The translations under genes and the position numbers were made by a program. The notes under the pieces are model-generated. The model had not been told where the DNA came from. It was given only the letters and a program-made list of their open reading frames with translations, and made no database searches. A DNA stretch of 62,263 nt, filler included, from Candidatus Zapsychrus exili (GTDB lineage: Bacteria > Omnitrophota > Gorgyraeia > Zapsychrales > Zapsychraceae): the NCBI GenBank assembly GCA_030765585.1. It is 4 parts of 4 records of this genome, joined end to end, with 100 filler letters (N's around TTAATTAATTAA, not from the genome) between each part and the next. Parts side by side here need not be neighbours in the genome. Positions count along the whole stretch, not along the records: positions 57,499 to 62,263 come from JAVCCJ010000049.1; 3 more parts are not named here. The stretch is one strand, 5' to 3'. Of the stretch, positions 1-62,263 are shown piece by piece. Position 1 is the first letter of the stretch. Every line of letters begins with the position of its first letter.

Positions 1-1032
<1,032 letters not shown>

Positions 1033-1226
1033 TTTATATAATCATAGGTGATAAGTGTAAGGTTGTGAGTAGCTGTAAAATTACTTTCAATCTGACTTAT
1101 CACTTATGAAATATACTTTTTTTATGTTCCTTCTTTTACATAATTGTTAGACATATCGGTAGGGTTTGTTTTAAGTGTTTTTGCTTTTTGCTTAGCACTT
1201 ATAACTTATTTCTTACCACTAGACAT

Positions 1227-1343
1227 ATCGGCGACTTTACTGAGGAGGTAACACCCGTTCCCATTCCGAATACGGAAGTTAAGCTCTTTTAGGTCGATGG
1301 TACTTAGGTCGCAAGGCTTAGGGAGAGTAGAACGTTGCCGGTT
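1227..1343 (+). rRNA. rrf: 5S rRNA
   Basis: ACACCCGTTCCCATTCCGAATACGGAAGTTAAG...GATGGTACT...GGGAGAGTAG; terminal ATCGGCGAC/GTTGCCGGT pairing. Confidence 0.96.
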
Positions 1344-1348
1344 TATTT

Positions 1349-1387
1349 AACCCCGTTAGAAACTTTTGTTTTTAACGGGGTTTTTTT
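1349..1387 (+). terminator. Intrinsic terminator of rRNA operon
   Basis: AACCCCGTTA...TAACGGGG followed by T7. Confidence 0.85.
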
Positions 1388-1483
1388 GTGCTGTAAATTA
1401 TTTAAAAAGATTAGGTGGCAGAGATAATAGGGGTAAAGACAGGGAAGTCTTTAAGTTCGCGCACTGACTTTTATTTACAATTC

Positions 1484-1996
1484 TTATTTGACCGGCTGTA
1501 GTTTGATTTTTACATTTTCGGCAGGGAAGATATAGTAAAAGAATCTTTCATATGCTAGAGGAAATTTGTTGAAAAATTTATGCAAAAAGATTGCTCTGAA
1601 ATTTCTATGAAAAGTGATTTCTTTATACAAACATCGAAATTTCTTTTCTGTAATCCACGTAGCATTTCCTTCCACAAAATCATCTAAAGAGAAATAATTG
1701 TAGTAGGCTTTGTGAAAAGGACTTTTTGAGCACCACGATGTGTGATGTGGAACTTCAATGATAATTTCTCCGTCAGGTTTACAAATCCTAAAAAGCTCTA
1801 CGAGCGCCGTAGAAACATTGTCTAGATGCTCTAATACATGATGCGCAACAATTTCTTTAAAAGTATTATCTTTAAAAGGATAAGGTATTTCCATAAGATT
1901 ATGAACAACATCTGGATTGTGCTTAGGATCAATATCTAACGTTATTGCGTCTTCATTTTTCTTACCAGCGCTTCCGATGACAAGTATTTCTTTCAT
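1484..1996 (-). CDS. Class I SAM-dependent methyltransferase (Methyltransf_11-like)
   Basis: LVIGSAG, LDID, YPFKDNTF, HVLEHL, KPDGEIIIEVPH motifs. Confidence 0.8.
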   Translation of the reverse strand: MKEILVIGSAGKKNEDAITLDIDPKHNPDVVHNLMEIPYPFKDNTFKEIVAHHVLEHLDNVSTALVELFRICKPDGEIIIEVPHHTSWCSKSPFHKAYYNYFSLDDFVEGNATWITEKKFRCLYKEITFHRNFRAIFLHKFFNKFPLAYERFFYYIFPAENVKIKLQPVK

Positions 1997-2107
1997 AGCA
2001 CTCCTTATTGCAAAAGATTTTAATTATTATAACATAAAGATAATAAGTTAAAAGCGAAACGGTTGATTGTTCTCTAATTCATTAGGCCTTTCCTTAAGGT
2101 TTTTTAT

Positions 2108-2154
2108 TTGACATTTTGGTTAGTTATGTTAATATTTAGTATAGCTAACTAAAT
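2108..2154 (+). promoter_or_regulatory. Sigma70-like promoter with overlapping inverted repeat (probable MarR operator)
   Basis: TTGACA at 2108, TGtTAATAT at 2127-2135, palindrome ATTTAGT-N7-ACTAAAT at 2134-2154 upstream of marR. Confidence 0.55.
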
Positions 2155-2242
2155 GAGCGCATAACTTATGCGACTAAAAGGAGCTTAAGTTGTAGGGCGA
2201 ATTTATCCCGACCTCACAAAGTGAATGTCGGAATCTCTTAAT

Positions 2243-2283
2243 GAGATTCCGGTATTCTTGCTTTGCAAGAAACCGGAATGACA
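2243..2283. repeat. TGTCATT/AATGACA-family palindromic repeat (right arm)
   Basis: GAGATTCCGGTATT...AAACCGGAATGACA, near-identical to 8620-8663. Confidence 0.75.
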
Positions 2284-2318
2284 AACAGGACAGAAATGAC
2301 AGATAGAAGGTATTTATA

Positions 2319-2756
2319 ATGGGAAAGACAGAAAAACTAGCAAAAGAAATAGCAACGCTTTTACCGACATATTTAAGGCATGTGTTTCCAGACATGTTTA
2401 GCGCAGTTGATCTTCCGCCGTCACAGCTGATTGCAGTTGTCACACTTGGCGATACTGGTGTATGTCGCCAGAAGGATCTGTGCGAGCAGATGCACGTATC
2501 AGCTCCAACAATAACAGGTATAGTAGACAGGCTAGAGAAATCAGGCCATGTTAAGAGAACTGCAAACAAAGAAGATAGAAGAGCAACAGATATACTTTTA
2601 ACAAAGAAGGGCAATAAAACAGTACAGATATTTTTAAATACAATAGAAAATAAATGGAAGATAATACTAGGTGCATTGCCTAGCTCTGACCAAGAAAATT
2701 ATGTCAGGATATTTTCAAACATAACAAAAGGATTGGCGAGTCATGTTAAAAAATAA
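2319..2756 (+). CDS. MarR-family transcriptional regulator
   Basis: wHTH 'VSAPTITGIVDRLEKSGHVKR...EDRR...LTKKG'. Confidence 0.93.
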   Translation: MGKTEKLAKEIATLLPTYLRHVFPDMFSAVDLPPSQLIAVVTLGDTGVCRQKDLCEQMHVSAPTITGIVDRLEKSGHVKRTANKEDRRATDILLTKKGNKTVQIFLNTIENKWKIILGALPSSDQENYVRIFSNITKGLASHVKK

Positions 2757-4245
2757 AAAAAATATATTTATAATCATTCTACTTATTCTTATTATTTCTG
2801 CACCAGCCTTCTCCTATGAGAAAAAAGATGCAGTTAGTTTAGGGGAAGATTCGCAGGCAGTATATTATGTTTCTTTAGATGAAGTGAGTAAGCTTGCGCT
2901 AGATAACAATTTTGACATTCAACTATCTAAATATGATGCATGGATAGCTCAAACAGATAAGGGAGTATCAGAGTCTATTTATGATGTTATGTTTGATGCT
3001 GAGGCTAAATATGCAAACGATCAAAGCAAACCAGCGTCTGCCACAGCAGCTACAGAGGTAGTTGACAATGATTATAATGTAGGGCTTTCTAAAAAACTTC
3101 CCACAGGTACAACAGTTGATATAGACATGACTAATAATAGACAGTGGACTGATTCATCATCTGCCAGCTCTGCCTTAAGCCATGAGTCAGATTTAGGGTT
3201 AACCATAAGCCAAGAATTGGGTAAGAATTTTTTTGGAATTCAAGATAGAGGCGACGTTAAAGTTAGGGCAATAGATATAGAGAACGCAGAATACACATCT
3301 TTAGAGAAGATAGAAACGAATTTGTCAGAAGTTCAAGCTTCTTATTGGGATTTAGCTTTACAGATTGAAAGAGTGAGGATTAAGGAAGACATGGTTTCTC
3401 AGGCAAAGAAGCTTTATGATTTACATGCAGAAAAGTTTAAAGATGGTCTAGTTGAGAAACCAGAGCTTATCGCATCAGAGGCAAATTATAAAAAAAGAAG
3501 CAATGAGCTGATTTTGGCTCAAAACCAAATCAAGTCAAAAGAAAATGCTTTAAAGCTTCTTCTTAATATATCTGATGATAATATTCATATTGAACCAACA
3601 GAGAAGTTGGATATAGTTTTAAAGGAGCACGATCTTGAAAGTTCTATGAAAGATGCTTTTGAAAGTAGAAGAAATTACAAGAAGGCTTTAAATGATATAA
3701 AATCAAAGGATATAAAATTATCTATGAAGAAAAACAACTTATGGCCTGAAATAAATCTGACTGCTACAATGTCCAGAAATAGACTAGGTGATCATTTTAA
3801 AAGCTCTTCAGAGGATTTAACTGACGAAGATAATCCTTATTTTTATGCAGGACTTAAGGTGTCTTTTCCTATTGGCAATACAGATGCTAAGTCCAAAATG
3901 AAGGCCGCAGAATTAAATAAAGCAAAATCTGTGTTGAATTTAAAGTATATCGAAAGAAAAATTGCGGTTGACATAATAGACAGTGTACGAAATTGCGATG
4001 TTTACAAAGAAACAGCTTCAAATAGCGAACAAATTGCATTGCTTCAAGCAGAAAAATTGAAGGAAGAAGAGAAGCGCTATAATCAGGGAAGATCAGACAC
4101 TGATACTCTCATAAGATTTCAGGAGGACTTGATTCTTGCCGAAGAGTTGTTGTCCACAGAGAAACATCGATACAAAACATCTTTAATAACTTTAGAATTA
4201 AAACAAGGAACGCTTCTTAAAAAGTATTGGGAAGAGGAGTTATAA
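2743..4245 (+). CDS. TolC-family outer membrane efflux protein
   Basis: Signal peptide, 'LDEVSKLALDNNFDI', 'LWPEINL', helical OEP repeats; upstream of RND pump. Confidence 0.88.
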   Translation: MLKNKKNIFIIILLILIISAPAFSYEKKDAVSLGEDSQAVYYVSLDEVSKLALDNNFDIQLSKYDAWIAQTDKGVSESIYDVMFDAEAKYANDQSKPASATAATEVVDNDYNVGLSKKLPTGTTVDIDMTNNRQWTDSSSASSALSHESDLGLTISQELGKNFFGIQDRGDVKVRAIDIENAEYTSLEKIETNLSEVQASYWDLALQIERVRIKEDMVSQAKKLYDLHAEKFKDGLVEKPELIASEANYKKRSNELILAQNQIKSKENALKLLLNISDDNIHIEPTEKLDIVLKEHDLESSMKDAFESRRNYKKALNDIKSKDIKLSMKKNNLWPEINLTATMSRNRLGDHFKSSSEDLTDEDNPYFYAGLKVSFPIGNTDAKSKMKAAELNKAKSVLNLKYIERKIAVDIIDSVRNCDVYKETASNSEQIALLQAEKLKEEEKRYNQGRSDTDTLIRFQEDLILAEELLSTEKHRYKTSLITLELKQGTLLKKYWEEEL

Positions 4246-4248
4246 TTG

Positions 4249-4323
4249 GTAGGGGTGGGCCTTGCGTCCACCCTTTATAGAAATAGTCATTGTTATTTGG
4301 GCGGAGGCAAGCCCCGCCCCTAC
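4249..4323. repeat. REPIN: inverted pair of GTAG-family REP palindromes
   Basis: GTAGGGGTGGGCCTTGCGTCCACCCT ... GGGCGGAGGCAAGCCCCGCCCCTAC; second copy at 36975. Confidence 0.85.
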
Positions 4324-4348
4324 AAAACAAATAAATAAATTAATTATT

Positions 4349-7300
4349 ATGAAACTAGCATCCTTTTCAGTTAAAAATTCAACACTAATAAATTTACTGT
4401 CCGTGCTTATTATATTTATGGGCATGTTTGCTATGTTTGGTTTGCGAAAAGAAGCTTTTCCGCAAGTTGAATATGACATCGTAACTGTTTCAGCTGTTTA
4501 CCCTGGTGCACCGGCCGAAGATGTTGAGAAGTTTGTTACGATTCCTTTAGAAAAAGAAATAAAAGGTATAAGTGGAATTAAAGAGATAACCTCGAAGTCT
4601 GAGGAAAGTGTTTGTGAGATAGGAATAACAATTGATCCAAAGTCGAGCGATAAGAATCAGGTTGTTGATGATATTGAGCGCGCTGTTGATCGTGTACAAA
4701 ATTTGCCAGAGGGAGTTAAAGACGACCCCATTGTGTTTGAAGTACGCAGTAAAGAAATACCTGTACTGGAATTGTCTATAACAGGCGCTGCAACAGAAGA
4801 TGAAAAACGTTTTTATGCAGAGGCATTAGAAGATCAAGTTTTAAATATAAATGGAGTGGCAAAAGTTAGTCGTCTGGGTTGGCGCGATCCAGAATTTCAT
4901 GTTGAGGTTGATCCTGATAAATTAAAGTTTGCACATGTATCAATTAACGAAATAATGCAGGCACTTAAGACTCGAAATATAACTCTTCCCGGAGGACATC
5001 TAAAGACAGATACTCAAGAATTCAATATTCGTACAACAGGTGAGTTTAGAAGTGTTGAGGAAATTGAAAACGTAATAATTCGCGCAAACGATGCAGGTAA
5101 TTGGCTAAGGATAAAAGATGTAGCGCACGTAGTTAAAACTTACGAAGATCTTTGGTCGATATCAAGAACAAACGGAGAGAGATCTCTTGGTATGGTAGTG
5201 GTAAAAAATGAATCAGGCGACATTATAAAAGTAGTTGAGAAGATTACAAAGGTTTTAGATAATTTTAAGAAAAGTTTACCTGACAACATAGAGGTATTAA
5301 TAGCAAACGATATATCTTTTTATGTAAAACGACGTTTGGGCGTTCTAAAAAATAACGGAGCCATAGGTTTTGTCCTAGTCTTGTTAATTCTATTTTTATT
5401 TCTAGATCCGATACCTGCTATTACAACGGCCTTAGGCATTCCAATCGCTTTTTTTGCTACATTCTTTGTCATGAATGCCTTAGGGATTAGCATTAATCTG
5501 GTGTCGATGTTAGGCCTCATTCTAGTTTTAGGTATGATTGTTGACGATGGGATTATCGTGTCTGAAAATGTTTATCGTTATGTTGAGCAAGGCTACTCTC
5601 CAAAAGAAGCGGCTATAAAAGGAACAAGCGAAGTTATAGCGCCTGTAACGGCCACAATCCTAACTACTTTTGCAGCTTTTGGCCCATTACTTTTTATTCC
5701 TGACATTATCGGAAAATTTATAAGAGAAATACCAATAATAGTTATTATTGCACTTGCAGCATCTTTGCTAGAAGCGTTTATAATATTGCCATCACATTTG
5801 GCAGATTTTATTAGAGTAAAAAGTCCTTCAGCTGCAGGACAAGTACGTATTAAGAAAGAAAAAAAGTGGTTTAAAATAATCCGTGATTTCTATATTCGCG
5901 TTTTAAACTTCACACTTCGAAATAAATACAAGGTAATCGCTGGATTGGCAATATTTTTCGTATCTACAATGTTTTTTGCTATTGCTGTGTATAAAATTAA
6001 AGTTGTTCTTTTTACCGGAGAAGGTATAGAAGAATTCTATATAAGAGCTGAGGCTGAAAAAGGAACGTCTCTTGAGCGCATGGAAGAGCTTATGAAGCCT
6101 GTTGAGGGCGCGGTTCAATCTATGCCGAAAGATGATTTGAAATCATTTAGAACACACATAGGAAGCATAGCAGAAGAACACGGATTCGACCCTAATGCTA
6201 AAAAAGGGTCTCATTTGGCTCAATTATCAGTATTCCTGACTCCTATGCAACAGCGCAAGAATGATCCTAAAGAAATAGTAGAGTCTTTGCGTAAGAAAAT
6301 AGATAAGATTGAAGGGCTTGAAAAGATATATTTTTATTCACCTAAAGAAGGTCCTCCAACAGGTCGTGCTATATCTGTAGGCGTTAAGGGAGATAACTTT
6401 GAAACAATGGATGAAATCGCTAATAAAATAGTAGAACATTTAAAAACAATAAAGGGTGTATCTGATGTAAGTTCAAATTATGAGTTAGGTAAAAAAGAAT
6501 TGCGCATTGTTATCGATGAAGAAAAAGCTAAAAAATATTTCTTAACGGTCGATACAATAGCAGCAACTGTTAGATATGCATTTAAAGGTGGAGTAGCGAC
6601 CACTGTTAAGCCTCTTAAAGCAGAAGATGAGGTAGAGGTTTTGGTACGTTTTCCTAAAACAAGTCGTAATGACAGAGAAGATTTTCAAAAAATATTAATC
6701 TCTAATAGTAGAGGGAATCTAGTTCCTTTAAAATCTGTTGCGAAAATAGAGGAAGAAAATGGTCTCTATGCTATTACTCATCTTGATGGTAAGCGTGTAA
6801 TTTGGGTAACTGGCGATGTAGACGGGGAGGATGCTTCTTCATTTGGAGTTAATTTGGAGTTAAAAAAGAAATTTAAAGATGTTCCAGAAAAATATTTGGG
6901 GTATACATTAAAATTTGGCGGAGAATATGAAGAGCAAAAAGAAACACAAGCAAATCTTTTATTCTCACTATTTGTCGCCTTATGTTTGATATTTATAATA
7001 TTGACTGCAATTTTTGGGTCCATGGTTCAACCTTTCATTGTTATGACCGCAATACCTTTTGGTTTTCTAGGAATTATTATTGCGTTTATGGCTCATGGCA
7101 GACCAATAACTTTCTTTGCTTTGATGGGAGCAGTTGGTTTAACAGGAATTGTTGTAAACGATTCTGTCGTTTTAGTTGATTTTATAAATCGCTTAAGAAA
7201 GTCAGGCAAAGGCAGGCGAGAATCTTTAATCGAAGCTGGCAAGACACGACTTCGTCCAGTTTTGATGACAACAATTACAACCATAGGTGGTTTATTGTCT

Positions 7301-7501
7301 GTTGCCTACGGAATAGGCGGCGGTGATCCTTTCTTAAAGCCAATGGGACTTGCAATTATTTGGGGACTTTTCTTCGCAACAGGGCTAACCTTAATTGTTA
7401 TACCTTGTATATATGCAATTATCGATGACATATCTGAGAAGATGTTGCACCATGGTACGGTTAAGTTAGGTGGCAGTGGGGAAATTCCACAGCAAGATTA
7501 A
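4349..7501 (+). CDS. RND efflux permease (AcrB/CzcA-like)
   Basis: GMIVDDGIIVSEN, GIVVNDSVVLVD, RLRPVLMTT; start moved to ATG 4349 because the ORF-track start lies inside the REPIN. Confidence 0.95.
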   Translation: MKLASFSVKNSTLINLLSVLIIFMGMFAMFGLRKEAFPQVEYDIVTVSAVYPGAPAEDVEKFVTIPLEKEIKGISGIKEITSKSEESVCEIGITIDPKSSDKNQVVDDIERAVDRVQNLPEGVKDDPIVFEVRSKEIPVLELSITGAATEDEKRFYAEALEDQVLNINGVAKVSRLGWRDPEFHVEVDPDKLKFAHVSINEIMQALKTRNITLPGGHLKTDTQEFNIRTTGEFRSVEEIENVIIRANDAGNWLRIKDVAHVVKTYEDLWSISRTNGERSLGMVVVKNESGDIIKVVEKITKVLDNFKKSLPDNIEVLIANDISFYVKRRLGVLKNNGAIGFVLVLLILFLFLDPIPAITTALGIPIAFFATFFVMNALGISINLVSMLGLILVLGMIVDDGIIVSENVYRYVEQGYSPKEAAIKGTSEVIAPVTATILTTFAAFGPLLFIPDIIGKFIREIPIIVIIALAASLLEAFIILPSHLADFIRVKSPSAAGQVRIKKEKKWFKIIRDFYIRVLNFTLRNKYKVIAGLAIFFVSTMFFAIAVYKIKVVLFTGEGIEEFYIRAEAEKGTSLERMEELMKPVEGAVQSMPKDDLKSFRTHIGSIAEEHGFDPNAKKGSHLAQLSVFLTPMQQRKNDPKEIVESLRKKIDKIEGLEKIYFYSPKEGPPTGRAISVGVKGDNFETMDEIANKIVEHLKTIKGVSDVSSNYELGKKELRIVIDEEKAKKYFLTVDTIAATVRYAFKGGVATTVKPLKAEDEVEVLVRFPKTSRNDREDFQKILISNSRGNLVPLKSVAKIEEENGLYAITHLDGKRVIWVTGDVDGEDASSFGVNLELKKKFKDVPEKYLGYTLKFGGEYEEQKETQANLLFSLFVALCLIFIILTAIFGSMVQPFIVMTAIPFGFLGIIIAFMAHGRPITFFALMGAVGLTGIVVNDSVVLVDFINRLRKSGKGRRESLIEAGKTRLRPVLMTTITTIGGLLSVAYGIGGGDPFLKPMGLAIIWGLFFATGLTLIVIPCIYAIIDDISEKMLHHGTVKLGGSGEIPQQD

Positions 7502-7935
7502 GCAGTTTTTTTACCAAAAGCATATTTATAAAAAGCTATATACCAGGGAATGTAAATTGATATTGTCGTAATTAAAATAATTACAAATACTTTAGGATTG
7601 AAATAATAGGTAGAGATAATCTCTTTTGTTTCATAAGGATGACCTGCGATATCAAAAATTATTTTAAGTACAAAGATATATCTCCAGAATTTAATAGGCA
7701 GAAATGAAATGTTTTCTATATGCAAATATATAGGTATTAAGCTAATTACGTTTATAATTATTTGCATTAGATTTATAGCATAAGCAAAAATTATAAACGG
7801 ACTAAACGCATTTAGTATTTGAAAATATAAAATAGTAGGTGAGTTCGGCGAGAAAAGTCGATATATTTTTCCCACCACAATAAGTATTATAAAACAAAAA
7901 TATAATTCTAAAGCCCAAGTTTTCTTTGATAGCAT
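7498..7935 (-). CDS. Hypothetical integral membrane protein
   Basis: 145 aa with about four hydrophobic segments. Confidence 0.6.
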   Translation of the reverse strand: MLSKKTWALELYFCFIILIVVGKIYRLFSPNSPTILYFQILNAFSPFIIFAYAINLMQIIINVISLIPIYLHIENISFLPIKFWRYIFVLKIIFDIAGHPYETKEIISTYYFNPKVFVIILITTISIYIPWYIAFYKYAFGKKTA

Positions 7936-8031
7936 AAAAACATTATGACAAATTTAACTTAAAAAAACATCAAAAAATAATTAATAAATTCTTTGATTTT
8001 ATTTTTATTTTTATGTTAATATATATTCATT

Positions 8032-8424
8032 ATGAATCAGGAATTCGATAACGCTATAGAAAAGATCGTTGAAAAAGACGGCAGGTATACAGAAGATGCT
8101 TACGAGTTTGTAATGGAAGCGTTGAGTTATACCCAAAAGAAGTTCAAACGCCTTAAACATGTCTCAGGTGAAGAGATATTGCAAGGTATGAAGGAACTCT
8201 TGCTGGACAAATACGGTCCTATGACAATGACTGTCTTGCAATACTGGGGTATTGATAATACAGAGGATTTTGGAAATATAGTTTTTAATTTGGTTGATAA
8301 CAGAGTCTTAAGTAAAACAGAAGATGATGATATTGAGACTTTTAGAAATGGCTATGATTTTACTGAAGAATTTGAAAGAGGATATAAAGAGAAATTAGAT
8401 AAGAAAATCAGCAGAATGCGATAG
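8032..8424 (+). CDS. Minf_1886-family protein (PVC-associated)
   Basis: 'DGRYTEDAYEFVMEAL...HVSGEEIL...YGPM...VLQYWGI...TEDFGNIVFNLV'. Confidence 0.8.
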   Translation: MNQEFDNAIEKIVEKDGRYTEDAYEFVMEALSYTQKKFKRLKHVSGEEILQGMKELLLDKYGPMTMTVLQYWGIDNTEDFGNIVFNLVDNRVLSKTEDDDIETFRNGYDFTEEFERGYKEKLDKKISRMR

Positions 8425-8469
8425 ATTATAGATAAAGGTGACAGTCACTGTGACAGTCACCTGAACAAA

Positions 8470-8510
8470 CCCCCTTGATAAGCACTAAGCTTGCTAAGGG
8501 GATTTTTTTT
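8470..8510 (+). terminator. Intrinsic terminator
   Basis: CCCCTT...AAGGGG stem followed by T8. Confidence 0.6.
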
Positions 8511-8559
8511 GGTATGATACTATGTTAAAAGTTAAAAGATAAAAGTTAAAAAGAGTCGT

Positions 8560-8663
8560 TGTCATTCCTGTGGAGCGAAGCGGATACAGGAATCTCGTTA
8601 TGATGTTTAAGGAATTTAGGAGATTCCGGTATTTTTGATTTACGCCAAAAAACCGGAATGACA
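8560..8663. repeat. TGTCATTCC...GGAATGACA palindromic repeat
   Basis: TGTCATTCCTGTGGAGCGAAGCGGATACAGGAATCTC ... GAGATTCCGG...CCGGAATGACA; sister copy at 12814. Confidence 0.85.
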
Positions 8664-8693
8664 GATTTGTTGTTGTATTTTACAAGGAATAGT

Positions 8694-10782
8694 ATGAAAA
8701 CAATGTTATCAAATACATCAGTACAATATGTCAAAGGCGTTGGTCCTGCAAAGGCTAAACTTTTTTTGAATTTAGGCATAGAAAACATAGAGGACCTTCT
8801 ATATTTCTTTCCAAGAAGATATCAGGACAGGAGAGATGTAACCAAGCTTGCGGCAGTTAAGATAGGTGAATTTCAGGCTGTTACAGGTGAGGTTGTAAGT
8901 GTTGATTCAAAAAAAAGCTGGCATACAAAGAAACATCTGACAGAGGTTATCATCGACGACAAATCAGGCCGTCTTGTACTTGTTTGGTTTAACCAGCCAT
9001 TTGTAGATAGGTATTTTAAGGTGGGCAAGCATACAGTATGTTTTGGCAAGGTTGATCTCTATAAAGATAGATTGCAGATGGTATCTCCTGAATATGAAAC
9101 ATTTGATTCTGATGATGACAATAGTCTTAGCATAAATTGCATAGTACCTATCTATCCTTTAACAAGAGGTATGACTCAGCGTTTCTTAAGAAGGATTGTA
9201 AGGGCAGCTTTAGATAAGCATAAGGACAGTCTTTTTGATGAATTACCAGTAGCTTTAAGAAATAAATTGAAGCTTGCCAATATAAAGCGAAGCATAGAGA
9301 CTATCCATTTTCCGAACGATTTGTCTGATCAAGAAGATGCTATGAAGCGTATTTCATTTGAAGAGTTTTATTTCTTTCAAATAGCAATAATATTGCGTCG
9401 CTTAAGTATTGTGCAAAAGCAAGGCTTTGGTCATAAGGCAGATGTATTTTCTGAAGAAGAATTTTCGAATTCTTTTGAATTTAATTTAACAGATGCTCAA
9501 AGAAGAGTAATAGTGGAGATAAGTTCTGATATGCAGAAAAAAGAGCCTATGATGAGGTTGCTTCAGGGGGATGTTGGCTCAGGAAAAACGCTGGTTGCTT
9601 TGTTTGGATGCGAACTTGCGGCAAAAAACGGATATCAATCTGCAATAATGGCTCCAACTGAAATTTTAGCGCGTCAGCATTATGATAATATTGTACGCAT
9701 GGTAGAGGCAGGCATACTTAAAAATGTAAAGCCAGCTCTTCTTATAAGCGGATTAAAGAAGGCAGTGAAAGAAGGCCTTTATAGGCAGATTGAGAACGGA
9801 GATGTGAATTTAGTTGTAGGCACTCATGCGCTTATAAGTGAAGCCGTTAATTTTAAGAATTTAAGTTATGTGGTAATTGATGAGCAACATAAGTTTTGGA
9901 GTTCGTCAGCGTGCATTGTTAAGCGAAAAAGGAACAAATCCAGATGTTCTTATAATGACCGCGACTCCAATACCAAGAACATTATGTATAACGCTTTACG
10001 GAGATATGGATGTTTCTGTTATAGATCAAATGCCTTCTGGACGTGGGAAAATTGAGACAGAACGGTTTGATGAAGAGAGTGCAGAAGAAGTTTATAATAT
10101 TGTCAAAGAAAATGTATCTTTGGGTCATCAGGCATATATTGTTTATCCTATTATTGAAGAGTCAGAGAAACTAGATTTAAAAGCTGCTGAAGATATGTAT
10201 TGGAAATTTAAAAAAAGTAATTTTAAAGGATTACGCGTTGGTCTTGTTCATGGGCAAATGAAACAAAATGAGTCGCAAGATATTATGCAAAAGTTTAAAG
10301 ACCATCAAATTGACATTCTTGTTGCAACATCTGTTTTAGAGGTTGGTATTGACGTACCAAATGCAACTGTTATGGTAATAGAACATGCAGATAGGTTTGG
10401 CTTAGCACAGCTTCATCAGCTAAGAGGTAGAGTAGGAAGAGGAGCTCAAGATTCTCTTTGTCTTTTAATATCAAATTCCACTACAGAGGATTCGCACAGG
10501 AGACTTAAAGCAATAGTCTCGACTATAGATGGATTTAAAATAGCGCAGGAAGATCTTTTAATTCGTGGTCCAGGACATTTTTTTGGACGTCATCAGCATG
10601 GACTTAATGAACTAAAAGTCGCAAATCCGGTGACGCAAATAGATATTTTAGAGCTCGCAAGAAAAGAGGCATTGGAACTAACTAAAGAAGATCCAAAGCT
10701 AGAAAAAGAAGACAACAGAATTATCAAAAGAATAGTAAGAAGAAGATACCCAAACTATTTGGCTATGGCTAAGGCAGGGTAA
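8694..10782 (+). CDS. recG: ATP-dependent DNA helicase RecG, frameshifted near 9894
   Basis: LLQGDVGSGKT, DEQHKF | GVRQR, MTATPIPRTL, QLHQLRGRVGR; extra T in AAGTTTTGGA splits the two ORFs. Confidence 0.95.
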
Positions 10783-10825
10783 AACAAAGCTTAAAGGATA
10801 AGACGTAAGTAAAAATAAAAAATGT

Positions 10826-10914
10826 TGTCATTGCGAGAAGCTGATCAATGAATCAGAGCGACGAAGCAATCTCAATAAAAGGGATTGCTTCGTCACTCCG
10901 TTTCTCGCAATGAC
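10826..10914. repeat. TGTCATTGCGAG...CTCGCAATGAC palindromic repeat
   Basis: GTCATTGCGAG..GACGAAGCAATCTC / GGGATTGCTTCGTC..CTCGCAATGAC inverted arms. Confidence 0.85.
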
Positions 10915-10946
10915 TAAAATGATGAATACAGAAGAAAGGGAATTTC

Positions 10947-11516
10947 TTGAAAATAACAGGTGGTAAGTATAAAAATCGTAATATCTATATATCAGCAGAT
11001 ATAAGACCGACGCAGCATGTTACAAGAAAAGCCATATTTGATATTTTAGGTCATGATTTTGAGGGCTTAAGAGTGCTCGAACTTTGCGCAGGAAGTGGCG
11101 CTATAGGTATTGAGGCATTATCAAGGGGGGCTCGCGAAGTGGTTTTTGTTGAAAAAGACCCAAAAGTTTATAAAATTATCCACGATAATTTAGATATATT
11201 ATCAGTTTCGCCTAATGAAGAGGGCGATATGCCATATGAGACAATGAACCTAGATATGTTTGTGGCAATTAAAATGTTGGCAAAAAAAGGTGAGAAATTT
11301 GATGTCATTGTTTTTGACCCCCCTTACGGTAGGGAATTGGCTAAAAAGGTCTTGAAAACGCTAGACAGCTATGATATATTACACCGCAATTGCATACTAG
11401 TTGCACAGCATCCTAAGGATGAAGCTCTACCCGAAGAAGAGGGTAGATTTCTTATTTTTAAGCAAAAGAAGTATGGCAGGACTCTTTTAAGTCTATATAA
11501 AATAAAAGATAATTAA
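10947..11516 (+). CDS. rsmD: 16S rRNA m2G966 methyltransferase RsmD
   Basis: KITGGKYK, IRPT, AGSGAIGIEALSRGA, DPPY; recG-rsmD-coaD synteny; TTG start. Confidence 0.93.
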   Translation: MKITGGKYKNRNIYISADIRPTQHVTRKAIFDILGHDFEGLRVLELCAGSGAIGIEALSRGAREVVFVEKDPKVYKIIHDNLDILSVSPNEEGDMPYETMNLDMFVAIKMLAKKGEKFDVIVFDPPYGRELAKKVLKTLDSYDILHRNCILVAQHPKDEALPEEEGRFLIFKQKKYGRTLLSLYKIKDN

Positions 11517-11565
11517 TAATTAATAATTATAATATAATTAATATTAAAAATAATAAGTTAAGACA

Positions 11566-12048
11566 ATGGGCAGAATAGCAATATATCCAGGAACATTTGA
11601 TCCAGTGACTTATGGTCACCTAGACGTTATAGAGAGAGCTACAAAAATATTTGATGAAGTGATAGTAGCTGTTACAAGAACTTCTAGAAAAAAGCTACTT
11701 TTTGACATAGATGAGCGCGTAGGCATGATAAAAGAAACTACAGCAAAGATGAAGAACGTAAGGGTAGGAGAATTTGACGGTCTTATTATTGATTATGCAA
11801 AAAAGAATAATGTTAATGTGCTTATACGTGGCTTAAGAATGATATCAGATTTTGAGTATGAACTTCAAATGGCGCTTACAAATAGAAGGCTAGACGGAGA
11901 AATAGAAACATTATTTCTTATGCCTTCTGAAGGATATTCATTTTTGTCGTCTGCACTTATAAAAGAAGTCGCACATCTTGGAGCAAACATATCTTCTTTT
12001 GTTCCAGAAATTGTTGAGAAAAAGGTCAAGAAAAGGCTTGGTGTTTAG
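11566..12048 (+). CDS. coaD: Phosphopantetheine adenylyltransferase
   Basis: IYPGTFDPVTYGHLD, RGLR..SDFEYE. Confidence 0.97.
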   Translation: MGRIAIYPGTFDPVTYGHLDVIERATKIFDEVIVAVTRTSRKKLLFDIDERVGMIKETTAKMKNVRVGEFDGLIIDYAKKNNVNVLIRGLRMISDFEYELQMALTNRRLDGEIETLFLMPSEGYSFLSSALIKEVAHLGANISSFVPEIVEKKVKKRLGV

Positions 12049-12068
12049 TTTTTGTTGGAGATAAGTAA

Positions 12069-12485
12069 ATGATAATTAATATAAGCGAAGTAAAGTCAGA
12101 AGGTATAGAAGTAACAGACGAGATTGATGACAGCTCTTTAGGTATTTTAGAAGAAGAAAGTATTCACTGCCCTGAACCTTTAAAGATAAACGCTAAGATA
12201 AATTTAGCAGACAATATTTTTTTAGTTAAAGCAAAGGTAGAAGGAAAATATTCTTCATTTTGTTTTAGATGTATGGAGCCTGTTGAGAGCGTTTTAGATA
12301 AAGAGTTCTCACTTGATTTTGAAATAGAAGATAAGGTCGATCATATCGACATATCAGATGACATAAGACAAGAGATTTTGTTAAGTTTGCCAAACAAGAT
12401 TTTATGCGACAGTGATTGTCTTGGTATTTGTCTTGATTGCAAACAAAATTTAAATAAAGAAAAATGTAAATGTAATAAACAGTGA
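12069..12485 (+). CDS. yceD: YceD/DUF177 family protein
   Basis: CxRC and C-terminal CxxxCxGxCxxC; directly upstream of rpmF. Confidence 0.88.
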   Translation: MIINISEVKSEGIEVTDEIDDSSLGILEEESIHCPEPLKINAKINLADNIFLVKAKVEGKYSSFCFRCMEPVESVLDKEFSLDFEIEDKVDHIDISDDIRQEILLSLPNKILCDSDCLGICLDCKQNLNKEKCKCNKQ

Positions 12486-12574
12486 CAAGTGTTAAGTATT
12501 AAGTGATACACAAATATTTATTCGGAGCACTTGCTACAGACCACCGAACACTTAATTAAAGGAGTATTAGAAAA

Positions 12575-12784
12575 ATGGCCCATCCAAAACGTCAACATTC
12601 AAAACAACGTCAACGCAAAAGACGTACGCATTATAAAGCCACAGTTCCAAGCTTATCACCTTGCTCAAACTGTAAAAAACCTGTTTTGTCTCATAGAGTT
12701 TGTCCTTACTGCGGGTTCTATAAAGGTCAAGCAGTTGTTATTGAGAAAAAGAAAAAATCAACTAAAGAAACAGATAGCAAGTAA
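12575..12784 (+). CDS. rpmF: 50S ribosomal protein L32
   Basis: MAHPKRQHSKQRQRKRRTH, CxxC...HRVCxxCGFYKG; RBS AAGGAG. Confidence 0.97.
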   Translation: MAHPKRQHSKQRQRKRRTHYKATVPSLSPCSNCKKPVLSHRVCPYCGFYKGQAVVIEKKKKSTKETDSK

Positions 12785-12813
12785 GCTTTTCGCTTATCAT
12801 TTCCGCCGGAGTT

Positions 12814-12909
12814 TGTCATTCCTGTGGAGTGAAGCGGAGACAGGAATCTCCGCAGTTTGAAAGGTAATAATTTTAAAAAATAGATATTCCTGCCTTCGCA
12901 GGAATGACA
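12814..12909. repeat. TGTCATTCC...GGAATGACA palindromic repeat
   Basis: TGTCATTCCTGTGGAGTGAAGCGGAGACAGGAATCTC ... ATTCCTGCCTTCGCAGGAATGACA. Confidence 0.85.
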
Positions 12910-12928
12910 GTTATTTTGGAGGCATACA

Positions 12929-13924
12929 TTGAAAATAGTAATTGATGCAATGGGTGGTGATTATGCTCCGCAATCAGTTGTTGCTGGGGTAGTAGATGCT
13001 GTAAAAGAATTTGATGTAAACATAGTTCTTGTTGGCATTGAGGAAAAAGTTAATGCAGAACTAGCAAAGCATGATTTTTCCAAAGACAAAATAGAGGTTG
13101 TTCATGCCCCTGAAGTAATTGATATGCATGATCCTGCAACTTCTCCGATAAGAAGAAAAAAACAATCTTCAATTTCTGTAGGCATAGACCTTGTAAAGCA
13201 AAAGACTTGCGATGCATTTATCAGCGCAGGAAACACTGGCGCTGTTGTTGCAGCATCGGTTTTTAATCTTGGAATGCTTGATGGTGTACATCGTCCTGCA
13301 ATAGGCTTAGTTATTCCTACCTTAAAGAAGTTTTCATTTCTTATAGATGTTGGCGCAAATACAGAAGCAAAGCCAGAACATCTTTTTCAATCATCACTTA
13401 TGGCAAATGTTTATGCAAGAGAAGTGCTAGGTGTCAAATCGCCTAATATTGGACTTCTTAATATCGGTGCAGAATCAAGCAAGGGAAGCGGATTTGAGAA
13501 AGAAGCATATAAGCTTATGGAAGATCAATTGCCTAATTTTATCGGAAATCTAGAGGCGAATGAAGTGTTTACCGGACGCGCTGATTGTATTATCTGCGAC
13601 GGATTTGTAGGAAACATTGTAATAAAAGTATCAGAAGGTCTTATGGAATCAGCAGCAGCTTTGATGCGTCGCGAAATAAAAAAGAGTCCAGTAGCTGTTT
13701 TAGGCGCGCTTATTATGAAGTCGAGATTAAATCATATTAAAAAGTTAGCTGACTATTCTGAATATGGTGGCGCTCCGCTTTTAGGGGTAAACGGACTTGT
13801 TATGATAAGTCATGGTCGCTCGTCTCCTAAGGCGATAAAGAATGCCATTAAAGCAACCATTAGAGAGGTTGAGCACAACATCATAGAAGCAATGAAGCAA
13901 GAAATAGCGGGAAAACACTTATAA
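12929..13924 (+). CDS. plsX: Phosphate acyltransferase PlsX
   Basis: IDAMGGDYAP, SAGNTGA, DGFVGN, YGGAPLLG, SHGRS. Confidence 0.97.
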   Translation: MKIVIDAMGGDYAPQSVVAGVVDAVKEFDVNIVLVGIEEKVNAELAKHDFSKDKIEVVHAPEVIDMHDPATSPIRRKKQSSISVGIDLVKQKTCDAFISAGNTGAVVAASVFNLGMLDGVHRPAIGLVIPTLKKFSFLIDVGANTEAKPEHLFQSSLMANVYAREVLGVKSPNIGLLNIGAESSKGSGFEKEAYKLMEDQLPNFIGNLEANEVFTGRADCIICDGFVGNIVIKVSEGLMESAAALMRREIKKSPVAVLGALIMKSRLNHIKKLADYSEYGGAPLLGVNGLVMISHGRSSPKAIKNAIKATIREVEHNIIEAMKQEIAGKHL

Positions 13925-13933
13925 AGGAGTCTT

Positions 13934-14914
13934 ATGACAAACGCAGCTATTGTTTCAATGGGGCATTACATACCAAAAAGAGTTTTAGAAAATAAAGATC
14001 TTGAAAAACTAGTCGACACATCTGATGATTGGATAATAACACGTACTGGAATAAAAGAGCGTCATATTGCAGCCAAAGGTGAACGAAATTGCGACATGGC
14101 AGCAGCGGCGGCTAAAGAGGCTTTGTCTGAATCAGATTTAAATGCTGAAGATATAGAGCTTATTATTGTTGCAACAACAACTCCAGATCATAATTTTCCT
14201 TCAGTTGCATGTATGGTGCAAAAAGAAATAGGTGCATCAAAGGCAGCAGCCTTTGACGTTAGTGCTGCATGTTCTGGATTTTTATTCGCACTTACTACAG
14301 CAGAACAATATATAAAAACAGGTCTTTATAAAAATGCTCTTGTTCTAGCATCTGATAAAATGTCTCGTATTGTAGATTGGAACGATAGGGGTACTTGCGT
14401 TTTGTTTGGAGATGGCGCAGGTGCTTGCTTATTAAAGCCAACAGAAGAAGATGGTCAAGGCATCCTATCTGATTACATGCTTGCAAAAGGCGAATTTGGA
14501 AATCTTTTATATGTTACAACTTATAGAAAAAAACCGCTTGATCAATCAGAAGCTACAGTACAGGCTCCGCATATTGTTATGCATGGACGTGAGCTTTTTA
14601 AGATAGCAGTTAATTCTATGTCAGATGCTGTTGAAATTGCGGCAAAAAAAGCTAATGTTGAATTGTCAGATATAGATTGGGTTGTTCCTCATCAAGCAAA
14701 TGATAGGATTATTTCTGGAATAGCAAAGAAGTTAGGGCTTGATAAAGATAAAATAGTAGTAAATATCGACAAGTACGGAAATATGTCGGCCGCATCAATT
14801 GCAATAGCGCTTTATGAAGCGGTAACAGACGGCAGAATTAAAAAAGGCGATATAGTCGCACTTGTTACTTTCGGTGGTGGATTGGTAGCTGCAGCAAATA
14901 TTGTAAAGTGGTAG
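13934..14914 (+). CDS. fabH: 3-oxoacyl-ACP synthase III
   Basis: TRTGIKER, AACSGF, FGDGAGA, PHQAN, YGNMSAAS. Confidence 0.97.
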   Translation: MTNAAIVSMGHYIPKRVLENKDLEKLVDTSDDWIITRTGIKERHIAAKGERNCDMAAAAAKEALSESDLNAEDIELIIVATTTPDHNFPSVACMVQKEIGASKAAAFDVSAACSGFLFALTTAEQYIKTGLYKNALVLASDKMSRIVDWNDRGTCVLFGDGAGACLLKPTEEDGQGILSDYMLAKGEFGNLLYVTTYRKKPLDQSEATVQAPHIVMHGRELFKIAVNSMSDAVEIAAKKANVELSDIDWVVPHQANDRIISGIAKKLGLDKDKIVVNIDKYGNMSAASIAIALYEAVTDGRIKKGDIVALVTFGGGLVAAANIVKW

Positions 14915-15023
14915 AACAAACCATTGACCATAGACCAATGACAATTGACCTTCAGTTGTCATTTCTGCGAATGCAGAGAATCTCCTAAACATTAAATTAA
15001 AATATATTGAAAGGTTTTTAAAT

Positions 15024-15950
15024 ATGACAAACGTTGCATTAATATTTCCAGGGCAAGGCGCACAGAAGGTCGGAATGGGCCGCGAACTTTATGAATCATC
15101 AGCTCAGGCTCGTGAGATATTTGATTCTGCAAATAAAGTGATAGATGGTTTAACTGATATTATTTTTAATGGTCCTGAAGAAAAATTGACTTCGACCCAA
15201 TATTGTCAACCAGCAATTTTTACTTATAGCATAGCGGCATTAGAAGCGCTTCGTGCTAGCGAAAAGTATAAAGATATAACTCCCAAATTTGTTTGCGGTT
15301 TAAGTTTAGGCGAATGTTCTGCTCTTTGTGCATCAGGTGCACTTTCATTTGAAGAAGCTTTAAAATTGGTTGTTAAAAGAGCATCTTTTATGGAAGAAGC
15401 GACTAAAGAAACCAAGGGTACAATGGTTGCTATAATTGGACTCGAAAAAGATAAAATTGTTGAAATATGTGCGGAAGTAGGCTCCGAGGTAGCAAACTTT
15501 AATTCACCTGATCAAATAGTTATAACAGGTGAAATAGACAAAGTGGCAGCTGCAGCTGAAAAAATAAAAGAGGCTGGTGCCAAACGTGTAATTCCACTAG
15601 ATGTTGCAGGCGCTTTTCATTCAACCCTAATGCAACCTGCTCAGATCAAGTTTAAAGAAGAGTTAGAAAACTATTCATTTAAACAAGCAGAAACTCCTAT
15701 CATAAGCAATGTTGATGCAAAATCAACAGCAGACCCAGAGGTAATAAAAGCAAATTTGGCAAAGCAGATAACCTCATCTGTTTTATGGGTAGATACTGTA
15801 GAGGCAATAGCTGAACAAGGTATTGTAAACTTTATTGAGATAGGTCCAGGAAGCGTATTAAAGGGGCTTATTAGAAAGATTAATAGAGAGCTTATTGTAT
15901 CTAATATACAGAAACCGGAAGATATACAAGGTTTAAGTTTTCAGGTTTAA
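15024..15950 (+). CDS. fabD: Malonyl-CoA:ACP transacylase
   Basis: FPGQGAQ, GLSLGE, GAFHS, EIGPG. Confidence 0.96.
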   Translation: MTNVALIFPGQGAQKVGMGRELYESSAQAREIFDSANKVIDGLTDIIFNGPEEKLTSTQYCQPAIFTYSIAALEALRASEKYKDITPKFVCGLSLGECSALCASGALSFEEALKLVVKRASFMEEATKETKGTMVAIIGLEKDKIVEICAEVGSEVANFNSPDQIVITGEIDKVAAAAEKIKEAGAKRVIPLDVAGAFHSTLMQPAQIKFKEELENYSFKQAETPIISNVDAKSTADPEVIKANLAKQITSSVLWVDTVEAIAEQGIVNFIEIGPGSVLKGLIRKINRELIVSNIQKPEDIQGLSFQV

Positions 15951-16121
15951 GCTTTAAGAGACTTCGCTTTTTACTGACCCCTCAAATTTTACCTCTTAGA
16001 CCTAAATTTCTCACATCTTGTTGTGCGCCAATAATTTCTATGAATTTTCTTGTTATTAATTAGCGTTAATCTATAATGAATAATACAAATATTTATATTA
16101 CAGCAGTAGGAGGGTTGTTTT

Positions 16122-16481
16122 ATGCCAAAATTGTTAATTGTAGATGATGAAGAAGATATAAGAGAATTCGCCAAACAGTTCTTTAGAAGGCGCAAAATAG
16201 ATACTTTTACAGCTAAAAATGGTGTTGAGGCGCTTGAAGTAATATCGAAAGAAGGCCCTGATTTAGTACTTCTAGATATAACCATGGAAGGTATGAGCGG
16301 TATTGAGGTCTTAAAGAAATTACGAGAAAATGACAATCATATTAAGGTCGTTATGGTTACAGCGCTTGAAGATAAAGATATTATAAGGCAAGCAGATGAG
16401 CTTGGCGCAATAGGATATGTTCATAAACCACTTATGTTAAGCGAGTTAGAAAAAATAGTGCTTAAGGAGCTTGAGTTATAG
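16122..16481 (+). CDS. Single-domain response regulator
   Basis: LIVDDE, LLDITM, VMVTA, KP receiver motifs. Confidence 0.93.
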   Translation: MPKLLIVDDEEDIREFAKQFFRRRKIDTFTAKNGVEALEVISKEGPDLVLLDITMEGMSGIEVLKKLRENDNHIKVVMVTALEDKDIIRQADELGAIGYVHKPLMLSELEKIVLKELEL

Positions 16482-16484
16482 CTT

Positions 16485-17672
16485 ATGATGACAAGCGTTG
16501 ATTTTAAAAAAGAACTAGAAATAGCTTCAAGAAGTATGATTATGATTCATGAGCCTAAGCTTTTGATAAAGCTCATTTTACGTATGATTGTGCGTAAGCT
16601 TAAAGTAAAACATGTAGGTATGGTTCTTTTTGAAGAAGAAGAAGGCAATTATGTCCTAGATGTATCAAGGGGCGAAAAGGGTTTAAGAATCCCGCAGGGG
16701 TTTACCCGCTTTGATCAAGAAAATCCAATAATAAAACTTTTTAATAAAAAAGAGTTTAAACATTTAACGGTAAATAGAAACGCTATTGTTTCTGGAGATA
16801 TAAATCGTCTTATATGGAAAGAAAGCGTAATAGGTGATGCTGGCGTAAATAGCACAAAAGAGCTTTTGCATGAAGTTGATGATCATATGCAAATGCTTAA
16901 TATAGCAGCATGTGTTCCAGCGTATTATCAGCATAATCTTATGGCTGTTCTTATTTTGGGAGAAAAAGGAAATGAGGAAAAGTTTGAGCAGCAAGAGCTG
17001 GATTTTTTTGCTGCTTTAGCATCAGATGCTGCGATGGCAATCAGAAACGCTCAGCTTTTTGAGGGCCTTAAAAAAGAGGCCGAAGGCAACAGAAGACTAT
17101 TTATATAAACGATAATTGTACTAAGCTCCACAATAGAAGCTAAAGATCAATATACTCATGGTCACACTGAACGTGTTACAAACTATTCTTTGGCTATGGC
17201 AAGACAAATGACGAGCAATGGAATGAATTTTCCTAAGAAGTTTATTGAGAACTTATATATAGCAAGTTTGCTTCATGACATAGGAAAGATAGGTGTGCCG
17301 GAAACCATTTTAAATAAAATAGGTAAACTTCTGACTAAAGAATACGACATAATGAAACGGCATCCTACAAGAGGAGTCGAAATTATACAGCCTCTTAATT
17401 TGCCTAAAGAATGCGTAGAAGGCATAAAACATCATCATGAGAGATACGATGGTAAAGGATATCCTGAGGGACTTTCTGGTGATAGCACGCCTATGTTGGC
17501 TGCAATTATTTCGGTTGCAGATGCCTATGATGCGATGATATCTGACAGGCCATATAGAAAGGCAATAGGCAAGGAAGCTGCGATTGAAGAAATAAAAAAG
17601 TTTACTGGAAGTCAATTTCATCCTGTTGCTGCAAAGGCAATGCTAGAGTTGTGGGGAAAGGGAATGGTTTAG
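16485..17672 (+). pseudogene. GAF + HD-GYP phosphodiesterase interrupted by in-frame TAA at 17106-17108
   Basis: Same frame continues after the stop: TIIVLSSTIEAKDQYTHGHTERV...LLHDIGKIG...HHERYDGKGYP. Confidence 0.85.
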
Positions 17673-17724
17673 AAGTAGGGGCTAGGGACTAGGCGTTAGG
17701 GGGTCAGGTAAAAGGGAAGGTGGC

Positions 17725-17753
17725 AGCCATAGCGGAAAAGCTATGGTTTTTTT
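17725..17753 (+). terminator. Intrinsic terminator
   Basis: GCCATAGC-loop-GCTATGGT plus T run. Confidence 0.65.
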
Positions 17754-17760
17754 ATTATTT

Positions 17761-17879
17761 TGTCATTGCGAGCGTAAACGCGGTAATCTTGAAGTTGTTG
17801 TCATTGCGCCTGCCCTTCGAAGTCAAACGCAAAAGCAATTTGGCGAAGTAGGGAGCGAGCAAAGCGACGTGGCAATCTC
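17761..17879. repeat. Two TGTCATTGCG...GCAATCT left arms, the second with a nested CCTGCCC...GAAGTAGGG hairpin
   Basis: Shares termini with the 10826 repeat. Confidence 0.7.
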
Positions 17880-17921
17880 TATCTCAAACATCCTTTAATT
17901 GCAGTCAAAACCTCATCCTTC

Positions 17922-18197
17922 TTAAACGGTCTTTTTATTGTGTTTTGGCGCGTTTCCTTCAGACTTATTTGCTGCTATATATAGAGAAGATACACCTTCT
18001 GGTAATTCTAAATCATCTTTGTCTTGCAACTTATTATCCACCACAATAACTTTAATTGTCGTATCGTTTTTAAGTGCGGCATCCGCACCTTCCTTAGAAT
18101 TAACAAGTATTAAATCGTAATCCCCTGAGAGTATAAATTTGATAGTTTCAAGCACTGTCTTATCAGGACTTGCTATAAGTATTTTGTTATTCTTCAT
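17922..18197 (-). CDS. Degenerate receiver-domain-like protein
   Basis: KILIASPD...ETIKFIL..DY...IKVIVVD; ATGA overlap with the upstream XRE gene. Confidence 0.5.
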   Translation of the reverse strand: MKNNKILIASPDKTVLETIKFILSGDYDLILVNSKEGADAALKNDTTIKVIVVDNKLQDKDDLELPEGVSSLYIAANKSEGNAPKHNKKTV

Positions 18198-18730
18198 ATT
18201 TGCACCGGAGTTGATATACATATCAGCTTTGCTGGTATAGGGGAAAGATTAACAAAATAATGTTCTTTAGACCCATCAAAATAAATACTGCTGGAATGCG
18301 TAAGTGTGTGAACTTCATCTGCTATATGAACCTCAACTTTTCCTTCAAGAATGAATGCAAACTTTTCAGTACCTTTTTTAGATTTCTCCTTGTTTGTGCT
18401 ACCACATCTTTCAATCCTTATAACCGCAGGCAGCATCTTTTTAGCAGCTGCATTTGTTATAAGTATTTCGCGAATAGATTTATCATTGTTTGCAAACGTA
18501 GAGGTTTCAATTAGAGGTATTGTGCTTTCAGACGCTACCACATCAGAGTAAAGGGCGGTGATATCTATCTCTAATGTTTCGGCTATCTTTAAATGGCTTT
18601 CAACCGTGCCAGACATCTTGCCGTGTTCGATGCGAGATAGCGTTGCTATTTGAACTCCGCTTTTTTCAGCTAGTTCAGAAAGGCTCATCTTTTTTGCTTC
18701 ACGTAATTCTTTTAATCTTTTTCCTATCAT
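18194..18730 (-). CDS. XRE-family HTH regulator with C-terminal cupin
   Basis: MIGKRLKELR...LAEKSGV...LSRIEHG; cupin GTEKFAFILEG...SIYFDGSKEH; start reassigned to ATG 18730. Confidence 0.9.
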   Translation of the reverse strand: MIGKRLKELREAKKMSLSELAEKSGVQIATLSRIEHGKMSGTVESHLKIAETLEIDITALYSDVVASESTIPLIETSTFANNDKSIREILITNAAAKKMLPAVIRIERCGSTNKEKSKKGTEKFAFILEGKVEVHIADEVHTLTHSSSIYFDGSKEHYFVNLSPIPAKLICISTPVQI

Positions 18731-18974
18731 AGTTCTGGGGTCTCCTGTGAGTTTTGTTTGACAAATAACAGCTAAATTAATAGTAACATTTATTGATGAA
18801 ATGTCAAACATATTTTGTATAAAATCAAACAATTTTACCGTAAATGTCAAAATATTTTTATTGATGTTATAAGTTATTGTCTAACAACGTGTTACAATTT
18901 GCTCAAACATCAAATTAATTTGACAAATAATCAAAATAATGTTAAACTTGTATTGAAAGGTAAAAGGTAGCGAG

Positions 18975-19229
18975 ATGACAAACAGTCAGTATTTAAAATT
19001 AGCAACGAATGGCAATTTAGAAGTATTAGCTAGAGCATACTCTGATGAAAATAAGTTTATATCAGTGTATGCTGTTTTTTTTATGTTAAAGCGAGTAAAA
19101 AAATATTTAGGTTTAGAAAGTATGTTGACTTATGCTCGGGATTATATGGGGGAAGTAGAAAAAGAATGCCCTGTTATGAAAGATGCAATTGCATCAGCAG
19201 TAGAAATGATAGATTTAAGAAATGAGTAA
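18975..19229 (+). CDS. Hypothetical protein
   Basis: 84 aa ORF with purine-rich RBS, divergent from XRE gene. Confidence 0.6.
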   Translation: MTNSQYLKLATNGNLEVLARAYSDENKFISVYAVFFMLKRVKKYLGLESMLTYARDYMGEVEKECPVMKDAIASAVEMIDLRNE

Positions 19230-19265
19230 AGTAATTAGTGTTAGTTAGGCTTTGGAGGATTATGC

Positions 19266-20864
19266 ATGCAAAGATTGATTTTTAATTTATTTGTTTTGTT
19301 GATTGTGTTAGTTGGTTTTTTAAATTTTGGGTTTACAAATAGTAGTCTTGTTTGGAAGAAAGCTCGCAATGGCGTTTATGAGCCTGATACAAGATGTTTA
19401 ATAGCTCACCCAAAATCTTCTTCCTTGTATCTAGGCACTTCTAAAGCTTTGTATAAATCCAATGATGGAGCTAATGCGTTTAAGAGGATTTTACAAATTC
19501 AATCTGAATATAAGGGAATAAATGACGTTTATATTGATAAAGATAATGAAAGCATTGTTTATGCGGCAACAGATGCAGGATTATATAAGAGTATAGACTC
19601 TGGGAGAAATTGGATTAAGTTTTTCAGCTCTTCAGATGATTTATCTATTAAATGCAATTCTTTAATAGTTACTGACGGATTTATTTATCTTGGAACAAAT
19701 AAAGGTATTTTTAAGAAGAAATTAGATGAAGAATCTTGGCAAAAGCTAAAGGGAGAGTTTTCAAATAAGGCTGTATATGATTTAGTAGAAAAGAATAATA
19801 TCGTATATTTTTCTACTTCAAAAACATTGTATGCATTAGATGAGGTTAGCGAAAAAGTTAGCCAAATATATTCTTTAGGGCTTGAGGATAGTATGGAAGA
19901 ATATTTTAGCTCCTCAGAAGCTTTTATCAAATCTTTAAAGTTAGTAGATAAATATATTTTTATTGCATCAATAAGAGGTATATATTTTAGCGCAGATCTA
20001 GGGAATAGTTGGGATACGATATCAACTAGTGCTATACCAATAAATAAGCTTAATTTTTTTACAGCAAAAGAGATATCCAGCCACGATAAGTGCATTGGAG
20101 CTGAGTCAAAATGTTTCAGTCTTCTTGTCGGAACGGAGGTAGGAGCGTTTTTCTTTGAGAATGAAAAGTGGTTTCCAGTATATTTAGGAATGGAAACTCG
20201 CAATGTTAATTGCCTAGCAATAGATGGCAAAGGTGAGGTTTATGCTGCGACTGATAGAGGTGTTTTTTGTTTGCATAACGAGAAGGCGCTCCCACAATTT
20301 GCAAATGTAACAGATATTGAGTTTAACGTGACAGACTTCTTATCTGATGAGCCAAGTATAGGAGAAGTGCATAATCTTTCAATTAATTATGCAGAGGTTA
20401 GTCCTAACAAAATTAAACAATGGAGGTCTCAGGCGTCAAAAAGAGCTTGGTTCCCTGATTTGAGTATAGGAATTGACGGAAAGAGAAATAAAACAACAGG
20501 GGAAAGTGTATGGGGTAGTTATAGCGGCGGAGGTCAACATTATATTGGTCCAGATGATCATACTTACTATCGTAATTTTGGATGGGATGTATCTTTATCA
20601 TGGGATATGGGAGATTTGGTTTGGAATTCAGATCAGACATCTATAGATTCTCGTTCAAAAATGATGGTAGAGCTTCGAGGGGATATTTTAGATCAAGTAA
20701 CTAGACTTTATTTTGAAAGAAGAAGAATTAAAGTTGAAATGTCTATGGCCAATCTAGATTCAAGTATCAGATTGGAGAAAGAATTAAGAGTAGAAGAGTT
20801 AACAGCTCTTATAGACGGTATGACTGGAGGCGAATTTAGCGAATTGATTAAGGAGAGGAGGTGA
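19266..20864 (+). CDS. Exported beta-propeller (BNR/Asp-box) protein with helical TolC-like C-terminal region
   Basis: Signal peptide; SxDxGxxW repeats; C-terminal 'WDVSLSWDMGDLVW...ILDQVTRLYFERRR...LIDGMTGG'. Confidence 0.7.
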   Translation: MQRLIFNLFVLLIVLVGFLNFGFTNSSLVWKKARNGVYEPDTRCLIAHPKSSSLYLGTSKALYKSNDGANAFKRILQIQSEYKGINDVYIDKDNESIVYAATDAGLYKSIDSGRNWIKFFSSSDDLSIKCNSLIVTDGFIYLGTNKGIFKKKLDEESWQKLKGEFSNKAVYDLVEKNNIVYFSTSKTLYALDEVSEKVSQIYSLGLEDSMEEYFSSSEAFIKSLKLVDKYIFIASIRGIYFSADLGNSWDTISTSAIPINKLNFFTAKEISSHDKCIGAESKCFSLLVGTEVGAFFFENEKWFPVYLGMETRNVNCLAIDGKGEVYAATDRGVFCLHNEKALPQFANVTDIEFNVTDFLSDEPSIGEVHNLSINYAEVSPNKIKQWRSQASKRAWFPDLSIGIDGKRNKTTGESVWGSYSGGGQHYIGPDDHTYYRNFGWDVSLSWDMGDLVWNSDQTSIDSRSKMMVELRGDILDQVTRLYFERRRIKVEMSMANLDSSIRLEKELRVEELTALIDGMTGGEFSELIKERR

Positions 20865-20868
20865 TGAA

Positions 20869-21105
20869 ATGTTGAAGAAGTTTATAATTATGGCAGTATT
20901 AGCAGTTTTTTTAGCAACAACTACGGCAGCTTTTGCAGCAGATGTCTTTGTGACTGAAAATGGAGCAAAATATCATAAGCAAGAATGCATGACTATTAAG
21001 AATAAAGATGCAAAAAAGCTGGAGAAAGATGAAGCGATTGAAAAAGGCTATTTGCCTTGCAAAAGATGCTACAAGGAAGATGTGGTTATAGAAGAAGAGA
21101 AATAA
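20869..21105 (+). CDS. Small secreted protein with Ada-like metal-binding domain
   Basis: Signal peptide AFA; VFVTENGAKYH..C...EAIEKGYLPCKRC. Confidence 0.75.
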   Translation: MLKKFIIMAVLAVFLATTTAAFAADVFVTENGAKYHKQECMTIKNKDAKKLEKDEAIEKGYLPCKRCYKEDVVIEEEK

Positions 21106-21333
21106 TAAGAAAGTTGCAAGATTGCAGCTTATAAAACCATAAGAAAGGGTGTTCATGGACTGTTTTGAAATGCAGATAAATAGCGTTGTTCTGGGGGATA
21201 GACCCATAGTATGGGGAAATCGAGTGATGCTTCTATGGACACCCTAAATGTTTAACATGCAGATATATTTTTTAATTTATTGACAAGGGGATATGTATTA
21301 TGAAAAACAAATCATTTGTTTTGTTTGTTTTTG

Positions 21334-21401
21334 AGCGTAAGACAGCGTAAGACACGCGTAAGACAGCGTAAGACAGCGTAAGACAGAACGTTTCTCAGCA
21401 A
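21334..21401. repeat. Five tandem AGCGTAAGAC units leading into left inverted end of RAYT element
   Basis: (AGCGTAAGAC)x5, third copy has one extra C, followed by AGAACGTTTCTCAGCAA. Confidence 0.9.
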
Positions 21402-21441
21402 TTAACTGATATAAATAAACTTATGGTAGGAGTGGGCAGGT

Positions 21442-21936
21442 ATGGTAGCGATTAAAAGATTATATTATGAGAGTTCAATTTATCATGTAATATCAAGAGG
21501 TAATAATCGTCAGAAGATATTTAAAGATAAAAGATATAAGGAATATTTTTTAGATATATTAAGAAGATATAAAGAAAGGTATTCTTTTAAGATATACGGA
21601 TATGTATTGATGGATAATCACTTTCATATAGTTATTGAAACTATTCAAAAACATAATATATCAAAGATAATGCAAGGTATATTATTGTCTTATAGTGTAA
21701 AATATAGAAAAGAAAATGAATATGTAGGATATGTTTGGCAAGGAAGGTTTAAGAGTAAAATCATTGAAAGCAAAGAATATATTTTAGAATGCTTAGAATA
21801 TATTCACAATAATCCTGTTAAGGCATCTATCGTAGAATATCCAGAACAGTATCATTTTAGTAGCGCACGCTTTTATGGTGATTTGTCGGAAGAGGACACT
21901 TCTGCCATAAACATATGCGATACATTGGTTTGCTGA
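21442..21936 (+). mobile_element. REP-associated tyrosine transposase (RAYT, IS200-like HUH Y1)
   Basis: YHVISRGNNRQKIF, YVLMDNHFH (HUH), VWQGRFKS, YIHNNPVKA, Y.FSSA. Confidence 0.92.
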
Positions 21937-21978
21937 GAAATGTGTAAGTTCTGGCTTATTCTGGCTTATTCTTGTTCA
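21930..21978. repeat. Right inverted end of RAYT element with tandem TTCTGGCTTA
   Basis: TTGCTGAGAAA (reverse complement of 21391-21401), then TTCTGGCTTA x2 plus one degenerate copy. Confidence 0.75.
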
Positions 21979-22022
21979 TGAATTTTTACTAAAAAATTAT
22001 ATTTTTAATGATATAATTATTT

Positions 22023-23075
22023 ATGTCAAAATCACTTACCATCTCTAAATCCTACAACAATTTAATCCTTTCTATTAAAAAAACATTATCCTCTGGGCTT
22101 GTTGAAGCTAAAAAAGCTTTGGAGTATCAACGTCTAAAAACATATTGGCAGGTAGGGAAGACAATATCTGACTTTACATCTGATGGAGAATTGATTTTAA
22201 ATGAAGAGCTTTATCAAAAAATGAGTTCTGATCTCAATAAGCAAACAGGGCTTGATTTGTCTAACAATATTCTAAAGCGGTCTGTTCAATTAAATAGAAA
22301 TTACCTTCAATTTCCGAAAGATACCACGCTTACTTTTACTCATTATATAGTTTTGCAACGGATTAAAGATTTACGTCTACGTTCGAAAATTGAAAAGGAT
22401 GCAATTAAAAAAGACTTAACGGTGAATGAAATAAGAGCTGTAATTGCGCAGATTGATATTGATAAAAAATGTCCTAATGAAAAGAGTACAAGAAGGCTGG
22501 AATGCGAACGTGGAGAGCCTTTTGTTTACAGAGTTCTCGAAAGAACAGATGTTACAAAGAATAAAGTTTTTTATATTGATTGCGGTTTTAAGATAAATAT
22601 TTCTTTAGATTCTAATGTTTTTGGCAAAAAGATAATATCAAGTTGTAGGAATAGCAACGTAAGAATTGTTGCTGTTACAAAAAAGGAAGATTGCTACGAA
22701 ATAATAACAGATAAAGAGGGTTACTCGAAATTGTATACATATTTAGCGCGAGTTATAAAAGTTATAGATGGAGATACCATTGATGTTCGAATAGATGTTG
22801 GTTTTGGCGTAGGTTTAAGCGATAGGCTTAGACTTAAAAAAATAAACACCGCTGAAACAACGACATATTCAGGCAAGTATGCTAAACAGTTTTTAACTGA
22901 TTATTTAAGCAAATGCCCTTTCATTATTATACGAACTCAAAAAGAAGGGATGTTCGGAAGGTGGCTTGCTGATGTTTTTACATTGCCTAATTGCAAAGAC
23001 CCTTATAAGATTGCAGCAGAAGGGGAGTATTTAAATCAGCTTTTATTGGATAAAGGCTTGGCAGAAGTTTATTAA
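22023..23075 (+). CDS. DUF1016/YhcG-N-like domain fused to thermonuclease (SNase) domain
   Basis: N-terminal 'RLKTYWQVGKTI...LTFTHYIVL...LTVNEIR'; C-terminal 'VIKVIDGDTID...RLRLKKINTAE...FGRWLADV...LNQLLLDKGLA'. Confidence 0.8.
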   Translation: MSKSLTISKSYNNLILSIKKTLSSGLVEAKKALEYQRLKTYWQVGKTISDFTSDGELILNEELYQKMSSDLNKQTGLDLSNNILKRSVQLNRNYLQFPKDTTLTFTHYIVLQRIKDLRLRSKIEKDAIKKDLTVNEIRAVIAQIDIDKKCPNEKSTRRLECERGEPFVYRVLERTDVTKNKVFYIDCGFKINISLDSNVFGKKIISSCRNSNVRIVAVTKKEDCYEIITDKEGYSKLYTYLARVIKVIDGDTIDVRIDVGFGVGLSDRLRLKKINTAETTTYSGKYAKQFLTDYLSKCPFIIIRTQKEGMFGRWLADVFTLPNCKDPYKIAAEGEYLNQLLLDKGLAEVY

Positions 23076-23120
23076 AAAGAAGGGAATGTCGAGTTTGAAG
23101 ATCTTGACTAGAGGATATAA

Positions 23121-23816
23121 ATGGCAGAAACAAATTTAGAGGTACTTGCCTACGAACAGACGTCTTTAGGGATGCTGTGTCTAAGGCGTCGCAAGCCGCT
23201 ACATGATCCAACAATAACAGTGACAGAAATCACGCTCAATCATGAATTCTTGATGAGTAGTTATTATACGGACTCTGAACGCGCACTATCAAAGATCGCG
23301 CTCAAAATGCATGGAGGTGAGGATTTAGATATTTTAGTCGGAGGTTTGGGTTTAGGTTATACTGCTTATGAAGCGTTGTTAAGTCAACAGACCAAATCTG
23401 TCGAGGTTGTTGAATTTTTACCGCAGGTTATTTCTTGGATGAATGAAGGGCTGGTGCCGTTATCTAAAGAGCTTTGTTCGGATAAGCGCTTATCTATTGT
23501 CGAAGGTGATATTTATGGAAAGTTAGATGGGAAAGTGAGTAAGAAATTTGATGTAATTCTAATTGATGTTGATCATTCTCCCGATGAGCGATTGGATACC
23601 AAATGTGGACGGTTTTACACTAAGGAGGGGCTAAGTAGTGCAAGTAAACATTTAAATGAAAATGGAGTTCTTGCTGTCTGGTCTTACGCTAAAGATTCTC
23701 CTTTTGCGGACGCTTTGCGGGATGTGTTTACAGATGTGCAAGTTGAGCCCATTGTATTTAAACATAAATTTCTTAACAATGAAGAGCATACCGATTGGCT
23801 ATTTTTTGCACGGTAA
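23121..23816 (+). CDS. Spermidine-synthase-like SAM-binding protein
   Basis: ILVGGLGLGYTA, VEVVE, FDVILIDVDHSP, GVLAVWS. Confidence 0.82.
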   Translation: MAETNLEVLAYEQTSLGMLCLRRRKPLHDPTITVTEITLNHEFLMSSYYTDSERALSKIALKMHGGEDLDILVGGLGLGYTAYEALLSQQTKSVEVVEFLPQVISWMNEGLVPLSKELCSDKRLSIVEGDIYGKLDGKVSKKFDVILIDVDHSPDERLDTKCGRFYTKEGLSSASKHLNENGVLAVWSYAKDSPFADALRDVFTDVQVEPIVFKHKFLNNEEHTDWLFFAR

Positions 23817-23993
23817 CGCTTAAAGACTCAAGGAAAAGATATTGAAGTAGGGCAGAAGGTTGTTGTTGAAAAAAAATATGATAGTGTTGTTAATTATACA
23901 GATTTTCTAGATGGACTTCAGATTGGAATATTGAATTTTAATGGAATTGCTGATCCTCACGGATTATTTCCGCTAGTCAATTGGTCATTTTAG
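23817..23993 (+). pseudogene. C-terminal fragment of LA_2272-type (GxQIGxxN) repeat protein
   Basis: Open frame without an ATG start: ...VVNYTDFLDGLQIGILNFNG...GLFPLVNWSF*. Confidence 0.55.
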
Positions 23994-24065
23994 TTTGGTG
24001 AAAGCTTATTGAAAAATATTTGTATGTTATACGCTAATAGCGTATACTTAAGATAAGGTTGCTAG

Positions 24066-24383
24066 ATGGAATTCTTGGAAACGTCAGTATTTACAAAACA
24101 AATTACTAGTATTCTTTTAGATTACGAATATGCTGATTTGCAGATATATCTTACTAGACATCCTGATGTTGGTTCGCTGATACCTTGTGGTGCAGGATTG
24201 CGTAAAGTACGTTGGAAAGCTAGAGGAAAAGGCAAGAGATCTGGTGTTCGTATTATTTATTATTGGTATTTTTCTAAGTCGCAGATTTTTATGCTTTTGG
24301 CTTACAAGAAAAGCGAATCTACTGATCTTTCAAAAAGGCATTTAAAGCAGTTGGCAAAATTTGTTAAAGAGGGAATATTATGA
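24066..24383 (+). CDS. Type II toxin, RelE/HigB-2 family
   Basis: FLETSVF, GLRKVRW...GKRSGVRIIYY, LLAYKK..DLS. Confidence 0.9.
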   Translation: MEFLETSVFTKQITSILLDYEYADLQIYLTRHPDVGSLIPCGAGLRKVRWKARGKGKRSGVRIIYYWYFSKSQIFMLLAYKKSESTDLSKRHLKQLAKFVKEGIL

Positions 24384-24670
24384 AAGAAGCATTATTTAAT
24401 GATTTAATAAAAAGCATAAAAGAAGCAAGAGAAATTGCAGATGGAAAAAAGAAGCCTTCTCGCAAATTTAAGATTAAACCAGTCGATATTAAATCTATTA
24501 GGAAAAAACTAAAGTTTTCACAGGATCAGTTTGCAAATATTGTTGGCATTCCCGTCGCCACTCTTAGAAATTGGGAGCAAGGTAGAACAAACCCCGAAGG
24601 CCCAGCCAGAGTTTTAATTACAGCTATTAGAAATAACCCCAGAGGCGTAATTAAAGCCATTAATTCTTAA
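24380..24670 (+). CDS. HigA-2-like HTH antitoxin
   Basis: DIKSIRKKL.FSQDQFA...TLRNWEQGR.NPEGPA; ATGA overlap with toxin. Confidence 0.9.
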   Translation: MKEALFNDLIKSIKEAREIADGKKKPSRKFKIKPVDIKSIRKKLKFSQDQFANIVGIPVATLRNWEQGRTNPEGPARVLITAIRNNPRGVIKAINS

Positions 24671-24724
24671 GTTAGTAATTAATCGTAAGAATTTTAATAA
24701 TTTTTAGAGCTTGGAGATAAAATA

Positions 24725-25186
24725 ATGTTTAAAGAATTTAAAGAATTTGCAGTAAGAGGTAATGTTATTGACATGGCTGTTGGCGTTATTGTTGGTGCTG
24801 CCTTCGGGAAAATAGTAAGTTCACTTGTTAATGATATTGTCATGCCGCCATTGGGAATTTTAATAGGAGGTATAGACTTCTCGAATCATTTTATTGTGTT
24901 GTCTGGTACAGGAACATATGCAACGCTTGCAGAAGCAAAAGCAGCAGGCGCAACAACGCTAAACTATGGTTTATTTTTAAATACAACAGTTACATTTTTG
25001 ATAGTGTCTTTTGTTGTTTTTCTTTTAGTTAAGCAGATAAATAGATTAAAAAGAGAGGAAGACGCAACGTCAATTGTTCCAACGCAGAAATCGTGTCCAC
25101 ACTGTCTGCAAAGTATCTCTATTATGGCAACACGCTGCTCGTTCTGTACTTCTTATCTTGACAAGAAGAAGGAAGAGTTGGAATAA
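24725..25186 (+). CDS. mscL: Large-conductance mechanosensitive channel with C-terminal Zn-ribbon
   Basis: [27 protein letters not shown]...RCSFCTS tail. Confidence 0.96.
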
Positions 25187-25190
25187 TTAG

Positions 25191-25472
25191 ATGACAGATG
25201 ATAAAGACCTTTATTACAAGACTCAAGAGCAGAAGCAAACAGAGTGGGAGGCGTTATGTACACGTTGTGGTGCGTGTTGCGGAAAAATAGAGGGCGACCC
25301 CTGCGAGCATATGGCTGTCGACGATAAAGGTAAGACTTATTGTAGGATATACGAGTATCGTTTCGGATTTCATAAAACGATAAGTGGTAAAATGCTTAAA
25401 TGTGTTAATATAAGAGACTTAATGCAAACGCAAGATTGGCCCGGCGGCCACTTGTGCGCGTATAAAAAATAA
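25191..25472 (+). CDS. YkgJ/CxxCxxCC cysteine-cluster protein
   Basis: WEALCTRCGACC, PCEH, CRIYE.R, CAY. Confidence 0.8.
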   Translation: MTDDKDLYYKTQEQKQTEWEALCTRCGACCGKIEGDPCEHMAVDDKGKTYCRIYEYRFGFHKTISGKMLKCVNIRDLMQTQDWPGGHLCAYKK

Positions 25473-25487
25473 AAAAAAGGAAACTTT

Positions 25488-26096
25488 ATGCCAGTATGCA
25501 AATTACAATCTTTTAATTTTATTTTTTTGTTTTACGGGGCTTTTATAGCTATTTTTGGATATATATTCCTAAGAAAAAACAGTAAGTATATGAGCCTTTT
25601 AACAGAGCAGTCTTTAAGAAGAAATGGTACCGTTAAAAGTAGATATTTTATTATTCCAACCCTAACGTTTCTTCATAATTTCAAAGAAGTGTCAGTAGCA
25701 TTAACACATAGGCGCAAGTCGACTCCACCGTACACAAGAGTGTGCGCAACGCTGAATTTAGTTAATGATTGCGATATAATTGTTGCCAAAGAAACTATTT
25801 CTTACAAAATCGGAAAAGCCTTTGGTTATGGTGAAATAAAAATAGGGGATGATGCTTTTGATGGGGATTTCTTTATTAGGTCAAAAAATGAGATAGTTGT
25901 AAGAAACATTTTAACAGATAAGGTTAAAGCAGCCTTAGATAATATTAAAGATTTAAAGCCAGCGCTTAAGATAGCTAAGAATAAATTTTCTTTTGTTGTT
26001 CCGTGTTCTCCAAAAGATACTTATCAATTGGATCAGATAATAGACACTGGCTTGCTTATTTTAAGCCAATTAAAAGACGCAAGTTATATTATGTAA
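25488..26096 (+). CDS. Hypothetical membrane-anchored protein
   Basis: N-terminal TM; 'EIKIGDDAFDGDFFIRS' motif. Confidence 0.6.
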   Translation: MPVCKLQSFNFIFLFYGAFIAIFGYIFLRKNSKYMSLLTEQSLRRNGTVKSRYFIIPTLTFLHNFKEVSVALTHRRKSTPPYTRVCATLNLVNDCDIIVAKETISYKIGKAFGYGEIKIGDDAFDGDFFIRSKNEIVVRNILTDKVKAALDNIKDLKPALKIAKNKFSFVVPCSPKDTYQLDQIIDTGLLILSQLKDASYIM

Positions 26097-26327
26097 ATGC
26101 CAATTAAATGTTAAAAATGGCAAGAAATAAGCCAAAAAACACCACTTTTTTAATCTTTTTATCCACGCCTAACTCCTACCTAGTTATATAACCTATTAAT
26201 ACTAATAAGCTTATAAAACTTTGTATTTATTGTAGAAAGCGGTTCCTCAAAAACCCTCCAAACGCCCACTTTAGTCCATTATTTAATATATACTTATAGT
26301 AGTTGAACTTTTAAGGGGAATGTTTTT

Positions 26328-26581
26328 ATGAGAAAAAATATATTAAAGTATGTAAGCATAATGCAGATCATTATTTTCTTAGGTAGTATGATATTGCCTA
26401 ATGCTTCTTTAGCTCAAGGAGTATTTACTCTTACCCCGCCAAATGCTATGGTTTCTTTAAGTTCAGATTACGCTCCCATTATATTACGTGGAATTAAAAT
26501 TAACCCAGAGAATCCTTTTAAATTTGATTTTATTCTAGATCCCGGAACCTCGCAGGTTCGTGGCGAAGATTTAAAAGAAGA
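26328..26581 (+). CDS. N-terminus of exported protein, truncated by gap (probable Omnitrophota giant protein)
   Basis: Signal peptide (ASLA), 'PIILRGIKINPENPFKFDFILDPG'; frame runs into N-gap. Confidence 0.65.
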
Positions 26582-26681
26582 NNNNNNNNNNNNNNNNNNN
26601 NNNNNNNNNNNNNNNNNNNNNNNNNTTAATTAATTAANNNNNNNNNNNNNNNNNNNNNNNNNNNNNNNNNNNNNNNNNNNN
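26582..26681. other. Assembly gap with TTAATTAATTAA linker
   Basis: N runs flanking an all-frame stop linker. Confidence 0.99.
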
Positions 26682-26772
26682 GGGGAGAGGGTTAGGGTGA
26701 GGGGCTTTTATTCTTACCCCTCATCTCTGTCTTCCTAAAGAAAGACAGGTCTTCTCCCCAAAGGGGAGAAGG
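26682..26772. repeat. GGGAGAGGGTTAGGGTGAGGG / CCCTCA...CTCCC palindromic repeat
   Basis: Inverted arms with nested hairpin, at the contig end. Confidence 0.65.
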
Positions 26773-26878
26773 AAAAAAGAATTATTAAATAATTTTAAAG
26801 TGTTACCAAAATAGTGAAGAATTACACTGCCGGTAGGCACGTAAAGTCCCGTTGGGACCACGTCCCTTTACGGGCAGG

Positions 26879-26990
26879 GAGCGACTGCCTCCTAAGCAGT
26901 AGGCCACACGTTTGACCACAATCTTCCTTCTTTTTTAGGAAAGATTGGGGCCCGCAAGCAAAGCGCAGCGGATTCGTGTCAGGCGCACCA
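26879..26990 (+). pseudogene. tRNA-Arg(CCT) remnant with 57-nt insertion in T-loop and no recognisable 5' acceptor strand
   Basis: GAGC-G-ACTGC-CTCCTAA-GCAGT-AGGCC-ACACG-TTTGA[26916-26972]TT-CGTGT-CAGGCGC-ACCA. Confidence 0.8.
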
Positions 26991-27109
26991 GTTTTTGTCA
27001 AAAAGCTTTCGCATTTGGTTTTTGAGATTTGAGATTTCTTATCTTGTATCTGTCTTTTATTGCAACGTTTTACATAAAATTAGCAATTATAAAAAAACTT
27101 CAAATCTTA

Positions 27110-27138
27110 TTGACACTATATTCTTTATATGCCAAAAT
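27110..27138 (+). promoter_or_regulatory. Sigma70-like promoter of porin gene
   Basis: TTGACA-N17-CAAAAT with extended -10 TG. Confidence 0.55.
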
Positions 27139-27319
27139 AGTTGAGAATTTTCAAAGCACCAGTGACGGTTCTAATATAGCTATGAAAGGGGGGATAAAAA
27201 AGTTTAGGCTAGGGATTGTCATAAAACTGGATCCGTGGGTGTAAAAACATAGGCTTCTTATCAAAGTCTATTTTATTATAAATAAATTTAAAAAATCGTT
27301 ATTTTAACGAGGAGAAGAT

Positions 27320-28729
27320 ATGAAAAAATTATTATTAGCGTTAGTTATTGTGGCTTTAGTTGCCGCACCGGCTTTTGCTAGCGTACAAAATGTTAAGGTA
27401 AGTGGAAGCATTGATTCTACTTTACTTAACAGACAAGGTTTTGATTTAGGAGCTGCTTCAGCTTCTAACGAAAGTGATATAAGACAAAATCTTTTTATCA
27501 CTCAAACTAACTTACAAGTTGATGCAGATTTAACTGACAATGTATCAGCAACTGTTGCTCTTATTAATGAGAGAGTATGGGGTTCAACTGCTTCTGAAGG
27601 AGATACAGGTATAGACCTTCAATTAGCTTATGTTACCTTAAGAGAAATGCTTTATTCTCCGTTAACAGTTGTTATTGGTCGTCAAGCACTTGCTTATGGA
27701 AACAGCCTTATTGTTTCTTCAGCTTCTACAAGCGCAGGTATAGGCAATTCAGGTTTATCAAGCACTGCTAATGATCTAAGTGGACAAACAGGATTAGATG
27801 CTGTTCGTGCTATTTTAGATTATGATCCATTAACTGTAGATATCGTTTATGCTAGACTTTCATCAGGTGTTGTAACTGATGCTGCTGGCGATCCTACAAA
27901 TAATGATGATACTAATCTTTATGGTATCAATGCAACATATGAACTTGGTGATGACAAAGATACACAAGTTCAAGCTTATGTATTTGCAAAAAGAAGCAGA
28001 ACTCTTAATGGAGCAGCTAATCTTGGGGCAAAAACTGATACAGTTTATGTGCCTGGTATTTTAGTTAGCACTAATCCATTAGAAGATGTAACTCTTTCTG
28101 TTGAATATGCTCATCAAAGTGGTACAAGAGCATCTACAGATGCTTTAGATAACCAGCAAAGAGATGCAGACGCTGCACAACTTATTGCTTCTTACGCTGT
28201 ACCAGTTTTAGAAGATTATAACCCAGTACTTCAGTATTCTTATACATTCACATCTGGTGAAAATGATCTTGACACAGTAAATGCTTCTGGAAATAATGGA
28301 GTTAATAATGAAATTATTACTGGATGGGACCCAATGCTTGAAAATCAAGGTAAGGGAACTATCTACAATGCACTTTTTGCTTTAACAAATTGCCAAATTC
28401 ACTCTATTTCACTTACAACAAATCCAATAGAAGACTTAACAGCGACATTATCTTGGACTGGCCTATGGACAGCTCAAAAGATTCATGATTCTGGTGATGT
28501 AGATTTATTCCAACCAGATGGAAGCGCTACAGCTTCTACTGTAAATAACGTTGGCGTTGCTGGAAAAGATGAAATAGGTAATGAAATAGATTTAGTTCTA
28601 ACTTATGCTTACACTGAAGATGTTACAATTGGTGCTAACTTAGGTTGGTTCTTCCCAGGTGATGGAATTGATGCAGATCATCAAGAAGTAGCTTCACAAG
28701 CATTAATTAATGTTAATGTAGACTTCTAA
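27320..28729 (+). CDS. Outer-membrane beta-barrel, alginate-export (AlgE-like) family; probable major porin
   Basis: Signal peptide AFA, amphipathic strands, IGRQ.L.YG, EIGNEIDL, terminal Phe; RBS GAGGAG. Confidence 0.8.
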   Translation: MKKLLLALVIVALVAAPAFASVQNVKVSGSIDSTLLNRQGFDLGAASASNESDIRQNLFITQTNLQVDADLTDNVSATVALINERVWGSTASEGDTGIDLQLAYVTLREMLYSPLTVVIGRQALAYGNSLIVSSASTSAGIGNSGLSSTANDLSGQTGLDAVRAILDYDPLTVDIVYARLSSGVVTDAAGDPTNNDDTNLYGINATYELGDDKDTQVQAYVFAKRSRTLNGAANLGAKTDTVYVPGILVSTNPLEDVTLSVEYAHQSGTRASTDALDNQQRDADAAQLIASYAVPVLEDYNPVLQYSYTFTSGENDLDTVNASGNNGVNNEIITGWDPMLENQGKGTIYNALFALTNCQIHSISLTTNPIEDLTATLSWTGLWTAQKIHDSGDVDLFQPDGSATASTVNNVGVAGKDEIGNEIDLVLTYAYTEDVTIGANLGWFFPGDGIDADHQEVASQALINVNVDF

Positions 28730-28744
28730 GTAGTTTATAGAATT

Positions 28745-28779
28745 AAAAAAGGGGCATGCGTTTGCATGTCCCTTTTTTT
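28745..28779 (+). terminator. Intrinsic terminator after porin
   Basis: A6-GGGGCATGC-loop-GCATGTCCC-T7. Confidence 0.85.
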
Positions 28780-29025
28780 GTGTAGACTACTAGAGATTGC
28801 GCTCTTATCAGGATATTCATTGTAGAGCGTAATACTAATAATTTAAAAGGCCCTCGGGATTTCCCGAGGGCCTTTTAATAGAAGTTTTTTGGGGCATGTT
28901 TATACATGCCCCCTTTTTTTATGCAAATTTACAATAAATTAATTAGGGACAGAGTGAGTTCAAAGTTCTAATGCAACGCTTTAATAAGAAATAGTTAGTA
29001 AAAATATTATAGCTTTAAAAAAGTC

Positions 29026-29228
29026 TGTCATCCCTGCGAAGGCAGGGATCTGGTTAAAATTTTGATAGAAATTTTAACCATCTTGAACGAAGTGAAAGAT
29101 ATTTATTTAGATCCTTTGATAAGCTCAGGATGATTGTAGTTTTATTAAAAATTACAATCAGATTCCTGCCTTCGCAGGAATGACAGGTAAAGGTGCAGGA
29201 ATGGCAGGTAAAGGTGCAGGAATGACAG
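29026..29228. repeat. Composite TGTCATCCC...GGAATGACA repeat with nested element and 21-bp tandem tail
   Basis: TGTCATCCCTGCGAAGGCAGGGATCT ... AGATTCCTGCCTTCGCAGGAATGACA; GCAGGAATGRCAGGTAAAGGT starting at 29174, 29195, 29216. Confidence 0.85.
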
Positions 29229-29464
29229 CAAGCATTGCACTAGCATCTTGAATCTGTACAATTAACTTATGTTCGCTAACGCTTCATAAGTTAAGTACTC
29301 ATTTAAAATAATTGAAATAATATTTTAACTTATATTCTTTATCTGCTATTATAAAAATACTTCACACCCCAAGTGTTCTAACCTCATTGTTTCTTTAGGG
29401 TTATAATCGAGTAACTAGCTTAAATATAATAAGTTTAATTTATATACTAGAGGGTAATTTATTT

Positions 29465-30052
29465 ATGAGTAGAGATGATATTTATGATCATTTGGCGCAA
29501 GTCTATTTAGGCAAACGCAAAGAAGTGGTAAAAGAGAAAAAGAAAAAGTTTAGTGCTTGGCTTGTTATAAACATTTTCACGACGATAATAATATTCTTGA
29601 GTGTTGTTTATGGGCTAACCGCTTTCTTAGCGCAGAAAGGTTTTAGCTTAAAGAGTGGAATAATTTTTTCTCTTCATAGAGGTCCTATACGTGTTGAATA
29701 TAACTTTGAAGATTCATTTCCTCCGGTCAAAACTTTTTCTTTAAGCATTCCTAATGCTTTAAACGCAAAGAAATATAGTAGTTTACAATTTTCTGTTAGA
29801 GCGAAGGAAGAAGGAACACCTGGTGTTATTAAAATAATTTTAAAGAATAGAAAGAATGAAGAATCTTTTTATTATATACAAAACATAAATTTAAAATGGC
29901 AAAAAATAAATATATCGCTAGACGAATTTCGTCAAATTACTGATTGGAGCAATTTAACAGATATATCTTTCGTTTTAGAATCTTGGAACGTAGATGATGA
30001 CAGCGGAATTATTTTAATTGATGATGTTTGTTTTGGTGGTATTAGAAGTTGA
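29465..30052 (+). CDS. Membrane-anchored carbohydrate-binding (CBM11/galactose-binding-like) protein
   Basis: One TM; 'LQFSVR...WQKINISLDEF..ITDWSNL.DISFV...G.I.IDDV.F'. Confidence 0.7.
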   Translation: MSRDDIYDHLAQVYLGKRKEVVKEKKKKFSAWLVINIFTTIIIFLSVVYGLTAFLAQKGFSLKSGIIFSLHRGPIRVEYNFEDSFPPVKTFSLSIPNALNAKKYSSLQFSVRAKEEGTPGVIKIILKNRKNEESFYYIQNINLKWQKINISLDEFRQITDWSNLTDISFVLESWNVDDDSGIILIDDVCFGGIRS

Positions 30053-30108
30053 TCAAATGTTAAGATTTCTCGTATAAGAGAATTTAAAAATAGGGGGCAA
30101 TAAAAAAA

Positions 30109-31230
30109 ATGAAAATTATTTCTATCGCAAATCAGAAAGGCGGATGTGGCAAAACAACAACAGCTATTAATCTTGCCTCATCTTTAAGTCTAAATGGAAA
30201 GAAAGTTCTTCTGGTAGATCTTGATCCGCAGGCACATGCTTCTTTAGGGCTTGATATTGAAAGCCAAGATAGCATTTATAATGTTATTTCATCTCTTACT
30301 CCACGAAAGCTAGAGATAAAAGATATAATAAAAACAGTAGAAGATCGTTTTGATATTGTTCCTTCAAATGTTTTGGTAGGAACTTTAGAACAAGAATTGT
30401 CTGATGAGATAGGTAGAGAAAGAAAGCTGCTTATGGTAATTGAGCAAGTAAAAGAAGAATATGACTATGTTCTTATAGATTGCCCTCCATCTTTAGGAAT
30501 ACTAACCGTAAATGCAATAAGAGCAAGTGATGAGATAATTGTGCCGGTTGAGACAAGCAGATTTTCTCTTCAAGGTGTTGAGCAGTTAACAGAGATAGTA
30601 AATCTTGTTAAGGATAGACTTAATCATAGCGTTAAGATGCAAGTATTGATTACAATGTTTGATTCTAGACTTAGGCATTCGTTCTCAATGTTGGCAACTT
30701 TTAAAGAGAGATTTAAAGATATATTGCTTGATACTATAATTCATATAAATGTTAAGTTAAAAGAATCTGCTGTTATGGGAAGAACTGTTGCTTGTTATGA
30801 TAAATATTGTCGTGGAGCCAAAGATTATCATATGTTGGCTAAAGAGTTGATTTCTATGGAGAAGAAAGAAGAATCAGATGATACAATCCAAATTCTTTCT
30901 AAACCATTCTCAAAAAGAATGGAAAAGGTTGTTACAGAAGAAATAAAGAATCTATTTCCGGTCAAGTTTTCAATCGAAGCCCCCGATGCACAAGCAGTGT
31001 ATATAACAGGAAGTTTTAATGATTGGGCTTTGGATGAATCGTATAGATTAAAGCAAATAGATGGAAGATGGACTGCTGATATTCCTTTACGTCAAGGAGT
31101 ACATAAATATCAATTTATTGTAGATGGCGTTTGGAAAGAAGATCCAAGTAATGAACAAAAAGAAAGAAATTCTTTTGGAGATGTGAATTCTATTGTTGAG
31201 GTGAAGGTCAATGACCAAGTCCTCGCTTAA
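30109..31230 (+). CDS. ParA/Soj ATPase fused to C-terminal CBM48/AMPK-beta glycogen-binding domain
   Basis: NQKGGCGKTT, DLDPQAHAS, IDCPPSLG; C-terminal 'APDAQAVYITGSFNDW...GRW...G.HKYQFIVDGVWKEDPSN...FGDVNS'. Confidence 0.9.
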   Translation: MKIISIANQKGGCGKTTTAINLASSLSLNGKKVLLVDLDPQAHASLGLDIESQDSIYNVISSLTPRKLEIKDIIKTVEDRFDIVPSNVLVGTLEQELSDEIGRERKLLMVIEQVKEEYDYVLIDCPPSLGILTVNAIRASDEIIVPVETSRFSLQGVEQLTEIVNLVKDRLNHSVKMQVLITMFDSRLRHSFSMLATFKERFKDILLDTIIHINVKLKESAVMGRTVACYDKYCRGAKDYHMLAKELISMEKKEESDDTIQILSKPFSKRMEKVVTEEIKNLFPVKFSIEAPDAQAVYITGSFNDWALDESYRLKQIDGRWTADIPLRQGVHKYQFIVDGVWKEDPSNEQKERNSFGDVNSIVEVKVNDQVLA

Positions 31231-31537
31231 AGAAGAAAAATATATCTTCGAAGGAAAGATGTTTGCCGTACTTTCCTACCTTTCAATCCTTTGTATTATT
31301 CCTTTAGTTTTTAAAAGAGAAAACTCGTTTGTGCTTAATCACGGAAAACAAGGCCTTGTTATATTTGTCGGAGAGGTTGCTATATTTATTGTGCATATTA
31401 TTTTAGGTCTATGGATTTTACGTATAGGTATGTTTATATTTGGAGTATTCTCTTTTATAGGTATTATTAGTGTTTTAAAAGGTCAAAGTATAAAGCTTCC
31501 GTTAGTTTCAGATATTGCAGATAAAATAATTTTATAA
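31211..31537 (+). CDS. DUF4870-like small membrane protein
   Basis: AVLSYL..L..IPL...FVLNHGKQGL, GII.VLKG...KLPLV. Confidence 0.8.
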   Translation: MTKSSLKEEKYIFEGKMFAVLSYLSILCIIPLVFKRENSFVLNHGKQGLVIFVGEVAIFIVHIILGLWILRIGMFIFGVFSFIGIISVLKGQSIKLPLVSDIADKIIL

Positions 31538-31548
31538 AGCTTAAAATC

Positions 31549-32217
31549 ATGCCAATAGTTGATAATGTTATTGATTCTTTAATTAAATATTTACAAAAGA
31601 AAAAAAGAATACGTAAACGTAAGACAAAGCCTGCAAAGAAAAAAACTGTAAAAAGCCTCGCTTTAAAAAGAACAAAGAAAAAACCTGCCAAAAAGAAGTC
31701 TTCAGTAGTAAAAAAGGAATCTATCAAAAAGAAGGTTGTCAAAAAAAAGGTAGCTAAGAAAAAGGTTGTTGCAAAGAAACCTGCTAGAAAGAAAGTTGTA
31801 AAAAGGAAAACCGTACCTGCAAGAAAAAAGCTTGTTAAGAAAAAGGTACGAAAAAAAGCTGCAAAGAAAAAAGTTGTAAAGAAGAAAGTAATCAAGAAAA
31901 AATCACCTGCAAAGCGTAAGGTAGTCAAGAAAGTATCTTTATCTGTAAAGAAAAGCATTGGTAAGGAGAAAAAATGGGTTGAAATAGGTGAGATAACTCA
32001 TTATTTTTCAAGAATAATGGTAGCAGTGGTTAAAATTACGAAAAAAGACTTAAAAGTAGGCGAAACAATACAAATAAAGGGTAGAATATCAAGTTTTACG
32101 CAAAAGATTAAATCGCTTCAGGTTGAGAGTGTTGATGTAAAAAGCGCTAAAAAGGGTCAATTAGTAGGCCTCCAGATAGATAAACCCGCCAAAGTAGGTA
32201 ACAAAGTACTCAAATAA
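31549..32217 (+). CDS. Histone-H1/Hc2-like Lys-rich protein with C-terminal EF-Tu-domain-II-like barrel
   Basis: KKKVV/KKPA repeats; 'IGEITHYFSRIMVAVV...LKVGETIQIKG...FTQKIKSLQVE...AKKGQLVGL'. Confidence 0.75.
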   Translation: MPIVDNVIDSLIKYLQKKKRIRKRKTKPAKKKTVKSLALKRTKKKPAKKKSSVVKKESIKKKVVKKKVAKKKVVAKKPARKKVVKRKTVPARKKLVKKKVRKKAAKKKVVKKKVIKKKSPAKRKVVKKVSLSVKKSIGKEKKWVEIGEITHYFSRIMVAVVKITKKDLKVGETIQIKGRISSFTQKIKSLQVESVDVKSAKKGQLVGLQIDKPAKVGNKVLK

Positions 32218-32310
32218 TACTATAATCACTCCACATTGCGACATAAAATAGATATATTATGATACTATAGTTCCACTTAACTTATTTTTAAGTAGCATCT
32301 TTTTTATGCA

Positions 32311-32352
32311 TAGGTACCGTACCCCTTTTAGCTAAAAGGGGTACGGTACCTA
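32311..32352. repeat. Perfect 42-bp palindrome
   Basis: TAGGTACCGTACCCCTTTTAG/CTAAAAGGGGTACGGTACCTA. Confidence 0.85.
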
Positions 32353-32599
32353 TATTTGGGTATTATGTTTCACTATCTATTATTTTTCAAAAAAGATTGG
32401 TTTGAGTTCTTTTAGATTCGGTCTGCGCGGACCGAATTCGCCAGGCGCCTGGCGAATTGAGAAATAGGTATTTTAAATCCTAAATGTTTAATACGTAGTT
32501 ATAGCTAGGAAAAATATAAATTTAATAAGTTTTTTGTATTTGATAATAGGTTGCTTGTAAGTTGCTTAAAAGTTTTTAGTATGGTATATTTAGAGTACG

Positions 32600-32791
32600 A
32601 TGAAATTTATGAAGAATAATAAAAATGGACAGAATATCGTAGAATACCTATTAATCTTTTCAATAGTTGTTCTTATTATCTTTATAGCGTTAGGGCCGAA
32701 TGGTTTTATGACAAAATCTATAAAAGACTCTTTGGACACATCTATTTCAGGTATAGAATCAATGGCGAATAATCTTAATTACGAAGAGTAG
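32600..32791 (+). CDS. Flp/type IVb pilin-like protein
   Basis: Class III signal 'KNG|QNIVEYLLIFSIVV' with E+5/Y+6 and hydrophobic helix. Confidence 0.75.
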   Translation: MKFMKNNKNGQNIVEYLLIFSIVVLIIFIALGPNGFMTKSIKDSLDTSISGIESMANNLNYEE

Positions 32792-32804
32792 ATTTATATA
32801 TATA

Positions 32805-32859
32805 AAAAAGGGACAGGTAAGAGATATGTGTTTGCATATCTCTTACCTGTCCCTTTTTT
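32805..32859. terminator. Long hairpin, bidirectional terminator between convergent genes
   Basis: AAAAAGGGACAGGTAAGAGATATG-loop-CATATCTCTTACCTGTCCCTTTTT. Confidence 0.8.
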
Positions 32860-32872
32860 ATTGTATGAAATA

Positions 32873-33118
32873 TTATGGATTTCGCCTTCGCATATCTTTA
32901 AGCTTTTGTTTATTATCTTGTATCATTTTTTTGCGCTGTCTTTCTGTTTCTTCAATGCGCTCCTGCTGCTCTCTTCTAGCATCATAAGTGTCATAATTTA
33001 TAGCTTTCTTAGGAGCTGAGGTTATTTTTGCAAGAATCCTCATTGTTCCAAGAAATAAACCAATTGCGACAATGGTGCCTGTTACTGCTATAACTACTGT
33101 ATCAGAATCAATTTTCAT
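32873..33118 (-). CDS. Small single-TM coiled-coil protein
   Basis: N-terminal TM, charged helical tail. Confidence 0.6.
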   Translation of the reverse strand: MKIDSDTVVIAVTGTIVAIGLFLGTMRILAKITSAPKKAINYDTYDARREQQERIEETERQRKKMIQDNKQKLKDMRRRNP

Positions 33119-33539
33119 GAATGAGAACCTAACTTATGGAGCCGATTTTTTATGAGGTGAATCTGCTTGCCGGCAGGCAGGCATCAAGTTAGCCTGTTTG
33201 AATTTATACTTGATGCTTCTGTGTGATTGCATCAAGTATTTCAATAGGTCATATCTGTGAGGCTGCGGCCCAGCAGCCGAGCAGATGTACTATCTAAAAA
33301 ATATTATAAAACGAAAACTCATTTTAATCAAGCTAACTAATTAAAGTTAATGATGGATAGAAATATCCATTATTGCTATAATATAATAAATTAAACACGA
33401 AATACTAAATTCGAAACTCGAAATAAACTTAAAATAACAAAATAAAATATTCCATGTATTTGTTTTTACTGTTTTGGTTTTGACATTGTTAGGATTTCGA
33501 TATTAGGATTTAGAATTTATTTAACACTTGGAGGTAAAG

Positions 33540-33857
33540 ATGCCGGACAAACATGATTTTCATAAAGATTGGGAAATCGCAAAGAAACATCTTGTAAAAT
33601 TTAGCAAAGAAGCTGTTAAGGTGGCTAAGAAAAGTGAAAAAGAAATATTTAGATTGTCTAAAATAAGTAAGATACAAATTGATTCTACAGCAGCGGGATT
33701 AAAGAAAGAACAGCTTTATTATTTAATAGGAAAAGAATATATTGCGTCAAAAGATCCTGCTAGTAGTGAGAAATTGAAACGTCTCGTCGAAGATCTTGAC
33801 AAATTGACTAAAAAACAGGCTAGTTTAAAAAGTAAGCTTAAAAGTGAAAAGTTATAA
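33540..33857 (+). CDS. Hypothetical helical protein
   Basis: GGAGG RBS before ATG 33540. Confidence 0.65.
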   Translation: MPDKHDFHKDWEIAKKHLVKFSKEAVKVAKKSEKEIFRLSKISKIQIDSTAAGLKKEQLYYLIGKEYIASKDPASSEKLKRLVEDLDKLTKKQASLKSKLKSEKL

Positions 33858-34362
33858 TTTGTATAAGGGCTGTCTTTGCAAAGAGATTGCCCTTAGAACA
33901 ATATTTATTTGTTTTTTTCTAGTGTTATTTTCTAATCTGGCGTTTTGTCAAGAACCTGCCTCAGACATTGATATAACAGAGTATGGAATAAAAGGATATT
34001 CTGAATCTGTTACTATTTTTCCTCCCAGAGAAAAAGAAATACTCAGAAAGTTCCTTAAAAAGGAACTCGTAGATCAGGAGCCTGAAGAGCAAGAACTCAA
34101 AAAGGACATAGTAGAGGTTTTTGTTGCAGGCCAGAAGTTTGATTCAATTAATATTTATAGGGATCAAAAGCTCAAAACAGAGACTTTTGAAGATTTGGCT
34201 GACAATGAGTCTGTCGAAAGCATGATAGAGGAAACTCGTAATCTCCATAAAGAGATATCTGAATATGAAAATGACTTAAGTCAAGATGCTGAAAGCTCTA
34301 AAAAAAGAGATATATTTATAGTTGATCCAAAGAAATTAAAGACAATTATTATAGAAAAGTAG
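33844..34362 (+). CDS. Hypothetical exported protein
   Basis: Hydrophobic N-terminal segment, acidic body; start uncertain. Confidence 0.5.
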   Translation: MKSYNLYKGCLCKEIALRTIFICFFLVLFSNLAFCQEPASDIDITEYGIKGYSESVTIFPPREKEILRKFLKKELVDQEPEEQELKKDIVEVFVAGQKFDSINIYRDQKLKTETFEDLADNESVESMIEETRNLHKEISEYENDLSQDAESSKKRDIFIVDPKKLKTIIIEK

Positions 34363-34452
34363 CTTAGGCTTTAGTTGTCTGATTTAAAGGTCCTCAAAGA
34401 AATGCCTGTCATTAGTTAGAAATTCATGATATAAGAGACCCACTGTTAGCGC

Positions 34453-34481
34453 TTGACTAATACAGAGGGCGATAGTATAAT
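34453..34481 (+). promoter_or_regulatory. Sigma70 promoter of rpsO-pnp
   Basis: TTGACT-N17-TATAAT. Confidence 0.75.
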
Positions 34482-34564
34482 ACCGCACTAATAATTATTA
34501 TATAAGATAATAATAGGTATAAAGAATAAATATAAAGGTTATATATAAACAGGAGGAAATCAAG

Positions 34565-34834
34565 TTGGTTTTAGAAAAACAAGAAAAAACAGATGTAATT
34601 GATAATTTTAAAGTTCATGCTAAAGATACAGGTTCTCCGGCAGTGCAGATTGCGCTTTTGTCAGAGAAGGTTAACTATCTTACAGAGCATTTTAAGGCAC
34701 ACAAAAAGGATTTTCATTCTCGTCGAGGTCTTTTAATGATGATTGGTAAAAGACGTCGTCTTTTGGCCTACCTTAAGAAAACTGATCAAAGCAAGTATCA
34801 AGAAACTATCGAAAAATTAAAACTACGTAAGTAA
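34565..34834 (+). CDS. rpsO: 30S ribosomal protein S15
   Basis: [27 protein letters not shown] start after AGGAGG. Confidence 0.98.
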
Positions 34835-34854
34835 AATTAAGTGAGGATATTTTA

Positions 34855-36963
34855 ATGAGTGTAAGCCAAGTAAAGGCCCTGTTAGGGTCTAAAGAAATAA
34901 TAATTGAGACTGGAAAATTAGCAAAACAGGCTAATGCAGCTGTAACGGTAACTTGTGGTGGTACAGTTGTTTTGGTTGCTGTTTGTATGTCAAAAAAACA
35001 TAAGGAAGGTATTGATTTCTTTCCTTTGATGGTTGAATACCAAGAAAAAACTTATGCCGCAGGAAAAATACCTGGCGGATTTTTTAAACGCGAAGGAAGA
35101 CCTACACAAAAAGAGATTTTAACTTGTCGCTGTATAGATAGACCAATAAGACCACTTTTTCCAGAAGGAATGTTTAATGAGGTTGTAGTCACTAATACTG
35201 TTTTAAGCAGTGATGGTGAAAATGATCCGGATATGTTAGCTATTGTTGGAGCATCAGTTGCGCTTCATATATCTGATATTCCGTTTGATGGCCCTATAGG
35301 TGCTTGTCGTGTTGGTTTAGTTGAAGATAAGTTCGTATTAAATCCAACTTATGAAGAAAGAGAAGCAAGTCCTCTGGATTTAGTTGTTGTTGGAGTAAAA
35401 GACGGTATTGTTATGATAGAAGGCGAATGCCTTGAGATACCTGAAGATAAAGTGGGAGAAGCGCTTGTTTTTGCACAAAAAGAACTTCAACCTATTATTG
35501 AAGCTCAAAATAAGTTTAGAGCGGAAGTTGGAAAAGAGAAAAAAGATGTTAAGCTTTTTAATCCTCATCCAGAATTAAAGAACAAAGTTTCTGAGCTTTG
35601 TTTAGATAAAGTTACAAAAGCATATGCAACAGCTGATAAAGAAGAGCGCGAAAGCGCACTTAGCGCAGCTTTAGACGAAGCATTGTCTGATATGAGTATT
35701 TATGATGAATATAAGGCAGAAGGCGCAGAAGAAGTTCCTGCAGGTCATATTAGAATGATGTTTGATAAAATAGAGTATGAAGTGGTGAGAAAATCTATTT
35801 TTGAGAAAGAACTAAGAGCTGATGGTAGAGGACTTAAAGACGTAAGAGAAATCACTTGCGAAATAGATCCACTTCCTCGTACTCATGGTTCAGCATTATT
35901 TACTAGAGGTCAAACTCAAAGTTTAGCTGTTGTAACTCTAGGAACCAAGCGTGATGAACAAATGATAGAGTCTTTAAACGGACTTTCTTATAATAATTTT
36001 ATGCTTCATTATAATTTTCCTGCATTTAGTGTAGGGGAAGCAAGAGGAAGCCGCGGACCTGGAAGAAGAGAAATTGGTCATGGTGCCTTAGCTGCTAAAG
36101 CCCTTAAAGGTGTTATGCCTACTAAGGAAGAATTTCCTTATACTGTTCGTATCGTTTCAGAAACTCTTGAATCAAACGGATCATCTTCGCAGGCAAGTGT
36201 TTGCGCTGGATGTTTAAGTTTGATGGCAGCAGGCGTTCCTATTAAAGCTACAATTGCAGGAATTTCAGTTGGTCTTCTTTTAGGAGAAGGTGGAAAGTAT
36301 TCACTTTTAACTGATATTATGGGGCTTGAAGATCATTTTGGCGATATGGATTATAAAATAGCAGGTTCTAAAAAAGGTATTACTGCTATACAACTTGATC
36401 TTAAGGTAAAAGGCGTTCCTGTTGAAATTTTACTAGAAGGAATACAACAAGCAAGAGAAGCTCGTTTAGAAATTCTAGAAAAAATGGAAGCAACTATTGC
36501 AAAGCCTAAAGAGGACACATCAGAATTTGCTCCTCGTATTGTTACCACAAAAGTACCTCAAGATAAAATTGGTGAGGTAATAGGTCCTGGTGGTAAGGTA
36601 ATTAAGAAAATTATTGAAGAATGCGGAGTTGAATCAGTTGACATAAATGACGAAGGTACAGTATTAGTCGCATCTATGAGCAAAGAATCAGCAGAAAAAG
36701 CATTAGCATATATAAATGGTTTAGTTGAAGTGCCTGTTGTAGGTAAGATTTATGATGCTGTCATAAAAAGAGTTGAAAATTTTGGAGCTTTTTGTGAATA
36801 TCTACCTGGTAAACAAGGCTTAATTCACGTCTCTGAGGTATCAAAAGAATATGTTAAAGATATCAATACAGTAGTTAAGGTTGGAGACGCTATAAAAGTT
36901 AAGCTTTTTGAAATTGACAAGATGAATAGAGTTAACTTGAGTATTAAAAAAGTTGACGATTAG
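34855..36963 (+). CDS. pnp: Polyribonucleotide nucleotidyltransferase
   Basis: GKIPGGFFKREGRP, RREIGHG, ESNGSSS, KH and S1 domains. Confidence 0.98.
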   Translation: MSVSQVKALLGSKEIIIETGKLAKQANAAVTVTCGGTVVLVAVCMSKKHKEGIDFFPLMVEYQEKTYAAGKIPGGFFKREGRPTQKEILTCRCIDRPIRPLFPEGMFNEVVVTNTVLSSDGENDPDMLAIVGASVALHISDIPFDGPIGACRVGLVEDKFVLNPTYEEREASPLDLVVVGVKDGIVMIEGECLEIPEDKVGEALVFAQKELQPIIEAQNKFRAEVGKEKKDVKLFNPHPELKNKVSELCLDKVTKAYATADKEERESALSAALDEALSDMSIYDEYKAEGAEEVPAGHIRMMFDKIEYEVVRKSIFEKELRADGRGLKDVREITCEIDPLPRTHGSALFTRGQTQSLAVVTLGTKRDEQMIESLNGLSYNNFMLHYNFPAFSVGEARGSRGPGRREIGHGALAAKALKGVMPTKEEFPYTVRIVSETLESNGSSSQASVCAGCLSLMAAGVPIKATIAGISVGLLLGEGGKYSLLTDIMGLEDHFGDMDYKIAGSKKGITAIQLDLKVKGVPVEILLEGIQQAREARLEILEKMEATIAKPKEDTSEFAPRIVTTKVPQDKIGEVIGPGGKVIKKIIEECGVESVDINDEGTVLVASMSKESAEKALAYINGLVEVPVVGKIYDAVIKRVENFGAFCEYLPGKQGLIHVSEVSKEYVKDINTVVKVGDAIKVKLFEIDKMNRVNLSIKKVDD

Positions 36964-36974
36964 AAATAAAAATT

Positions 36975-37045
36975 GTAGGGGCGGGCCTTGCGTCCGCCCT
37001 TTTAATAATAATTGTTATTAGGGCGGACGCAAGGCCCGCCCCTAC
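36975..37045. repeat. REPIN: perfect inverted pair of GTAG REPs
   Basis: GTAGGGGCGGGCCTTGCGTCCGCCCT (36975-37000) and its reverse complement (37020-37045). Confidence 0.9.
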
Positions 37046-37071
37046 GTAAGAATCAAACATCCCCAACATCT

Positions 37072-39339
37072 ATGAAACAAGAGCATATTAGCGAAATCAA
37101 AGCTGTTATTATTTTAGCGATTGGCATGATTCTTTTGGCCAGTCTTATTTCATTCTCTCCACAAGATTTATCTTGGTACACTTCTGTGCCAAACAATCCA
37201 GCAAGCAATCTTATTGGGGTAACAGGCGCAACTTTGGCCGGAACTCTTTTATTCTTATTTGGATATAGCTCATATGTTTTGGTTATATTCTTGTTTTTTT
37301 GGAGCTGGAATAAATTTTCATTTCAAGATATAAAATTCTCATTTTTAAAATTTGTAGGCGCACTTATATTTATTTGTGCTATTAGTTCTTTGTTTAGTAT
37401 GCTAGGAAATCAAGATGCCTCTATGCGTTTTGCTCGAGCAGGGATAGCAGGATATTTCATATCAGACTTTCTAATTCAATATATAGGCAGAACAGGTGCG
37501 TATATAATAATTATTGTGCTTGGAACACCGCTTGCATTAATCGTTACGGGAGAATTCTTAGTAACTACTCTTTTTGTAAAACTATTTGAGAAATTAGGAG
37601 AACTGTTTGAAATGTTATCAGGGTATTTGCAGGAAAAAGATTTTAAGTTTTCTAATATTTTTTCAAAAAAAGAAAAGCTCGTTGGTGTAAAGAATAGCAT
37701 ACTAGAGAAAATTTTACGCGTAAAGAATAAAGCAGCATCTAAGGTAGATGAAGAGGAAGAAGAGTGCGAAGAAGAAGATCCTGAAGAAGAGGAAGAAGAT
37801 GAAGAGGAAGAATTTGTCAGATCAAAAGCCAAGCCAAAAATAAATATAGCTTCGAACAGCCAGTCTGAAGATGATGAAGAAGACGAAGATGAGCCAAAGA
37901 TAGTTGGAGAATACAAATTGCCTCCAATGGATTTGCTTGAAGACCCGCCAGTCGTATCAAAAGATAAAATACAAGACGGTTTAATGGATGGGGCAAAACT
38001 GTTAGAAGAAACGCTCGCGAATTTTGGCGTTGTTGCTCGTGTTGCAGATATAGAGCATGGGCCTGTTATCACAAGGTATGAATTAGAACCAGCACCTGGT
38101 GTTAAGGTTCAGAAGTTTACAGCTTTAGCAGATGATATTGCTCTTGTAATGAAAGCACATACTGTGCGTATTGTTGCACCTATACCTGGTAAAAATAGAG
38201 TAGGAATTGAGGTTCCTAATTCTGACTCTAGTTTTGTTTTTCTAAAAGAGGTTTTAATGACGCCTGAATTTAAGAATAGCGATTCAAAGCTTATGATGGC
38301 TTTAGGAAAAGATATATCTGGTTCGCCTATGATCGCTGATTTAGCTGAAATGCCGCATCTTATGATTGCTGGTACAACGGGTAGCGGTAAATCTGTTTGT
38401 GTAAATAGTATTATTATGTCTATGCTTTTAAGGGCATCACCTGATGAAGTTAAGATGGTTATGGTTGATCCAAAGATGGTTGAGCTTGCTCGTTATAATG
38501 GTATACCACATCTATTAAGTCCGACGGTAACAGATCCAAAAAAGGCTGCTTCTGTTTTAGCTTGGGTTGTAGGTGAAATGGAAAATCGTTATAAGAAATT
38601 GTCTAAGGAAGGCGCTCACAATATTAAGGTGTATAATGAAACAGAATTTAGACTTCCATATATTGTTGTTATAATCGATGAGTTAGCAGATCTTATGCAA
38701 GTGTCAGCTAAGAGCGTTGAGAGTTCTATTACAAGAATTGCTCAATTATCGCGTGCAGTAGGAATTCATCTTATACTTGCGACACAGCGTCCATCAGTAG
38801 ATGTTATAACTGGCGTTATTAAGGCAAACTTTCCTGCAAGAATTTCATTTAAAGTAGCGTCTAAGGTTGATTCGCGTACGGTTTTGGATATGAATGGAGC
38901 AGAGGCATTGTTAGGAAAAGGTGATATGCTGCTTATTAAACCTGGAGATGCTAAGCCTGCTCGTGGCCAAGGCAATTTTATAAAAGAAAAAGAAATATCA
39001 AAGGTTATACAATTTATTAAGGATCAGCAAGAAGCATCGTATGATAATAGTATATTAGAAAAACAAAAGAGTGGTGCGATTTTAGGAAGCGATGAAAAGG
39101 ATGAATATTATGATGAGGCGGTTAAACTTGTAGTTGAAACTAATCAGGCGTCTGTTTCAATTTTACAAAGAAGACTTCGGTTAGGATATACACGTGCAGC
39201 AAGATTGATTGATATGATGGAACAAAATGGCATTGTAGGGCCTTATTGCGGAAGCAAGCCAAGGGATATTCTAGTCGACAGACAACAATGGCTAGTTGAA
39301 AATATGTCTGATGAAGACGAGGGAGAAGAAGATGAGTGA
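37072..39339 (+). CDS. ftsK: DNA translocase FtsK
   Basis: 4TM N-terminus, IAGTTGSGKS, IIDELADLM, ATQRPS, gamma domain QRRLRLGYTRAARLID; start moved past REP. Confidence 0.97.
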   Translation: MKQEHISEIKAVIILAIGMILLASLISFSPQDLSWYTSVPNNPASNLIGVTGATLAGTLLFLFGYSSYVLVIFLFFWSWNKFSFQDIKFSFLKFVGALIFICAISSLFSMLGNQDASMRFARAGIAGYFISDFLIQYIGRTGAYIIIIVLGTPLALIVTGEFLVTTLFVKLFEKLGELFEMLSGYLQEKDFKFSNIFSKKEKLVGVKNSILEKILRVKNKAASKVDEEEEECEEEDPEEEEEDEEEEFVRSKAKPKINIASNSQSEDDEEDEDEPKIVGEYKLPPMDLLEDPPVVSKDKIQDGLMDGAKLLEETLANFGVVARVADIEHGPVITRYELEPAPGVKVQKFTALADDIALVMKAHTVRIVAPIPGKNRVGIEVPNSDSSFVFLKEVLMTPEFKNSDSKLMMALGKDISGSPMIADLAEMPHLMIAGTTGSGKSVCVNSIIMSMLLRASPDEVKMVMVDPKMVELARYNGIPHLLSPTVTDPKKAASVLAWVVGEMENRYKKLSKEGAHNIKVYNETEFRLPYIVVIIDELADLMQVSAKSVESSITRIAQLSRAVGIHLILATQRPSVDVITGVIKANFPARISFKVASKVDSRTVLDMNGAEALLGKGDMLLIKPGDAKPARGQGNFIKEKEISKVIQFIKDQQEASYDNSILEKQKSGAILGSDEKDEYYDEAVKLVVETNQASVSILQRRLRLGYTRAARLIDMMEQNGIVGPYCGSKPRDILVDRQQWLVENMSDEDEGEEDE

Positions 39340-40192
39340 TAATAGAGACAACTTAGACTCAGATCAGAAAGAACTTTCTAAAACAAATAGTTCAGATAAT
39401 CTCGAGAAAAAGTCTAAAGGGGAAATACTTAAGAATACAAGAAAAGAAAGAGGTCTTTCTTTAGATATTATTCACGAAGAAACAAAAATCCCAATGGATG
39501 TTCTTCGTGCAATAGAGGAAGGGTATAAGGTAAGGACGATATCTCCTTTTTATCTTAAAGGTTTTTTAAAGATATATGCTAATTATTTAGATGTAGATAT
39601 TAACAATGTGATAGAGGATTATAAAAAAGAAGAATTACCTAAACATATTAAATATACAGAGCCTGGAATAAATATATCTAAAAAGATATCTGAGGTTTTT
39701 ACAAGAAAAAGAAAACAGCAGATTGTATTAGTTGTTGGAGGGCTGATAGCATTGTTCCTTGTTTTTAAGATTCTTATGTTTGTTGTTCATGGCCTAGGCC
39801 CTAAAGAAGGTGTAAAAAAAGTTGCAGTAAGAAATGTTGTTAAAGCAACACAAAAGAAAACTCAAGAGAAGAAGTCCTCACAGCCAGTAGTTAAGTTGTC
39901 GACGAAGAAGTTGTCTTCTAAGAAAGTTCAAAAAAAAATAAATTTGGCTGTTAAGGCAAAGAGAGATAGTTTTCTCCTTGTTAAAGAAGATGGAAAAGAG
40001 GTTTCTCGATCTGTTTTAAGAGCTGGTGCTGTTGAGATGTGGTCAGCAAATGAAGAAATTGAGATATCAGGAAGACATATAAGCAGTTTAGAGCTTGAGT
40101 TAAATGGTAAACTGATAGGTGAATTAGGAAAAGATGATAGAAGAGTTAGGAAAGTTATAATTACAAAAGAAGGTCTATCTGTAACAAAATAA
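39332..40192 (+). CDS. rodZ: RodZ-like protein (HTH + TM + DUF4115)
   Basis: HTH 'ETKIP...AIEEG...YLKGFLKIYANYL', TM; ftsK-rodZ-rimO synteny. Confidence 0.85.
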   Translation: MSDNRDNLDSDQKELSKTNSSDNLEKKSKGEILKNTRKERGLSLDIIHEETKIPMDVLRAIEEGYKVRTISPFYLKGFLKIYANYLDVDINNVIEDYKKEELPKHIKYTEPGINISKKISEVFTRKRKQQIVLVVGGLIALFLVFKILMFVVHGLGPKEGVKKVAVRNVVKATQKKTQEKKSSQPVVKLSTKKLSSKKVQKKINLAVKAKRDSFLLVKEDGKEVSRSVLRAGAVEMWSANEEIEISGRHISSLELELNGKLIGELGKDDRRVRKVIITKEGLSVTK

Positions 40193-40262
40193 GGTTTAAG
40201 GATTAAGGTTCAAGGTATAAGACAACCCCGCACCATATTGGATGTGGGGTAAATTTTTTATT

Positions 40263-41292
40263 ATGAAAAAAACAGTAAATGTGCTTAATTTAGGTTGTGC
40301 CAGAAATTTGGTAGATTCTCAATCAATTCTAGGTAATTTAAAAAGAAAAGGTTATAGTGCCTCTGATTTAGAGGATGCAGAAACTGTTATAGTGAACACT
40401 TGCGGATTTATTGAGGATGCTAAAAAAGAATCTGTAGAAGCTATTTTAGAGTTAATTGATTTAAAAAAAGAGGGTAAGATAAAGAAAATTATTGTAGCTG
40501 GGTGTTTGTCCCAAAGATATAGCAATGAATTGTTAGAAGAATTTAAGGGCGATGTTGATGCTATTATAGGTGCGCAAAAGTTAGACAGCAAAGCTGTTGA
40601 GCCAGAAGTGTCTTTGACGCCTAAGCATTTTGCTTATATTAAAATTTGTGAAAGTTGTTATAACAATTGCAAGTTTTGTACTATTCCTATGATAAAAGGA
40701 AAATTTATATCAAGGACAATGGAGTCTATCATAGAACAGGTGAAAGAACTTGATAAGAGTGGGGTTTGCGAACTCAATATTATAGGTCAAGATATTACAG
40801 CTTATGGTATGGATATATATAAAAAACCAAGTCTTTCAGAATTGTTAAAGAAAATAGCAAAAGAAACAAAGAACATTAAATGGATTAGACTCCTGTATAC
40901 ATTTCCAGCGCATATTACCGACGAGTTAATCGATACAATAGCAGAAGAGGATAAAATCTGTAAATATATAGATATTCCGTTGCAGCATATAAACGATAAT
41001 ATTTTAACTGCTATGAATAGAAAAATAACAAAGCAGCAAACAATTGATTTGATAAAAAAGATAAGAGAGCGCATACCTTTTGCTCGCCTGCGTACTACAA
41101 TGATAGTTGGTTTACCTGGCGAAGGCGAAGATGAATTTTCTGAACTTCTTAGTTTTACCCAAGACATGAAATTTGAAAGATTAGGCGCATTTATGTATTC
41201 TAGAGAAGAAGGCACGGCAAGTTATGATATGGCAAATCAAGTATCAAAAGAAACAAAACAAGTAAGATATAATGAATTAATGGAATTGCAGA
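40263..41292 (+). CDS. rimO: Ribosomal protein S12 methylthiotransferase RimO (3' truncated by gap)
   Basis: LGCARNLVDS, VNTCGFI, CxxxCxFC, YIDIPLQH, YSREEGT. Confidence 0.93.
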
Positions 41293-41392
41293 NNNNNNNN
41301 NNNNNNNNNNNNNNNNNNNNNNNNNNNNNNNNNNNNTTAATTAATTAANNNNNNNNNNNNNNNNNNNNNNNNNNNNNNNNNNNNNNNNNNNN
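41293..41392. other. Assembly gap with linker
   Basis: N runs plus TTAATTAATTAA. Confidence 0.99.
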
Positions 41393-41504
41393 AATTATTT
41401 GAAAAATAATTCATTTCGAGGAGCAAAGCGATGAGAAATCAATATAATTAAAGATCTCTCACGTTTGTTCGAGATCCTCATAAAATTTCTATGAAATTTT
41501 ATTC

Positions 41505-41596
41505 GGAGGGGTGTCTGAGTGGTTGAAAGAGCACGCTTGGAAAGCGTGTGGCTGTCGCAAGATGGCTCGAGAGTTCGAATCTCTCCTCCTCCGCCA
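41505..41596 (+). tRNA. tRNA-Ser(GGA)
   Basis: GGAGGGG/CTCCTCC acceptor stem, CACGC-TTGGAAA-GCGTG, long variable arm, GTTCGAATC, encoded CCA. Confidence 0.96.
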
Positions 41597-41825
41597 TTTT
41601 TATAATATAAAATTGGCGGAGATTGGCAACCTATTTAGATTTAGCGGAAGTTGCCAATATCGTTAATTTTGCATTACAAACGGATTAACGGGATTGATAG
41701 TTTTTCTAATGCTCGAATGTGACTATCGATACCGCTTTGCTTCGGAGAAGAGATGAGAATTTATTCGTATGCAATTATTCATTTAATTTTTAGATAAAAT
41801 TGCATCCTGCGAGCGAAAGCGAGTA

Positions 41826-41845
41826 GAATCTCTCCTCCTCCGCCA
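41826..41845 (+). repeat. 20-bp direct repeat of tRNA-Ser(GGA) 3' end
   Basis: GAATCTCTCCTCCTCCGCCA identical to 41577-41596. Confidence 0.92.
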
Positions 41846-41922
41846 GTTTTGCTTGCAAAACTGGCGGAAATCAATGGCCTCATTTCAAAGAAGAGAGAGC
41901 AGTTTAAGTTAAAAGAGTTACT

Positions 41923-42456
41923 ATGGATATTGAAAAATTCTGGAACAAAGCATTAAAAAATACTGAAATAATAAGATCTCGCATACAGGCTCTTGGAGTT
42001 AATTCAGAGACGCATGTCCCATATATCTTATTGTCTGAGTCAACTATAAACATTGGCGATACAATAGTCAGAAAGGGCGAGGTAGTGGTCGAAAAACCGT
42101 CGCTTATAGTCCCGCCTCATAATCCTCAATTTGAAGGATTTGATTTTGATGCAGAAGATACCGTTAATCAAAATTCGCTTATAAACTTCTTATTGGTACG
42201 TGGCGTAAGCATACCATCTTTACGTTATGATAATAAAACACATTCATTAGATGTATTCGAAGGAAAATTATCCGCTGCTATTAAAAGCTATAAAGAAGAT
42301 CTTAACAAACAAGAGAATGTGAAGTCAGGACTTATTGCAGGTCCTGAAGACTGCTGGCAGTTTTCATTGCTTATTTTTATATGTTCTCAAATAGCCCGTA
42401 ATGCAGATAATGACATAAGAAAACTTTTAGAAAAACATAAACAAGGCGAACAATAA
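41923..42456 (+). CDS. Hypothetical protein
   Basis: 177 aa ORF, co-oriented and 4 nt from the protease gene. Confidence 0.75.
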   Translation: MDIEKFWNKALKNTEIIRSRIQALGVNSETHVPYILLSESTINIGDTIVRKGEVVVEKPSLIVPPHNPQFEGFDFDAEDTVNQNSLINFLLVRGVSIPSLRYDNKTHSLDVFEGKLSAAIKSYKEDLNKQENVKSGLIAGPEDCWQFSLLIFICSQIARNADNDIRKLLEKHKQGEQ

Positions 42457-42460
42457 TATT

Positions 42461-45049
42461 ATGAAAAAAACAATTATCTTTTTGTTATCAATAGTGTTCT
42501 TAGTATCGATTTCTTCTTTATCTTTTTCAAGTGAGATAAAAACTTCAAAACATATATTAGAAAATGGCCTTACAGTATTAATAAGTGAAATGCCTTCAAA
42601 AGAGGTAGCTTCGCTGTATGCTGTTGTCAAAACAGGTTCTGCTACAGAAGGGAAGCTTTTAGGAAGTGGGATATCACATTTTTTAGAACACATGCTTTTT
42701 AAGGGCACAGATAACCGCAAAGTGGGTCAGATAGCTTCTGAGGTAGGAGCTTTGGGGGGTACTATAAATGCATCAACAAATAAAGATTTAACAAAATATA
42801 CTATAACCATTGGTTCTGAGCATGTAGATAAGGCTTTGGATATATTGTCTGATATGTTGATGAATTCATCATTTGATTTAGAAGAATTAGAAAAAGAAAG
42901 AGAAGTGGTAATAGCTGAAATAAGAAAGCATACTGATAATCCTGATTGGATATTAGACGACATAGCATTTAGTAACGAGTACATAGTGCATCCCTACAAG
43001 CATCCTATTATAGGATATGAGAATCTTTTGTCTAAAGTCTCAAGAGAGAATCTTTTAGAGTATTATAAGACTTTCTATTCTCCGAATAATATAGTTCTTT
43101 CGATTGCTGGAGGAATAAAAGAGAATGATGTGATTGAAAAGGTTGAAAAATATTTTGGGGAATTTGAAAGGTGCTTAGACACTATTAGAAATTTGCCAGA
43201 GGAGCCAGAACAGATAAGTCAGAGATACTATGAGACAAGCTATCCGACAGATGTCGCAAGGTTAGTTATGATGTATTCAGGCACAGGTTTGTTGCATAAA
43301 GATTTGTATGCTCTAGATGTGCTCGCCACTATTTTAGGTCAAGGCGAAAGCTCACGTCTATATTTAGATATTTTTAAGAAGCAGGGTTTAGTATATTCTG
43401 TTTCTGCGTATAATTATACTCCTTATGGCAGAGGCTTTTTTGAGATACAGGCATCACTTAGCGATGAAAATATAGATAGAGCAAGACAAGAGATTTTAAA
43501 ACAGATTGATATGGCTAAAGAGGGCGGCATTACTGAAGAAGATTTAAATAGAGCTAAAAAAAGAATGATAAGTAGTTATGTTTTAGATAGGCAATGGCCA
43601 TATCAGGTAGCTCTATCATCAGCGCTTGATGAGGTATTTACAGGAGATTATAAATTTTCTAAAAAGTATTCTGAGCATATAGATAGCATTTCGTTAGATG
43701 ATATAAAGAGTATGGCAAATAAATATTTTAGAGATGATAGATTGACAACAATTGTAATGAGAACAAAGCCAAAAGAAAAAGACGATGTTAAGATTGAAGA
43801 AGCGCAATCAAGCGATATAAAAAAACATAAATTAAAGAATGGAATAACAGTTCTTATAAAAGAAGATCATCCTTCAAAAATAGTGTCTATGTTAATAGCT
43901 TCAGAGGGGGGACTTAATCAAGAGCCTAAAGGACTAGAAGGCTTATCAAATTTAACAGCTACTATGTTCACGAAGGGAACAAAAACAAAGACTGCTGAAG
44001 AAATATCTATGTTTGCTGAGTCATTAGGCATTAGAATAGGCGGTTTTTCTGGAGTAAATAGTTTTGGCATCTCCCTTGAGTGCATATCTTCCGATTTTAA
44101 AGAGGCATTTGATCTTTTGGAAGATGTTGTTAAAAATCCGATATTTAAGCAGGAAGAATTGGATAAATTGAAAGAAACATCTAGGGCAAGTATTATGAGA
44201 AAGCAGGATAGTATTTTTTATATAACGTCAAAGGAGCTTAAGAAAAATTTATTTAAAGGACATGCGCTTAAAAATGAAATAGAAGGAAGCCTGGAGTCTA
44301 TAGATATGATAAAGCAAAAAGACTTGATAGACTTTCATAATAGCTTATTAACGCCTGGCAATATTGTTATATCTATTTTTGGAGATATTAAAGAGGACGA
44401 TGCCTTAAAACTTATCGACGATACATTTGGAAGTATTAAGTATAAAAATGTTGATTTAAAAGCGGGTAAAGCAGAAGAGATAAAGAAGGCTGTTTATAAG
44501 GAAGTATTTGAAGATAAAGAACAGTCTATGGTTATGTTCGGTTTTCAGGGCAGCAGTTTTGAAAGCAAAGATCGTTGGGCCCTTAAGGTGCTATCAAATA
44601 TATTGGGTGCATCTTTTAACGGAAGAATATTTTCAAATATTAGAGATAAGATGGGAAAGGCGTATTCTTTGGGAGGTGGTTTTATTCCAAGCAAAGATTT
44701 AGGATTTGTTTATTTGTACGCTATTACGTCGAAAGAGGAAGTGGAAGATGTAAAAGGGCTTATTGAGAACGAAATAAGAAAAATACAAGAAGAAGAGGTA
44801 AATCTGCTAGAGTTAACAAATATAAAAGAATATATAAAAGGATCATTTAAATCTGGTCATCAGGTAAATTCTGCATTAAGCTTTAGAAGCAATTTGGATG
44901 AATTATACGGATTGGGATTTGATAACTATAAGAATCATGACCAGAATATTGAAAATGTTACATCAAAAGATGTTAAAAGAGTTGCAAGCAAATATTTAGA
45001 CCTTAACAAAGCTGTTATTGTTACAACTAAACCTCAAAACAATAAATAG
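42461..45049 (+). CDS. M16 (pitrilysin/PqqL-like) zinc protease
   Basis: Signal peptide; HFLEHMLFKGT (HxxEH); second inactive half. Confidence 0.94.
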   Translation: MKKTIIFLLSIVFLVSISSLSFSSEIKTSKHILENGLTVLISEMPSKEVASLYAVVKTGSATEGKLLGSGISHFLEHMLFKGTDNRKVGQIASEVGALGGTINASTNKDLTKYTITIGSEHVDKALDILSDMLMNSSFDLEELEKEREVVIAEIRKHTDNPDWILDDIAFSNEYIVHPYKHPIIGYENLLSKVSRENLLEYYKTFYSPNNIVLSIAGGIKENDVIEKVEKYFGEFERCLDTIRNLPEEPEQISQRYYETSYPTDVARLVMMYSGTGLLHKDLYALDVLATILGQGESSRLYLDIFKKQGLVYSVSAYNYTPYGRGFFEIQASLSDENIDRARQEILKQIDMAKEGGITEEDLNRAKKRMISSYVLDRQWPYQVALSSALDEVFTGDYKFSKKYSEHIDSISLDDIKSMANKYFRDDRLTTIVMRTKPKEKDDVKIEEAQSSDIKKHKLKNGITVLIKEDHPSKIVSMLIASEGGLNQEPKGLEGLSNLTATMFTKGTKTKTAEEISMFAESLGIRIGGFSGVNSFGISLECISSDFKEAFDLLEDVVKNPIFKQEELDKLKETSRASIMRKQDSIFYITSKELKKNLFKGHALKNEIEGSLESIDMIKQKDLIDFHNSLLTPGNIVISIFGDIKEDDALKLIDDTFGSIKYKNVDLKAGKAEEIKKAVYKEVFEDKEQSMVMFGFQGSSFESKDRWALKVLSNILGASFNGRIFSNIRDKMGKAYSLGGGFIPSKDLGFVYLYAITSKEEVEDVKGLIENEIRKIQEEEVNLLELTNIKEYIKGSFKSGHQVNSALSFRSNLDELYGLGFDNYKNHDQNIENVTSKDVKRVASKYLDLNKAVIVTTKPQNNK

Positions 45050-45128
45050 TTTATATTTTTTCAATAGCCAAAATCGGTTTACAACAGTATTAAACGATGT
45101 TAAAGTATAAAAAACGTAAACGTAAGGT

Positions 45129-46499
45129 ATGTCACAAGATATGGATAAAATAAGACTTTTAGAATTAGAAGATAGAATAGTTAATGCTCTTTTGGGAAAG
45201 ATGACTCTTCTTCAACCCCAGAAAGATAAGGAAGATCTTGTTACAAATGCCCTTAATGAAATATTTGAAGGTGAGGAATTTTCAGATATTAAAAGCGAGT
45301 TATCTAAAGAATCAAACAGAGTTATCTTCGTTCAGGATTTTCTTTCCTACGGAATAGTTACCGAAATATTATGCGATATGAATGTAGAGGATGTTACTGT
45401 AAATAATTTGAAACCTATCTATATGCATCATAGTCAAAAAGGTTTTGTCTCTACAAATAAAAGTTTCTCAAGTCAAAAAGAGGTAGATCTTTTCGTAAGA
45501 AAGCTATTGCTTTTTTCTGGAAGAAGCAATCTTACTAAAATAATGAATTTGGAATTACCAAATCTTGAAGGAAGAGTTAATATCGCGCTTTCAACATTTG
45601 GCCCGCAAATTACGATAACAAAAGCAAAGGTCACACCTTTAAGTATAATAGATCTTATTAGGCTTGGAACTATGTCGCATGAAGTTGCTGCTCAGTTGTG
45701 GATTTATTTAGAAGGTCTGGCTATAAGACCAGCTAATATAATGATAGCAGGCGGACCAGGGGTTGGTAAAACAACGCTATTAAATTCGCTGCTTAGTTTT
45801 ATACCAAGTGCAGACCGTATTGTTGTAATTGAAGACACGCTTGAGTTAAATACATTTTTAGAAGAAAGTTGCTCAAGGCTCGAGAGCGATGATGAATTGA
45901 CCATGGCTGATCTTGTAAAGAATGCTTTGCGCATGAGACCAGAAAGAATAATCGTAGGTGAGGTTCGTGGCGAGGAAGCGAAGGATATGGTAACAGCCTG
46001 TAATGTTGGTAAGTATTGTATGGGAACAATTCATGCTTTAACTTCAAGAGAAGCTATTATAAGGCTTCAAAACGAACCTATGAATATCCCAGAGATGTTG
46101 ATTAATTTGATAGATGTTTTTATTGTTCTTAAGAGATATCATGTTAAGGATAGAATTTTCCGAGTGATTGATGAGGTAAGCGAAACAAGCGGAATGGAGC
46201 AGGTAAAGATATTGCTTTCACAGGTGTATAAATACGATTATGACGCTCTTAGCATGAGACAGATTAATCCTAGTACGGTTTACAGGGATAGATTAAGTCA
46301 ACAGTCAGGCTTGACGCCAAAAGATATAATTAAAGAGCATATGTTAAGAACATTTTTGCTTAAGAAGCTAGATGAGCGTAACATTATAACAATGAAGGAA
46401 GTTGGAGCGTTTTGTCAGGCTTATGCTAGAAACTCAAACAATGCAGTAGCGTCTATGGGAATGGACCGCGAAGACCTATTAAAAAGAATAAATTTATAA
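45129..46499 (+). CDS. CpaF/VirB11-family secretion ATPase
   Basis: GGPGVGKTTLLN, IEDTLEL, ALRMRPERIIVGEVRG, GTIHA. Confidence 0.9.
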   Translation: MSQDMDKIRLLELEDRIVNALLGKMTLLQPQKDKEDLVTNALNEIFEGEEFSDIKSELSKESNRVIFVQDFLSYGIVTEILCDMNVEDVTVNNLKPIYMHHSQKGFVSTNKSFSSQKEVDLFVRKLLLFSGRSNLTKIMNLELPNLEGRVNIALSTFGPQITITKAKVTPLSIIDLIRLGTMSHEVAAQLWIYLEGLAIRPANIMIAGGPGVGKTTLLNSLLSFIPSADRIVVIEDTLELNTFLEESCSRLESDDELTMADLVKNALRMRPERIIVGEVRGEEAKDMVTACNVGKYCMGTIHALTSREAIIRLQNEPMNIPEMLINLIDVFIVLKRYHVKDRIFRVIDEVSETSGMEQVKILLSQVYKYDYDALSMRQINPSTVYRDRLSQQSGLTPKDIIKEHMLRTFLLKKLDERNIITMKEVGAFCQAYARNSNNAVASMGMDREDLLKRINL

Positions 46500-46607
46500 A
46501 TAATATTATAAATTTAGCATATCCTACCAAATTAAAATCCTACAAAAGCCCCTTTACAGTGTTTCGTAAATCTGCTATAAAATTAGCAGCAGTTTAAGAA
46601 TTTTTAT

Positions 46608-46681
46608 GCGCCTGTGGCTCAATTGGATAGAGCATCTGTCTACGGAACAGAAGGTTGGAGGTTCGAGTCCTCCCGGGCGCG
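46608..46681 (+). tRNA. tRNA-Arg(ACG)
   Basis: GCGCCTG/CGGGCGC acceptor, TCTGT-CTACGGA-ACAGA, GGTTCGAGTCC; CCA not encoded. Confidence 0.96.
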
Positions 46682-46714
46682 TTTATAAAATATATTTAAT
46701 TGGATAAGCGTTTT

Positions 46715-48250
46715 ATGAAAAACAGCCTCTCTAGAAATAAAATTCCCCCTCTTAGTCCTTTTCCTAAAGAATTAGAACTTTGCAACACTATATTAGATCG
46801 CATAGGCGATGAAGTTATGGTTATAAATAAAGATGGAAAGATTGTGCATATAAATAATGCTGCTGCAAAAGGTTTGGGGTACTTAAAGGAGAAGATTATA
46901 GGTAAGAGTGTAGTAAAATTTTTAAAAAATAAAATTAGCGAGAAGAAGTGGAAAGAGACAGCTTTTATCGAAATAAAGAAAAAGAAAAAGCCGGTATCTT
47001 ATATTGTGGAAAGAATTGTAAAGGGCAAAAATATACGCTCAATTGATGTGACTGCTACTTATATGAAGTATGCAACAGAAGAGTATATTTTATCGGTTGC
47101 TCGTGATATTACAGAAAGACTGGAAATTCAAGAAAAGCTTAAAGAGTCCGAAGAACTTCATTCAACTCTTAGCGAGCAAGCCAGAGATGGCATAGTAACT
47201 TTCGATTCTGAGGGAAGTATTGTTTATGCTAATAAAGCATCTGAAGGATTTACAAAAGTTTCTTTGAGTAAGTCAAAGGGGTCTAATTTTATAAAGTTTG
47301 TTGCAAAAGATTCTTTGTTAAAATCCTTAGGCTTTTTTAGAAAAGTCAAACGAGGTATACCTGTAATTGCAGAAGAGATAAACCTTGTAGACAAGGATGG
47401 CGTTTCTGTCCCTGTTGAATTTACAGCATCTCCTATTTTAAAAAAGGGAAAAGTTGTCAACGTACACGTTATTATTAGAGATATAAGCAGGCGTAAACAT
47501 CTCGAGGAACTTGTGCGAGAGTCTGAAAAAATGAAGGCGCTTCGCGATGTTATAGCTGGCACAACTTATGAGGTACAACACCCCCTAAAAGGAGTCTTTG
47601 ATCAATGTCAAAAGTTGATAAAGAAATATGGGAAAAGAGATTTTGAATATGTAGGCTTTAAAGAGTTTAGGGATATTATTGATACTTTAAAAGTTGTAAG
47701 AGATCAATCAAAGAAATGTTTTGAGGTAACAGAAAAGCTACTTAGTTTGAACAAAAGAAAAGTTGGACTAAAAGAAGGTTGTTGTAATGTAAATGAGATT
47801 ATTGAAGAAACTGTAAATATATCTAAGCATCATATTGAAGAGGCTGGTGTTAAGCTAAAATTGAATTTGACCAAGAAAATACCAATGGCAGTAATTGGAC
47901 AGGTTGAGTTCAATCAGATTATTGTAAATGTTCTTACTAATGCTGTTCAAGCTATGCCCGCAGGAGGAAAAGCTATAATAAAAACTTCTTACCAAAAAAA
48001 TAAAAATGCTATTCTTGTGGAATGTTCTGATCAAGGTGTTGGTATTCCAAAAGAAGAGCTATCTCGCATCTTTGATCCATTTTTTACTACAAAATACGGT
48101 TCAGCAGAAAAAACTTCTGGACTTGGGCTTTCAATTGTCCATTCTATTATAAAAGCTTATAATGGAGAAATCTTTGTAAGTAGCACATTAAGAAAAGGTA
48201 CTGTTGTGCAGATGTTTCTTCCTAGATGTAAAACTAAATGTAAAAAGTAA
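46715..48250 (+). CDS. PAS-PAS sensor histidine kinase with atypical H-box
   Basis: Two PAS/PAC; N, G1, F, G2 boxes intact; H-box reads AGTTYEVQHPL. Confidence 0.88.
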   Translation: MKNSLSRNKIPPLSPFPKELELCNTILDRIGDEVMVINKDGKIVHINNAAAKGLGYLKEKIIGKSVVKFLKNKISEKKWKETAFIEIKKKKKPVSYIVERIVKGKNIRSIDVTATYMKYATEEYILSVARDITERLEIQEKLKESEELHSTLSEQARDGIVTFDSEGSIVYANKASEGFTKVSLSKSKGSNFIKFVAKDSLLKSLGFFRKVKRGIPVIAEEINLVDKDGVSVPVEFTASPILKKGKVVNVHVIIRDISRRKHLEELVRESEKMKALRDVIAGTTYEVQHPLKGVFDQCQKLIKKYGKRDFEYVGFKEFRDIIDTLKVVRDQSKKCFEVTEKLLSLNKRKVGLKEGCCNVNEIIEETVNISKHHIEEAGVKLKLNLTKKIPMAVIGQVEFNQIIVNVLTNAVQAMPAGGKAIIKTSYQKNKNAILVECSDQGVGIPKEELSRIFDPFFTTKYGSAEKTSGLGLSIVHSIIKAYNGEIFVSSTLRKGTVVQMFLPRCKTKCKK

Positions 48251-48273
48251 GTAATTTCTTTGGATTTCCATAA

Positions 48274-48738
48274 ATGACAGATACTTTAGACATGCAACAT
48301 GTTTTTTTTATGCAAGAGGCTTTAAAGCAAGCAAAGCAGGCAAGAGACAAGGATGAGGTTCCTGTTGGCACTGTAGTAGTGTTTGAGGGCAAGATAATTG
48401 CAAAAGCCCATAATCAGGTTGAGATGTTAAAGGATCCTACTGCACATGCTGAAATGATAGCTATAACGCAAGCCACAAGTTGTTTATCTTCTAAGTGGCT
48501 TGAAAATTGTAGTATGTATGTAACCATTGAACCTTGTAGTATGTGTGCCGGAGCGCTTGTTTTAGCTAGAATAAAAAATCTTTATTTTGGCGCTGCCGAT
48601 TCTAAAGCAGGAGCGTGCGGATCAGTAATGAATATTGTCGAGAATAAACAGTTGAATCATAGGGTGGATGTGTTTGGAGGAGTTTTAGCTGAAGAATGCT
48701 CTAATTTGATGAAAAAGTTTTTTAAGACAAAAAGATAA
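48274..48738 (+). CDS. tadA: tRNA adenosine(34) deaminase
   Basis: EVPVG, DPTAHAE, EPCSMCAGA, LNHR. Confidence 0.95.
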   Translation: MTDTLDMQHVFFMQEALKQAKQARDKDEVPVGTVVVFEGKIIAKAHNQVEMLKDPTAHAEMIAITQATSCLSSKWLENCSMYVTIEPCSMCAGALVLARIKNLYFGAADSKAGACGSVMNIVENKQLNHRVDVFGGVLAEECSNLMKKFFKTKR

Positions 48739-48812
48739 ACACTTCGCTCTTTACAGTACTAAGAATATCTGGTATAAAATAGGTTCAATTTTGTTAAAGA
48801 AGAGGAAATGAT

Positions 48813-49061
48813 TTGTGTTGCACGTATATATTGATTAGTAAGGATAGGTTGCATACATATGTTGGTAGTACGTCTAACATGGATAGGCGTTTTAAAGAAC
48901 ATAATTTAGGTAAAGTTGTATATAGTAAGAAATTTGTGCCATATGATATTTTATATATGGAAGAATTTGATAATATTGTAGAAGCTAGAAGGCGCGAAGA
49001 ATATTACAAGAGTACTTCTGGTAGGCGCAAAATTAAACATATAATAAGTATTAAGAAGTAA
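48813..49061 (+). CDS. Small GIY-YIG nuclease
   Basis: TYILIS...TYVGST.N..RRFKEHN.G, EARRRE.YYKS.SGR; start uncertain. Confidence 0.85.
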   Translation: MCCTYILISKDRLHTYVGSTSNMDRRFKEHNLGKVVYSKKFVPYDILYMEEFDNIVEARRREEYYKSTSGRRKIKHIISIKK

Positions 49062-49127
49062 TTGGAGAGTCCGCCGTTCATCTTTGATGAATGGCGAGAC
49101 CTCTCCAAAATTTTCTTCGAAAATTTT

Positions 49128-49167
49128 GGAGAGGTGCCAGAGTGGTTGAATGGAGCTCACTGCTAAT
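49128..49167 (+). pseudogene. 5' half of tRNA-Ser(GCT), broken at the anticodon loop
   Basis: GGAGAGG-TG-CCAGAGTGGTTGAATGG-A-GCTCA-CTGCTAA-T then unrelated sequence; no 3' half found in the window. Confidence 0.8.
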
Positions 49168-49936
49168 CGCATCTGACCAAGAGTTGTAAACCCTTCTGTT
49201 TCTTGCAAATGCGTCTATTACCAATAAGTTACAACAAAAAACCAATGTTATAAACTACCACTTTTTGACACTTTTTATGTCCTCTTAAAACACCGTTTTA
49301 GCACAACCCCATTTTTAGTAAAAAACATTTCATCAAAAGTTTTCTGGCAATAAATTTTTAACAAAAAATCAGCTTATAAAATCATCTGAAAATTGATTTT
49401 TTTAATCTGACTGTCACAAAGTTCCATTTCTTTGATTCCATCCAATTTGTTCGACGACAAATTTAAATTATTTTAAAAGGAACTAACTGTCAGTCAGCCA
49501 TTTACGCATAGGTGGTGCTAGAATGGTGCTAAGATGTGCTAAGCAAAAAAATGTTTTTAGGCCTGTATTTAGCGCTAGAAAGAAATTACATAGCACCATT
49601 CTTGCACTACTAAAATGCCTGATTGTTGCATGGATTATCAAAAGCTTATTAAATAGCACCGTTATAGCACTATTTTAGTATAATTCTTGATTCTTACATT
49701 TAAGAGAAAAATTTGTCATTTTTTTAAGAAGCTTCTATTATGACTAAAAGAACACTATCTGTAATTGTATTGATAGCTTTCTTAATACTGTTTTACAGCA
49801 ATTATATGGAAATCAAGATATAAACTTGAAAGATGCAAAAGATTCATTGGAAGCTATTAAAGAAATTATTGTGTTGTTAGGCCAGGAGATAGGGAAGCAT
49901 TAAATCTTGTATTTTATGTTTTTCTATGTTATGCTT

Positions 49937-49961
49937 TTGTTAAACAATGTTTGTTTAACAA
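49937..49961. promoter_or_regulatory. Inverted repeat upstream of fic (possible autoregulatory operator)
   Basis: TTGTTAAACA-N5-TGTTTAACAA. Confidence 0.5.
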
Positions 49962-49989
49962 TGATGGTTTAACAAGAAGGGGTTTTTGC

Positions 49990-50967
49990 ATGAATCCACC
50001 ATATACAATTACAAAAGAAATATTAAAGTTATGTGAAGATATATTTCTTATGTTGGGGAAATACGAGGGGTTGGCTTTGCCAACCCCAAAGCCCCAACTT
50101 AGGAAACATACTAAGATTGTGACTATTCATTCAAGCCTTGCTATTGAAGGCAACACATTAAGCGTTGACCAAGTCACTGATATTATAAACAATAAAAAGG
50201 TTGTTGGGCCTAAAAAGGATATTTTAGAGGTAAAAAATGCTATCAAAGCTTACGATCTCTTAGATAAGTATGAACCAGAGAGCTTAGAATCATTACTTAA
50301 TGCTCATAAAGTTTTAATGGACGGTTTGGTTGATAATCCCGGCAAACTAAGAAAGGTTAATGTTGGAGTTGGAGGCGAAGGCAAAATTATACATATGGCG
50401 CCTAAATTTACAATGGTTCCTGAATTAATGAATAATCTTTTCTCGTTTATGAAGGAAGAGAAAGACCTTACCCCATTAATTAAGTCAAGCATATTTCATT
50501 ATGAATTTGAATTTATACACCCATTTATTGACGGCAACGGACGTATTGGGAGATTATGGCAATCTGTTATGTTATATAATTATCGTGAGATTTTTGCTTA
50601 TATTCCGATAGAGACAATTATCCGGCGCCGTCAAATGGAATATTATGAGGCACTTCAAGAGTCAACAAAACAGGGCGAGTCTACTGCATTTATTAAGTAT
50701 ATGCTTGAGATTATTAAAGAGGCTGCTCTTGAGCTGACCAAGAAAGTTAGACCATCAAATCAGCAGACAGAAATCAGATTAGATTTGGCTAAAGAACATT
50801 TTAAAGATAAAGAATTTAATAGAGGGGATTATCTTAGAATTCATAATAATATTTCGCCAACAAGTGCAACAAGAGATTTAGCTATTGCTGTTGAAAAAGA
50901 GGTTTTGGAAAAGAATGGAGAATTAAATAAGAGAAAGTATAAATTTATTCCTGAAACCATCGATTAG
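49990..50967 (+). CDS. Fic-domain protein with C-terminal HTH-like region
   Basis: SSLAIEGN inhibitory motif, HPFIDGNGRIGR catalytic motif, SATRDL; start at ATG 49990. Confidence 0.93.
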   Translation: MNPPYTITKEILKLCEDIFLMLGKYEGLALPTPKPQLRKHTKIVTIHSSLAIEGNTLSVDQVTDIINNKKVVGPKKDILEVKNAIKAYDLLDKYEPESLESLLNAHKVLMDGLVDNPGKLRKVNVGVGGEGKIIHMAPKFTMVPELMNNLFSFMKEEKDLTPLIKSSIFHYEFEFIHPFIDGNGRIGRLWQSVMLYNYREIFAYIPIETIIRRRQMEYYEALQESTKQGESTAFIKYMLEIIKEAALELTKKVRPSNQQTEIRLDLAKEHFKDKEFNRGDYLRIHNNISPTSATRDLAIAVEKEVLEKNGELNKRKYKFIPETID

Positions 50968-51179
50968 CATATAGAATCAGAAATTCAGAAAAGTGTTGAA
51001 TTTAGGAAAGCTTATAAAGAAGAGAATGCTAATCTTCAAACAAGACGCAAGAGACCATCTTCTGAATAATGCGAATAGTCGGACAATGAGTGGTGTTAGT
51101 TCTTCTTGATTAGCCATTTGTGCGCTATATACTATTATTAGTTAGAGCGGGAACGGCTATTATCCATTTAAGTTACAGT

Positions 51180-51213
51180 AAAAGGGGAGTGATTAATTTC
51201 ACTCCCCTTTTTT
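51180..51213. terminator. Bidirectional intrinsic terminator
   Basis: AAAAGGGGAGTGA-loop-TCACTCCCCTTTTTT. Confidence 0.8.
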
Positions 51214-51528
51214 GAGAGTAAGAAGGAAGAGGCAGTTTGCTGTCACTTTTCAGGTTTTAATCTTGGTAAACTGGAATTTTCCTTTCAGCTGACTGTTTAT
51301 TTCGGACTTTTGAGCCGTCCGCTAAAAAACTTCCCTCTCTTGGCAAAAGAAAATTCTACATTTTTTTAGCCGTTGTCAAGGGGGTCTAGCGAAGCGGTGC
51401 CCTTGACAAAGCGCAAGCGTAAGGCTTTAAAAATGTTATTCTCACAGCCCAAGAGAGGGCAGCTAAAGTTCGCAATATTTACGAGACTATCAGTTTAAAA
51501 AGGGAAGCGGTAGAAGCCGTAAGGCGAA

Positions 51529-51602
51529 TAAAATCCGTAAGGCGAAGAGGTTGTAATCCGTAAGGTAAAATCCGTAAGGCGAAGAGGTTGTAATCCGTAA
51601 GG
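51529..51602. repeat. Perfect 37-bp tandem repeat x2 built from CCGTAAGG subunits
   Basis: TAAAATCCGTAAGGCGAAGAGGTTGTAATCCGTAAGG twice; extra CCGTAAGG at 51517. Confidence 0.92.
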
Positions 51603-51883
51603 CAAGATAAGAGATACTTTTTGGTGTTTTCTTACTTAAAACAGGTGTTTTAATGTGTTACATTAAAAATTTAAGAGTTTTTAAAATAGTTAGATTGAAG
51701 AAGGCTTTGATATGAGTAAAAAAGTCCTTCTAGAGAACTATTAGAAGGCCATATGCAGGGCTTATGTTATTGAAATAGATTAAGAGAAAAAGAAGAAATT
51801 AATTAGGCTAAAATAATATTAAAGGTTCTTAAAGATATAGTTAGTAAGAAGTATGTTAAGACATAATGATGGAGGAAAAGATT

Positions 51884-52108
51884 TTATTTAAAATCTAATA
51901 GTTTAGGCAGGGTTATTTTAAAGGCTTTTGCGAGCTTATTTAATGTAATTAGGCTTGGACAGGTAGGGTTTTTAGATTCAAGGTATTGAATATTTTTATA
52001 AGAAATATCTGCAATTTCCGCAAGCTTCTCCTGCGTTAATCCGTTTTTCTTCCTCAATTCTCTAAGTTTTTTGGAGAACTTCCTAACTACAGCATAATCA
52101 TCTCTCAT
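51884..52108 (-). CDS. Small XRE/Cro-C1 HTH regulator
   Basis: LRELRKKNGLTQEKLAE...IQYLE...PSLITL.KLAKAF. Confidence 0.9.
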   Translation of the reverse strand: MRDDYAVVRKFSKKLRELRKKNGLTQEKLAEIADISYKNIQYLESKNPTCPSLITLNKLAKAFKITLPKLLDFK

Positions 52109-52197
52109 ACATAAATTATAATACTAACACGCAATCCTTTACACCAAAGCTATTGGGTGCTATAATTTATTCTTAAATTAGTAAAAACACTTTTCAA

Positions 52198-52758
52198 ATG
52201 GGTAAGATAAAAATGTTTAAAAAGAAGAATAAATTTAATTATCATAATTTAGCAGTGCCTAGTAAAAGCAAGAAGTATCTTGACCTTGGATGTAAGACTG
52301 AGCGTGTTGAGGGAGCGATAGGGGTAGATGTGGACCCCAATGTCAAGCCAGATGTTTTGCATGATTTAAGTAAATATCCATATCCTTTTGAGCCAAACAG
52401 TATAGATGGTGTTTTTGCAAGGCATATAATTGAGCATTTAGACGACCCTGAAGGATTCATAAAAGAATGCCACAGAATACTTAAACCACATAGTTTTCTT
52501 TATATTGAAACTCCACATTTTTCTAATTATGTAGCTTATTCTCAACCACAGCATAAATTCTTTTATTCTTATTTTATATTTCGCGAATTGTTTGATAAAG
52601 CAGATTATGTTGTTGATTTACAAGAGATAACATTCCATAGAAGATTCAGAAGATTGGGAATAAGGAGCTTAGCTAATAAATTTCCACTGGAGTATGAGAG
52701 GTTTTGGACATATCTCTTTCCAGCTGAGAATATCAGAGTTGTTTTAGAAAAGAAATAA
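52198..52758 (+). CDS. Class I SAM-dependent methyltransferase, paralog of 1484-1996
   Basis: LDLGC, GVDVD, YPYPFE, HIIEHL, ETPHF. Confidence 0.82.
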   Translation: MGKIKMFKKKNKFNYHNLAVPSKSKKYLDLGCKTERVEGAIGVDVDPNVKPDVLHDLSKYPYPFEPNSIDGVFARHIIEHLDDPEGFIKECHRILKPHSFLYIETPHFSNYVAYSQPQHKFFYSYFIFRELFDKADYVVDLQEITFHRRFRRLGIRSLANKFPLEYERFWTYLFPAENIRVVLEKK

Positions 52759-52789
52759 TTAAGATATTTGATTAAGCGGAAAATGGTTT

Positions 52790-52820
52790 AGGCAACTCAT
52801 TAATTTGGGTTGCCTTTTTT
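52790..52820 (+). terminator. Intrinsic terminator
   Basis: AGGCAACTCA-loop-TGGGTTGCCT plus T run. Confidence 0.8.
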
Positions 52821-53376
52821 ATTGCCCCTACTTATCATAATTGATATTTAATTACCCTAAGCCCCTACTCGATGTTGTAACCCTACTTTTAAAATATTAT
52901 AATTGCTATGTATTTTGATGAATTTAGATGGATTTTGACAAATAGTTGGCACAAATCTGGCACAACCTCAGTTTTTTTGTTAAGAAAGCCTTCAAAGAAA
53001 GAGAAACGATGTATGAAATGGCTAATGTATTAGGAATAACAACTAATAAATGTGAAGCTTTTTTAAGTAATGTTGAAGATCAGGATAATAAAAATCAGAT
53101 TCAGAAAAGATTTAGATATTCTCGAGATAGATTTCATAAGAAAATGGCTCGGGGTTAAATGTTTATAAATAGCAAAAAGTGTCAGTTGAAAAGCACCTTT
53201 GCCTATTTACAAAAGTCATTATTTTGATATTATGAATTTTCTCATAACATAAATGATATGTTTACTTTATAATTAATAAGGAGTAGATTATTTATATATG
53301 AGCTTCCCTTATAATATAGACTACAGTCAAAGAATATTTATGAGATCACATATTAATAAGATCATTTCTTAATTTT

Positions 53377-53410
53377 GCCCAGTTAAAATATTAATAACTG
53401 GGCTTTTTTT
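53377..53410 (+). terminator. Intrinsic terminator just upstream of PAS-LuxR gene
   Basis: GCCCAGTTA-loop-TAACTGGGC-T7. Confidence 0.75.
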
Positions 53411-53433
53411 GTTTTAACCAGAGACGATAAACG

Positions 53434-55329
53434 ATGAAAGAAAAAATGGCTCTAAAAAATAGAGACGTCGCAAAGCTGAAGAAGTCAGAACAAGAATTTG
53501 AGCAGATATTTAAACTCTCTCCGGACATGCTAGCTCTTTGTACTCCCGAAGGAAAGTTCCTGAAAGTCAATCCCTCTTTTGAGAAAGTTCTGGGTTATAA
53601 GGTGGGAGAGATTCTTATATTAGGCTGGGCTAAACTCGTGCACCCCGATGATAAGGAAGGGATAAGCAAGGAAGTTGAGAGGCAGTTGAAGGGCCATTCA
53701 GTCGCAAATTTTATTAATCGATTTAGATGCAAAGACGGTACATATAAAATACTTGAATGGCAGGCCACATCTTCGATAGATGGTATTGTTTATACCACAG
53801 CTCGTAATATCACCGAGCGCAAGCAGGCGGAAGAAAAATTGCAGAAATTTCATACGTTAGTTGACCAGTCGAACGACAGTCTCTATATAATTGATCCTCT
53901 ACATGGAGAATTTCTTGATGTGAATAAAACAGCATGCGATTTAACTGGATATGCGCGAAATGAGCTTTTACAAATGAAAGTTACTGATTTAGATGCAATA
54001 TTGCCTGACAATTTTTCATGGAAGAAACATGTAAAAGAAGTAAAAAGAAAAGGTTCTGTATTCCTGGAGGGGTGTCATAAACGAAAAGACGGCACCACAT
54101 ATCCCGTCGAAGTAAATGTAAAACATGTTTCATTACAACAGGAAGATTATATGGTAGCCATAGCGCGAGACATCACCGAACGCAAGGTGTTTGAGGAGGA
54201 TATACGCCAATGCGGAAAAAAATTCAGACTAACGATGGAGGCAACAAATGATGCTCTGTGGGACTGGAATATTGTAAACAATCAAACATACAGAAATCCC
54301 CGCCATGCAACGATGTTAGGATATGACCCGGATGAGTTTTCTTCGGTTCAAATCGAATGGGAAAAAGCAATTCATCCTGATGATCGCGATAGGGTATTTA
54401 AAATTATAAAAGAAATTTTAAATAAGGAGTACGTGCAATTTGAGATTGAATATCGACTGCGTACTAAAACAGGTGGTTATATATGGGTTTTAGGTCGCGG
54501 GAAAGTTGTAGAACACGCTGCTGATGGTTCACCCTTGCGAATGATCGGTACCAATATCGATATCACCGAGCGCAAGAAGAAGGAAGAGGAAATAAAGAAC
54601 TTGGCAAAGTTTCCATCCGAGAATCCAAATCCAATGTTACGCATTAGAAAAGATGGCATAGTCTTATATTGCAATAAGTCAGGTCTTCCAGTACTTGATA
54701 GATGGAATTCTAAAGTCGGAGAAAAAATTCCAGAGCGATGGTATCATTTAATTGAGGAGGCTTTTAAGCTTAAAGAAGAAGAAGAAGAAGAAGAAGAAGT
54801 TAATGGTAAAACTTTTTCATTCGTGATTGCTCCGGCAGCAGGCAAGAATTATGTGAATTTATACGGAAGAGACATTACTAAACGCAAAAAGGCTGAGAAT
54901 ATTTTGAGTGAACAAAAGTTAGCATTAGAGCAAAAGAACATAGCCCTTCAGGAGATGGTAGAATACATGGAAAGGACGAAGACGAAAAATAAAGAAAATA
55001 TTTCAATAAATGTAGAAGAACTTTTGATGCCTACGCTAAATAAACTCAAAAAACAAGGAGCCTCAGCCAAACTCATTGATTTAGTCGAGAAAAATCTTAA
55101 TGATCTGGTTTCTTCTTTCGGTCGGAAAATAACACATTTAAATACTAGGCTTACGCCAAGGGAGATTGAACTTTGCGGCATGATTAAAAGCAATTTATCA
55201 TCAAAAGAAATATCTCAAGTTTTAAATCTTTCCTTAGGTACTATCGTAAAACACCGCCAAAATATAAGAAAAAAATTAAACATTTCTAATAAAAAAGAAA
55301 ATCTTAGTAGTTTTCTGCAGAACCTTTGA
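53434..55329 (+). CDS. Multi-PAS domain LuxR-type one-component regulator
   Basis: Several PAS/PAC repeats (HPDD, RDITERK); C-terminal LTPREIE...SSKEIS..LNLS..TI.KHRQNIRKKL. Confidence 0.9.
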   Translation: MKEKMALKNRDVAKLKKSEQEFEQIFKLSPDMLALCTPEGKFLKVNPSFEKVLGYKVGEILILGWAKLVHPDDKEGISKEVERQLKGHSVANFINRFRCKDGTYKILEWQATSSIDGIVYTTARNITERKQAEEKLQKFHTLVDQSNDSLYIIDPLHGEFLDVNKTACDLTGYARNELLQMKVTDLDAILPDNFSWKKHVKEVKRKGSVFLEGCHKRKDGTTYPVEVNVKHVSLQQEDYMVAIARDITERKVFEEDIRQCGKKFRLTMEATNDALWDWNIVNNQTYRNPRHATMLGYDPDEFSSVQIEWEKAIHPDDRDRVFKIIKEILNKEYVQFEIEYRLRTKTGGYIWVLGRGKVVEHAADGSPLRMIGTNIDITERKKKEEEIKNLAKFPSENPNPMLRIRKDGIVLYCNKSGLPVLDRWNSKVGEKIPERWYHLIEEAFKLKEEEEEEEEVNGKTFSFVIAPAAGKNYVNLYGRDITKRKKAENILSEQKLALEQKNIALQEMVEYMERTKTKNKENISINVEELLMPTLNKLKKQGASAKLIDLVEKNLNDLVSSFGRKITHLNTRLTPREIELCGMIKSNLSSKEISQVLNLSLGTIVKHRQNIRKKLNISNKKENLSSFLQNL

Positions 55330-55525
55330 TACTCACCAAATGTAGTCCAATACTCTTTTATGCATAAAAGAGTATATTCTCTACCTCTTATCTATCCTTT
55401 CTTACCTCATTGCCAACCATACAAGACAGGTGTAAAAGTAAAAGATGAAATACTGTCATTTCAATTGCACCTTACATGTATTTTAAAATTGTCTAAAGTC
55501 TCGCTTTTCTAGAAAAGTACGATTA

Positions 55526-55774
55526 ATGGAAAATAACAAAGATAATCAATATGGTACCGCAGAAGTAGTCCGTCAAACAGGTATTACTCCTGAAAGGCTG
55601 CGCTATTGGGAAAAACTCGGCGTGGTCCAACCAATATATGCTCAATGCGGATGCAGAAAATTTAGAAAATATTCTAGGAATGATATTCATAGAGCGCTTG
55701 TTGTAAAAACATTTGTGGATACAGAAAAATATTCTCTTGAAGGTGCCATGAAAAAACTTTCAGAGGAAGAATAG
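55526..55774 (+). CDS. Small MerR-family HTH protein
   Basis: EVVRQTGITPERLRYWE..G.V.P...R.YS..DI. Confidence 0.85.
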   Translation: MENNKDNQYGTAEVVRQTGITPERLRYWEKLGVVQPIYAQCGCRKFRKYSRNDIHRALVVKTFVDTEKYSLEGAMKKLSEEE

Positions 55775-55827
55775 CTTAAAGGCAGTTGAGTATGAAAAAT
55801 CTATTTAAAAAAAATATTGTTGAAATC

Positions 55828-56613
55828 ATGAAAACAAAAACCATAGCTTTCGTTCATCATAAAGGGGGCACAGGTAAAACAACATCTTGCCTAAATATAG
55901 CTGGATGGTTAGCAAAGATGAAAAAGCAAGTGCTGGTTGTAGATTTAGATCCACAGGGAAATGCCACATCTGGATTAGGGATAGACAGAAGCCAGACCGA
56001 AAGTTCAATTGATGATGTGCTTTTTGGGTCAAAGACAATAGAGGAAGTAACCTTAGAAACAAATTCGGGTGTTTACCTAGCACCTTCGTCTTTAGATTTA
56101 TTGGCTGCTGAAACCATTATGGCTGGCCAAGCTAATAATACGCGCCTATTGAAAGATGCTTTAAAAAATGTGGAAGACTGTTTTGACTACATTTTGATAG
56201 ATGTCCCCCCAGGTTCAACCCTTCTTATGATTAACGGTATTGTTGCTTCAGAGAACATCATTATTCCATTAGACTCCGGGGTATTTGCCTATGAAACCTT
56301 AGAAACTTTAAAAACACTTGTTGTAGATCTTCACGATGAACTTGGAATAGAGACAAACATTATGATGGTTTTTTTAAGGGAATATACGAATTCAATTCTT
56401 GAGAATAATCCAACAAATCAAATTAAGAAATTAGTTAAAAGATTTCTAGCTGATAATAATATCCCAAGTGTCAAAATATTTTCAATACCATTTTCAAATA
56501 AGATTTTTAAATCACAAATAAAGGGTGCCCCTATTTCACATTATGCTCCTTTTAGTAAAGTGGGAGGAATATATAAAAAAATAGCAAAAGCGATTATTCG
56601 TTATGAATATTAA
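55828..56613 (+). CDS. ParA-family ATPase
   Basis: HHKGGTGKTT, DLDPQGNATSGLG, IDVPPG; start could be 55792 or 55828. Confidence 0.9.
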   Translation: MKTKTIAFVHHKGGTGKTTSCLNIAGWLAKMKKQVLVVDLDPQGNATSGLGIDRSQTESSIDDVLFGSKTIEEVTLETNSGVYLAPSSLDLLAAETIMAGQANNTRLLKDALKNVEDCFDYILIDVPPGSTLLMINGIVASENIIIPLDSGVFAYETLETLKTLVVDLHDELGIETNIMMVFLREYTNSILENNPTNQIKKLVKRFLADNNIPSVKIFSIPFSNKIFKSQIKGAPISHYAPFSKVGGIYKKIAKAIIRYEY

Positions 56614-56646
56614 ATATCAGAGATTTTCAAATAAGGAGGAATAGAA

Positions 56647-57398
56647 ATGACAGAACCTATTAGAAAACCAGGTAGAAAAGCGTTGTTCACCTCAACAGAA
56701 ACAGAAGCGCCACAAGCTGTGATGGAAAAACCAACTGTTGGCGCCGGAGATGAACAATTAAGAGAACTTTTAGAAGCGCTTGAGTCAGTAAGAAAGGGTG
56801 ATTTAACGACGAAATTGAGAAAGGGAGATAGAGATATATACGGTGATTTGGCAGAAGCCTATAATGGCATGGTTGATATTCTCATGTCGTTTAGCGGGGA
56901 GGTTACCCGAGTGGCAAAGGAAGTAGGGACAGAGGGAAAGTTAGGTGGTCAGGCTAAGGTGGAAGGTGTGACGGGCATCTGGAGAGACCTTACTGATAAT
57001 GTAAACACGATGGCAAGTAATTTAACTAATCAGGTGCGAAATGTTGCCAATGTGACTACGGCTGTGGCCAAGGGGGATTTAGGGCAAAAGATTACAGCTG
57101 AGGCACAGGGTGAGGTTTTGGAATTGAAGAATACGGTCAATACAATGGTTGACAACTTGAATGCGTTTTCCAGTGAGGTTACCCGTGTGGCAAAAGAAGT
57201 GGGAACAGAAGGAAAGCTTGGTGGTCAGGCAGAAGTTCCCGGAGTAGCCGGGACATGGCTTGATTTAACCAATAATGTGAATATCTTGGCCGGCAATCTA
57301 ACTAGTCAGGTTCGAGATATTGCTAATGTCGCGACGGCAGTAGCCAAAGGAGACTTGGGTCAAAAGATCGTTGTTGAGGCTCAGGGTGAAATCCTGCA
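56647..57398 (+). CDS. Cytoplasmic poly-HAMP signalling protein (3' truncated by gap)
   Basis: Repeated '[37 protein letters not shown]' units, no TM; RBS AAGGAGG. Confidence 0.88.
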
Positions 57399-57498
57399 NN
57401 NNNNNNNNNNNNNNNNNNNNNNNNNNNNNNNNNNNNNNNNNNTTAATTAATTAANNNNNNNNNNNNNNNNNNNNNNNNNNNNNNNNNNNNNNNNNNNN
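57399..57498. other. Assembly gap with linker
   Basis: N runs plus TTAATTAATTAA. Confidence 0.99.
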
Positions 57499-57538
57499 AT
57501 AAGTAGCTTTAAAAGTATATTTTATACTAAAGGAGTAA

Positions 57539-58087
57539 GTGTTATTAATTTTGTTTATGAGGAATCAAAAGTTAATTCTTGTAGTTTTTCTGCTGGGCTA
57601 TTGCTTGGTTGGCGGAGGGTGCAATTTATTGTTAAGGATTGTAAATAAAGATATGGCTGAAGAAAAAGAAATCTTAGGCGGTAATTACGGCTTCAATCCT
57701 AAGGTTGAAGAGCTTCAGAAGGTACTAAAGAACCTTGGTTATGATGCTGGCTCAATTGATGGAAAGTTAGGTTTTAGGACTCGAAGCGCCGTAAAAGTGT
57801 TTCAGAAAGAGCATGATTTAGAAATGAGCGGTTATTTAAGCAGAAAAACTTGGGAAAAGGTGAAATTATTATATGAAGAGCTATTTTCTTTAAAAAAAGT
57901 TACTGTTTCACAGATACAGAAGGCATTGAATAATGCGGGTTTTAATCCTGGAGTTCTGGATAATAAACTAGGACCAAAGACCAAAAAAGCTATCAGAGAC
58001 TTTCAAAAGTCAGAAGGGTTGCTTGTAGATGGAGAAGTTGGCCTTAAAACCTTGGAGAAGTTGAAAGAATACCTTTCAACGCGATAA
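57539..58087 (+). CDS. Putative lipoprotein with two PG_binding_1 domains
   Basis: GGGC lipobox-like; LQKVLKNLGY...DGKLG..TR.AV..FQ twice. Confidence 0.85.
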   Translation: MLLILFMRNQKLILVVFLLGYCLVGGGCNLLLRIVNKDMAEEKEILGGNYGFNPKVEELQKVLKNLGYDAGSIDGKLGFRTRSAVKVFQKEHDLEMSGYLSRKTWEKVKLLYEELFSLKKVTVSQIQKALNNAGFNPGVLDNKLGPKTKKAIRDFQKSEGLLVDGEVGLKTLEKLKEYLSTR

Positions 58088-58090
58088 TTT

Positions 58091-58270
58091 ATGAGTAATA
58101 AATATTTTTTTAGCAAAGTTTGCCCATATTTTAAAGATAATCAATGCGGCTCTGAATATCTTTCAGAGATAAAGTTGGGAGGCTTAATAGTTCCTCTTTG
58201 TGATACTAATGAGCATGAAAAATGTCCGATTTTTATCGAAAGCAGAAAGCGAGAAAAAGATAAAAAATAA
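58091..58270 (+). CDS. 59-aa four-cysteine protein (below ORF-track cut-off)
   Basis: MSNKYFFSKVCPYFKDNQCGSEYLSEIKLGGLIVPLCDTNEHEKCPIFIESRKREKDKK fills the gap between two + strand genes. Confidence 0.6.
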   Translation: MSNKYFFSKVCPYFKDNQCGSEYLSEIKLGGLIVPLCDTNEHEKCPIFIESRKREKDKK

Positions 58271-58276
58271 ACCGTT

Positions 58277-59092
58277 ATGAAAAAAATAATAAAGGTATTA
58301 GTTGTTTTAGTTTTTCTGCTTTTTGTAACAAATACAGTCTCAATTGCCAGCTATCAAGTTTCGGCTAAAGCAGTTATTTTTTCAAACAGCACAAAAGTTA
58401 AACGATATTATGGAAAAAACGTTCACAAGCGAGTATCTCCCGCTAGTACTGTAAAGGTCATGACAGCTTTACTAGTGATGGAGCATCTTTCATTGAACAA
58501 GACTATAAGGATAAGTAAAAACGCAACTTACCCTGAACCTTCTAAAATTTTTCTTAAAAACGGAGAAAAATTTAAGGTAAAAGATCTTTTATATTCAATT
58601 TTATTAAAATCTGCAAATGATGCAAGTGTTGCTTTGGCTGAAGCAGTATCAGGATCTGAGGCAAAGTTTGTTAAATTAATGAACAAAAGAGCAAAGCAGC
58701 TAGGAGCAAAACATACGCGTTTTAGAAATTCAAATGGTTTGCCTTCAAAAAAAGGGAGTCAATACACAACTCCCTACGATATGTATTTAATTTTTCGGCA
58801 AGCGATGAAATACCCTTTTTTTCGCAAAGCCATAACAATGAAATATAAAACAATTTATTCAAAATCCGGAAGGAAAATTGCATTAAAAAGTCATAATAAA
58901 ATATTGTTCAAAGATTGGAAGAGTAATATTTTCGGTAAAACAGGATGGACTAAAAAAGCACAACAATGTTTTGTCGGATATATACCTAAAGGACGAAGTA
59001 AAGATGTATGCATTATTGCTTTATTTGGAGCAACGAATCGATGGGAAGATATTAAATATATTGTTGAAAAATACGGGAAAATAGATCTATAA
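58277..59092 (+). CDS. D-alanyl-D-alanine carboxypeptidase (peptidase S11)
   Basis: PASTVK (SxxK), SANDA (SxN), GKTG. Confidence 0.93.
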   Translation: MKKIIKVLVVLVFLLFVTNTVSIASYQVSAKAVIFSNSTKVKRYYGKNVHKRVSPASTVKVMTALLVMEHLSLNKTIRISKNATYPEPSKIFLKNGEKFKVKDLLYSILLKSANDASVALAEAVSGSEAKFVKLMNKRAKQLGAKHTRFRNSNGLPSKKGSQYTTPYDMYLIFRQAMKYPFFRKAITMKYKTIYSKSGRKIALKSHNKILFKDWKSNIFGKTGWTKKAQQCFVGYIPKGRSKDVCIIALFGATNRWEDIKYIVEKYGKIDL

Positions 59093-59110
59093 ATAAAATG
59101 AGGATTAACT

Positions 59111-59329
59111 ATGGCAAAAGAAGAGGGAATAGAAGTAATGGGAGTCGTAAAAGAAGCTTTAGCCAATGCGAAATTTCGTGTTGTTCTTGAAAACAATCAT
59201 GAAGTGTTTGCTCACCCTTGTGGAAAAATGCGCAAGTTTTTCATAAGAATTCTACCAGGAGATAAGGTTACATTAGAACTATCTCCCTATGATTTAACCA
59301 AGGAAAGGATTACCTACAGACATAAATAA
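59111..59329 (+). CDS. infA: Translation initiation factor IF-1
   Basis: [46 protein letters not shown]. Confidence 0.96.
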
Positions 59330-59348
59330 TTTTATGTAAAAAACTCTT

Positions 59349-60659
59349 ATGAATTTAAAAACTAAACAAAAAATCATTAAAAATAAAATAACCAAACACG
59401 ACAGTTTTGAAGTTTGGCATGATTGGAAATGGCAATTAAAACATCAAATACGAGATATTCAGGGTGTTGAAGATTTATTGCACATCAAAATTGAAAAGAG
59501 TAAAAGGCAGCAGCTAGAACAAACGATAAAGAAATTTCCTTTATCAGTAACACCTTATTACTTATCGCTGATTGATGAGAATAATTTTGAAACAGACCCA
59601 GTTTTTATGCAATCTGTTCCATCAGTGAAAGAGCTTGATTCATCTAGTTGTGAAATGGCCGATCCTTTGCATGAAGATGGTGATTCGCCTGTCCCGGGAA
59701 TAACTCATCGTTATCCAGATAGAGTTCTTTTTTTAGTAAGCAATATGTGCTCAATGTATTGTCGCCATTGTACAAGAAAAAGAAAAGTAGGGGATCAAGA
59801 TTTTATTCCAAGCAAAAAACAAATAAAAAAAGGATTAACGTATATTAAAAATACGCCTCAGGTGCGGGATGTTTTACTTTCTGGTGGTGATCCTTTGATG
59901 TTGTCAGATGAGCATTTAGAATGGATTTTAAGTGAATTAAGAAAAATACCACATGTTGAAATAATTCGAATAGGTTCAAGAATGCCGGTTGTCTTGCCGT
60001 ATCGAATTACTGATAAACTAGTATCTATATTAAGAAAATATCAGCCGTTATGGATAAACACACATTTTAATCACCCGAGAGAATTAACAAATTCTTCTCA
60101 AACCGCCTTATCTAAACTCGCAGATGCAGGTATCCCACTTGGAAATCAAACAGTATTATTGGCTGGTATTAATGATTGTCCGCGCATCATGAAAGCATTA
60201 GTGCACAGGTTAATGAAAAACAGAGTACGCCCATACTATTTATATCAATGCGATCATTCGGAAGGTCTTATGCCTTTCAGAACTCCTGTTGGTAAAGGCA
60301 TTGAGATTATTGAAAATTTAGTAGGGCATACTTCGGGACTTGGAATCCCAACTTACGTTATTGATGCACCGGGAGGTGGAGGAAAAATACCTGTAATGCC
60401 GAATTATATTATTTCCTGGTCTACCAATAAGGTGATTTTGCGTAATTATGAAGGAACTATTTGTACTTACAAAGAACCAGATTCTTATGTACCTCAATTT
60501 TGTGACCGTGATTGTAAGAAATGTAATTTGCAGTTACAGCTTGATCCTGCGTTAGAAACAAGCCCTACAGGGATTATGAAATTGTTTTCTGATACCGATA
60601 AGACAATTTCTTTAGTTCCTGAAGGCACTGAAAGAGTAAGAAGAAGAAAAAATCACTAA
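59349..60659 (+). CDS. kamA: Lysine 2,3-aminomutase (AblA-type)
   Basis: [38 protein letters not shown]-terminal CDRDCKKC. Confidence 0.95.
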
Positions 60660-60756
60660 ATTATTATTTTATTTAATTGATTGGAATAACATGAAAAAAG
60701 TATTAATTGTTGGAAACTGGGCAATTGGAAAAAGTTAAACAGATTGAGGGGGAAGA

Positions 60757-61701
60757 ATGAAAGTAGTATTTTTAGGTTTTCAGGCATGGGGTTGGGTAGC
60801 ATTAAAAGGATTATTAGAATCAAAGCATCAAGTTGAATTAGTTCTGACTCATTCTCAGGATAGATGTGTTTACAAAGGTTCTTTTCTAGATAGATCAGTG
60901 CATCAATTAGCAGAATCACACAATATTCCTTTTATTGTATGTCAAACGGCAAATAAGGGGGAAATAATTGATAAAATAAAAGAGATTTCCCCTGATGTTA
61001 TTGTTTCCTCTGATTGGGAAACTTGGATTTCACCCGAGGTTGCAGCGTTGGCGAATAAAGCAGCAATAAATATTCATGACGCCTTATTGCCTAAATATGC
61101 TGGTTTTTCTCCTGTGAATTGGGCGATAATCAACGGTGAAAAGAAAACAGGAGTTACGATTCATTATATAGAAGAGGAGTTTGATCAGGGAAAAATTATT
61201 GCTCAAGAAACAGTTTTTATTGAAGATAATGATACAGCAGCGGAAGTATTGAAGAAGATTTTAAATCAAATACCAGAGATTGTTTTAAAATCTTTAGACT
61301 TAATTGAAAGCGAAAAGGTAGAAGCTAAAAAACAAGAAGTTAATGACGCTTCTTTTTACCATAAGATTTCAAAAAAAGACTGTCAAATCAATTGGCATGA
61401 TTCTTGTGATGATGTTTATAGTTTTATTCGTGCGCTATCTGACCCATTTTCTAATGCATATACTTATTTTAAAGGAAAAAAGCTAGAAATAAAGAAAGCT
61501 TCAAAAGCTAATACAGTATACTGTGGTATTCCCGGACGCTTAATCTGCCGACAAGAAGATGGTGTGATTGTATTATGTGGGAGAGTTGGTATTAATAAAC
61601 CTCAAGGCATACTTTTGAAAGAAATTCAGGATCAAGATGGCAGAATCTGGAAAGCAAAAGAATATTTCCCAAAAATGGGTGATTATTTGGGTGATAAGTA
61701 A
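60757..61701 (+). CDS. N10-formyl-THF-dependent formyltransferase (CchA/FxbA-like)
   Basis: INIHDALLPKYAGFSPVNWAIINGE, GVTIH, FDQG; C-terminal EYFPKMGDYL. Confidence 0.88.
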   Translation: MKVVFLGFQAWGWVALKGLLESKHQVELVLTHSQDRCVYKGSFLDRSVHQLAESHNIPFIVCQTANKGEIIDKIKEISPDVIVSSDWETWISPEVAALANKAAINIHDALLPKYAGFSPVNWAIINGEKKTGVTIHYIEEEFDQGKIIAQETVFIEDNDTAAEVLKKILNQIPEIVLKSLDLIESEKVEAKKQEVNDASFYHKISKKDCQINWHDSCDDVYSFIRALSDPFSNAYTYFKGKKLEIKKASKANTVYCGIPGRLICRQEDGVIVLCGRVGINKPQGILLKEIQDQDGRIWKAKEYFPKMGDYLGDK

Positions 61702-61790
61702 ATAAATATAATTAATTATCAGTTTTTAAAGTTTTCAGTGAGGGTTAGCTTGTAACAGCGGTCAACATGGGGCATCCTTCGCCAAATCAG

Positions 61791-61963
61791 TTTCTAAATA
61801 AAGTTTTTGATTCGTTCTTTACTAGAAAATCAGGTGGGACAGGACTTGGATTAGCTGTTTGTAAGCAATTAATTGAACTTCATAGGAGGGGCTTCAAATC
61901 GATAGCCAAGAAGGAAAAGGAGCTACGATAACAGTAAAATTGCCAATTAAGTCTAAAAAGTAA
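61791..61963 (+). pseudogene. Histidine kinase HATPase_c C-terminal remnant with frameshift
   Basis: FLNKVFDSFFTRKSGGTGLGLAVCKQLIELH / LQIDSQEGKGATITVKLP*. Confidence 0.75.
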
Positions 61964-61996
61964 AAATACGTTCATTCATTACATGTACAATATTCT

Positions 61997-62024
61997 AAAA
62001 GGAAGCTAATCGCTTCCTTTTTTT
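61997..62024 (+). terminator. Intrinsic terminator
   Basis: AAAAGGAAGC-loop-GCTTCCTTTTTTT. Confidence 0.75.
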
Positions 62025-62112
62025 ATTTGGTATTAAATCATTTTAATAAAACAAGTGGAATGAAGATGATGTTTTGAGGAGTGCGGCTATTAACTAATTT
62101 CTTAAATGTTCT

Positions 62113-62263
62113 ATAATGTAAACAGGACAGAAGGGGTTCAAAAAGGTTTGAAGGTTGGATTTTATAACTCTAGTTATGATTTTAATGGACTTCAAATTGG
62201 GATTATAAATGAAGCTGATTGGTTAAACGGAGTGCAAATAGGTCTTATTAATGTTCACAAGAA
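62113..62263 (+). pseudogene. LA_2272-type repeat protein fragment running off the window end
   Basis: ...GLKVGFYN..YDFNGLQIGIINEADWLNGVQIGLINVHK; no intact N-terminus visible. Confidence 0.55.

Follow-up and report, generated by a model that had tools for sequence, protein, structure and literature searches.

A ParA-type ATPase fused to an AMPK-beta-type CBM48 in Omnitrophota, a candidate tether for alpha-glucan granules

We identified, in Candidatus Zapsychrus exili (Omnitrophota), a 373-residue protein in which a ParA/Soj-type ATPase domain is followed by a flexible linker and an AMPK-beta-type CBM48. From the sequence, this fusion may tether or position alpha-glucan granules, a cell-biological role that we put forward tentatively, giving it somewhat less than an even chance, and that we favour over a role in immunity, for which we see a small chance. 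The window, by which we mean the whole stretch of DNA that was analysed (62,263 nucleotides), consists of contigs from a metagenome-assembled genome (GCA_030765585.1), joined end to end with runs of N between them.

Organization of the locus

The locus is carried by contig C51 (14.6 kb, window positions 26682-41292) and comprises four open reading frames on the + strand between 29465 and 32217: ORF1 (29465-30052, 195 aa), the ParA-CBM fusion gene (30109-31230, 373 aa), ORF3 (31211-31537, 108 aa), the start of which overlaps the end of the fusion gene by 20 nt, and ORF4 (31549-32217, 222 aa). An earlier note on this DNA had described a co-oriented four-gene run with exactly these limits and this overlap, and both descriptions hold. 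Upstream, a + strand gene at 27320..28729 encodes an outer-membrane beta-barrel porin of the Alginate_exp-like type (Pfam Alginate_exp, E 3.6e-13). Terminator-like hairpins follow the porin gene, and the one at 28891..28912 (+ strand, with a T-run) parts it from the four-gene unit, within and just beyond which (29465 to 32700) no terminator-like sites were found. The porin gene is probably a syntenic neighbour in a separate transcription unit. Downstream, the locus is flanked by rpsO, pnp, ftsK and a RodZ-like gene. No Rfam family matched contig C51, and neither parB nor a glycogen enzyme was found anywhere on its 14.6 kb, which extends to the whole contig the absence that the earlier note had recorded for the adjacent genes.

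The ATPase domain

Residues 1-250 of the fusion (30109..30858, + strand) form a ParA/Soj-type deviant Walker A ATPase domain. Pfam AAA_31 matches residues 1-177 (E 6.2e-57, 192.8 bits against a cut-off of 27), and CBP_BcsQ scores 46.9 bits on the same protein. The deviant Walker A motif, KGGCGKTT, from which a ParA had been proposed, includes the signature lysine, and K10, K15, D37 and D39 are invariant in all 61 aligned proteins. With the signature lysine and the Walker A' aspartates intact, the domain is a ParA/MinD (deviant Walker A, SIMIBI) ATPase. Its closest solved structures are the chromosomal proteins 8RAY ParA (E 2.3e-51), H. pylori Soj (HpSoj; 6IUB/8JMJ) and T. thermophilus Soj (TtSoj; 1WCV), which are its top sequence matches with E values of 2.3e-51 to 1e-38. 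The fusion shares with them the deviant Walker A motif with its signature lysine, the arginine of 'DSR' and the lysine of 'NVK', but differs from them in having no adjacent parB and in bearing a C-terminal linker and CBM.

A MinD-type membrane-binding ATPase was rejected, as the C-terminus is a CBM in place of an amphipathic membrane-targeting helix, and the NCBIfam minD models fall far short of their cut-offs. A chromosomal ParABS ParA (Soj) was likewise rejected: NCBIfam ParA_partition reaches 120.3 bits against a cut-off of 180, and there is no ParB_N on the contig of the fusion. The canonical parA-parB pair of the genome sits elsewhere, on contig C77, and the ATPase domains of the fusion family form a clade apart from the genome's own canonical ParA (SH-aLRT 94), so that the description of the protein as an orphan ParA stands. 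(A clade test on the 'fused' label gave p 3e-12, a value that is not meaningful, since the 11 'nocbm' rows include two genes truncated at the end of a contig.) In a sister clade of seven members, an acidic tail ending in SSYSxM[IV]E is present where the CBM would be; the C-terminus of the fusion is therefore a modular adaptor position.

Residues that may bind DNA are largely retained. The candidate R187 is present in 61/61 proteins, and the positions of K216, K218, K232 and R235 are K or R in 52, 59, 53 and 48 of the 61, respectively. Mapped by hand from the alignment, these five residues lie at or beside the non-specific DNA-binding positions of HpSoj and BsSoj, for which HpSoj K199/K227/K230/K247 or BsSoj R189/R218 were taken as reference; the roles of these residues are described in PMC6393308. 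The positions aligned by hand with HpSoj K227 and K247 are not basic (I213/gap and Y233), with K232 and R235 adjacent.

The linker and the CBM48 domain

The flexible, E/K-rich linker spans residues 251-287 (30859..30969, + strand); among 61 homologs it varies between 17 and 110 aa (median 40), with E and K more frequent in it than any other residue. It is followed at 30970..31230 (+ strand) by the AMPK-beta-type CBM48 (AMPK1_CBM; domain residues about 288-369), the C-terminus and the stop codon. AMPK1_CBM (PF16561) matches residues 291-369 with E 2e-15 and 57.2 bits against a cut-off of 26.8, whereas Pfam CBM_48 remains below its cut-off (19.9 against 22.4 bits); the fusion is the sole PF16561 match in the whole genome. 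Both domains of the fusion, AAA_31 and AMPK1_CBM, are thus above cut-off, in keeping with the domain check by HMM that had been suggested. The domain matches the AMPK beta1 CBM (1Z0M) with E 4.6e-11, and AMPK beta CBM chains occupy the top 15 rows of its PDB match list.

The roles of W100, K126, W133, L146 and T148 in the CBM of AMPK beta1 are described in PMC2642990. At the positions of the sugar-stacking W100 and W133, which correspond to W306 and W342 here, tryptophan is found without exception in 70/70 fused homologs. Among the same 70 proteins the K126 equivalent is K, R or Q, and the N150 equivalent is N or D in 68. Compared with the AMPK beta CBM (CBM48; 1Z0M/1Z0N), the fusion retains the equivalents of W100, W133 and N150, but its domain is bacterial and sits on an ATPase, not within a kinase scaffold; its homologs mostly have K or R at K126, with L146 replaced by F or Y and T148 by D, and in the window protein the K126, L146 and T148 equivalents are Q, F and D. 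With the model above cut-off and the tryptophan pair in place, the domain belongs to CBM48/AMPK1_CBM. The earlier identification of a CBM48, made from GSFNDW and YQFIVDGVWKEDP, both of which occur in the 373-residue translation, was thus correct.

The upstream membrane protein ORF1

ORF1 consists of a conserved N-terminal helical peptide, a basic stretch, one transmembrane helix and a C-terminal beta-sandwich; its AlphaFold2 model (pLDDT 87.4) places a helix at residues 3-15, the transmembrane helix at 31-57 and the sandwich at 75-191. No Pfam family matches the protein. Foldseek ranks CBM11 first (1v0a, E 8.7e-7, TM 0.45-0.51), with similar scores for CBM30, CBM4 and CBM28, so that 'CBM11-like', as ORF1 with its transmembrane segment had been called, is valid at the level of the fold.

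The N-terminal peptide (residues 1-20; 29465..29524, + strand) carries the motif IY[DE]HLAxxYL, and at least 90% of 50 sequences share its L10, A11 and Y14. The peptide has a median identity of 53%, whereas the beta-sandwich (residues 75-191; 29687..30037, + strand), the fastest-evolving part of the cluster, reaches 32%, with W145 nevertheless invariant. In distant loci the median for the sandwich drops from 32%, its value for close loci, to 15%. The peptide would be cytoplasmic and the sandwich periplasmic. We infer that the peptide is a putative ParA-docking peptide and ORF1 a candidate partner of the ATPase; a predicted complex of a ParA(1-262) dimer with ATP, Mg and ORF1(1-32) scored 0.08 against a mark of 0.32, which speaks neither for nor against docking.

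ORF3 and ORF4

ORF3 (108 aa) is a small polytopic membrane protein. It had been called DUF4870-like, a label that stays below threshold: the family model scores 14.2 bits against a cut-off of 25, in the window and likewise in a homolog.

ORF4 begins with a helix (residues 2-22), followed by a disordered K/R-rich tail (about 23-140) and a conserved C-terminal beta-barrel (144-222). The barrel, predicted by AlphaFold2 with pLDDT 96-98, is of the EF-Tu-domain-2/U32-C type (Foldseek match 4he5, E 2.2e-6, TM 0.90), and Atlas places ORF4 among 'translation elongation factor-like protein' clusters. A histone was rejected as its identity (Pfam HC2, 17.6 bits against 40; NCBIfam histone models, 15.9-17 against 80-135); judged by sequence, the resemblance to Histone H1-like/Hc2 proteins is compositional. 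The label 'histone-like' therefore has to be replaced by that of a basic tail on an EF-Tu-D2/U32-C beta-barrel.

Tethers of the PhaM/PhaF type link granules to the nucleoid by Lys-rich tails. ORF4 resembles them in its long K/R-rich tail, which probably binds nucleic acid, and in that its gene adjoins a storage-polymer-related gene. It differs in having a barrel, not a phasin or PhaM domain, and no granule-binding element was identified in it. The HC2/H1 models score below cut-off. The kinship with PhaF that had been suggested for the Lys-rich protein is thus contradicted by its conserved part, which is the barrel.

Conservation and distribution

In the closer loci, all from Omnitrophota, ORF1 lies immediately upstream of the fusion gene in 44/44, ORF4 is present in 38/44 and ORF3 in 27/44, and a porin homolog is found within 6 kb upstream in 30/44 and missing from 14. 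The gene order, the conservation of which had been named as a check, is thus conserved within Omnitrophota but not outside. No homologs of ORF1, ORF3 or ORF4 were found by phmmer in the distant loci L070-L105, and very distant ORF1 relatives, recovered by clustering and alignment only, are present in 6 of 22 distant loci. Distant carriers retain the fusion without ORF3, ORF4 or the porin. In 7 of the 22, the downstream partner starts with a ParB-like LG[RK]GL...FLS peptide (the genome's own ParB starts ALGKGLSALI), and in a distant variant a second, degenerate ParA and a further protein lie downstream of the fusion.

The fusion was found in at least 96 of 251 genomes by full-length search, a lower bound that we used because the PF16561 tally (217/251), rejected as a count of fusions, includes many stand-alone proteins of ~100 aa. 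It is present as a single copy in 22/22 genomes of the order of the source organism. Across the families of Omnitrophota its presence is mostly all-or-none, with whole families lacking it, and outside the phylum it is scattered over many phyla with varying neighbours.

In close loci the median identity is 44% for the CBM and 61% for the ATPase domain; across phyla that of the CBM is 37%. In 16 genomes in which both were compared with the window's own proteins, identity runs from 63% for the fusion vs 70% for canonical ParA to 40 vs 57%. Judged by these sequence identities, the fusion diverges only moderately faster than canonical ParA.

Alpha-glucan metabolism

The genome encodes glgC, glgP, GlgE, GlgB, GH57, MalQ and TreS-Mak. 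The best match to the glgA model TIGR02095 (87.6 bits) is below cut-off, and a GT4/GT5-like enzyme (contig C65) and the GlgE route remain as candidates for glucan synthesis. The earlier note had held that carriers lacking glycogen synthesis, or a gene order that is not conserved, would speak against its proposal, and neither was seen here. GH57 and glgC are present in all 15 CBM-positive panel genomes. Among 20 Omnitrophota genomes without any AMPK1_CBM, GH57 is present in 16 and glgC in 13. The co-occurrence that had been expected is therefore one-directional only, in that all carriers tested have alpha-glucan genes but many glycogen-capable relatives are without the fusion. Glycogen genes lie near the fusion in 1 of 22 distant loci. 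GlgP (E<=1e-30) is found in 110/251 genomes and in 0/19 from CBM-less families, but was dropped as a discriminator because it is also absent from all 17 genomes of five CBM-positive families.

A model for granule tethering

ParA/MinD ATPases position cargo, among them chromosomes, plasmids, carboxysomes (by McdA/McdB), chemoreceptor arrays and flagella; to our knowledge, there is no known positioning system for storage polysaccharide. Such cargo-positioning systems are also listed in the introduction of a preprint (bioRxiv 10.64898/2026.10.19.760177), and our literature search found no paper on ParA-based glycogen positioning.

We hypothesize that the 373-residue protein serves as an accessory (non-chromosomal) ATPase of the ParA/Soj type with a cargo adaptor of its own, an AMPK-beta-type CBM48 for alpha-1,4/1,6-glucan. 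The ATP-bound dimer would sit non-specifically on the nucleoid via the conserved basic patch, and the CBM on its flexible linker would grip glycogen-like granules, which would thereby be tethered, spread along the nucleoid and shared at division, as in an McdA-like Brownian ratchet without a separate adaptor. Hydrolysis and release may be set off by an operon partner, through the cytoplasmic peptide of ORF1, the basic tail of ORF4 or both, and the CBM-like domain of ORF1, predicted to be periplasmic, may couple the system to the envelope. The likeness to McdA/McdB lies in an orphan ParA-type protein beside canonical ParAB, in candidate nucleoid-binding residues that are largely kept, and in a partner with a short N-terminal peptide or basic tail. 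Unlike in McdA/McdB, ATPase and adaptor are here one protein, and its candidate partners, one in the membrane and one a basic beta-barrel protein, are not McdB-like.

The two domain matches above cut-off, the intact catalytic residues, the presence of parAB elsewhere in the genome, the alpha-glucan genes in all carriers tested, the housekeeping-like pattern of conservation, the lack of PADLOC matches beyond the P-loop, the invariant tryptophan pair, the modular C-terminus, the conserved ORF1 peptide and the ParB-like peptide downstream in 7 of 22 distant carriers count for granule tethering. Against it count that glycogen metabolism does not need the fusion (CBM-less genomes have GH57 and glgC), that glycogen genes are unlinked to it, that the HpSoj K227/K247 equivalents are not basic, and that the CBM has diverged more quickly than the ATPase part; the fast-evolving ORF1 domain, predicted to be periplasmic, is more what one would expect of a sensor than of a granule adaptor. 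In many bacteria glycogen occurs as small, numerous and soluble particles, which leaves the need for active partitioning unclear. The broader proposal, that bacteria of many phyla organise glycogen by means of a ParA with a built-in CBM48, which would tether granules and partition them at division while a membrane partner reads the periplasm, is possible, and we hold it with less confidence than the granule-tethering role of this protein.

Alternative explanations

Somewhat unlikely, in our view, is a carbon-status switch that is not immune, in which the CBM would report glycogen load to the nucleotide switch of the ATPase without any movement of granules and, with ORF1 and ORF3, would regulate or localise an envelope process, for example glycan uptake or export via the porin, or division. 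Some relatives in the ParA/MinD family, BcsQ among them, localise polysaccharide machinery, a precedent to which the CBP_BcsQ score of the fusion can be added. The same type of CBM is an allosteric glycogen sensor in AMPK (PMC2642990), and the architecture of ORF1 (peptide, transmembrane helix and periplasmic CBM-like sandwich), the membrane protein ORF3, and the ftsK and RodZ-like genes downstream all suit such a switch. The Alginate_exp-type porin is syntenic in 30/44 loci, but it is followed by terminator-like hairpins and missing from the other 14. Moreover, the cluster is without any conserved enzyme or transporter, ORF1, ORF3 and the porin are missing beside the fusion in distant carriers, and the candidate basic patch of the nucleoid-binding type is largely retained.

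An immune or conflict system is unlikely. The ParA-CBM architecture is already known from the preprint of October 2026 (bioRxiv 10.64898/2026.10.19.760177), which describes a 'ParA-CBM system' with an upstream TM-CBM partner, proposes an immune sensor, and infers immunity from sporadic occurrence and rapid divergence. The window locus, with its ParA, AMPK1_CBM and upstream single-TM CBM-like ORF1, falls within that definition. On this account the CBM lectin would sense an infection-linked carbohydrate signal (phage glycans, fragments of cell wall or capsule, or polysaccharide depletion), leading to multimerisation of ParA that limits the invader, with the upstream TM protein as an added periplasmic carbohydrate sensor. 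The preprint describes exactly the architecture found here, that is, a ParA with a C-terminal AMPK1_CBM and, optionally, a single-TM protein upstream of it whose periplasmic CBM evolves fast, as well as an alternative variant with a second, degenerate ParA; we recovered both variants independently. Its main-text account does not name Omnitrophota, in which the operon adds ORF3 and ORF4, which we did not find described there.

The traits from which immunity was inferred are seen here in part: the ORF1 sandwich changes fast, the CBM changes faster than the ATPase part does, whole Omnitrophota families are without the fusion, and outside the phylum it is scattered with changing neighbours. In this lineage, however, neither rapid CBM divergence (44% vs 61% for the ATPase) nor sporadic spread (22/22) is found, and in contrast to the preprint's systems the gene is a single-copy one that has housekeeping neighbours and keeps its sugar-stacking residues unchanged. 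It behaves as a core gene, all-or-none in most families, and its synteny beside the porin, with rpsO-pnp-ftsK downstream, is fixed. In the 16 genomes compared, the fusion falls only slightly to moderately short of canonical ParA in identity. From phylum to phylum the tryptophans that contact the ligand do not vary, which speaks against an arms race there; sensing of glycogen depletion would still be compatible with it. No effector domain is present in the system, and there are no defence genes on contig C51. Against PADLOC-DB 2.0, a library that dates from 2023, the ATPase gave only two matches limited to the P-loop (22-24 bits), and the other three proteins gave none. We favour the cell-biological role because the gene is single copy, present throughout the order, in a housekeeping setting and only moderately divergent.

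Very improbable is that the 'CBM' has turned into a protein-protein module (E-set/Ig-like) for some other cargo, such as a protein complex or a ribonucleoprotein with ORF4, with glucan irrelevant: the CBM_48 model below cut-off (only AMPK1_CBM being above), the Q, F and D substitutions, the translation-factor-type fold of ORF4 and the nearby rpsO and pnp would suit it, but both sugar-stacking tryptophans are kept in 70/70 proteins, K/R/Q and N/D persist at the polar contacts, alpha-glucan genes are present in all carriers examined, and distant carriers lack ORF4.

Significance

If granule tethering or partitioning is the role of the fusion, storage polysaccharide would for the first time have a positioning system, and a ParA would for the first time carry its cargo adaptor inside the ATPase. 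This would add a new class of ParA cargo and give mechanistic studies a minimal ParA that needs no separate adaptor. Should the immune proposal be right, the protein would be a lectin-triggered ParA effector. For a core gene of a large uncultured lineage there are thus two competing hypotheses that are directly testable, and the choice between them is informed by the core-gene behaviour of the fusion, its invariant sugar site and its fast-evolving candidate partner, predicted to reach the periplasm.

Architecture of the operon and the fusion protein

The window concatenates several contigs of the source MAG (2.04 Mb, 96% complete); the N runs at 26582-26681, 41293-41392 and 57399-57498 are joins of separate contigs, and synteny is therefore not readable across them. 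Contig C51 (window 26682-41292) carries four plus-strand genes: ORF1 (29465-30052, 195 aa), the fusion gene (30109-31230, 373 aa), ORF3 (31211-31537, 108 aa; 20-nt overlap with the fusion gene) and ORF4 (31549-32217, 222 aa). An earlier note had described this co-oriented run at 29465-32217, and its limits are confirmed exactly. Terminator-like hairpins lie 3' of the upstream porin gene, and none was seen within the four-gene run. The 735 nt between the porin terminators and ORF1 (28730-29464) contain no ORF of at least 50 aa and no Rfam match; they presumably hold the operon promoter or a leader, with promoter-like sites at consensus level only. An Rfam search of the whole contig gave no match.

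The contig also encodes the porin, RpsO, Pnp, FtsK, a RodZ-like HTH_25 protein and a MiaB/RimO-like enzyme. The genes for FtsK (775 aa) and the RodZ-like protein (37012-40192, same strand as the operon) lie 5 kb downstream, beyond rpsO and pnp, which places cell-division and shape genes in the operon's neighbourhood. A short plus-strand gene after ORF4 (32600-32791) encodes 63 aa, with a weak signal peptide of class III (pilin-like); in 8/44 closer loci, ORF4 is likewise followed by a homolog of it.

The fusion protein matches AAA_31 (E 6.2e-57) and, over residues 291-369, AMPK1_CBM (E 2e-15, over the cut-off). At the level of domains the earlier reading stands, with an orphan ParA (relative to ParAB) that has its own predicted glucan-binding adaptor and shares a conserved operon with a TM-CBM protein. 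Among the closest homologs of the fusion protein, all that are named come from Candidatus Omnitrophota. The structures nearest to the ATPase domain are chromosomal ParA/Soj proteins (8RAY, 2.3e-51, then HpSoj and TtSoj), and its score falls under the NCBIfam ParA_partition cut-off. In a 61-sequence alignment the signature lysine K10, the Walker A lysine K15, D37, D39, D185 and R187 are invariant, and K or R occupies the positions of K216 (52/61), K218 (59/61), K232 (53/61) and R235 (48/61). The linker to the CBM is E/K-rich and spans 17-110 aa among the 61 homologs.

Non-specific DNA binding has been assigned to K199, K227, K230 and K247 of HpSoj, and to the corresponding R189 and R218 of BsSoj, in published work (PMC6393308). 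Placed on the window ATPase by hand, from the alignment to the Soj structure, K230 corresponds to K216 and the K199 region to R187 and R189; the positions aligned with K227 and K247 are not basic, and K232 and R235 adjoin them. With the DNA-binding residues of Soj partly matched, nucleoid binding by the ATPase is plausible from its sequence.

In the alignment to the CBM of rat AMPK beta1 (1Z0M, E 4.6e-11), W100, K126, W133, L146, T148 and N150 of AMPK beta1 correspond to W306, Q335, W342, F356, D358 and N360 of the window protein; N150 we take to be one of the sugar-binding positions. Among fused proteins from several phyla, the equivalents of W100 and W133 are invariant (70/70), that of K126 is K, R or Q, and that of N150 is N or D in 68/70. 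W100, K126, W133, L146 and T148 make carbohydrate contacts, and their mutants bind less glycogen, according to McBride et al. (2009; PMC2642990).

Partner proteins

The AF2 model of ORF1 (pLDDT 87.4) shows a helix (residues 3-15), a basic stretch, a TM helix (31-57) and a beta-sandwich (75-191) that matches CBM11 (1v0a, E 8.7e-7), CBM30, CBM4 and CBM28. From the positive-inside rule we infer that the sandwich is periplasmic. Apart from a few sandwich residues, the best-conserved stretch of ORF1 is its N-terminal peptide, IY[DE]HLAxxYL, in which L10, A11 and Y14 are kept in at least 90% of 50 sequences.

Pfam matches of ORF1, ORF3 and ORF4, TMEM107 included, are all sub-threshold, including those that bear on two earlier labels. 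ORF3 had been called DUF4870-like, and scores 14.2 against a cut-off of 25. ORF4 had been called histone-like; HC2 identity is rejected at 17.6 against a cut-off of 40. In the alignment of ORF4 the K/R tail varies and an 80-aa C-domain is conserved; the predicted structure of the latter (pLDDT 96-98) matches the U32-peptidase C-terminal domain (4he5, TM 0.90, rmsd 1.1 Å) and EF-Tu domain 2. The Atlas groups this domain with 'translation elongation factor-like protein' clusters. ORF4 is thus no member of a histone family.

Conservation, distribution and divergence

We collected 80 related loci, comprising 69 with the fusion, two cut by contig ends and nine ParAs without a CBM. Carriers of the fused gene outside Omnitrophota, a phylum with no known cultured member, include MAGs of Myxococcota, Desulfobacterota and Spirochaetota. 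Among the closer loci (L026-L069, 44 in all), phmmer places ORF1, the TM-CBM protein, directly upstream of the fusion in all 44; ORF4 is present in 38, ORF3 in 27, the porin within 6 kb in 30 and rpsO-pnp downstream in six. No phmmer match to ORF1, ORF3 or ORF4 was found in the remaining 36 loci.

At 22 distant loci with the fusion, where 84 of the 121 neighbouring ORFs were run against Pfam, the gene neighbourhoods are heterogeneous, and a glycogen enzyme is near the fusion in just one (L087). Clustering finds an ORF1-like upstream protein of 240-290 aa in 6/22, with an LAxxY[FL] peptide, a TM helix and a sandwich bearing a W[QK]K motif, and a degenerate ParA-like protein downstream, also in 6/22. 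Seven downstream partners start with LG[RK]GLxD[IV]SxxFLS, which resembles the N-terminus of the window genome's own ParB (ALGKGLSALI).

AMPK1_CBM (PF16561) matches 217/251 Omnitrophota genomes (at least 80% complete), a tally inflated by stand-alone proteins of about 95-135 aa that account for many of the matches. They occur alongside the ParA fusion or in its place, for example in L106 (G051:C5:70118-70336) and L108 (G025:C7:7499-7720), and may be split forms or glycogen-binding proteins in their own right. A full-length fusion match (E<=1e-75) is present in 96/251 genomes, a lower bound because more divergent fusions exist in families f8 and f19. All 22 genomes of the window's order have the fusion, which is single-copy in 95/96 carriers and mostly all-or-none per family (f18 32/36, f24 6/6, f7 11/15, f8 0/15).

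We compared identity to the window proteins, fusion versus canonical ParA, in 16 genomes with both: G077 63% vs 70%, G259 58% vs 62%, G262 58% vs 60%, G254 54% vs 56%, G258 54% vs 54%, G055 50% vs 59%, G101 50% vs 56%, G246 52% vs 58%, G041 49% vs 52%, G190 46% vs 61%, G189 44% vs 59%, G256 43% vs 58%, G097 44% vs 57%, G004 43% vs 56%, G261 42% vs 58% and G033 40% vs 57%. Median identities to the window in close and distant loci are 61% and 46% for the ATPase domain, 44% and 37% for the CBM, 53% and 27% for the ORF1 N-terminal peptide, and 32% and 15% for the ORF1 sandwich; the ORF4 C-domain (42% in close loci) was not found in distant ones.

In an ATPase-domain tree (83 rows, quick IQ-TREE, LG+G4), the window genome's canonical ParA and Bacillus Soj separate at SH-aLRT 94 from a clade that has all 70 fused proteins. 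A one-clade test on the fused rows does not count, since two truncated genes had entered it as unfused. Inside the clade that holds the fusions, a well-supported group of seven (SH-aLRT 100; L070, L071, L073, L074, L075, L077 and L079, at about 6000-7200 of each locus) has the CBM replaced by an acidic tail ending SSYSxM[IV]E. This makes the C-terminus look like a place where adaptors can be exchanged, and the tail like a different adaptor on the same ATPase subfamily. The tail is disordered, and its carriers are mostly MAGs labelled Desulfobacterota/Thermodesulfobacteriota.

Other ParAs and alpha-glucan genes

The window genome has a canonical parA-parB pair on contig C77 and a third ParA-like gene (275 aa) on contig C54, in the stretch L025:5395-7005. 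The latter has a PAS/LuxR regulator upstream and a HAMP-domain protein downstream, and is possibly of the chemoreceptor-array type (ParC/PpfA-like). PF16561 matches once in this genome, which also encodes glgC (500 bits, over the cut-off), glgP (1081 bits), a GlgE, GlgB(CBM48), GH57/DUF3536 and MalQ cluster (contig C27), a TreS-Mak fusion (C35) and a GT4/GT5-like transferase (C65); the best glgA match is under the cut-off.

The 15 CBM-positive, strict-GlgP-negative genomes all have GH57 and glgC, versus 16/20 and 13/20 (E<=1e-60) of the CBM-negative ones, 6/20 of which have a phosphorylase over the cut-off; the panels are related genomes, not independent samples. Both f22 genomes are without GH57, glgC, phosphorylase and CBM. 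Every carrier tested thus has alpha-glucan genes, but these are frequent in non-carriers as well, and the support that co-occurrence gives to a glycogen link is weak and one-directional.

Functional interpretation

Our literature search found no paper on ParA and glycogen positioning. The architecture itself is already in print: a preprint (bioRxiv 10.64898/2026.10.19.760177) describes a 'CBM-containing system', ParA fused to AMPK1_CBM in branch ConB5. One variant has a single-TM protein upstream with a fast-evolving periplasmic CBM, and the other a second inactive ParA and an inactive REase. Functional readings of it remain inferences, including the authors' immune sensor, drawn from 'rapid divergence' and 'sporadic' distribution.

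We tentatively favour glucan tethering or positioning by the fusion, the leading candidate although short of an even chance. A non-immune switch responding to carbon status or acting on the envelope comes second and is rather unlikely. The immune sensor is somewhat less likely again. It is compatible with the rapid evolution of ORF1's periplasmic sandwich and with the loss of the fusion from whole families, but sits less well with the conserved ligand site, and PADLOC defence models gave only P-loop-limited matches to the operon proteins. A cargo other than glucan is improbable, and other explanations take up the remainder. Distribution, rates and context show core-gene behaviour and a conserved ligand site in this lineage, a pattern that a housekeeping role, such as glucan tethering or positioning, fits better than an arms-race sensor.

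Follow-up and report, generated by a model that had tools for sequence, protein, structure and literature searches.

An AblA-type lysine 2,3-aminomutase gene followed by a formyltransferase gene in an Omnitrophota genome: a candidate N-formyl-beta-lysine pathway

In methanogens and some bacteria, the AblA/AblB pathway makes N-epsilon-acetyl-beta-lysine. Beta-lysine is 3,6-diaminohexanoate, the beta-homologue of ornithine, and the H2N-(CH2)3-CH(NH2)- part is common to both molecules. A different acyl group is handled by the formyltransferases CchA, FxbA and Rft, which form formyl-hydroxyornithine, contain an N-H-D triad and lack the SLLP motif (PMC4786211, excerpted text). The locus described here places an aminomutase of the first system directly before a formyltransferase akin to the second, an arrangement that may constitute a pathway to N-formyl-beta-lysine.

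The window, i.e., the whole stretch of 62,263 nt that was analysed, consists of four contigs joined by runs of N from an Omnitrophota MAG (G000, 96.25% complete), and the genes of interest are located on the last of them (C58, 4765 nt, window 57499-62263). ORF calling on the window DNA recovered infA, kamA and the formyltransferase gene as three co-oriented plus-strand ORFs separated by 19 nt and 97 nt, with the same overall span and gaps as in the original prediction. The features of this contig are as follows:

58277 to 59092, plus strand: D-Ala-D-Ala carboxypeptidase (Peptidase_S11; PF00768, 159.4 bits), ending 18 nt before infA
59111 to 59329, plus strand: infA, 72 aa (TIGR00008, 100.1 bits, cut-off 61.15)
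59349 to 60659, plus strand: ablA/kamA, predicted L-lysine 2,3-aminomutase (radical SAM, PLP), 436 aa (TIGR03820, 753.9 bits)
60660 to 60756, plus strand: AT-rich spacer of 97 nt, containing a ribosome-binding site (GAGGGGG) 4 nt upstream of the ATG but no terminator-like hairpin
60757 to 61701, plus strand: formyltransferase, proposed beta-lysine N-formyltransferase, 314 aa, with PF00551 (Formyl_trans_N) and PF02911 (Formyl_trans_C)
61767 to 61931, plus strand: remnant of a histidine-kinase ATPase domain, 54 aa (PF02518, 30.6 bits, profile positions 50-88 of 111)
61997 to 62021, plus strand: terminator-like hairpin with a T tail, 10 pairs including 4 G-C pairs, followed by TTTATTTGGT

Since C58 is only 4765 nt long, the neighbourhood of the trio is limited to 1.6 kb on the upstream side and 0.56 kb on the downstream side, within which ORF and family scans found no GNAT, NRPS, efp/epmA or lysine-fermentation gene, as originally claimed. 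The GAGGGGG site preceding the formyltransferase gene is a strong ribosome-binding site, no terminator-like site separates this gene from kamA, and the first one downstream is the hairpin at 61997-62021. The infA paralogue, ablA and the formyltransferase gene would, thus arranged, probably be transcribed jointly. A search of C58 for riboswitches and other RNA elements yielded no Rfam match at E <= 1, and promoter-like sites were discounted because they are no commoner on the contig than in shuffled sequences (17 versus 18.8). The histidine-kinase remnant is probably a gene fragment outside the pathway.

The kamA product is a lysine 2,3-aminomutase of the AblA type, predicted from its sequence to convert lysine into beta-lysine. 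It matches TIGR03820 (lys_2_3_AblA) well above the cut-off of 525.4 bits and over model positions 4-417 of 417, including the C-terminal tail on which this assignment had first been made. Moreover, it aligns with 515 bits to the solved lysine 2,3-aminomutase 2A5H and keeps the equivalents of C125/C129/C132, R134, D293, D330 and K337, of which we take the cysteines to form the radical-SAM CxxxCxxC motif, K337 to bind PLP, and D293 and D330 to hold the epsilon-ammonium group of lysine. The window protein has H303 and P309; the consensus residues at these positions, L and H, are present in the near-identical contig L110 and in one contig of the public run X1. In the AblA tree, it is placed outside the 'type-2' AblA clade and beside the ablB-linked AblAs, and it shares 71% identity with the AblA of genome G285, in which ablB is the next gene. 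A tblastn search of 189 loci detected KamA-family genes only in the loci of the MAG itself, L110 and L031, and of the 160 loci that come from more distant relatives, just two (L110 and L031) contain one. The KamA of the L031/L239 type was rejected as a lysine aminomutase owing to the replacements D293 to R and D330 to S. The MAG also carries, on contig C59, a short KamA paired with a Ddl-like ATP-grasp protein; of 401 Omnitrophota genomes searched, 185 gave a hit, in most cases to this short type.

The second enzyme contains the motif NIHDALLPKYAGFSPVNW and the catalytic residues N105, H107 and D143, which are invariant in 26 aligned formyltransferase sequences. Its Fmt-like two-domain architecture, the adjacent infA paralogue and the public annotation of clade members as 'methionyl-tRNA formyltransferase' (21 close homologues were found) would all suit a second Met-tRNA(fMet) formyltransferase that, together with the additional IF-1, would serve a specialised mode of initiation. 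However, the protein scores 169.2 bits against fmt (TIGR00460), below the cut-off of 201.5, and shows ALLPKYAG in place of the SLLP..RG of Fmt, while a true fmt (302 bits) is already present on contig C25 of the MAG. The tree places 11 rows in an Fmt clade, among them E. coli Fmt and the Fmt of the MAG itself, and this clade (support 99) excludes that of the window formyltransferase. A role as a second Fmt is therefore scarcely credible, in agreement with the original prediction, which had set the enzyme apart from Fmt by its motif.

None of the remaining NCBIfam equivalog cut-offs is reached either, although the best hits, PRK06988 (198.9 < 316) and ArnA (192.8 < 777), might point to an ArnA-type N-formyltransferase acting on a sugar-nucleotide or a lipid-linked amino-sugar. 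The AF2 model (pLDDT 93.7) adopts the fold common to the ArnA N-terminal domain and Fmt, and the best PDB matches by both sequence and fold are ArnA N-terminal domains (TM 0.88-0.91, 25-26% identity); a peptidoglycan carboxypeptidase is, moreover, encoded upstream. Nevertheless, Fmt structures match about equally well (TM 0.87-0.91), and the fold-search matches comprise ArnA and Fmt folds, with no solved CchA-type structure among them. Identity is much higher to the CchA-like clade (38-42%, full length), and C58 encodes no aminotransferase, dehydratase or glycosyltransferase, which makes action on a sugar very unlikely. Since ArnA served as the outgroup, the tree is no test of this alternative.

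The window formyltransferase belongs to an Omnitrophota-specific clade (support 100), where its nearest kin is the G464 type. The sister of this clade is a group of actinomycete formyltransferases (SH-aLRT 98), outside of which the window enzyme falls; the tree was built without characterised CchA, Rft and FxbA sequences, and the label 'CchA-like' derives from gene context. Among the matches listed, the closest relatives beyond Omnitrophota are likewise actinomycete proteins, with the 38-42% identity given above. In 4/4 complete Streptomyces chromosomes examined, a Lys/Orn N-monooxygenase gene is found at a distance of 270-300 bp from the sister gene, as in the CchA arrangement, which bears out the likeness to CchA/FxbA that had been proposed from motifs. 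Other members of the sister clade adjoin argG, argH, arginine deiminase or Orn/DAP decarboxylase genes, and these neighbours, together with the N-monooxygenases, tie the wider family to ornithine-type free amino acids.

The partners that would be expected for other known routes were sought in the MAG. A profile search for AblB (the GNAT of TIGR03827) gave no match in this 96.25%-complete genome, which extends the original claim of a missing AblB beyond the contig. Orthologues of the small GNAT and of the PurD-like protein that accompany ablA in other Omnitrophota (see below) are not present in the MAG either, its sole PurD hit being 30% identical. Neither a credible N-hydroxylase (one partial PF13434 match, 22.5 bits) nor EpmA was found in the MAG, leaving the hydroxyornithine and EF-P routes without partners, and C58 contains no N-monooxygenase, NRPS or siderophore transport genes. 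As for EF-P modification, the best genX match (239.7 bits, cut-off 286.9) is a 490-aa frame that is probably LysRS, and it was rejected.

A two-gene N-formyl-beta-lysine pathway is, on the evidence of these sequences, plausible, and it is put forward tentatively. AblA would convert L-lysine into (3S)-beta-lysine, and the formyltransferase, which occupies the position of ablB in canonical ablA-ablB operons, would use 10-formyl-tetrahydrofolate to formylate one of the amines of beta-lysine, most probably N6 at the end of the chain. The product that we infer, N6-formyl-beta-lysine, would be a zwitterion and might, like N6-acetyl-beta-lysine, be used as a compatible solute under saline conditions. 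The arguments for this proposal include the tight co-oriented packing with a terminator-free gap and a strong ribosome-binding site; the grouping of AblA with ablB-linked AblAs while AblB, the small GNAT and the PurD-like partner are missing from the MAG; the terminal aminopropyl group that beta-lysine shares with ornithine; and, as described below, the occurrence of the formyltransferase and AblB in different AblA genomes and the salt-lake label of public runs. AblA and the formyltransferase of the window differ, moreover, in their nearest kin (ablB-linked AblAs and the G464 type, respectively), which suggests that the pair was assembled secondarily.

The distribution of both genes across the phylum gives a mixed picture. 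Of 13 distinct Omnitrophota genomes with full-length AblA, five contain the formyltransferase and four AblB, while none contains both and four contain neither. In the order of genome G407, the formyltransferase was found in 4/10 genomes with AblA versus 2/75 without it (Fisher p = 0.0014, with kin that are not independent), and since the four genomes of this order with both genes form one AblA clade, the joint occurrence of the two genes counts as roughly two independent events. In the sample of 401 genomes from the phylum, the MAG was the only one with a member of the formyltransferase clade: 23 genomes matched at E <= 1e-40, all but G000 with at most 39% identity. Among the matches listed, at least six other genomes carry the formyltransferase, with sequences 63-67% identical to that of the window. 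The pairing with kamA had been expected to be conserved, and this expectation failed: ablA adjoins the formyltransferase gene in 0/6 of these other carriers (among the matches listed), and the arrangement is restricted to this MAG and the near-identical L110. The adjacency in one organism only, the failure to find AblA in two carriers and the presence of PurD-like or GNAT partners elsewhere weaken the formyl-beta-lysine reading.

These observations bear most directly on the possibility that the two genes are fortuitous neighbours. The clade might formylate another amine akin to ornithine or lysine (for instance, either of these amino acids in free form, the head group of an aminolipid or a component of the envelope), and its gene might have landed beside ablA on an accessory contig, with beta-lysine being used otherwise or accumulated as such. 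The varied gene context is in line with this: thyX-DUF748 precedes the formyltransferase gene in four of the seven carriers, six of the seven show no adjacency to ablA (among the matches listed), and the gene lies within an acyltransferase/lipid-type cluster in G464 (a PlsC-type acyltransferase and a B12-rSAM/ketosynthase giant) and next to enolase-DivIC in G468. Neither AblA nor a lysine-type KamA was found in G466 and G467, two carriers for which no completeness figure is available, and C58 itself is a mosaic. On the other hand, the formyltransferase gene sits exactly in the place of ablB, behind a terminator-free gap and a strong ribosome-binding site, AblA is enriched among formyltransferase carriers, and no further partner that would modify beta-lysine turned up in the MAG. 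Free beta-lysine is, in addition, a cation, and we know of no case in which it serves as an end-product osmolyte. A chance association is, on balance, rather unlikely.

In other carriers, beta-lysine has further likely partners. Whereas ablA and ablB are adjacent in the relatives G285, G351 and G430, ablA is followed in G464 and G468 by a gene for a PurD-like ATP-grasp protein and a 160-aa GNAT, and in G406 and G407 by at least the PurD-like gene; the absence of AblB is thus not equivalent to the absence of an acyltransferase. By analogy with the succession of PurD and PurN in purine synthesis, the formyltransferase might act on a beta-lysine conjugate, for example, a beta-lysyl amide made by an ATP-grasp ligase or an envelope or peptide product containing beta-lysine. 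The co-occurrence of the formyltransferase with ablA-PurD-like(-GNAT) operons in these last four genomes and the Ddl-like ATP-grasp/short KamA pair on C59 are compatible with such a substrate. However, the PurD-like paralogue is missing from the MAG, G385 and G479 have PurD-like operons but no formyltransferase, and the pair on C59 is not linked to the formyltransferase gene, rendering a conjugate improbable as the substrate here.

The provenance of C58 also has to be taken into account. The IF-1 gene beside ablA had first been taken as a hint of stress or cold co-regulation; what the sequences show is that the C58 infA is an additional IF-1 paralogue, located apart from the ribosomal-protein cluster: the copy on contig C92 (71% identical) lies within secY-adk-map-infA-rpmJ-rpsM-rpsK-rpsD and is, therefore, the canonical one. 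Similarly, a second D-Ala-D-Ala carboxypeptidase gene (dacA) on C59, 66% identical to that of C58, is the copy syntenic with family relatives, as its flanking genes are common to 13-14 of the 15 relatives' loci, and C58 also holds a second copy of a PG-binding gene. C58 is not syntenic with the family relatives, and in four of these (G492, G337, G371 and G496) neither a member of the formyltransferase clade nor, at the dacA locus, infA, kamA or the formyltransferase gene was found. Contig L110 is 99.2% identical to C58 rightwards from window position 58352, inside dacA, and unrelated leftwards, and an alternative left junction of C58 is found in L110 and in the public runs X1 and X2. C58 is thus an accessory, mosaic piece that was possibly mis-binned, in which case the missing AblB of the MAG would carry less weight.

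Public runs containing C58 DNA are labelled as salt lake. The best holder is X1, which may be the source sample, and X2, from another study and labelled salt lake metagenome, contains pieces of kamA and the formyltransferase gene, most of them at >=99% identity; X3 and X4 were left out of the habitat assignment because their pieces are small and in part dissimilar. Among the Logan contigs of X1-X4, none spans the gap between kamA and the formyltransferase gene (60045-60745 in X1, 60720-61051 in X2), across which continuity rests on the MAG contig and L110. One X1 contig has small insertions or deletions at 61886 and 61891, in the histidine-kinase remnant. No RNA run is listed among the public runs carrying C58 DNA.

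A broader form of the proposal is possible, although its chances stand at little more than one in three: some salt-lake Omnitrophota would have swapped the acetyltransferase of acetyl-beta-lysine synthesis for a recruit from the hydroxyornithine formyltransferase lineage and would accumulate N6-formyl-beta-lysine for osmoprotection at the expense of the folate C1 pool instead of acetyl-CoA, the clade acting as a beta-lysine or beta-lysyl N-formyltransferase wherever AblA co-occurs. No paper naming N-formyl-beta-lysine was found in the literature search, and the titles and abstract openings of the beta-lysine, aminomutase and formyltransferase literature searched mention no aminomutase-formyltransferase pair. 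If the proposal is correct, the locus would add a small-molecule osmolyte to those known and would extend the substrates of the Fmt/CchA formyltransferase family to a new class, that of a beta-amino acid. Unrelated acyl-transfer chemistries would, moreover, prove interchangeable at the second step of beta-lysine osmolyte synthesis, and the 'methionyl-tRNA formyltransferase' label of clade members would be corrected. Otherwise, the clade remains an uncharacterised branch that is specific to Omnitrophota and related to formyltransferases of the ornithine type.

Compared with known systems, the window enzyme has its best solved-structure match, by sequence and fold, in the N-terminal domain of ArnA, but it is only 25-26% identical to it, lacks the dehydrogenase domain and has no arn genes nearby. 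It shares fold and domain order with Fmt, from which it differs in motif, clade, cut-off score and its presence as a second gene besides the true fmt. With CchA, Rft and FxbA it has in common the Fmt-like two-domain architecture, the N-H-D triad and the absence of SLLP..RG (PMC4786211, excerpted text), a sister position to actinomycete genes beside Orn N-monooxygenases and, as proposed here, free basic amino acids as the substrate class, with the side-chain amine as the acceptor. Unlike these enzymes, it forms part of a separate Omnitrophota clade with 38-42% identity to the actinomycete CchA-like relatives, is encoded without siderophore genes on its contig or a credible N-monooxygenase in the MAG, and has a radical-SAM aminomutase as partner and a primary amine, not a hydroxylamine, as proposed substrate. 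Finally, the locus shares with the AblA/AblB system the first enzyme, 71% identical to AblAs of Omnitrophota ablA-ablB operons, the two-gene layout, in which the gene of a modifying transferase directly follows the first, and the saline habitat label. The difference lies in the second enzyme, here a folate-dependent formyltransferase instead of the GNAT AblB, with which the product would be formylated rather than acetylated and the donor would be 10-formyl-THF in place of acetyl-CoA.

Contigs C49, C51, C54 and C58 of the metagenome-assembled genome G000 (2.04 Mb, 129 contigs, completeness 96.25%, contamination 0.68%) are separate, with N runs at window 26582–26681, 41293–41392 and 57399–57498, and no assembly places the genes on the two sides of a joint next to each other. 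The kamA–formyltransferase pair lies on C58 (window 57499–62263, 4765 nt), where the ORF call agrees with the genes originally predicted:

First ORF of C58, + strand, PG-binding protein
Between the PG-binding gene and the carboxypeptidase, + strand, 59-aa ORF
58277–59092, + strand, D-Ala-D-Ala carboxypeptidase (dacA)
59111–59329, + strand, infA
59349–60659, + strand, kamA
60757–61701, + strand, formyltransferase
61767–61931, + strand, histidine-kinase ATPase remnant of 54 aa, between the formyltransferase and the terminator
61997–62021, terminator-like hairpin, the first one 3' of the formyltransferase

No terminator-like hairpin was seen in the kamA/formyltransferase gap, a GAGGGGG ribosome-binding site precedes the formyltransferase, and no Rfam family was matched on C58. 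The histidine-kinase fragment, which shows small insertions/deletions in one contig of the public run X1, may have arisen by gene decay or mis-assembly.

The aminomutase covers the full TIGR03820 model at 753.9 bits (cut-off 525.4) and aligns at 515 bits with the solved lysine 2,3-aminomutase 2A5H, retaining the three cluster cysteines, R134, D293, D330 and K337. Conversion of lysine to beta-lysine by this AblA is well supported by homology. Two KamA types occur in Omnitrophota: a short one (approximately the first 360 model positions, at most 540 bits), constituting nearly all of the matches in 185 of 401 sampled genomes, and full-length AblA (at least 750 bits), present in only 4 of the 401. 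G000 carries both, the short one on C59, where it comes immediately after a Ddl-like ATP-grasp gene, retains the D293/D330/K337 equivalents and precedes purH (C59:82667–84830; L006:411–2574). AblA of G000 falls outside the type-2 AblA clade and adjoins ablB-linked AblAs, with 71% identity to that of G285. At window 60256 and 60274 it has His303 and Pro309 near the active-site Asp, where the metagenome contig L110, one X1 contig and all other aligned lysine aminomutases have Leu and His (2A5H L294, H300); these residues may reflect either a minor allele or an error in the consensus.

The second enzyme contains Formyl_trans_N and Formyl_trans_C domains and scores under every NCBIfam equivalog cut-off. 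Its AlphaFold2 model (pLDDT 93.7) has the ArnA-N/Fmt fold (TM 0.88–0.91, identity 22–27%), a likeness compatible with a second Fmt; this reading is nevertheless scarcely credible, given the true fmt on C25 of G000 (302 bits) and the separate clade (support 99) formed by 11 Fmt rows, including those of E. coli and G000; one long-branch row labelled Fmt-like, P0047, fell outside that clade. The same fold would suit an ArnA-like sugar enzyme, an improbable assignment. In the tree (58 rows, IQ-TREE quick search, SH-aLRT support only), the ArnA N-domain, the outgroup, is the sole sugar N-formyltransferase and characterised CchA/Rft/FxbA are absent. The Omnitrophota clade (support 100) is sister to an actinomycete plus intermediate clade (support 98), and the G464 type is nearest to the G000 enzyme.

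Homologue searches returned 21 other proteins at 61–68% identity, those with a named source all from Candidatus Omnitrophota, followed by five at 47–49%, one at 42% and the remainder at 37% or less; N105, H107 and D143 are invariant across 26 aligned sequences. The best 80 genomic loci listed comprise 2 from Omnitrophota (66–67%), 1 from a Thermomicrobia MAG (41%) and 77 from actinomycetes (38–42%, full length), and a Lys/Orn N-monooxygenase gene lies 270–300 bp from the formyltransferase in all four complete Streptomyces chromosomes examined. According to PMC4786211, formyl-hydroxyornithine is produced by CchA, FxbA and Rft, in which the Asn-His-Asp triad occurs without an SLLP motif. Intermediate relatives (42–47%) adjoin argG, argH, arginine deiminase, EF-1A-like GTPase or Orn/DAP decarboxylase genes. 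Their clusters in other phyla (L113:7312–16874, L112, L116, L184:8602–14636, L034) include two types, one with arginine deiminase, EF-1A-like GTPase, argH, argG, a CHAT protease and a B3/4-domain protein, and the other with Orn/DAP decarboxylase, argG and a LodA-like lysine oxidase.

Adjacency of the pair is not conserved: the only other junction found is on L110, and none of the six other genomes with the clade (G406, G407, G464, G466, G467, G468; 63–67% identity) has it. The order thyX–DUF748–formyltransferase occurs in G406, G407 and G467, with DUF748 at the contig start in G466; the neighbours are a PlsC-type acyltransferase and a B12-rSAM/ketosynthase giant in G464, and enolase–DivIC in G468. 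A KamA-family gene two to four genes 3' of the formyltransferase in G407 and G466 was rejected as a lysine aminomutase because of D293->R and D330->S. The same substitutions mark the KamA-family radical-SAM enzyme, probably with an acidic substrate, in a conserved block (L031:7293–10357, L239:4184–7617) that also encodes an EncB-like ferritin cargo protein together with a fusion of an amino-acid permease and a PTS EIIA domain.

Same-genome co-occurrence is stronger than adjacency. G406, G407, G464 and G468 each contain full-length AblA, but searches of G466 and G467 detected none. The order that includes G407 comprises 85 genomes (clade in 6, AblA in 10, AblB in 3); there the clade occurs in 4/10 AblA genomes vs 2/75 others (Fisher p = 0.0014), although these are not independent events, since the four AblAs of clade carriers form one AblA clade. 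Across 13 distinct genomes with full-length AblA (G351 and G431 being the same genome), the second gene is the formyltransferase clade in five (G000, G406, G407, G464, G468), AblB in four (adjacent to ablA in G285, G351 and G430; on another contig in G478), both in none, and neither in four (G385, G416, G479, G482).

A simple swap of AblB for the formyltransferase is complicated by a third operon type, in which ablA precedes a PurD-like ATP-grasp gene and a 160-aa GNAT (G464, G468, G479), the PurD-like gene (G385), or at least the latter (G406, G407). Beta-lysine in other carriers therefore probably has other partners. The formyltransferase of C58 may lie beside ablA by chance and act on a different amine, a somewhat unlikely reading against which the co-occurrence speaks. 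Neither the 160-aa GNAT nor a PurD-like paralogue was found in G000, whose only PurD match is 30% identical. The third operon type (L265:2358–5492, L267:3352–6422, L268:431–3673), whose ATP-grasp shares about 30% identity with a housekeeping PurD, suggests that an undescribed product is derived from beta-lysine; four genomes with all or part of it also carry the formyltransferase clade elsewhere. AblA of C58 is nearest to ablB-linked AblAs and the formyltransferase to the G464 type; the two genes thus differ in affinity and seem to have been joined, the formyltransferase occupying the position of ablB.

C58 is either an accessory island or mis-binned, since its dacA (66% to the C59 copy), infA (71% to the C92 copy) and PG-binding gene are second copies, and infA, kamA and the formyltransferase are all absent from the dacA loci of family relatives. 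The C59 dacA is the copy syntenic with those relatives, with flanking genes common to 13–14 of 15 loci, and the C92 infA lies in secY-adk-map-infA-rpmJ-rpsM-rpsK-rpsD. Were C58 mis-binned, the absence of AblB from G000 would weigh less. L110 is 99.2% identical to C58 from inside dacA to its own end; its left part, which includes a radical-SAM gene, is unrelated to C58. At window 58352, inside dacA, L110 and contigs of X1 and X2 diverge fully leftwards, which points either to two genomic contexts of the dacA-infA-ablA-formyltransferase block or to a chimeric assembly. Public runs matching the stretch bear the label salt lake metagenome; X1, the best match, possibly represents the source sample, X2, from a different study, contains kamA and formyltransferase pieces (7/11 aligned at >=99%), and X3 and X4, with too little matching sequence, were not used. 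Translation-initiation genes lie beside abl in three arrangements, namely infA-ablA on C58 (59111–59329), ablA-ablB-SUI1/YciH in G351 (L194:20–415) and ablA-membrane protein-infA-thyX in G482 (L266:3546–3764), for which either coincidence or a common stress regulon could account.

Our tentatively preferred reading is a possible N-formylated beta-lysine pathway, in which the downstream formyltransferase would formylate the AblA product from 10-formyl-THF. N6 would be the favoured position, firstly because in ornithine derivatives the side-chain nitrogen is the one that related enzymes formylate and beta-lysine shares the H2N-(CH2)3-CH(NH2)- part of ornithine, and secondly because a neutralised N6 gives a zwitterion, as in acetyl-beta-lysine. 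Neither a credible ornithine N-hydroxylase candidate nor EpmA was found in G000. A beta-lysyl conjugate as the substrate is distinctly unlikely. The literature searched contains no mention of 'formyl-beta-lysine' or its spelling variants, and among the papers listed as combining aminomutase, formyltransferase and (acetyl-)beta-lysine none concerned such a pair. If real, the N-formylated beta-lysine pathway would be a variant of the AblA/AblB pathway rather than a new kind of system.
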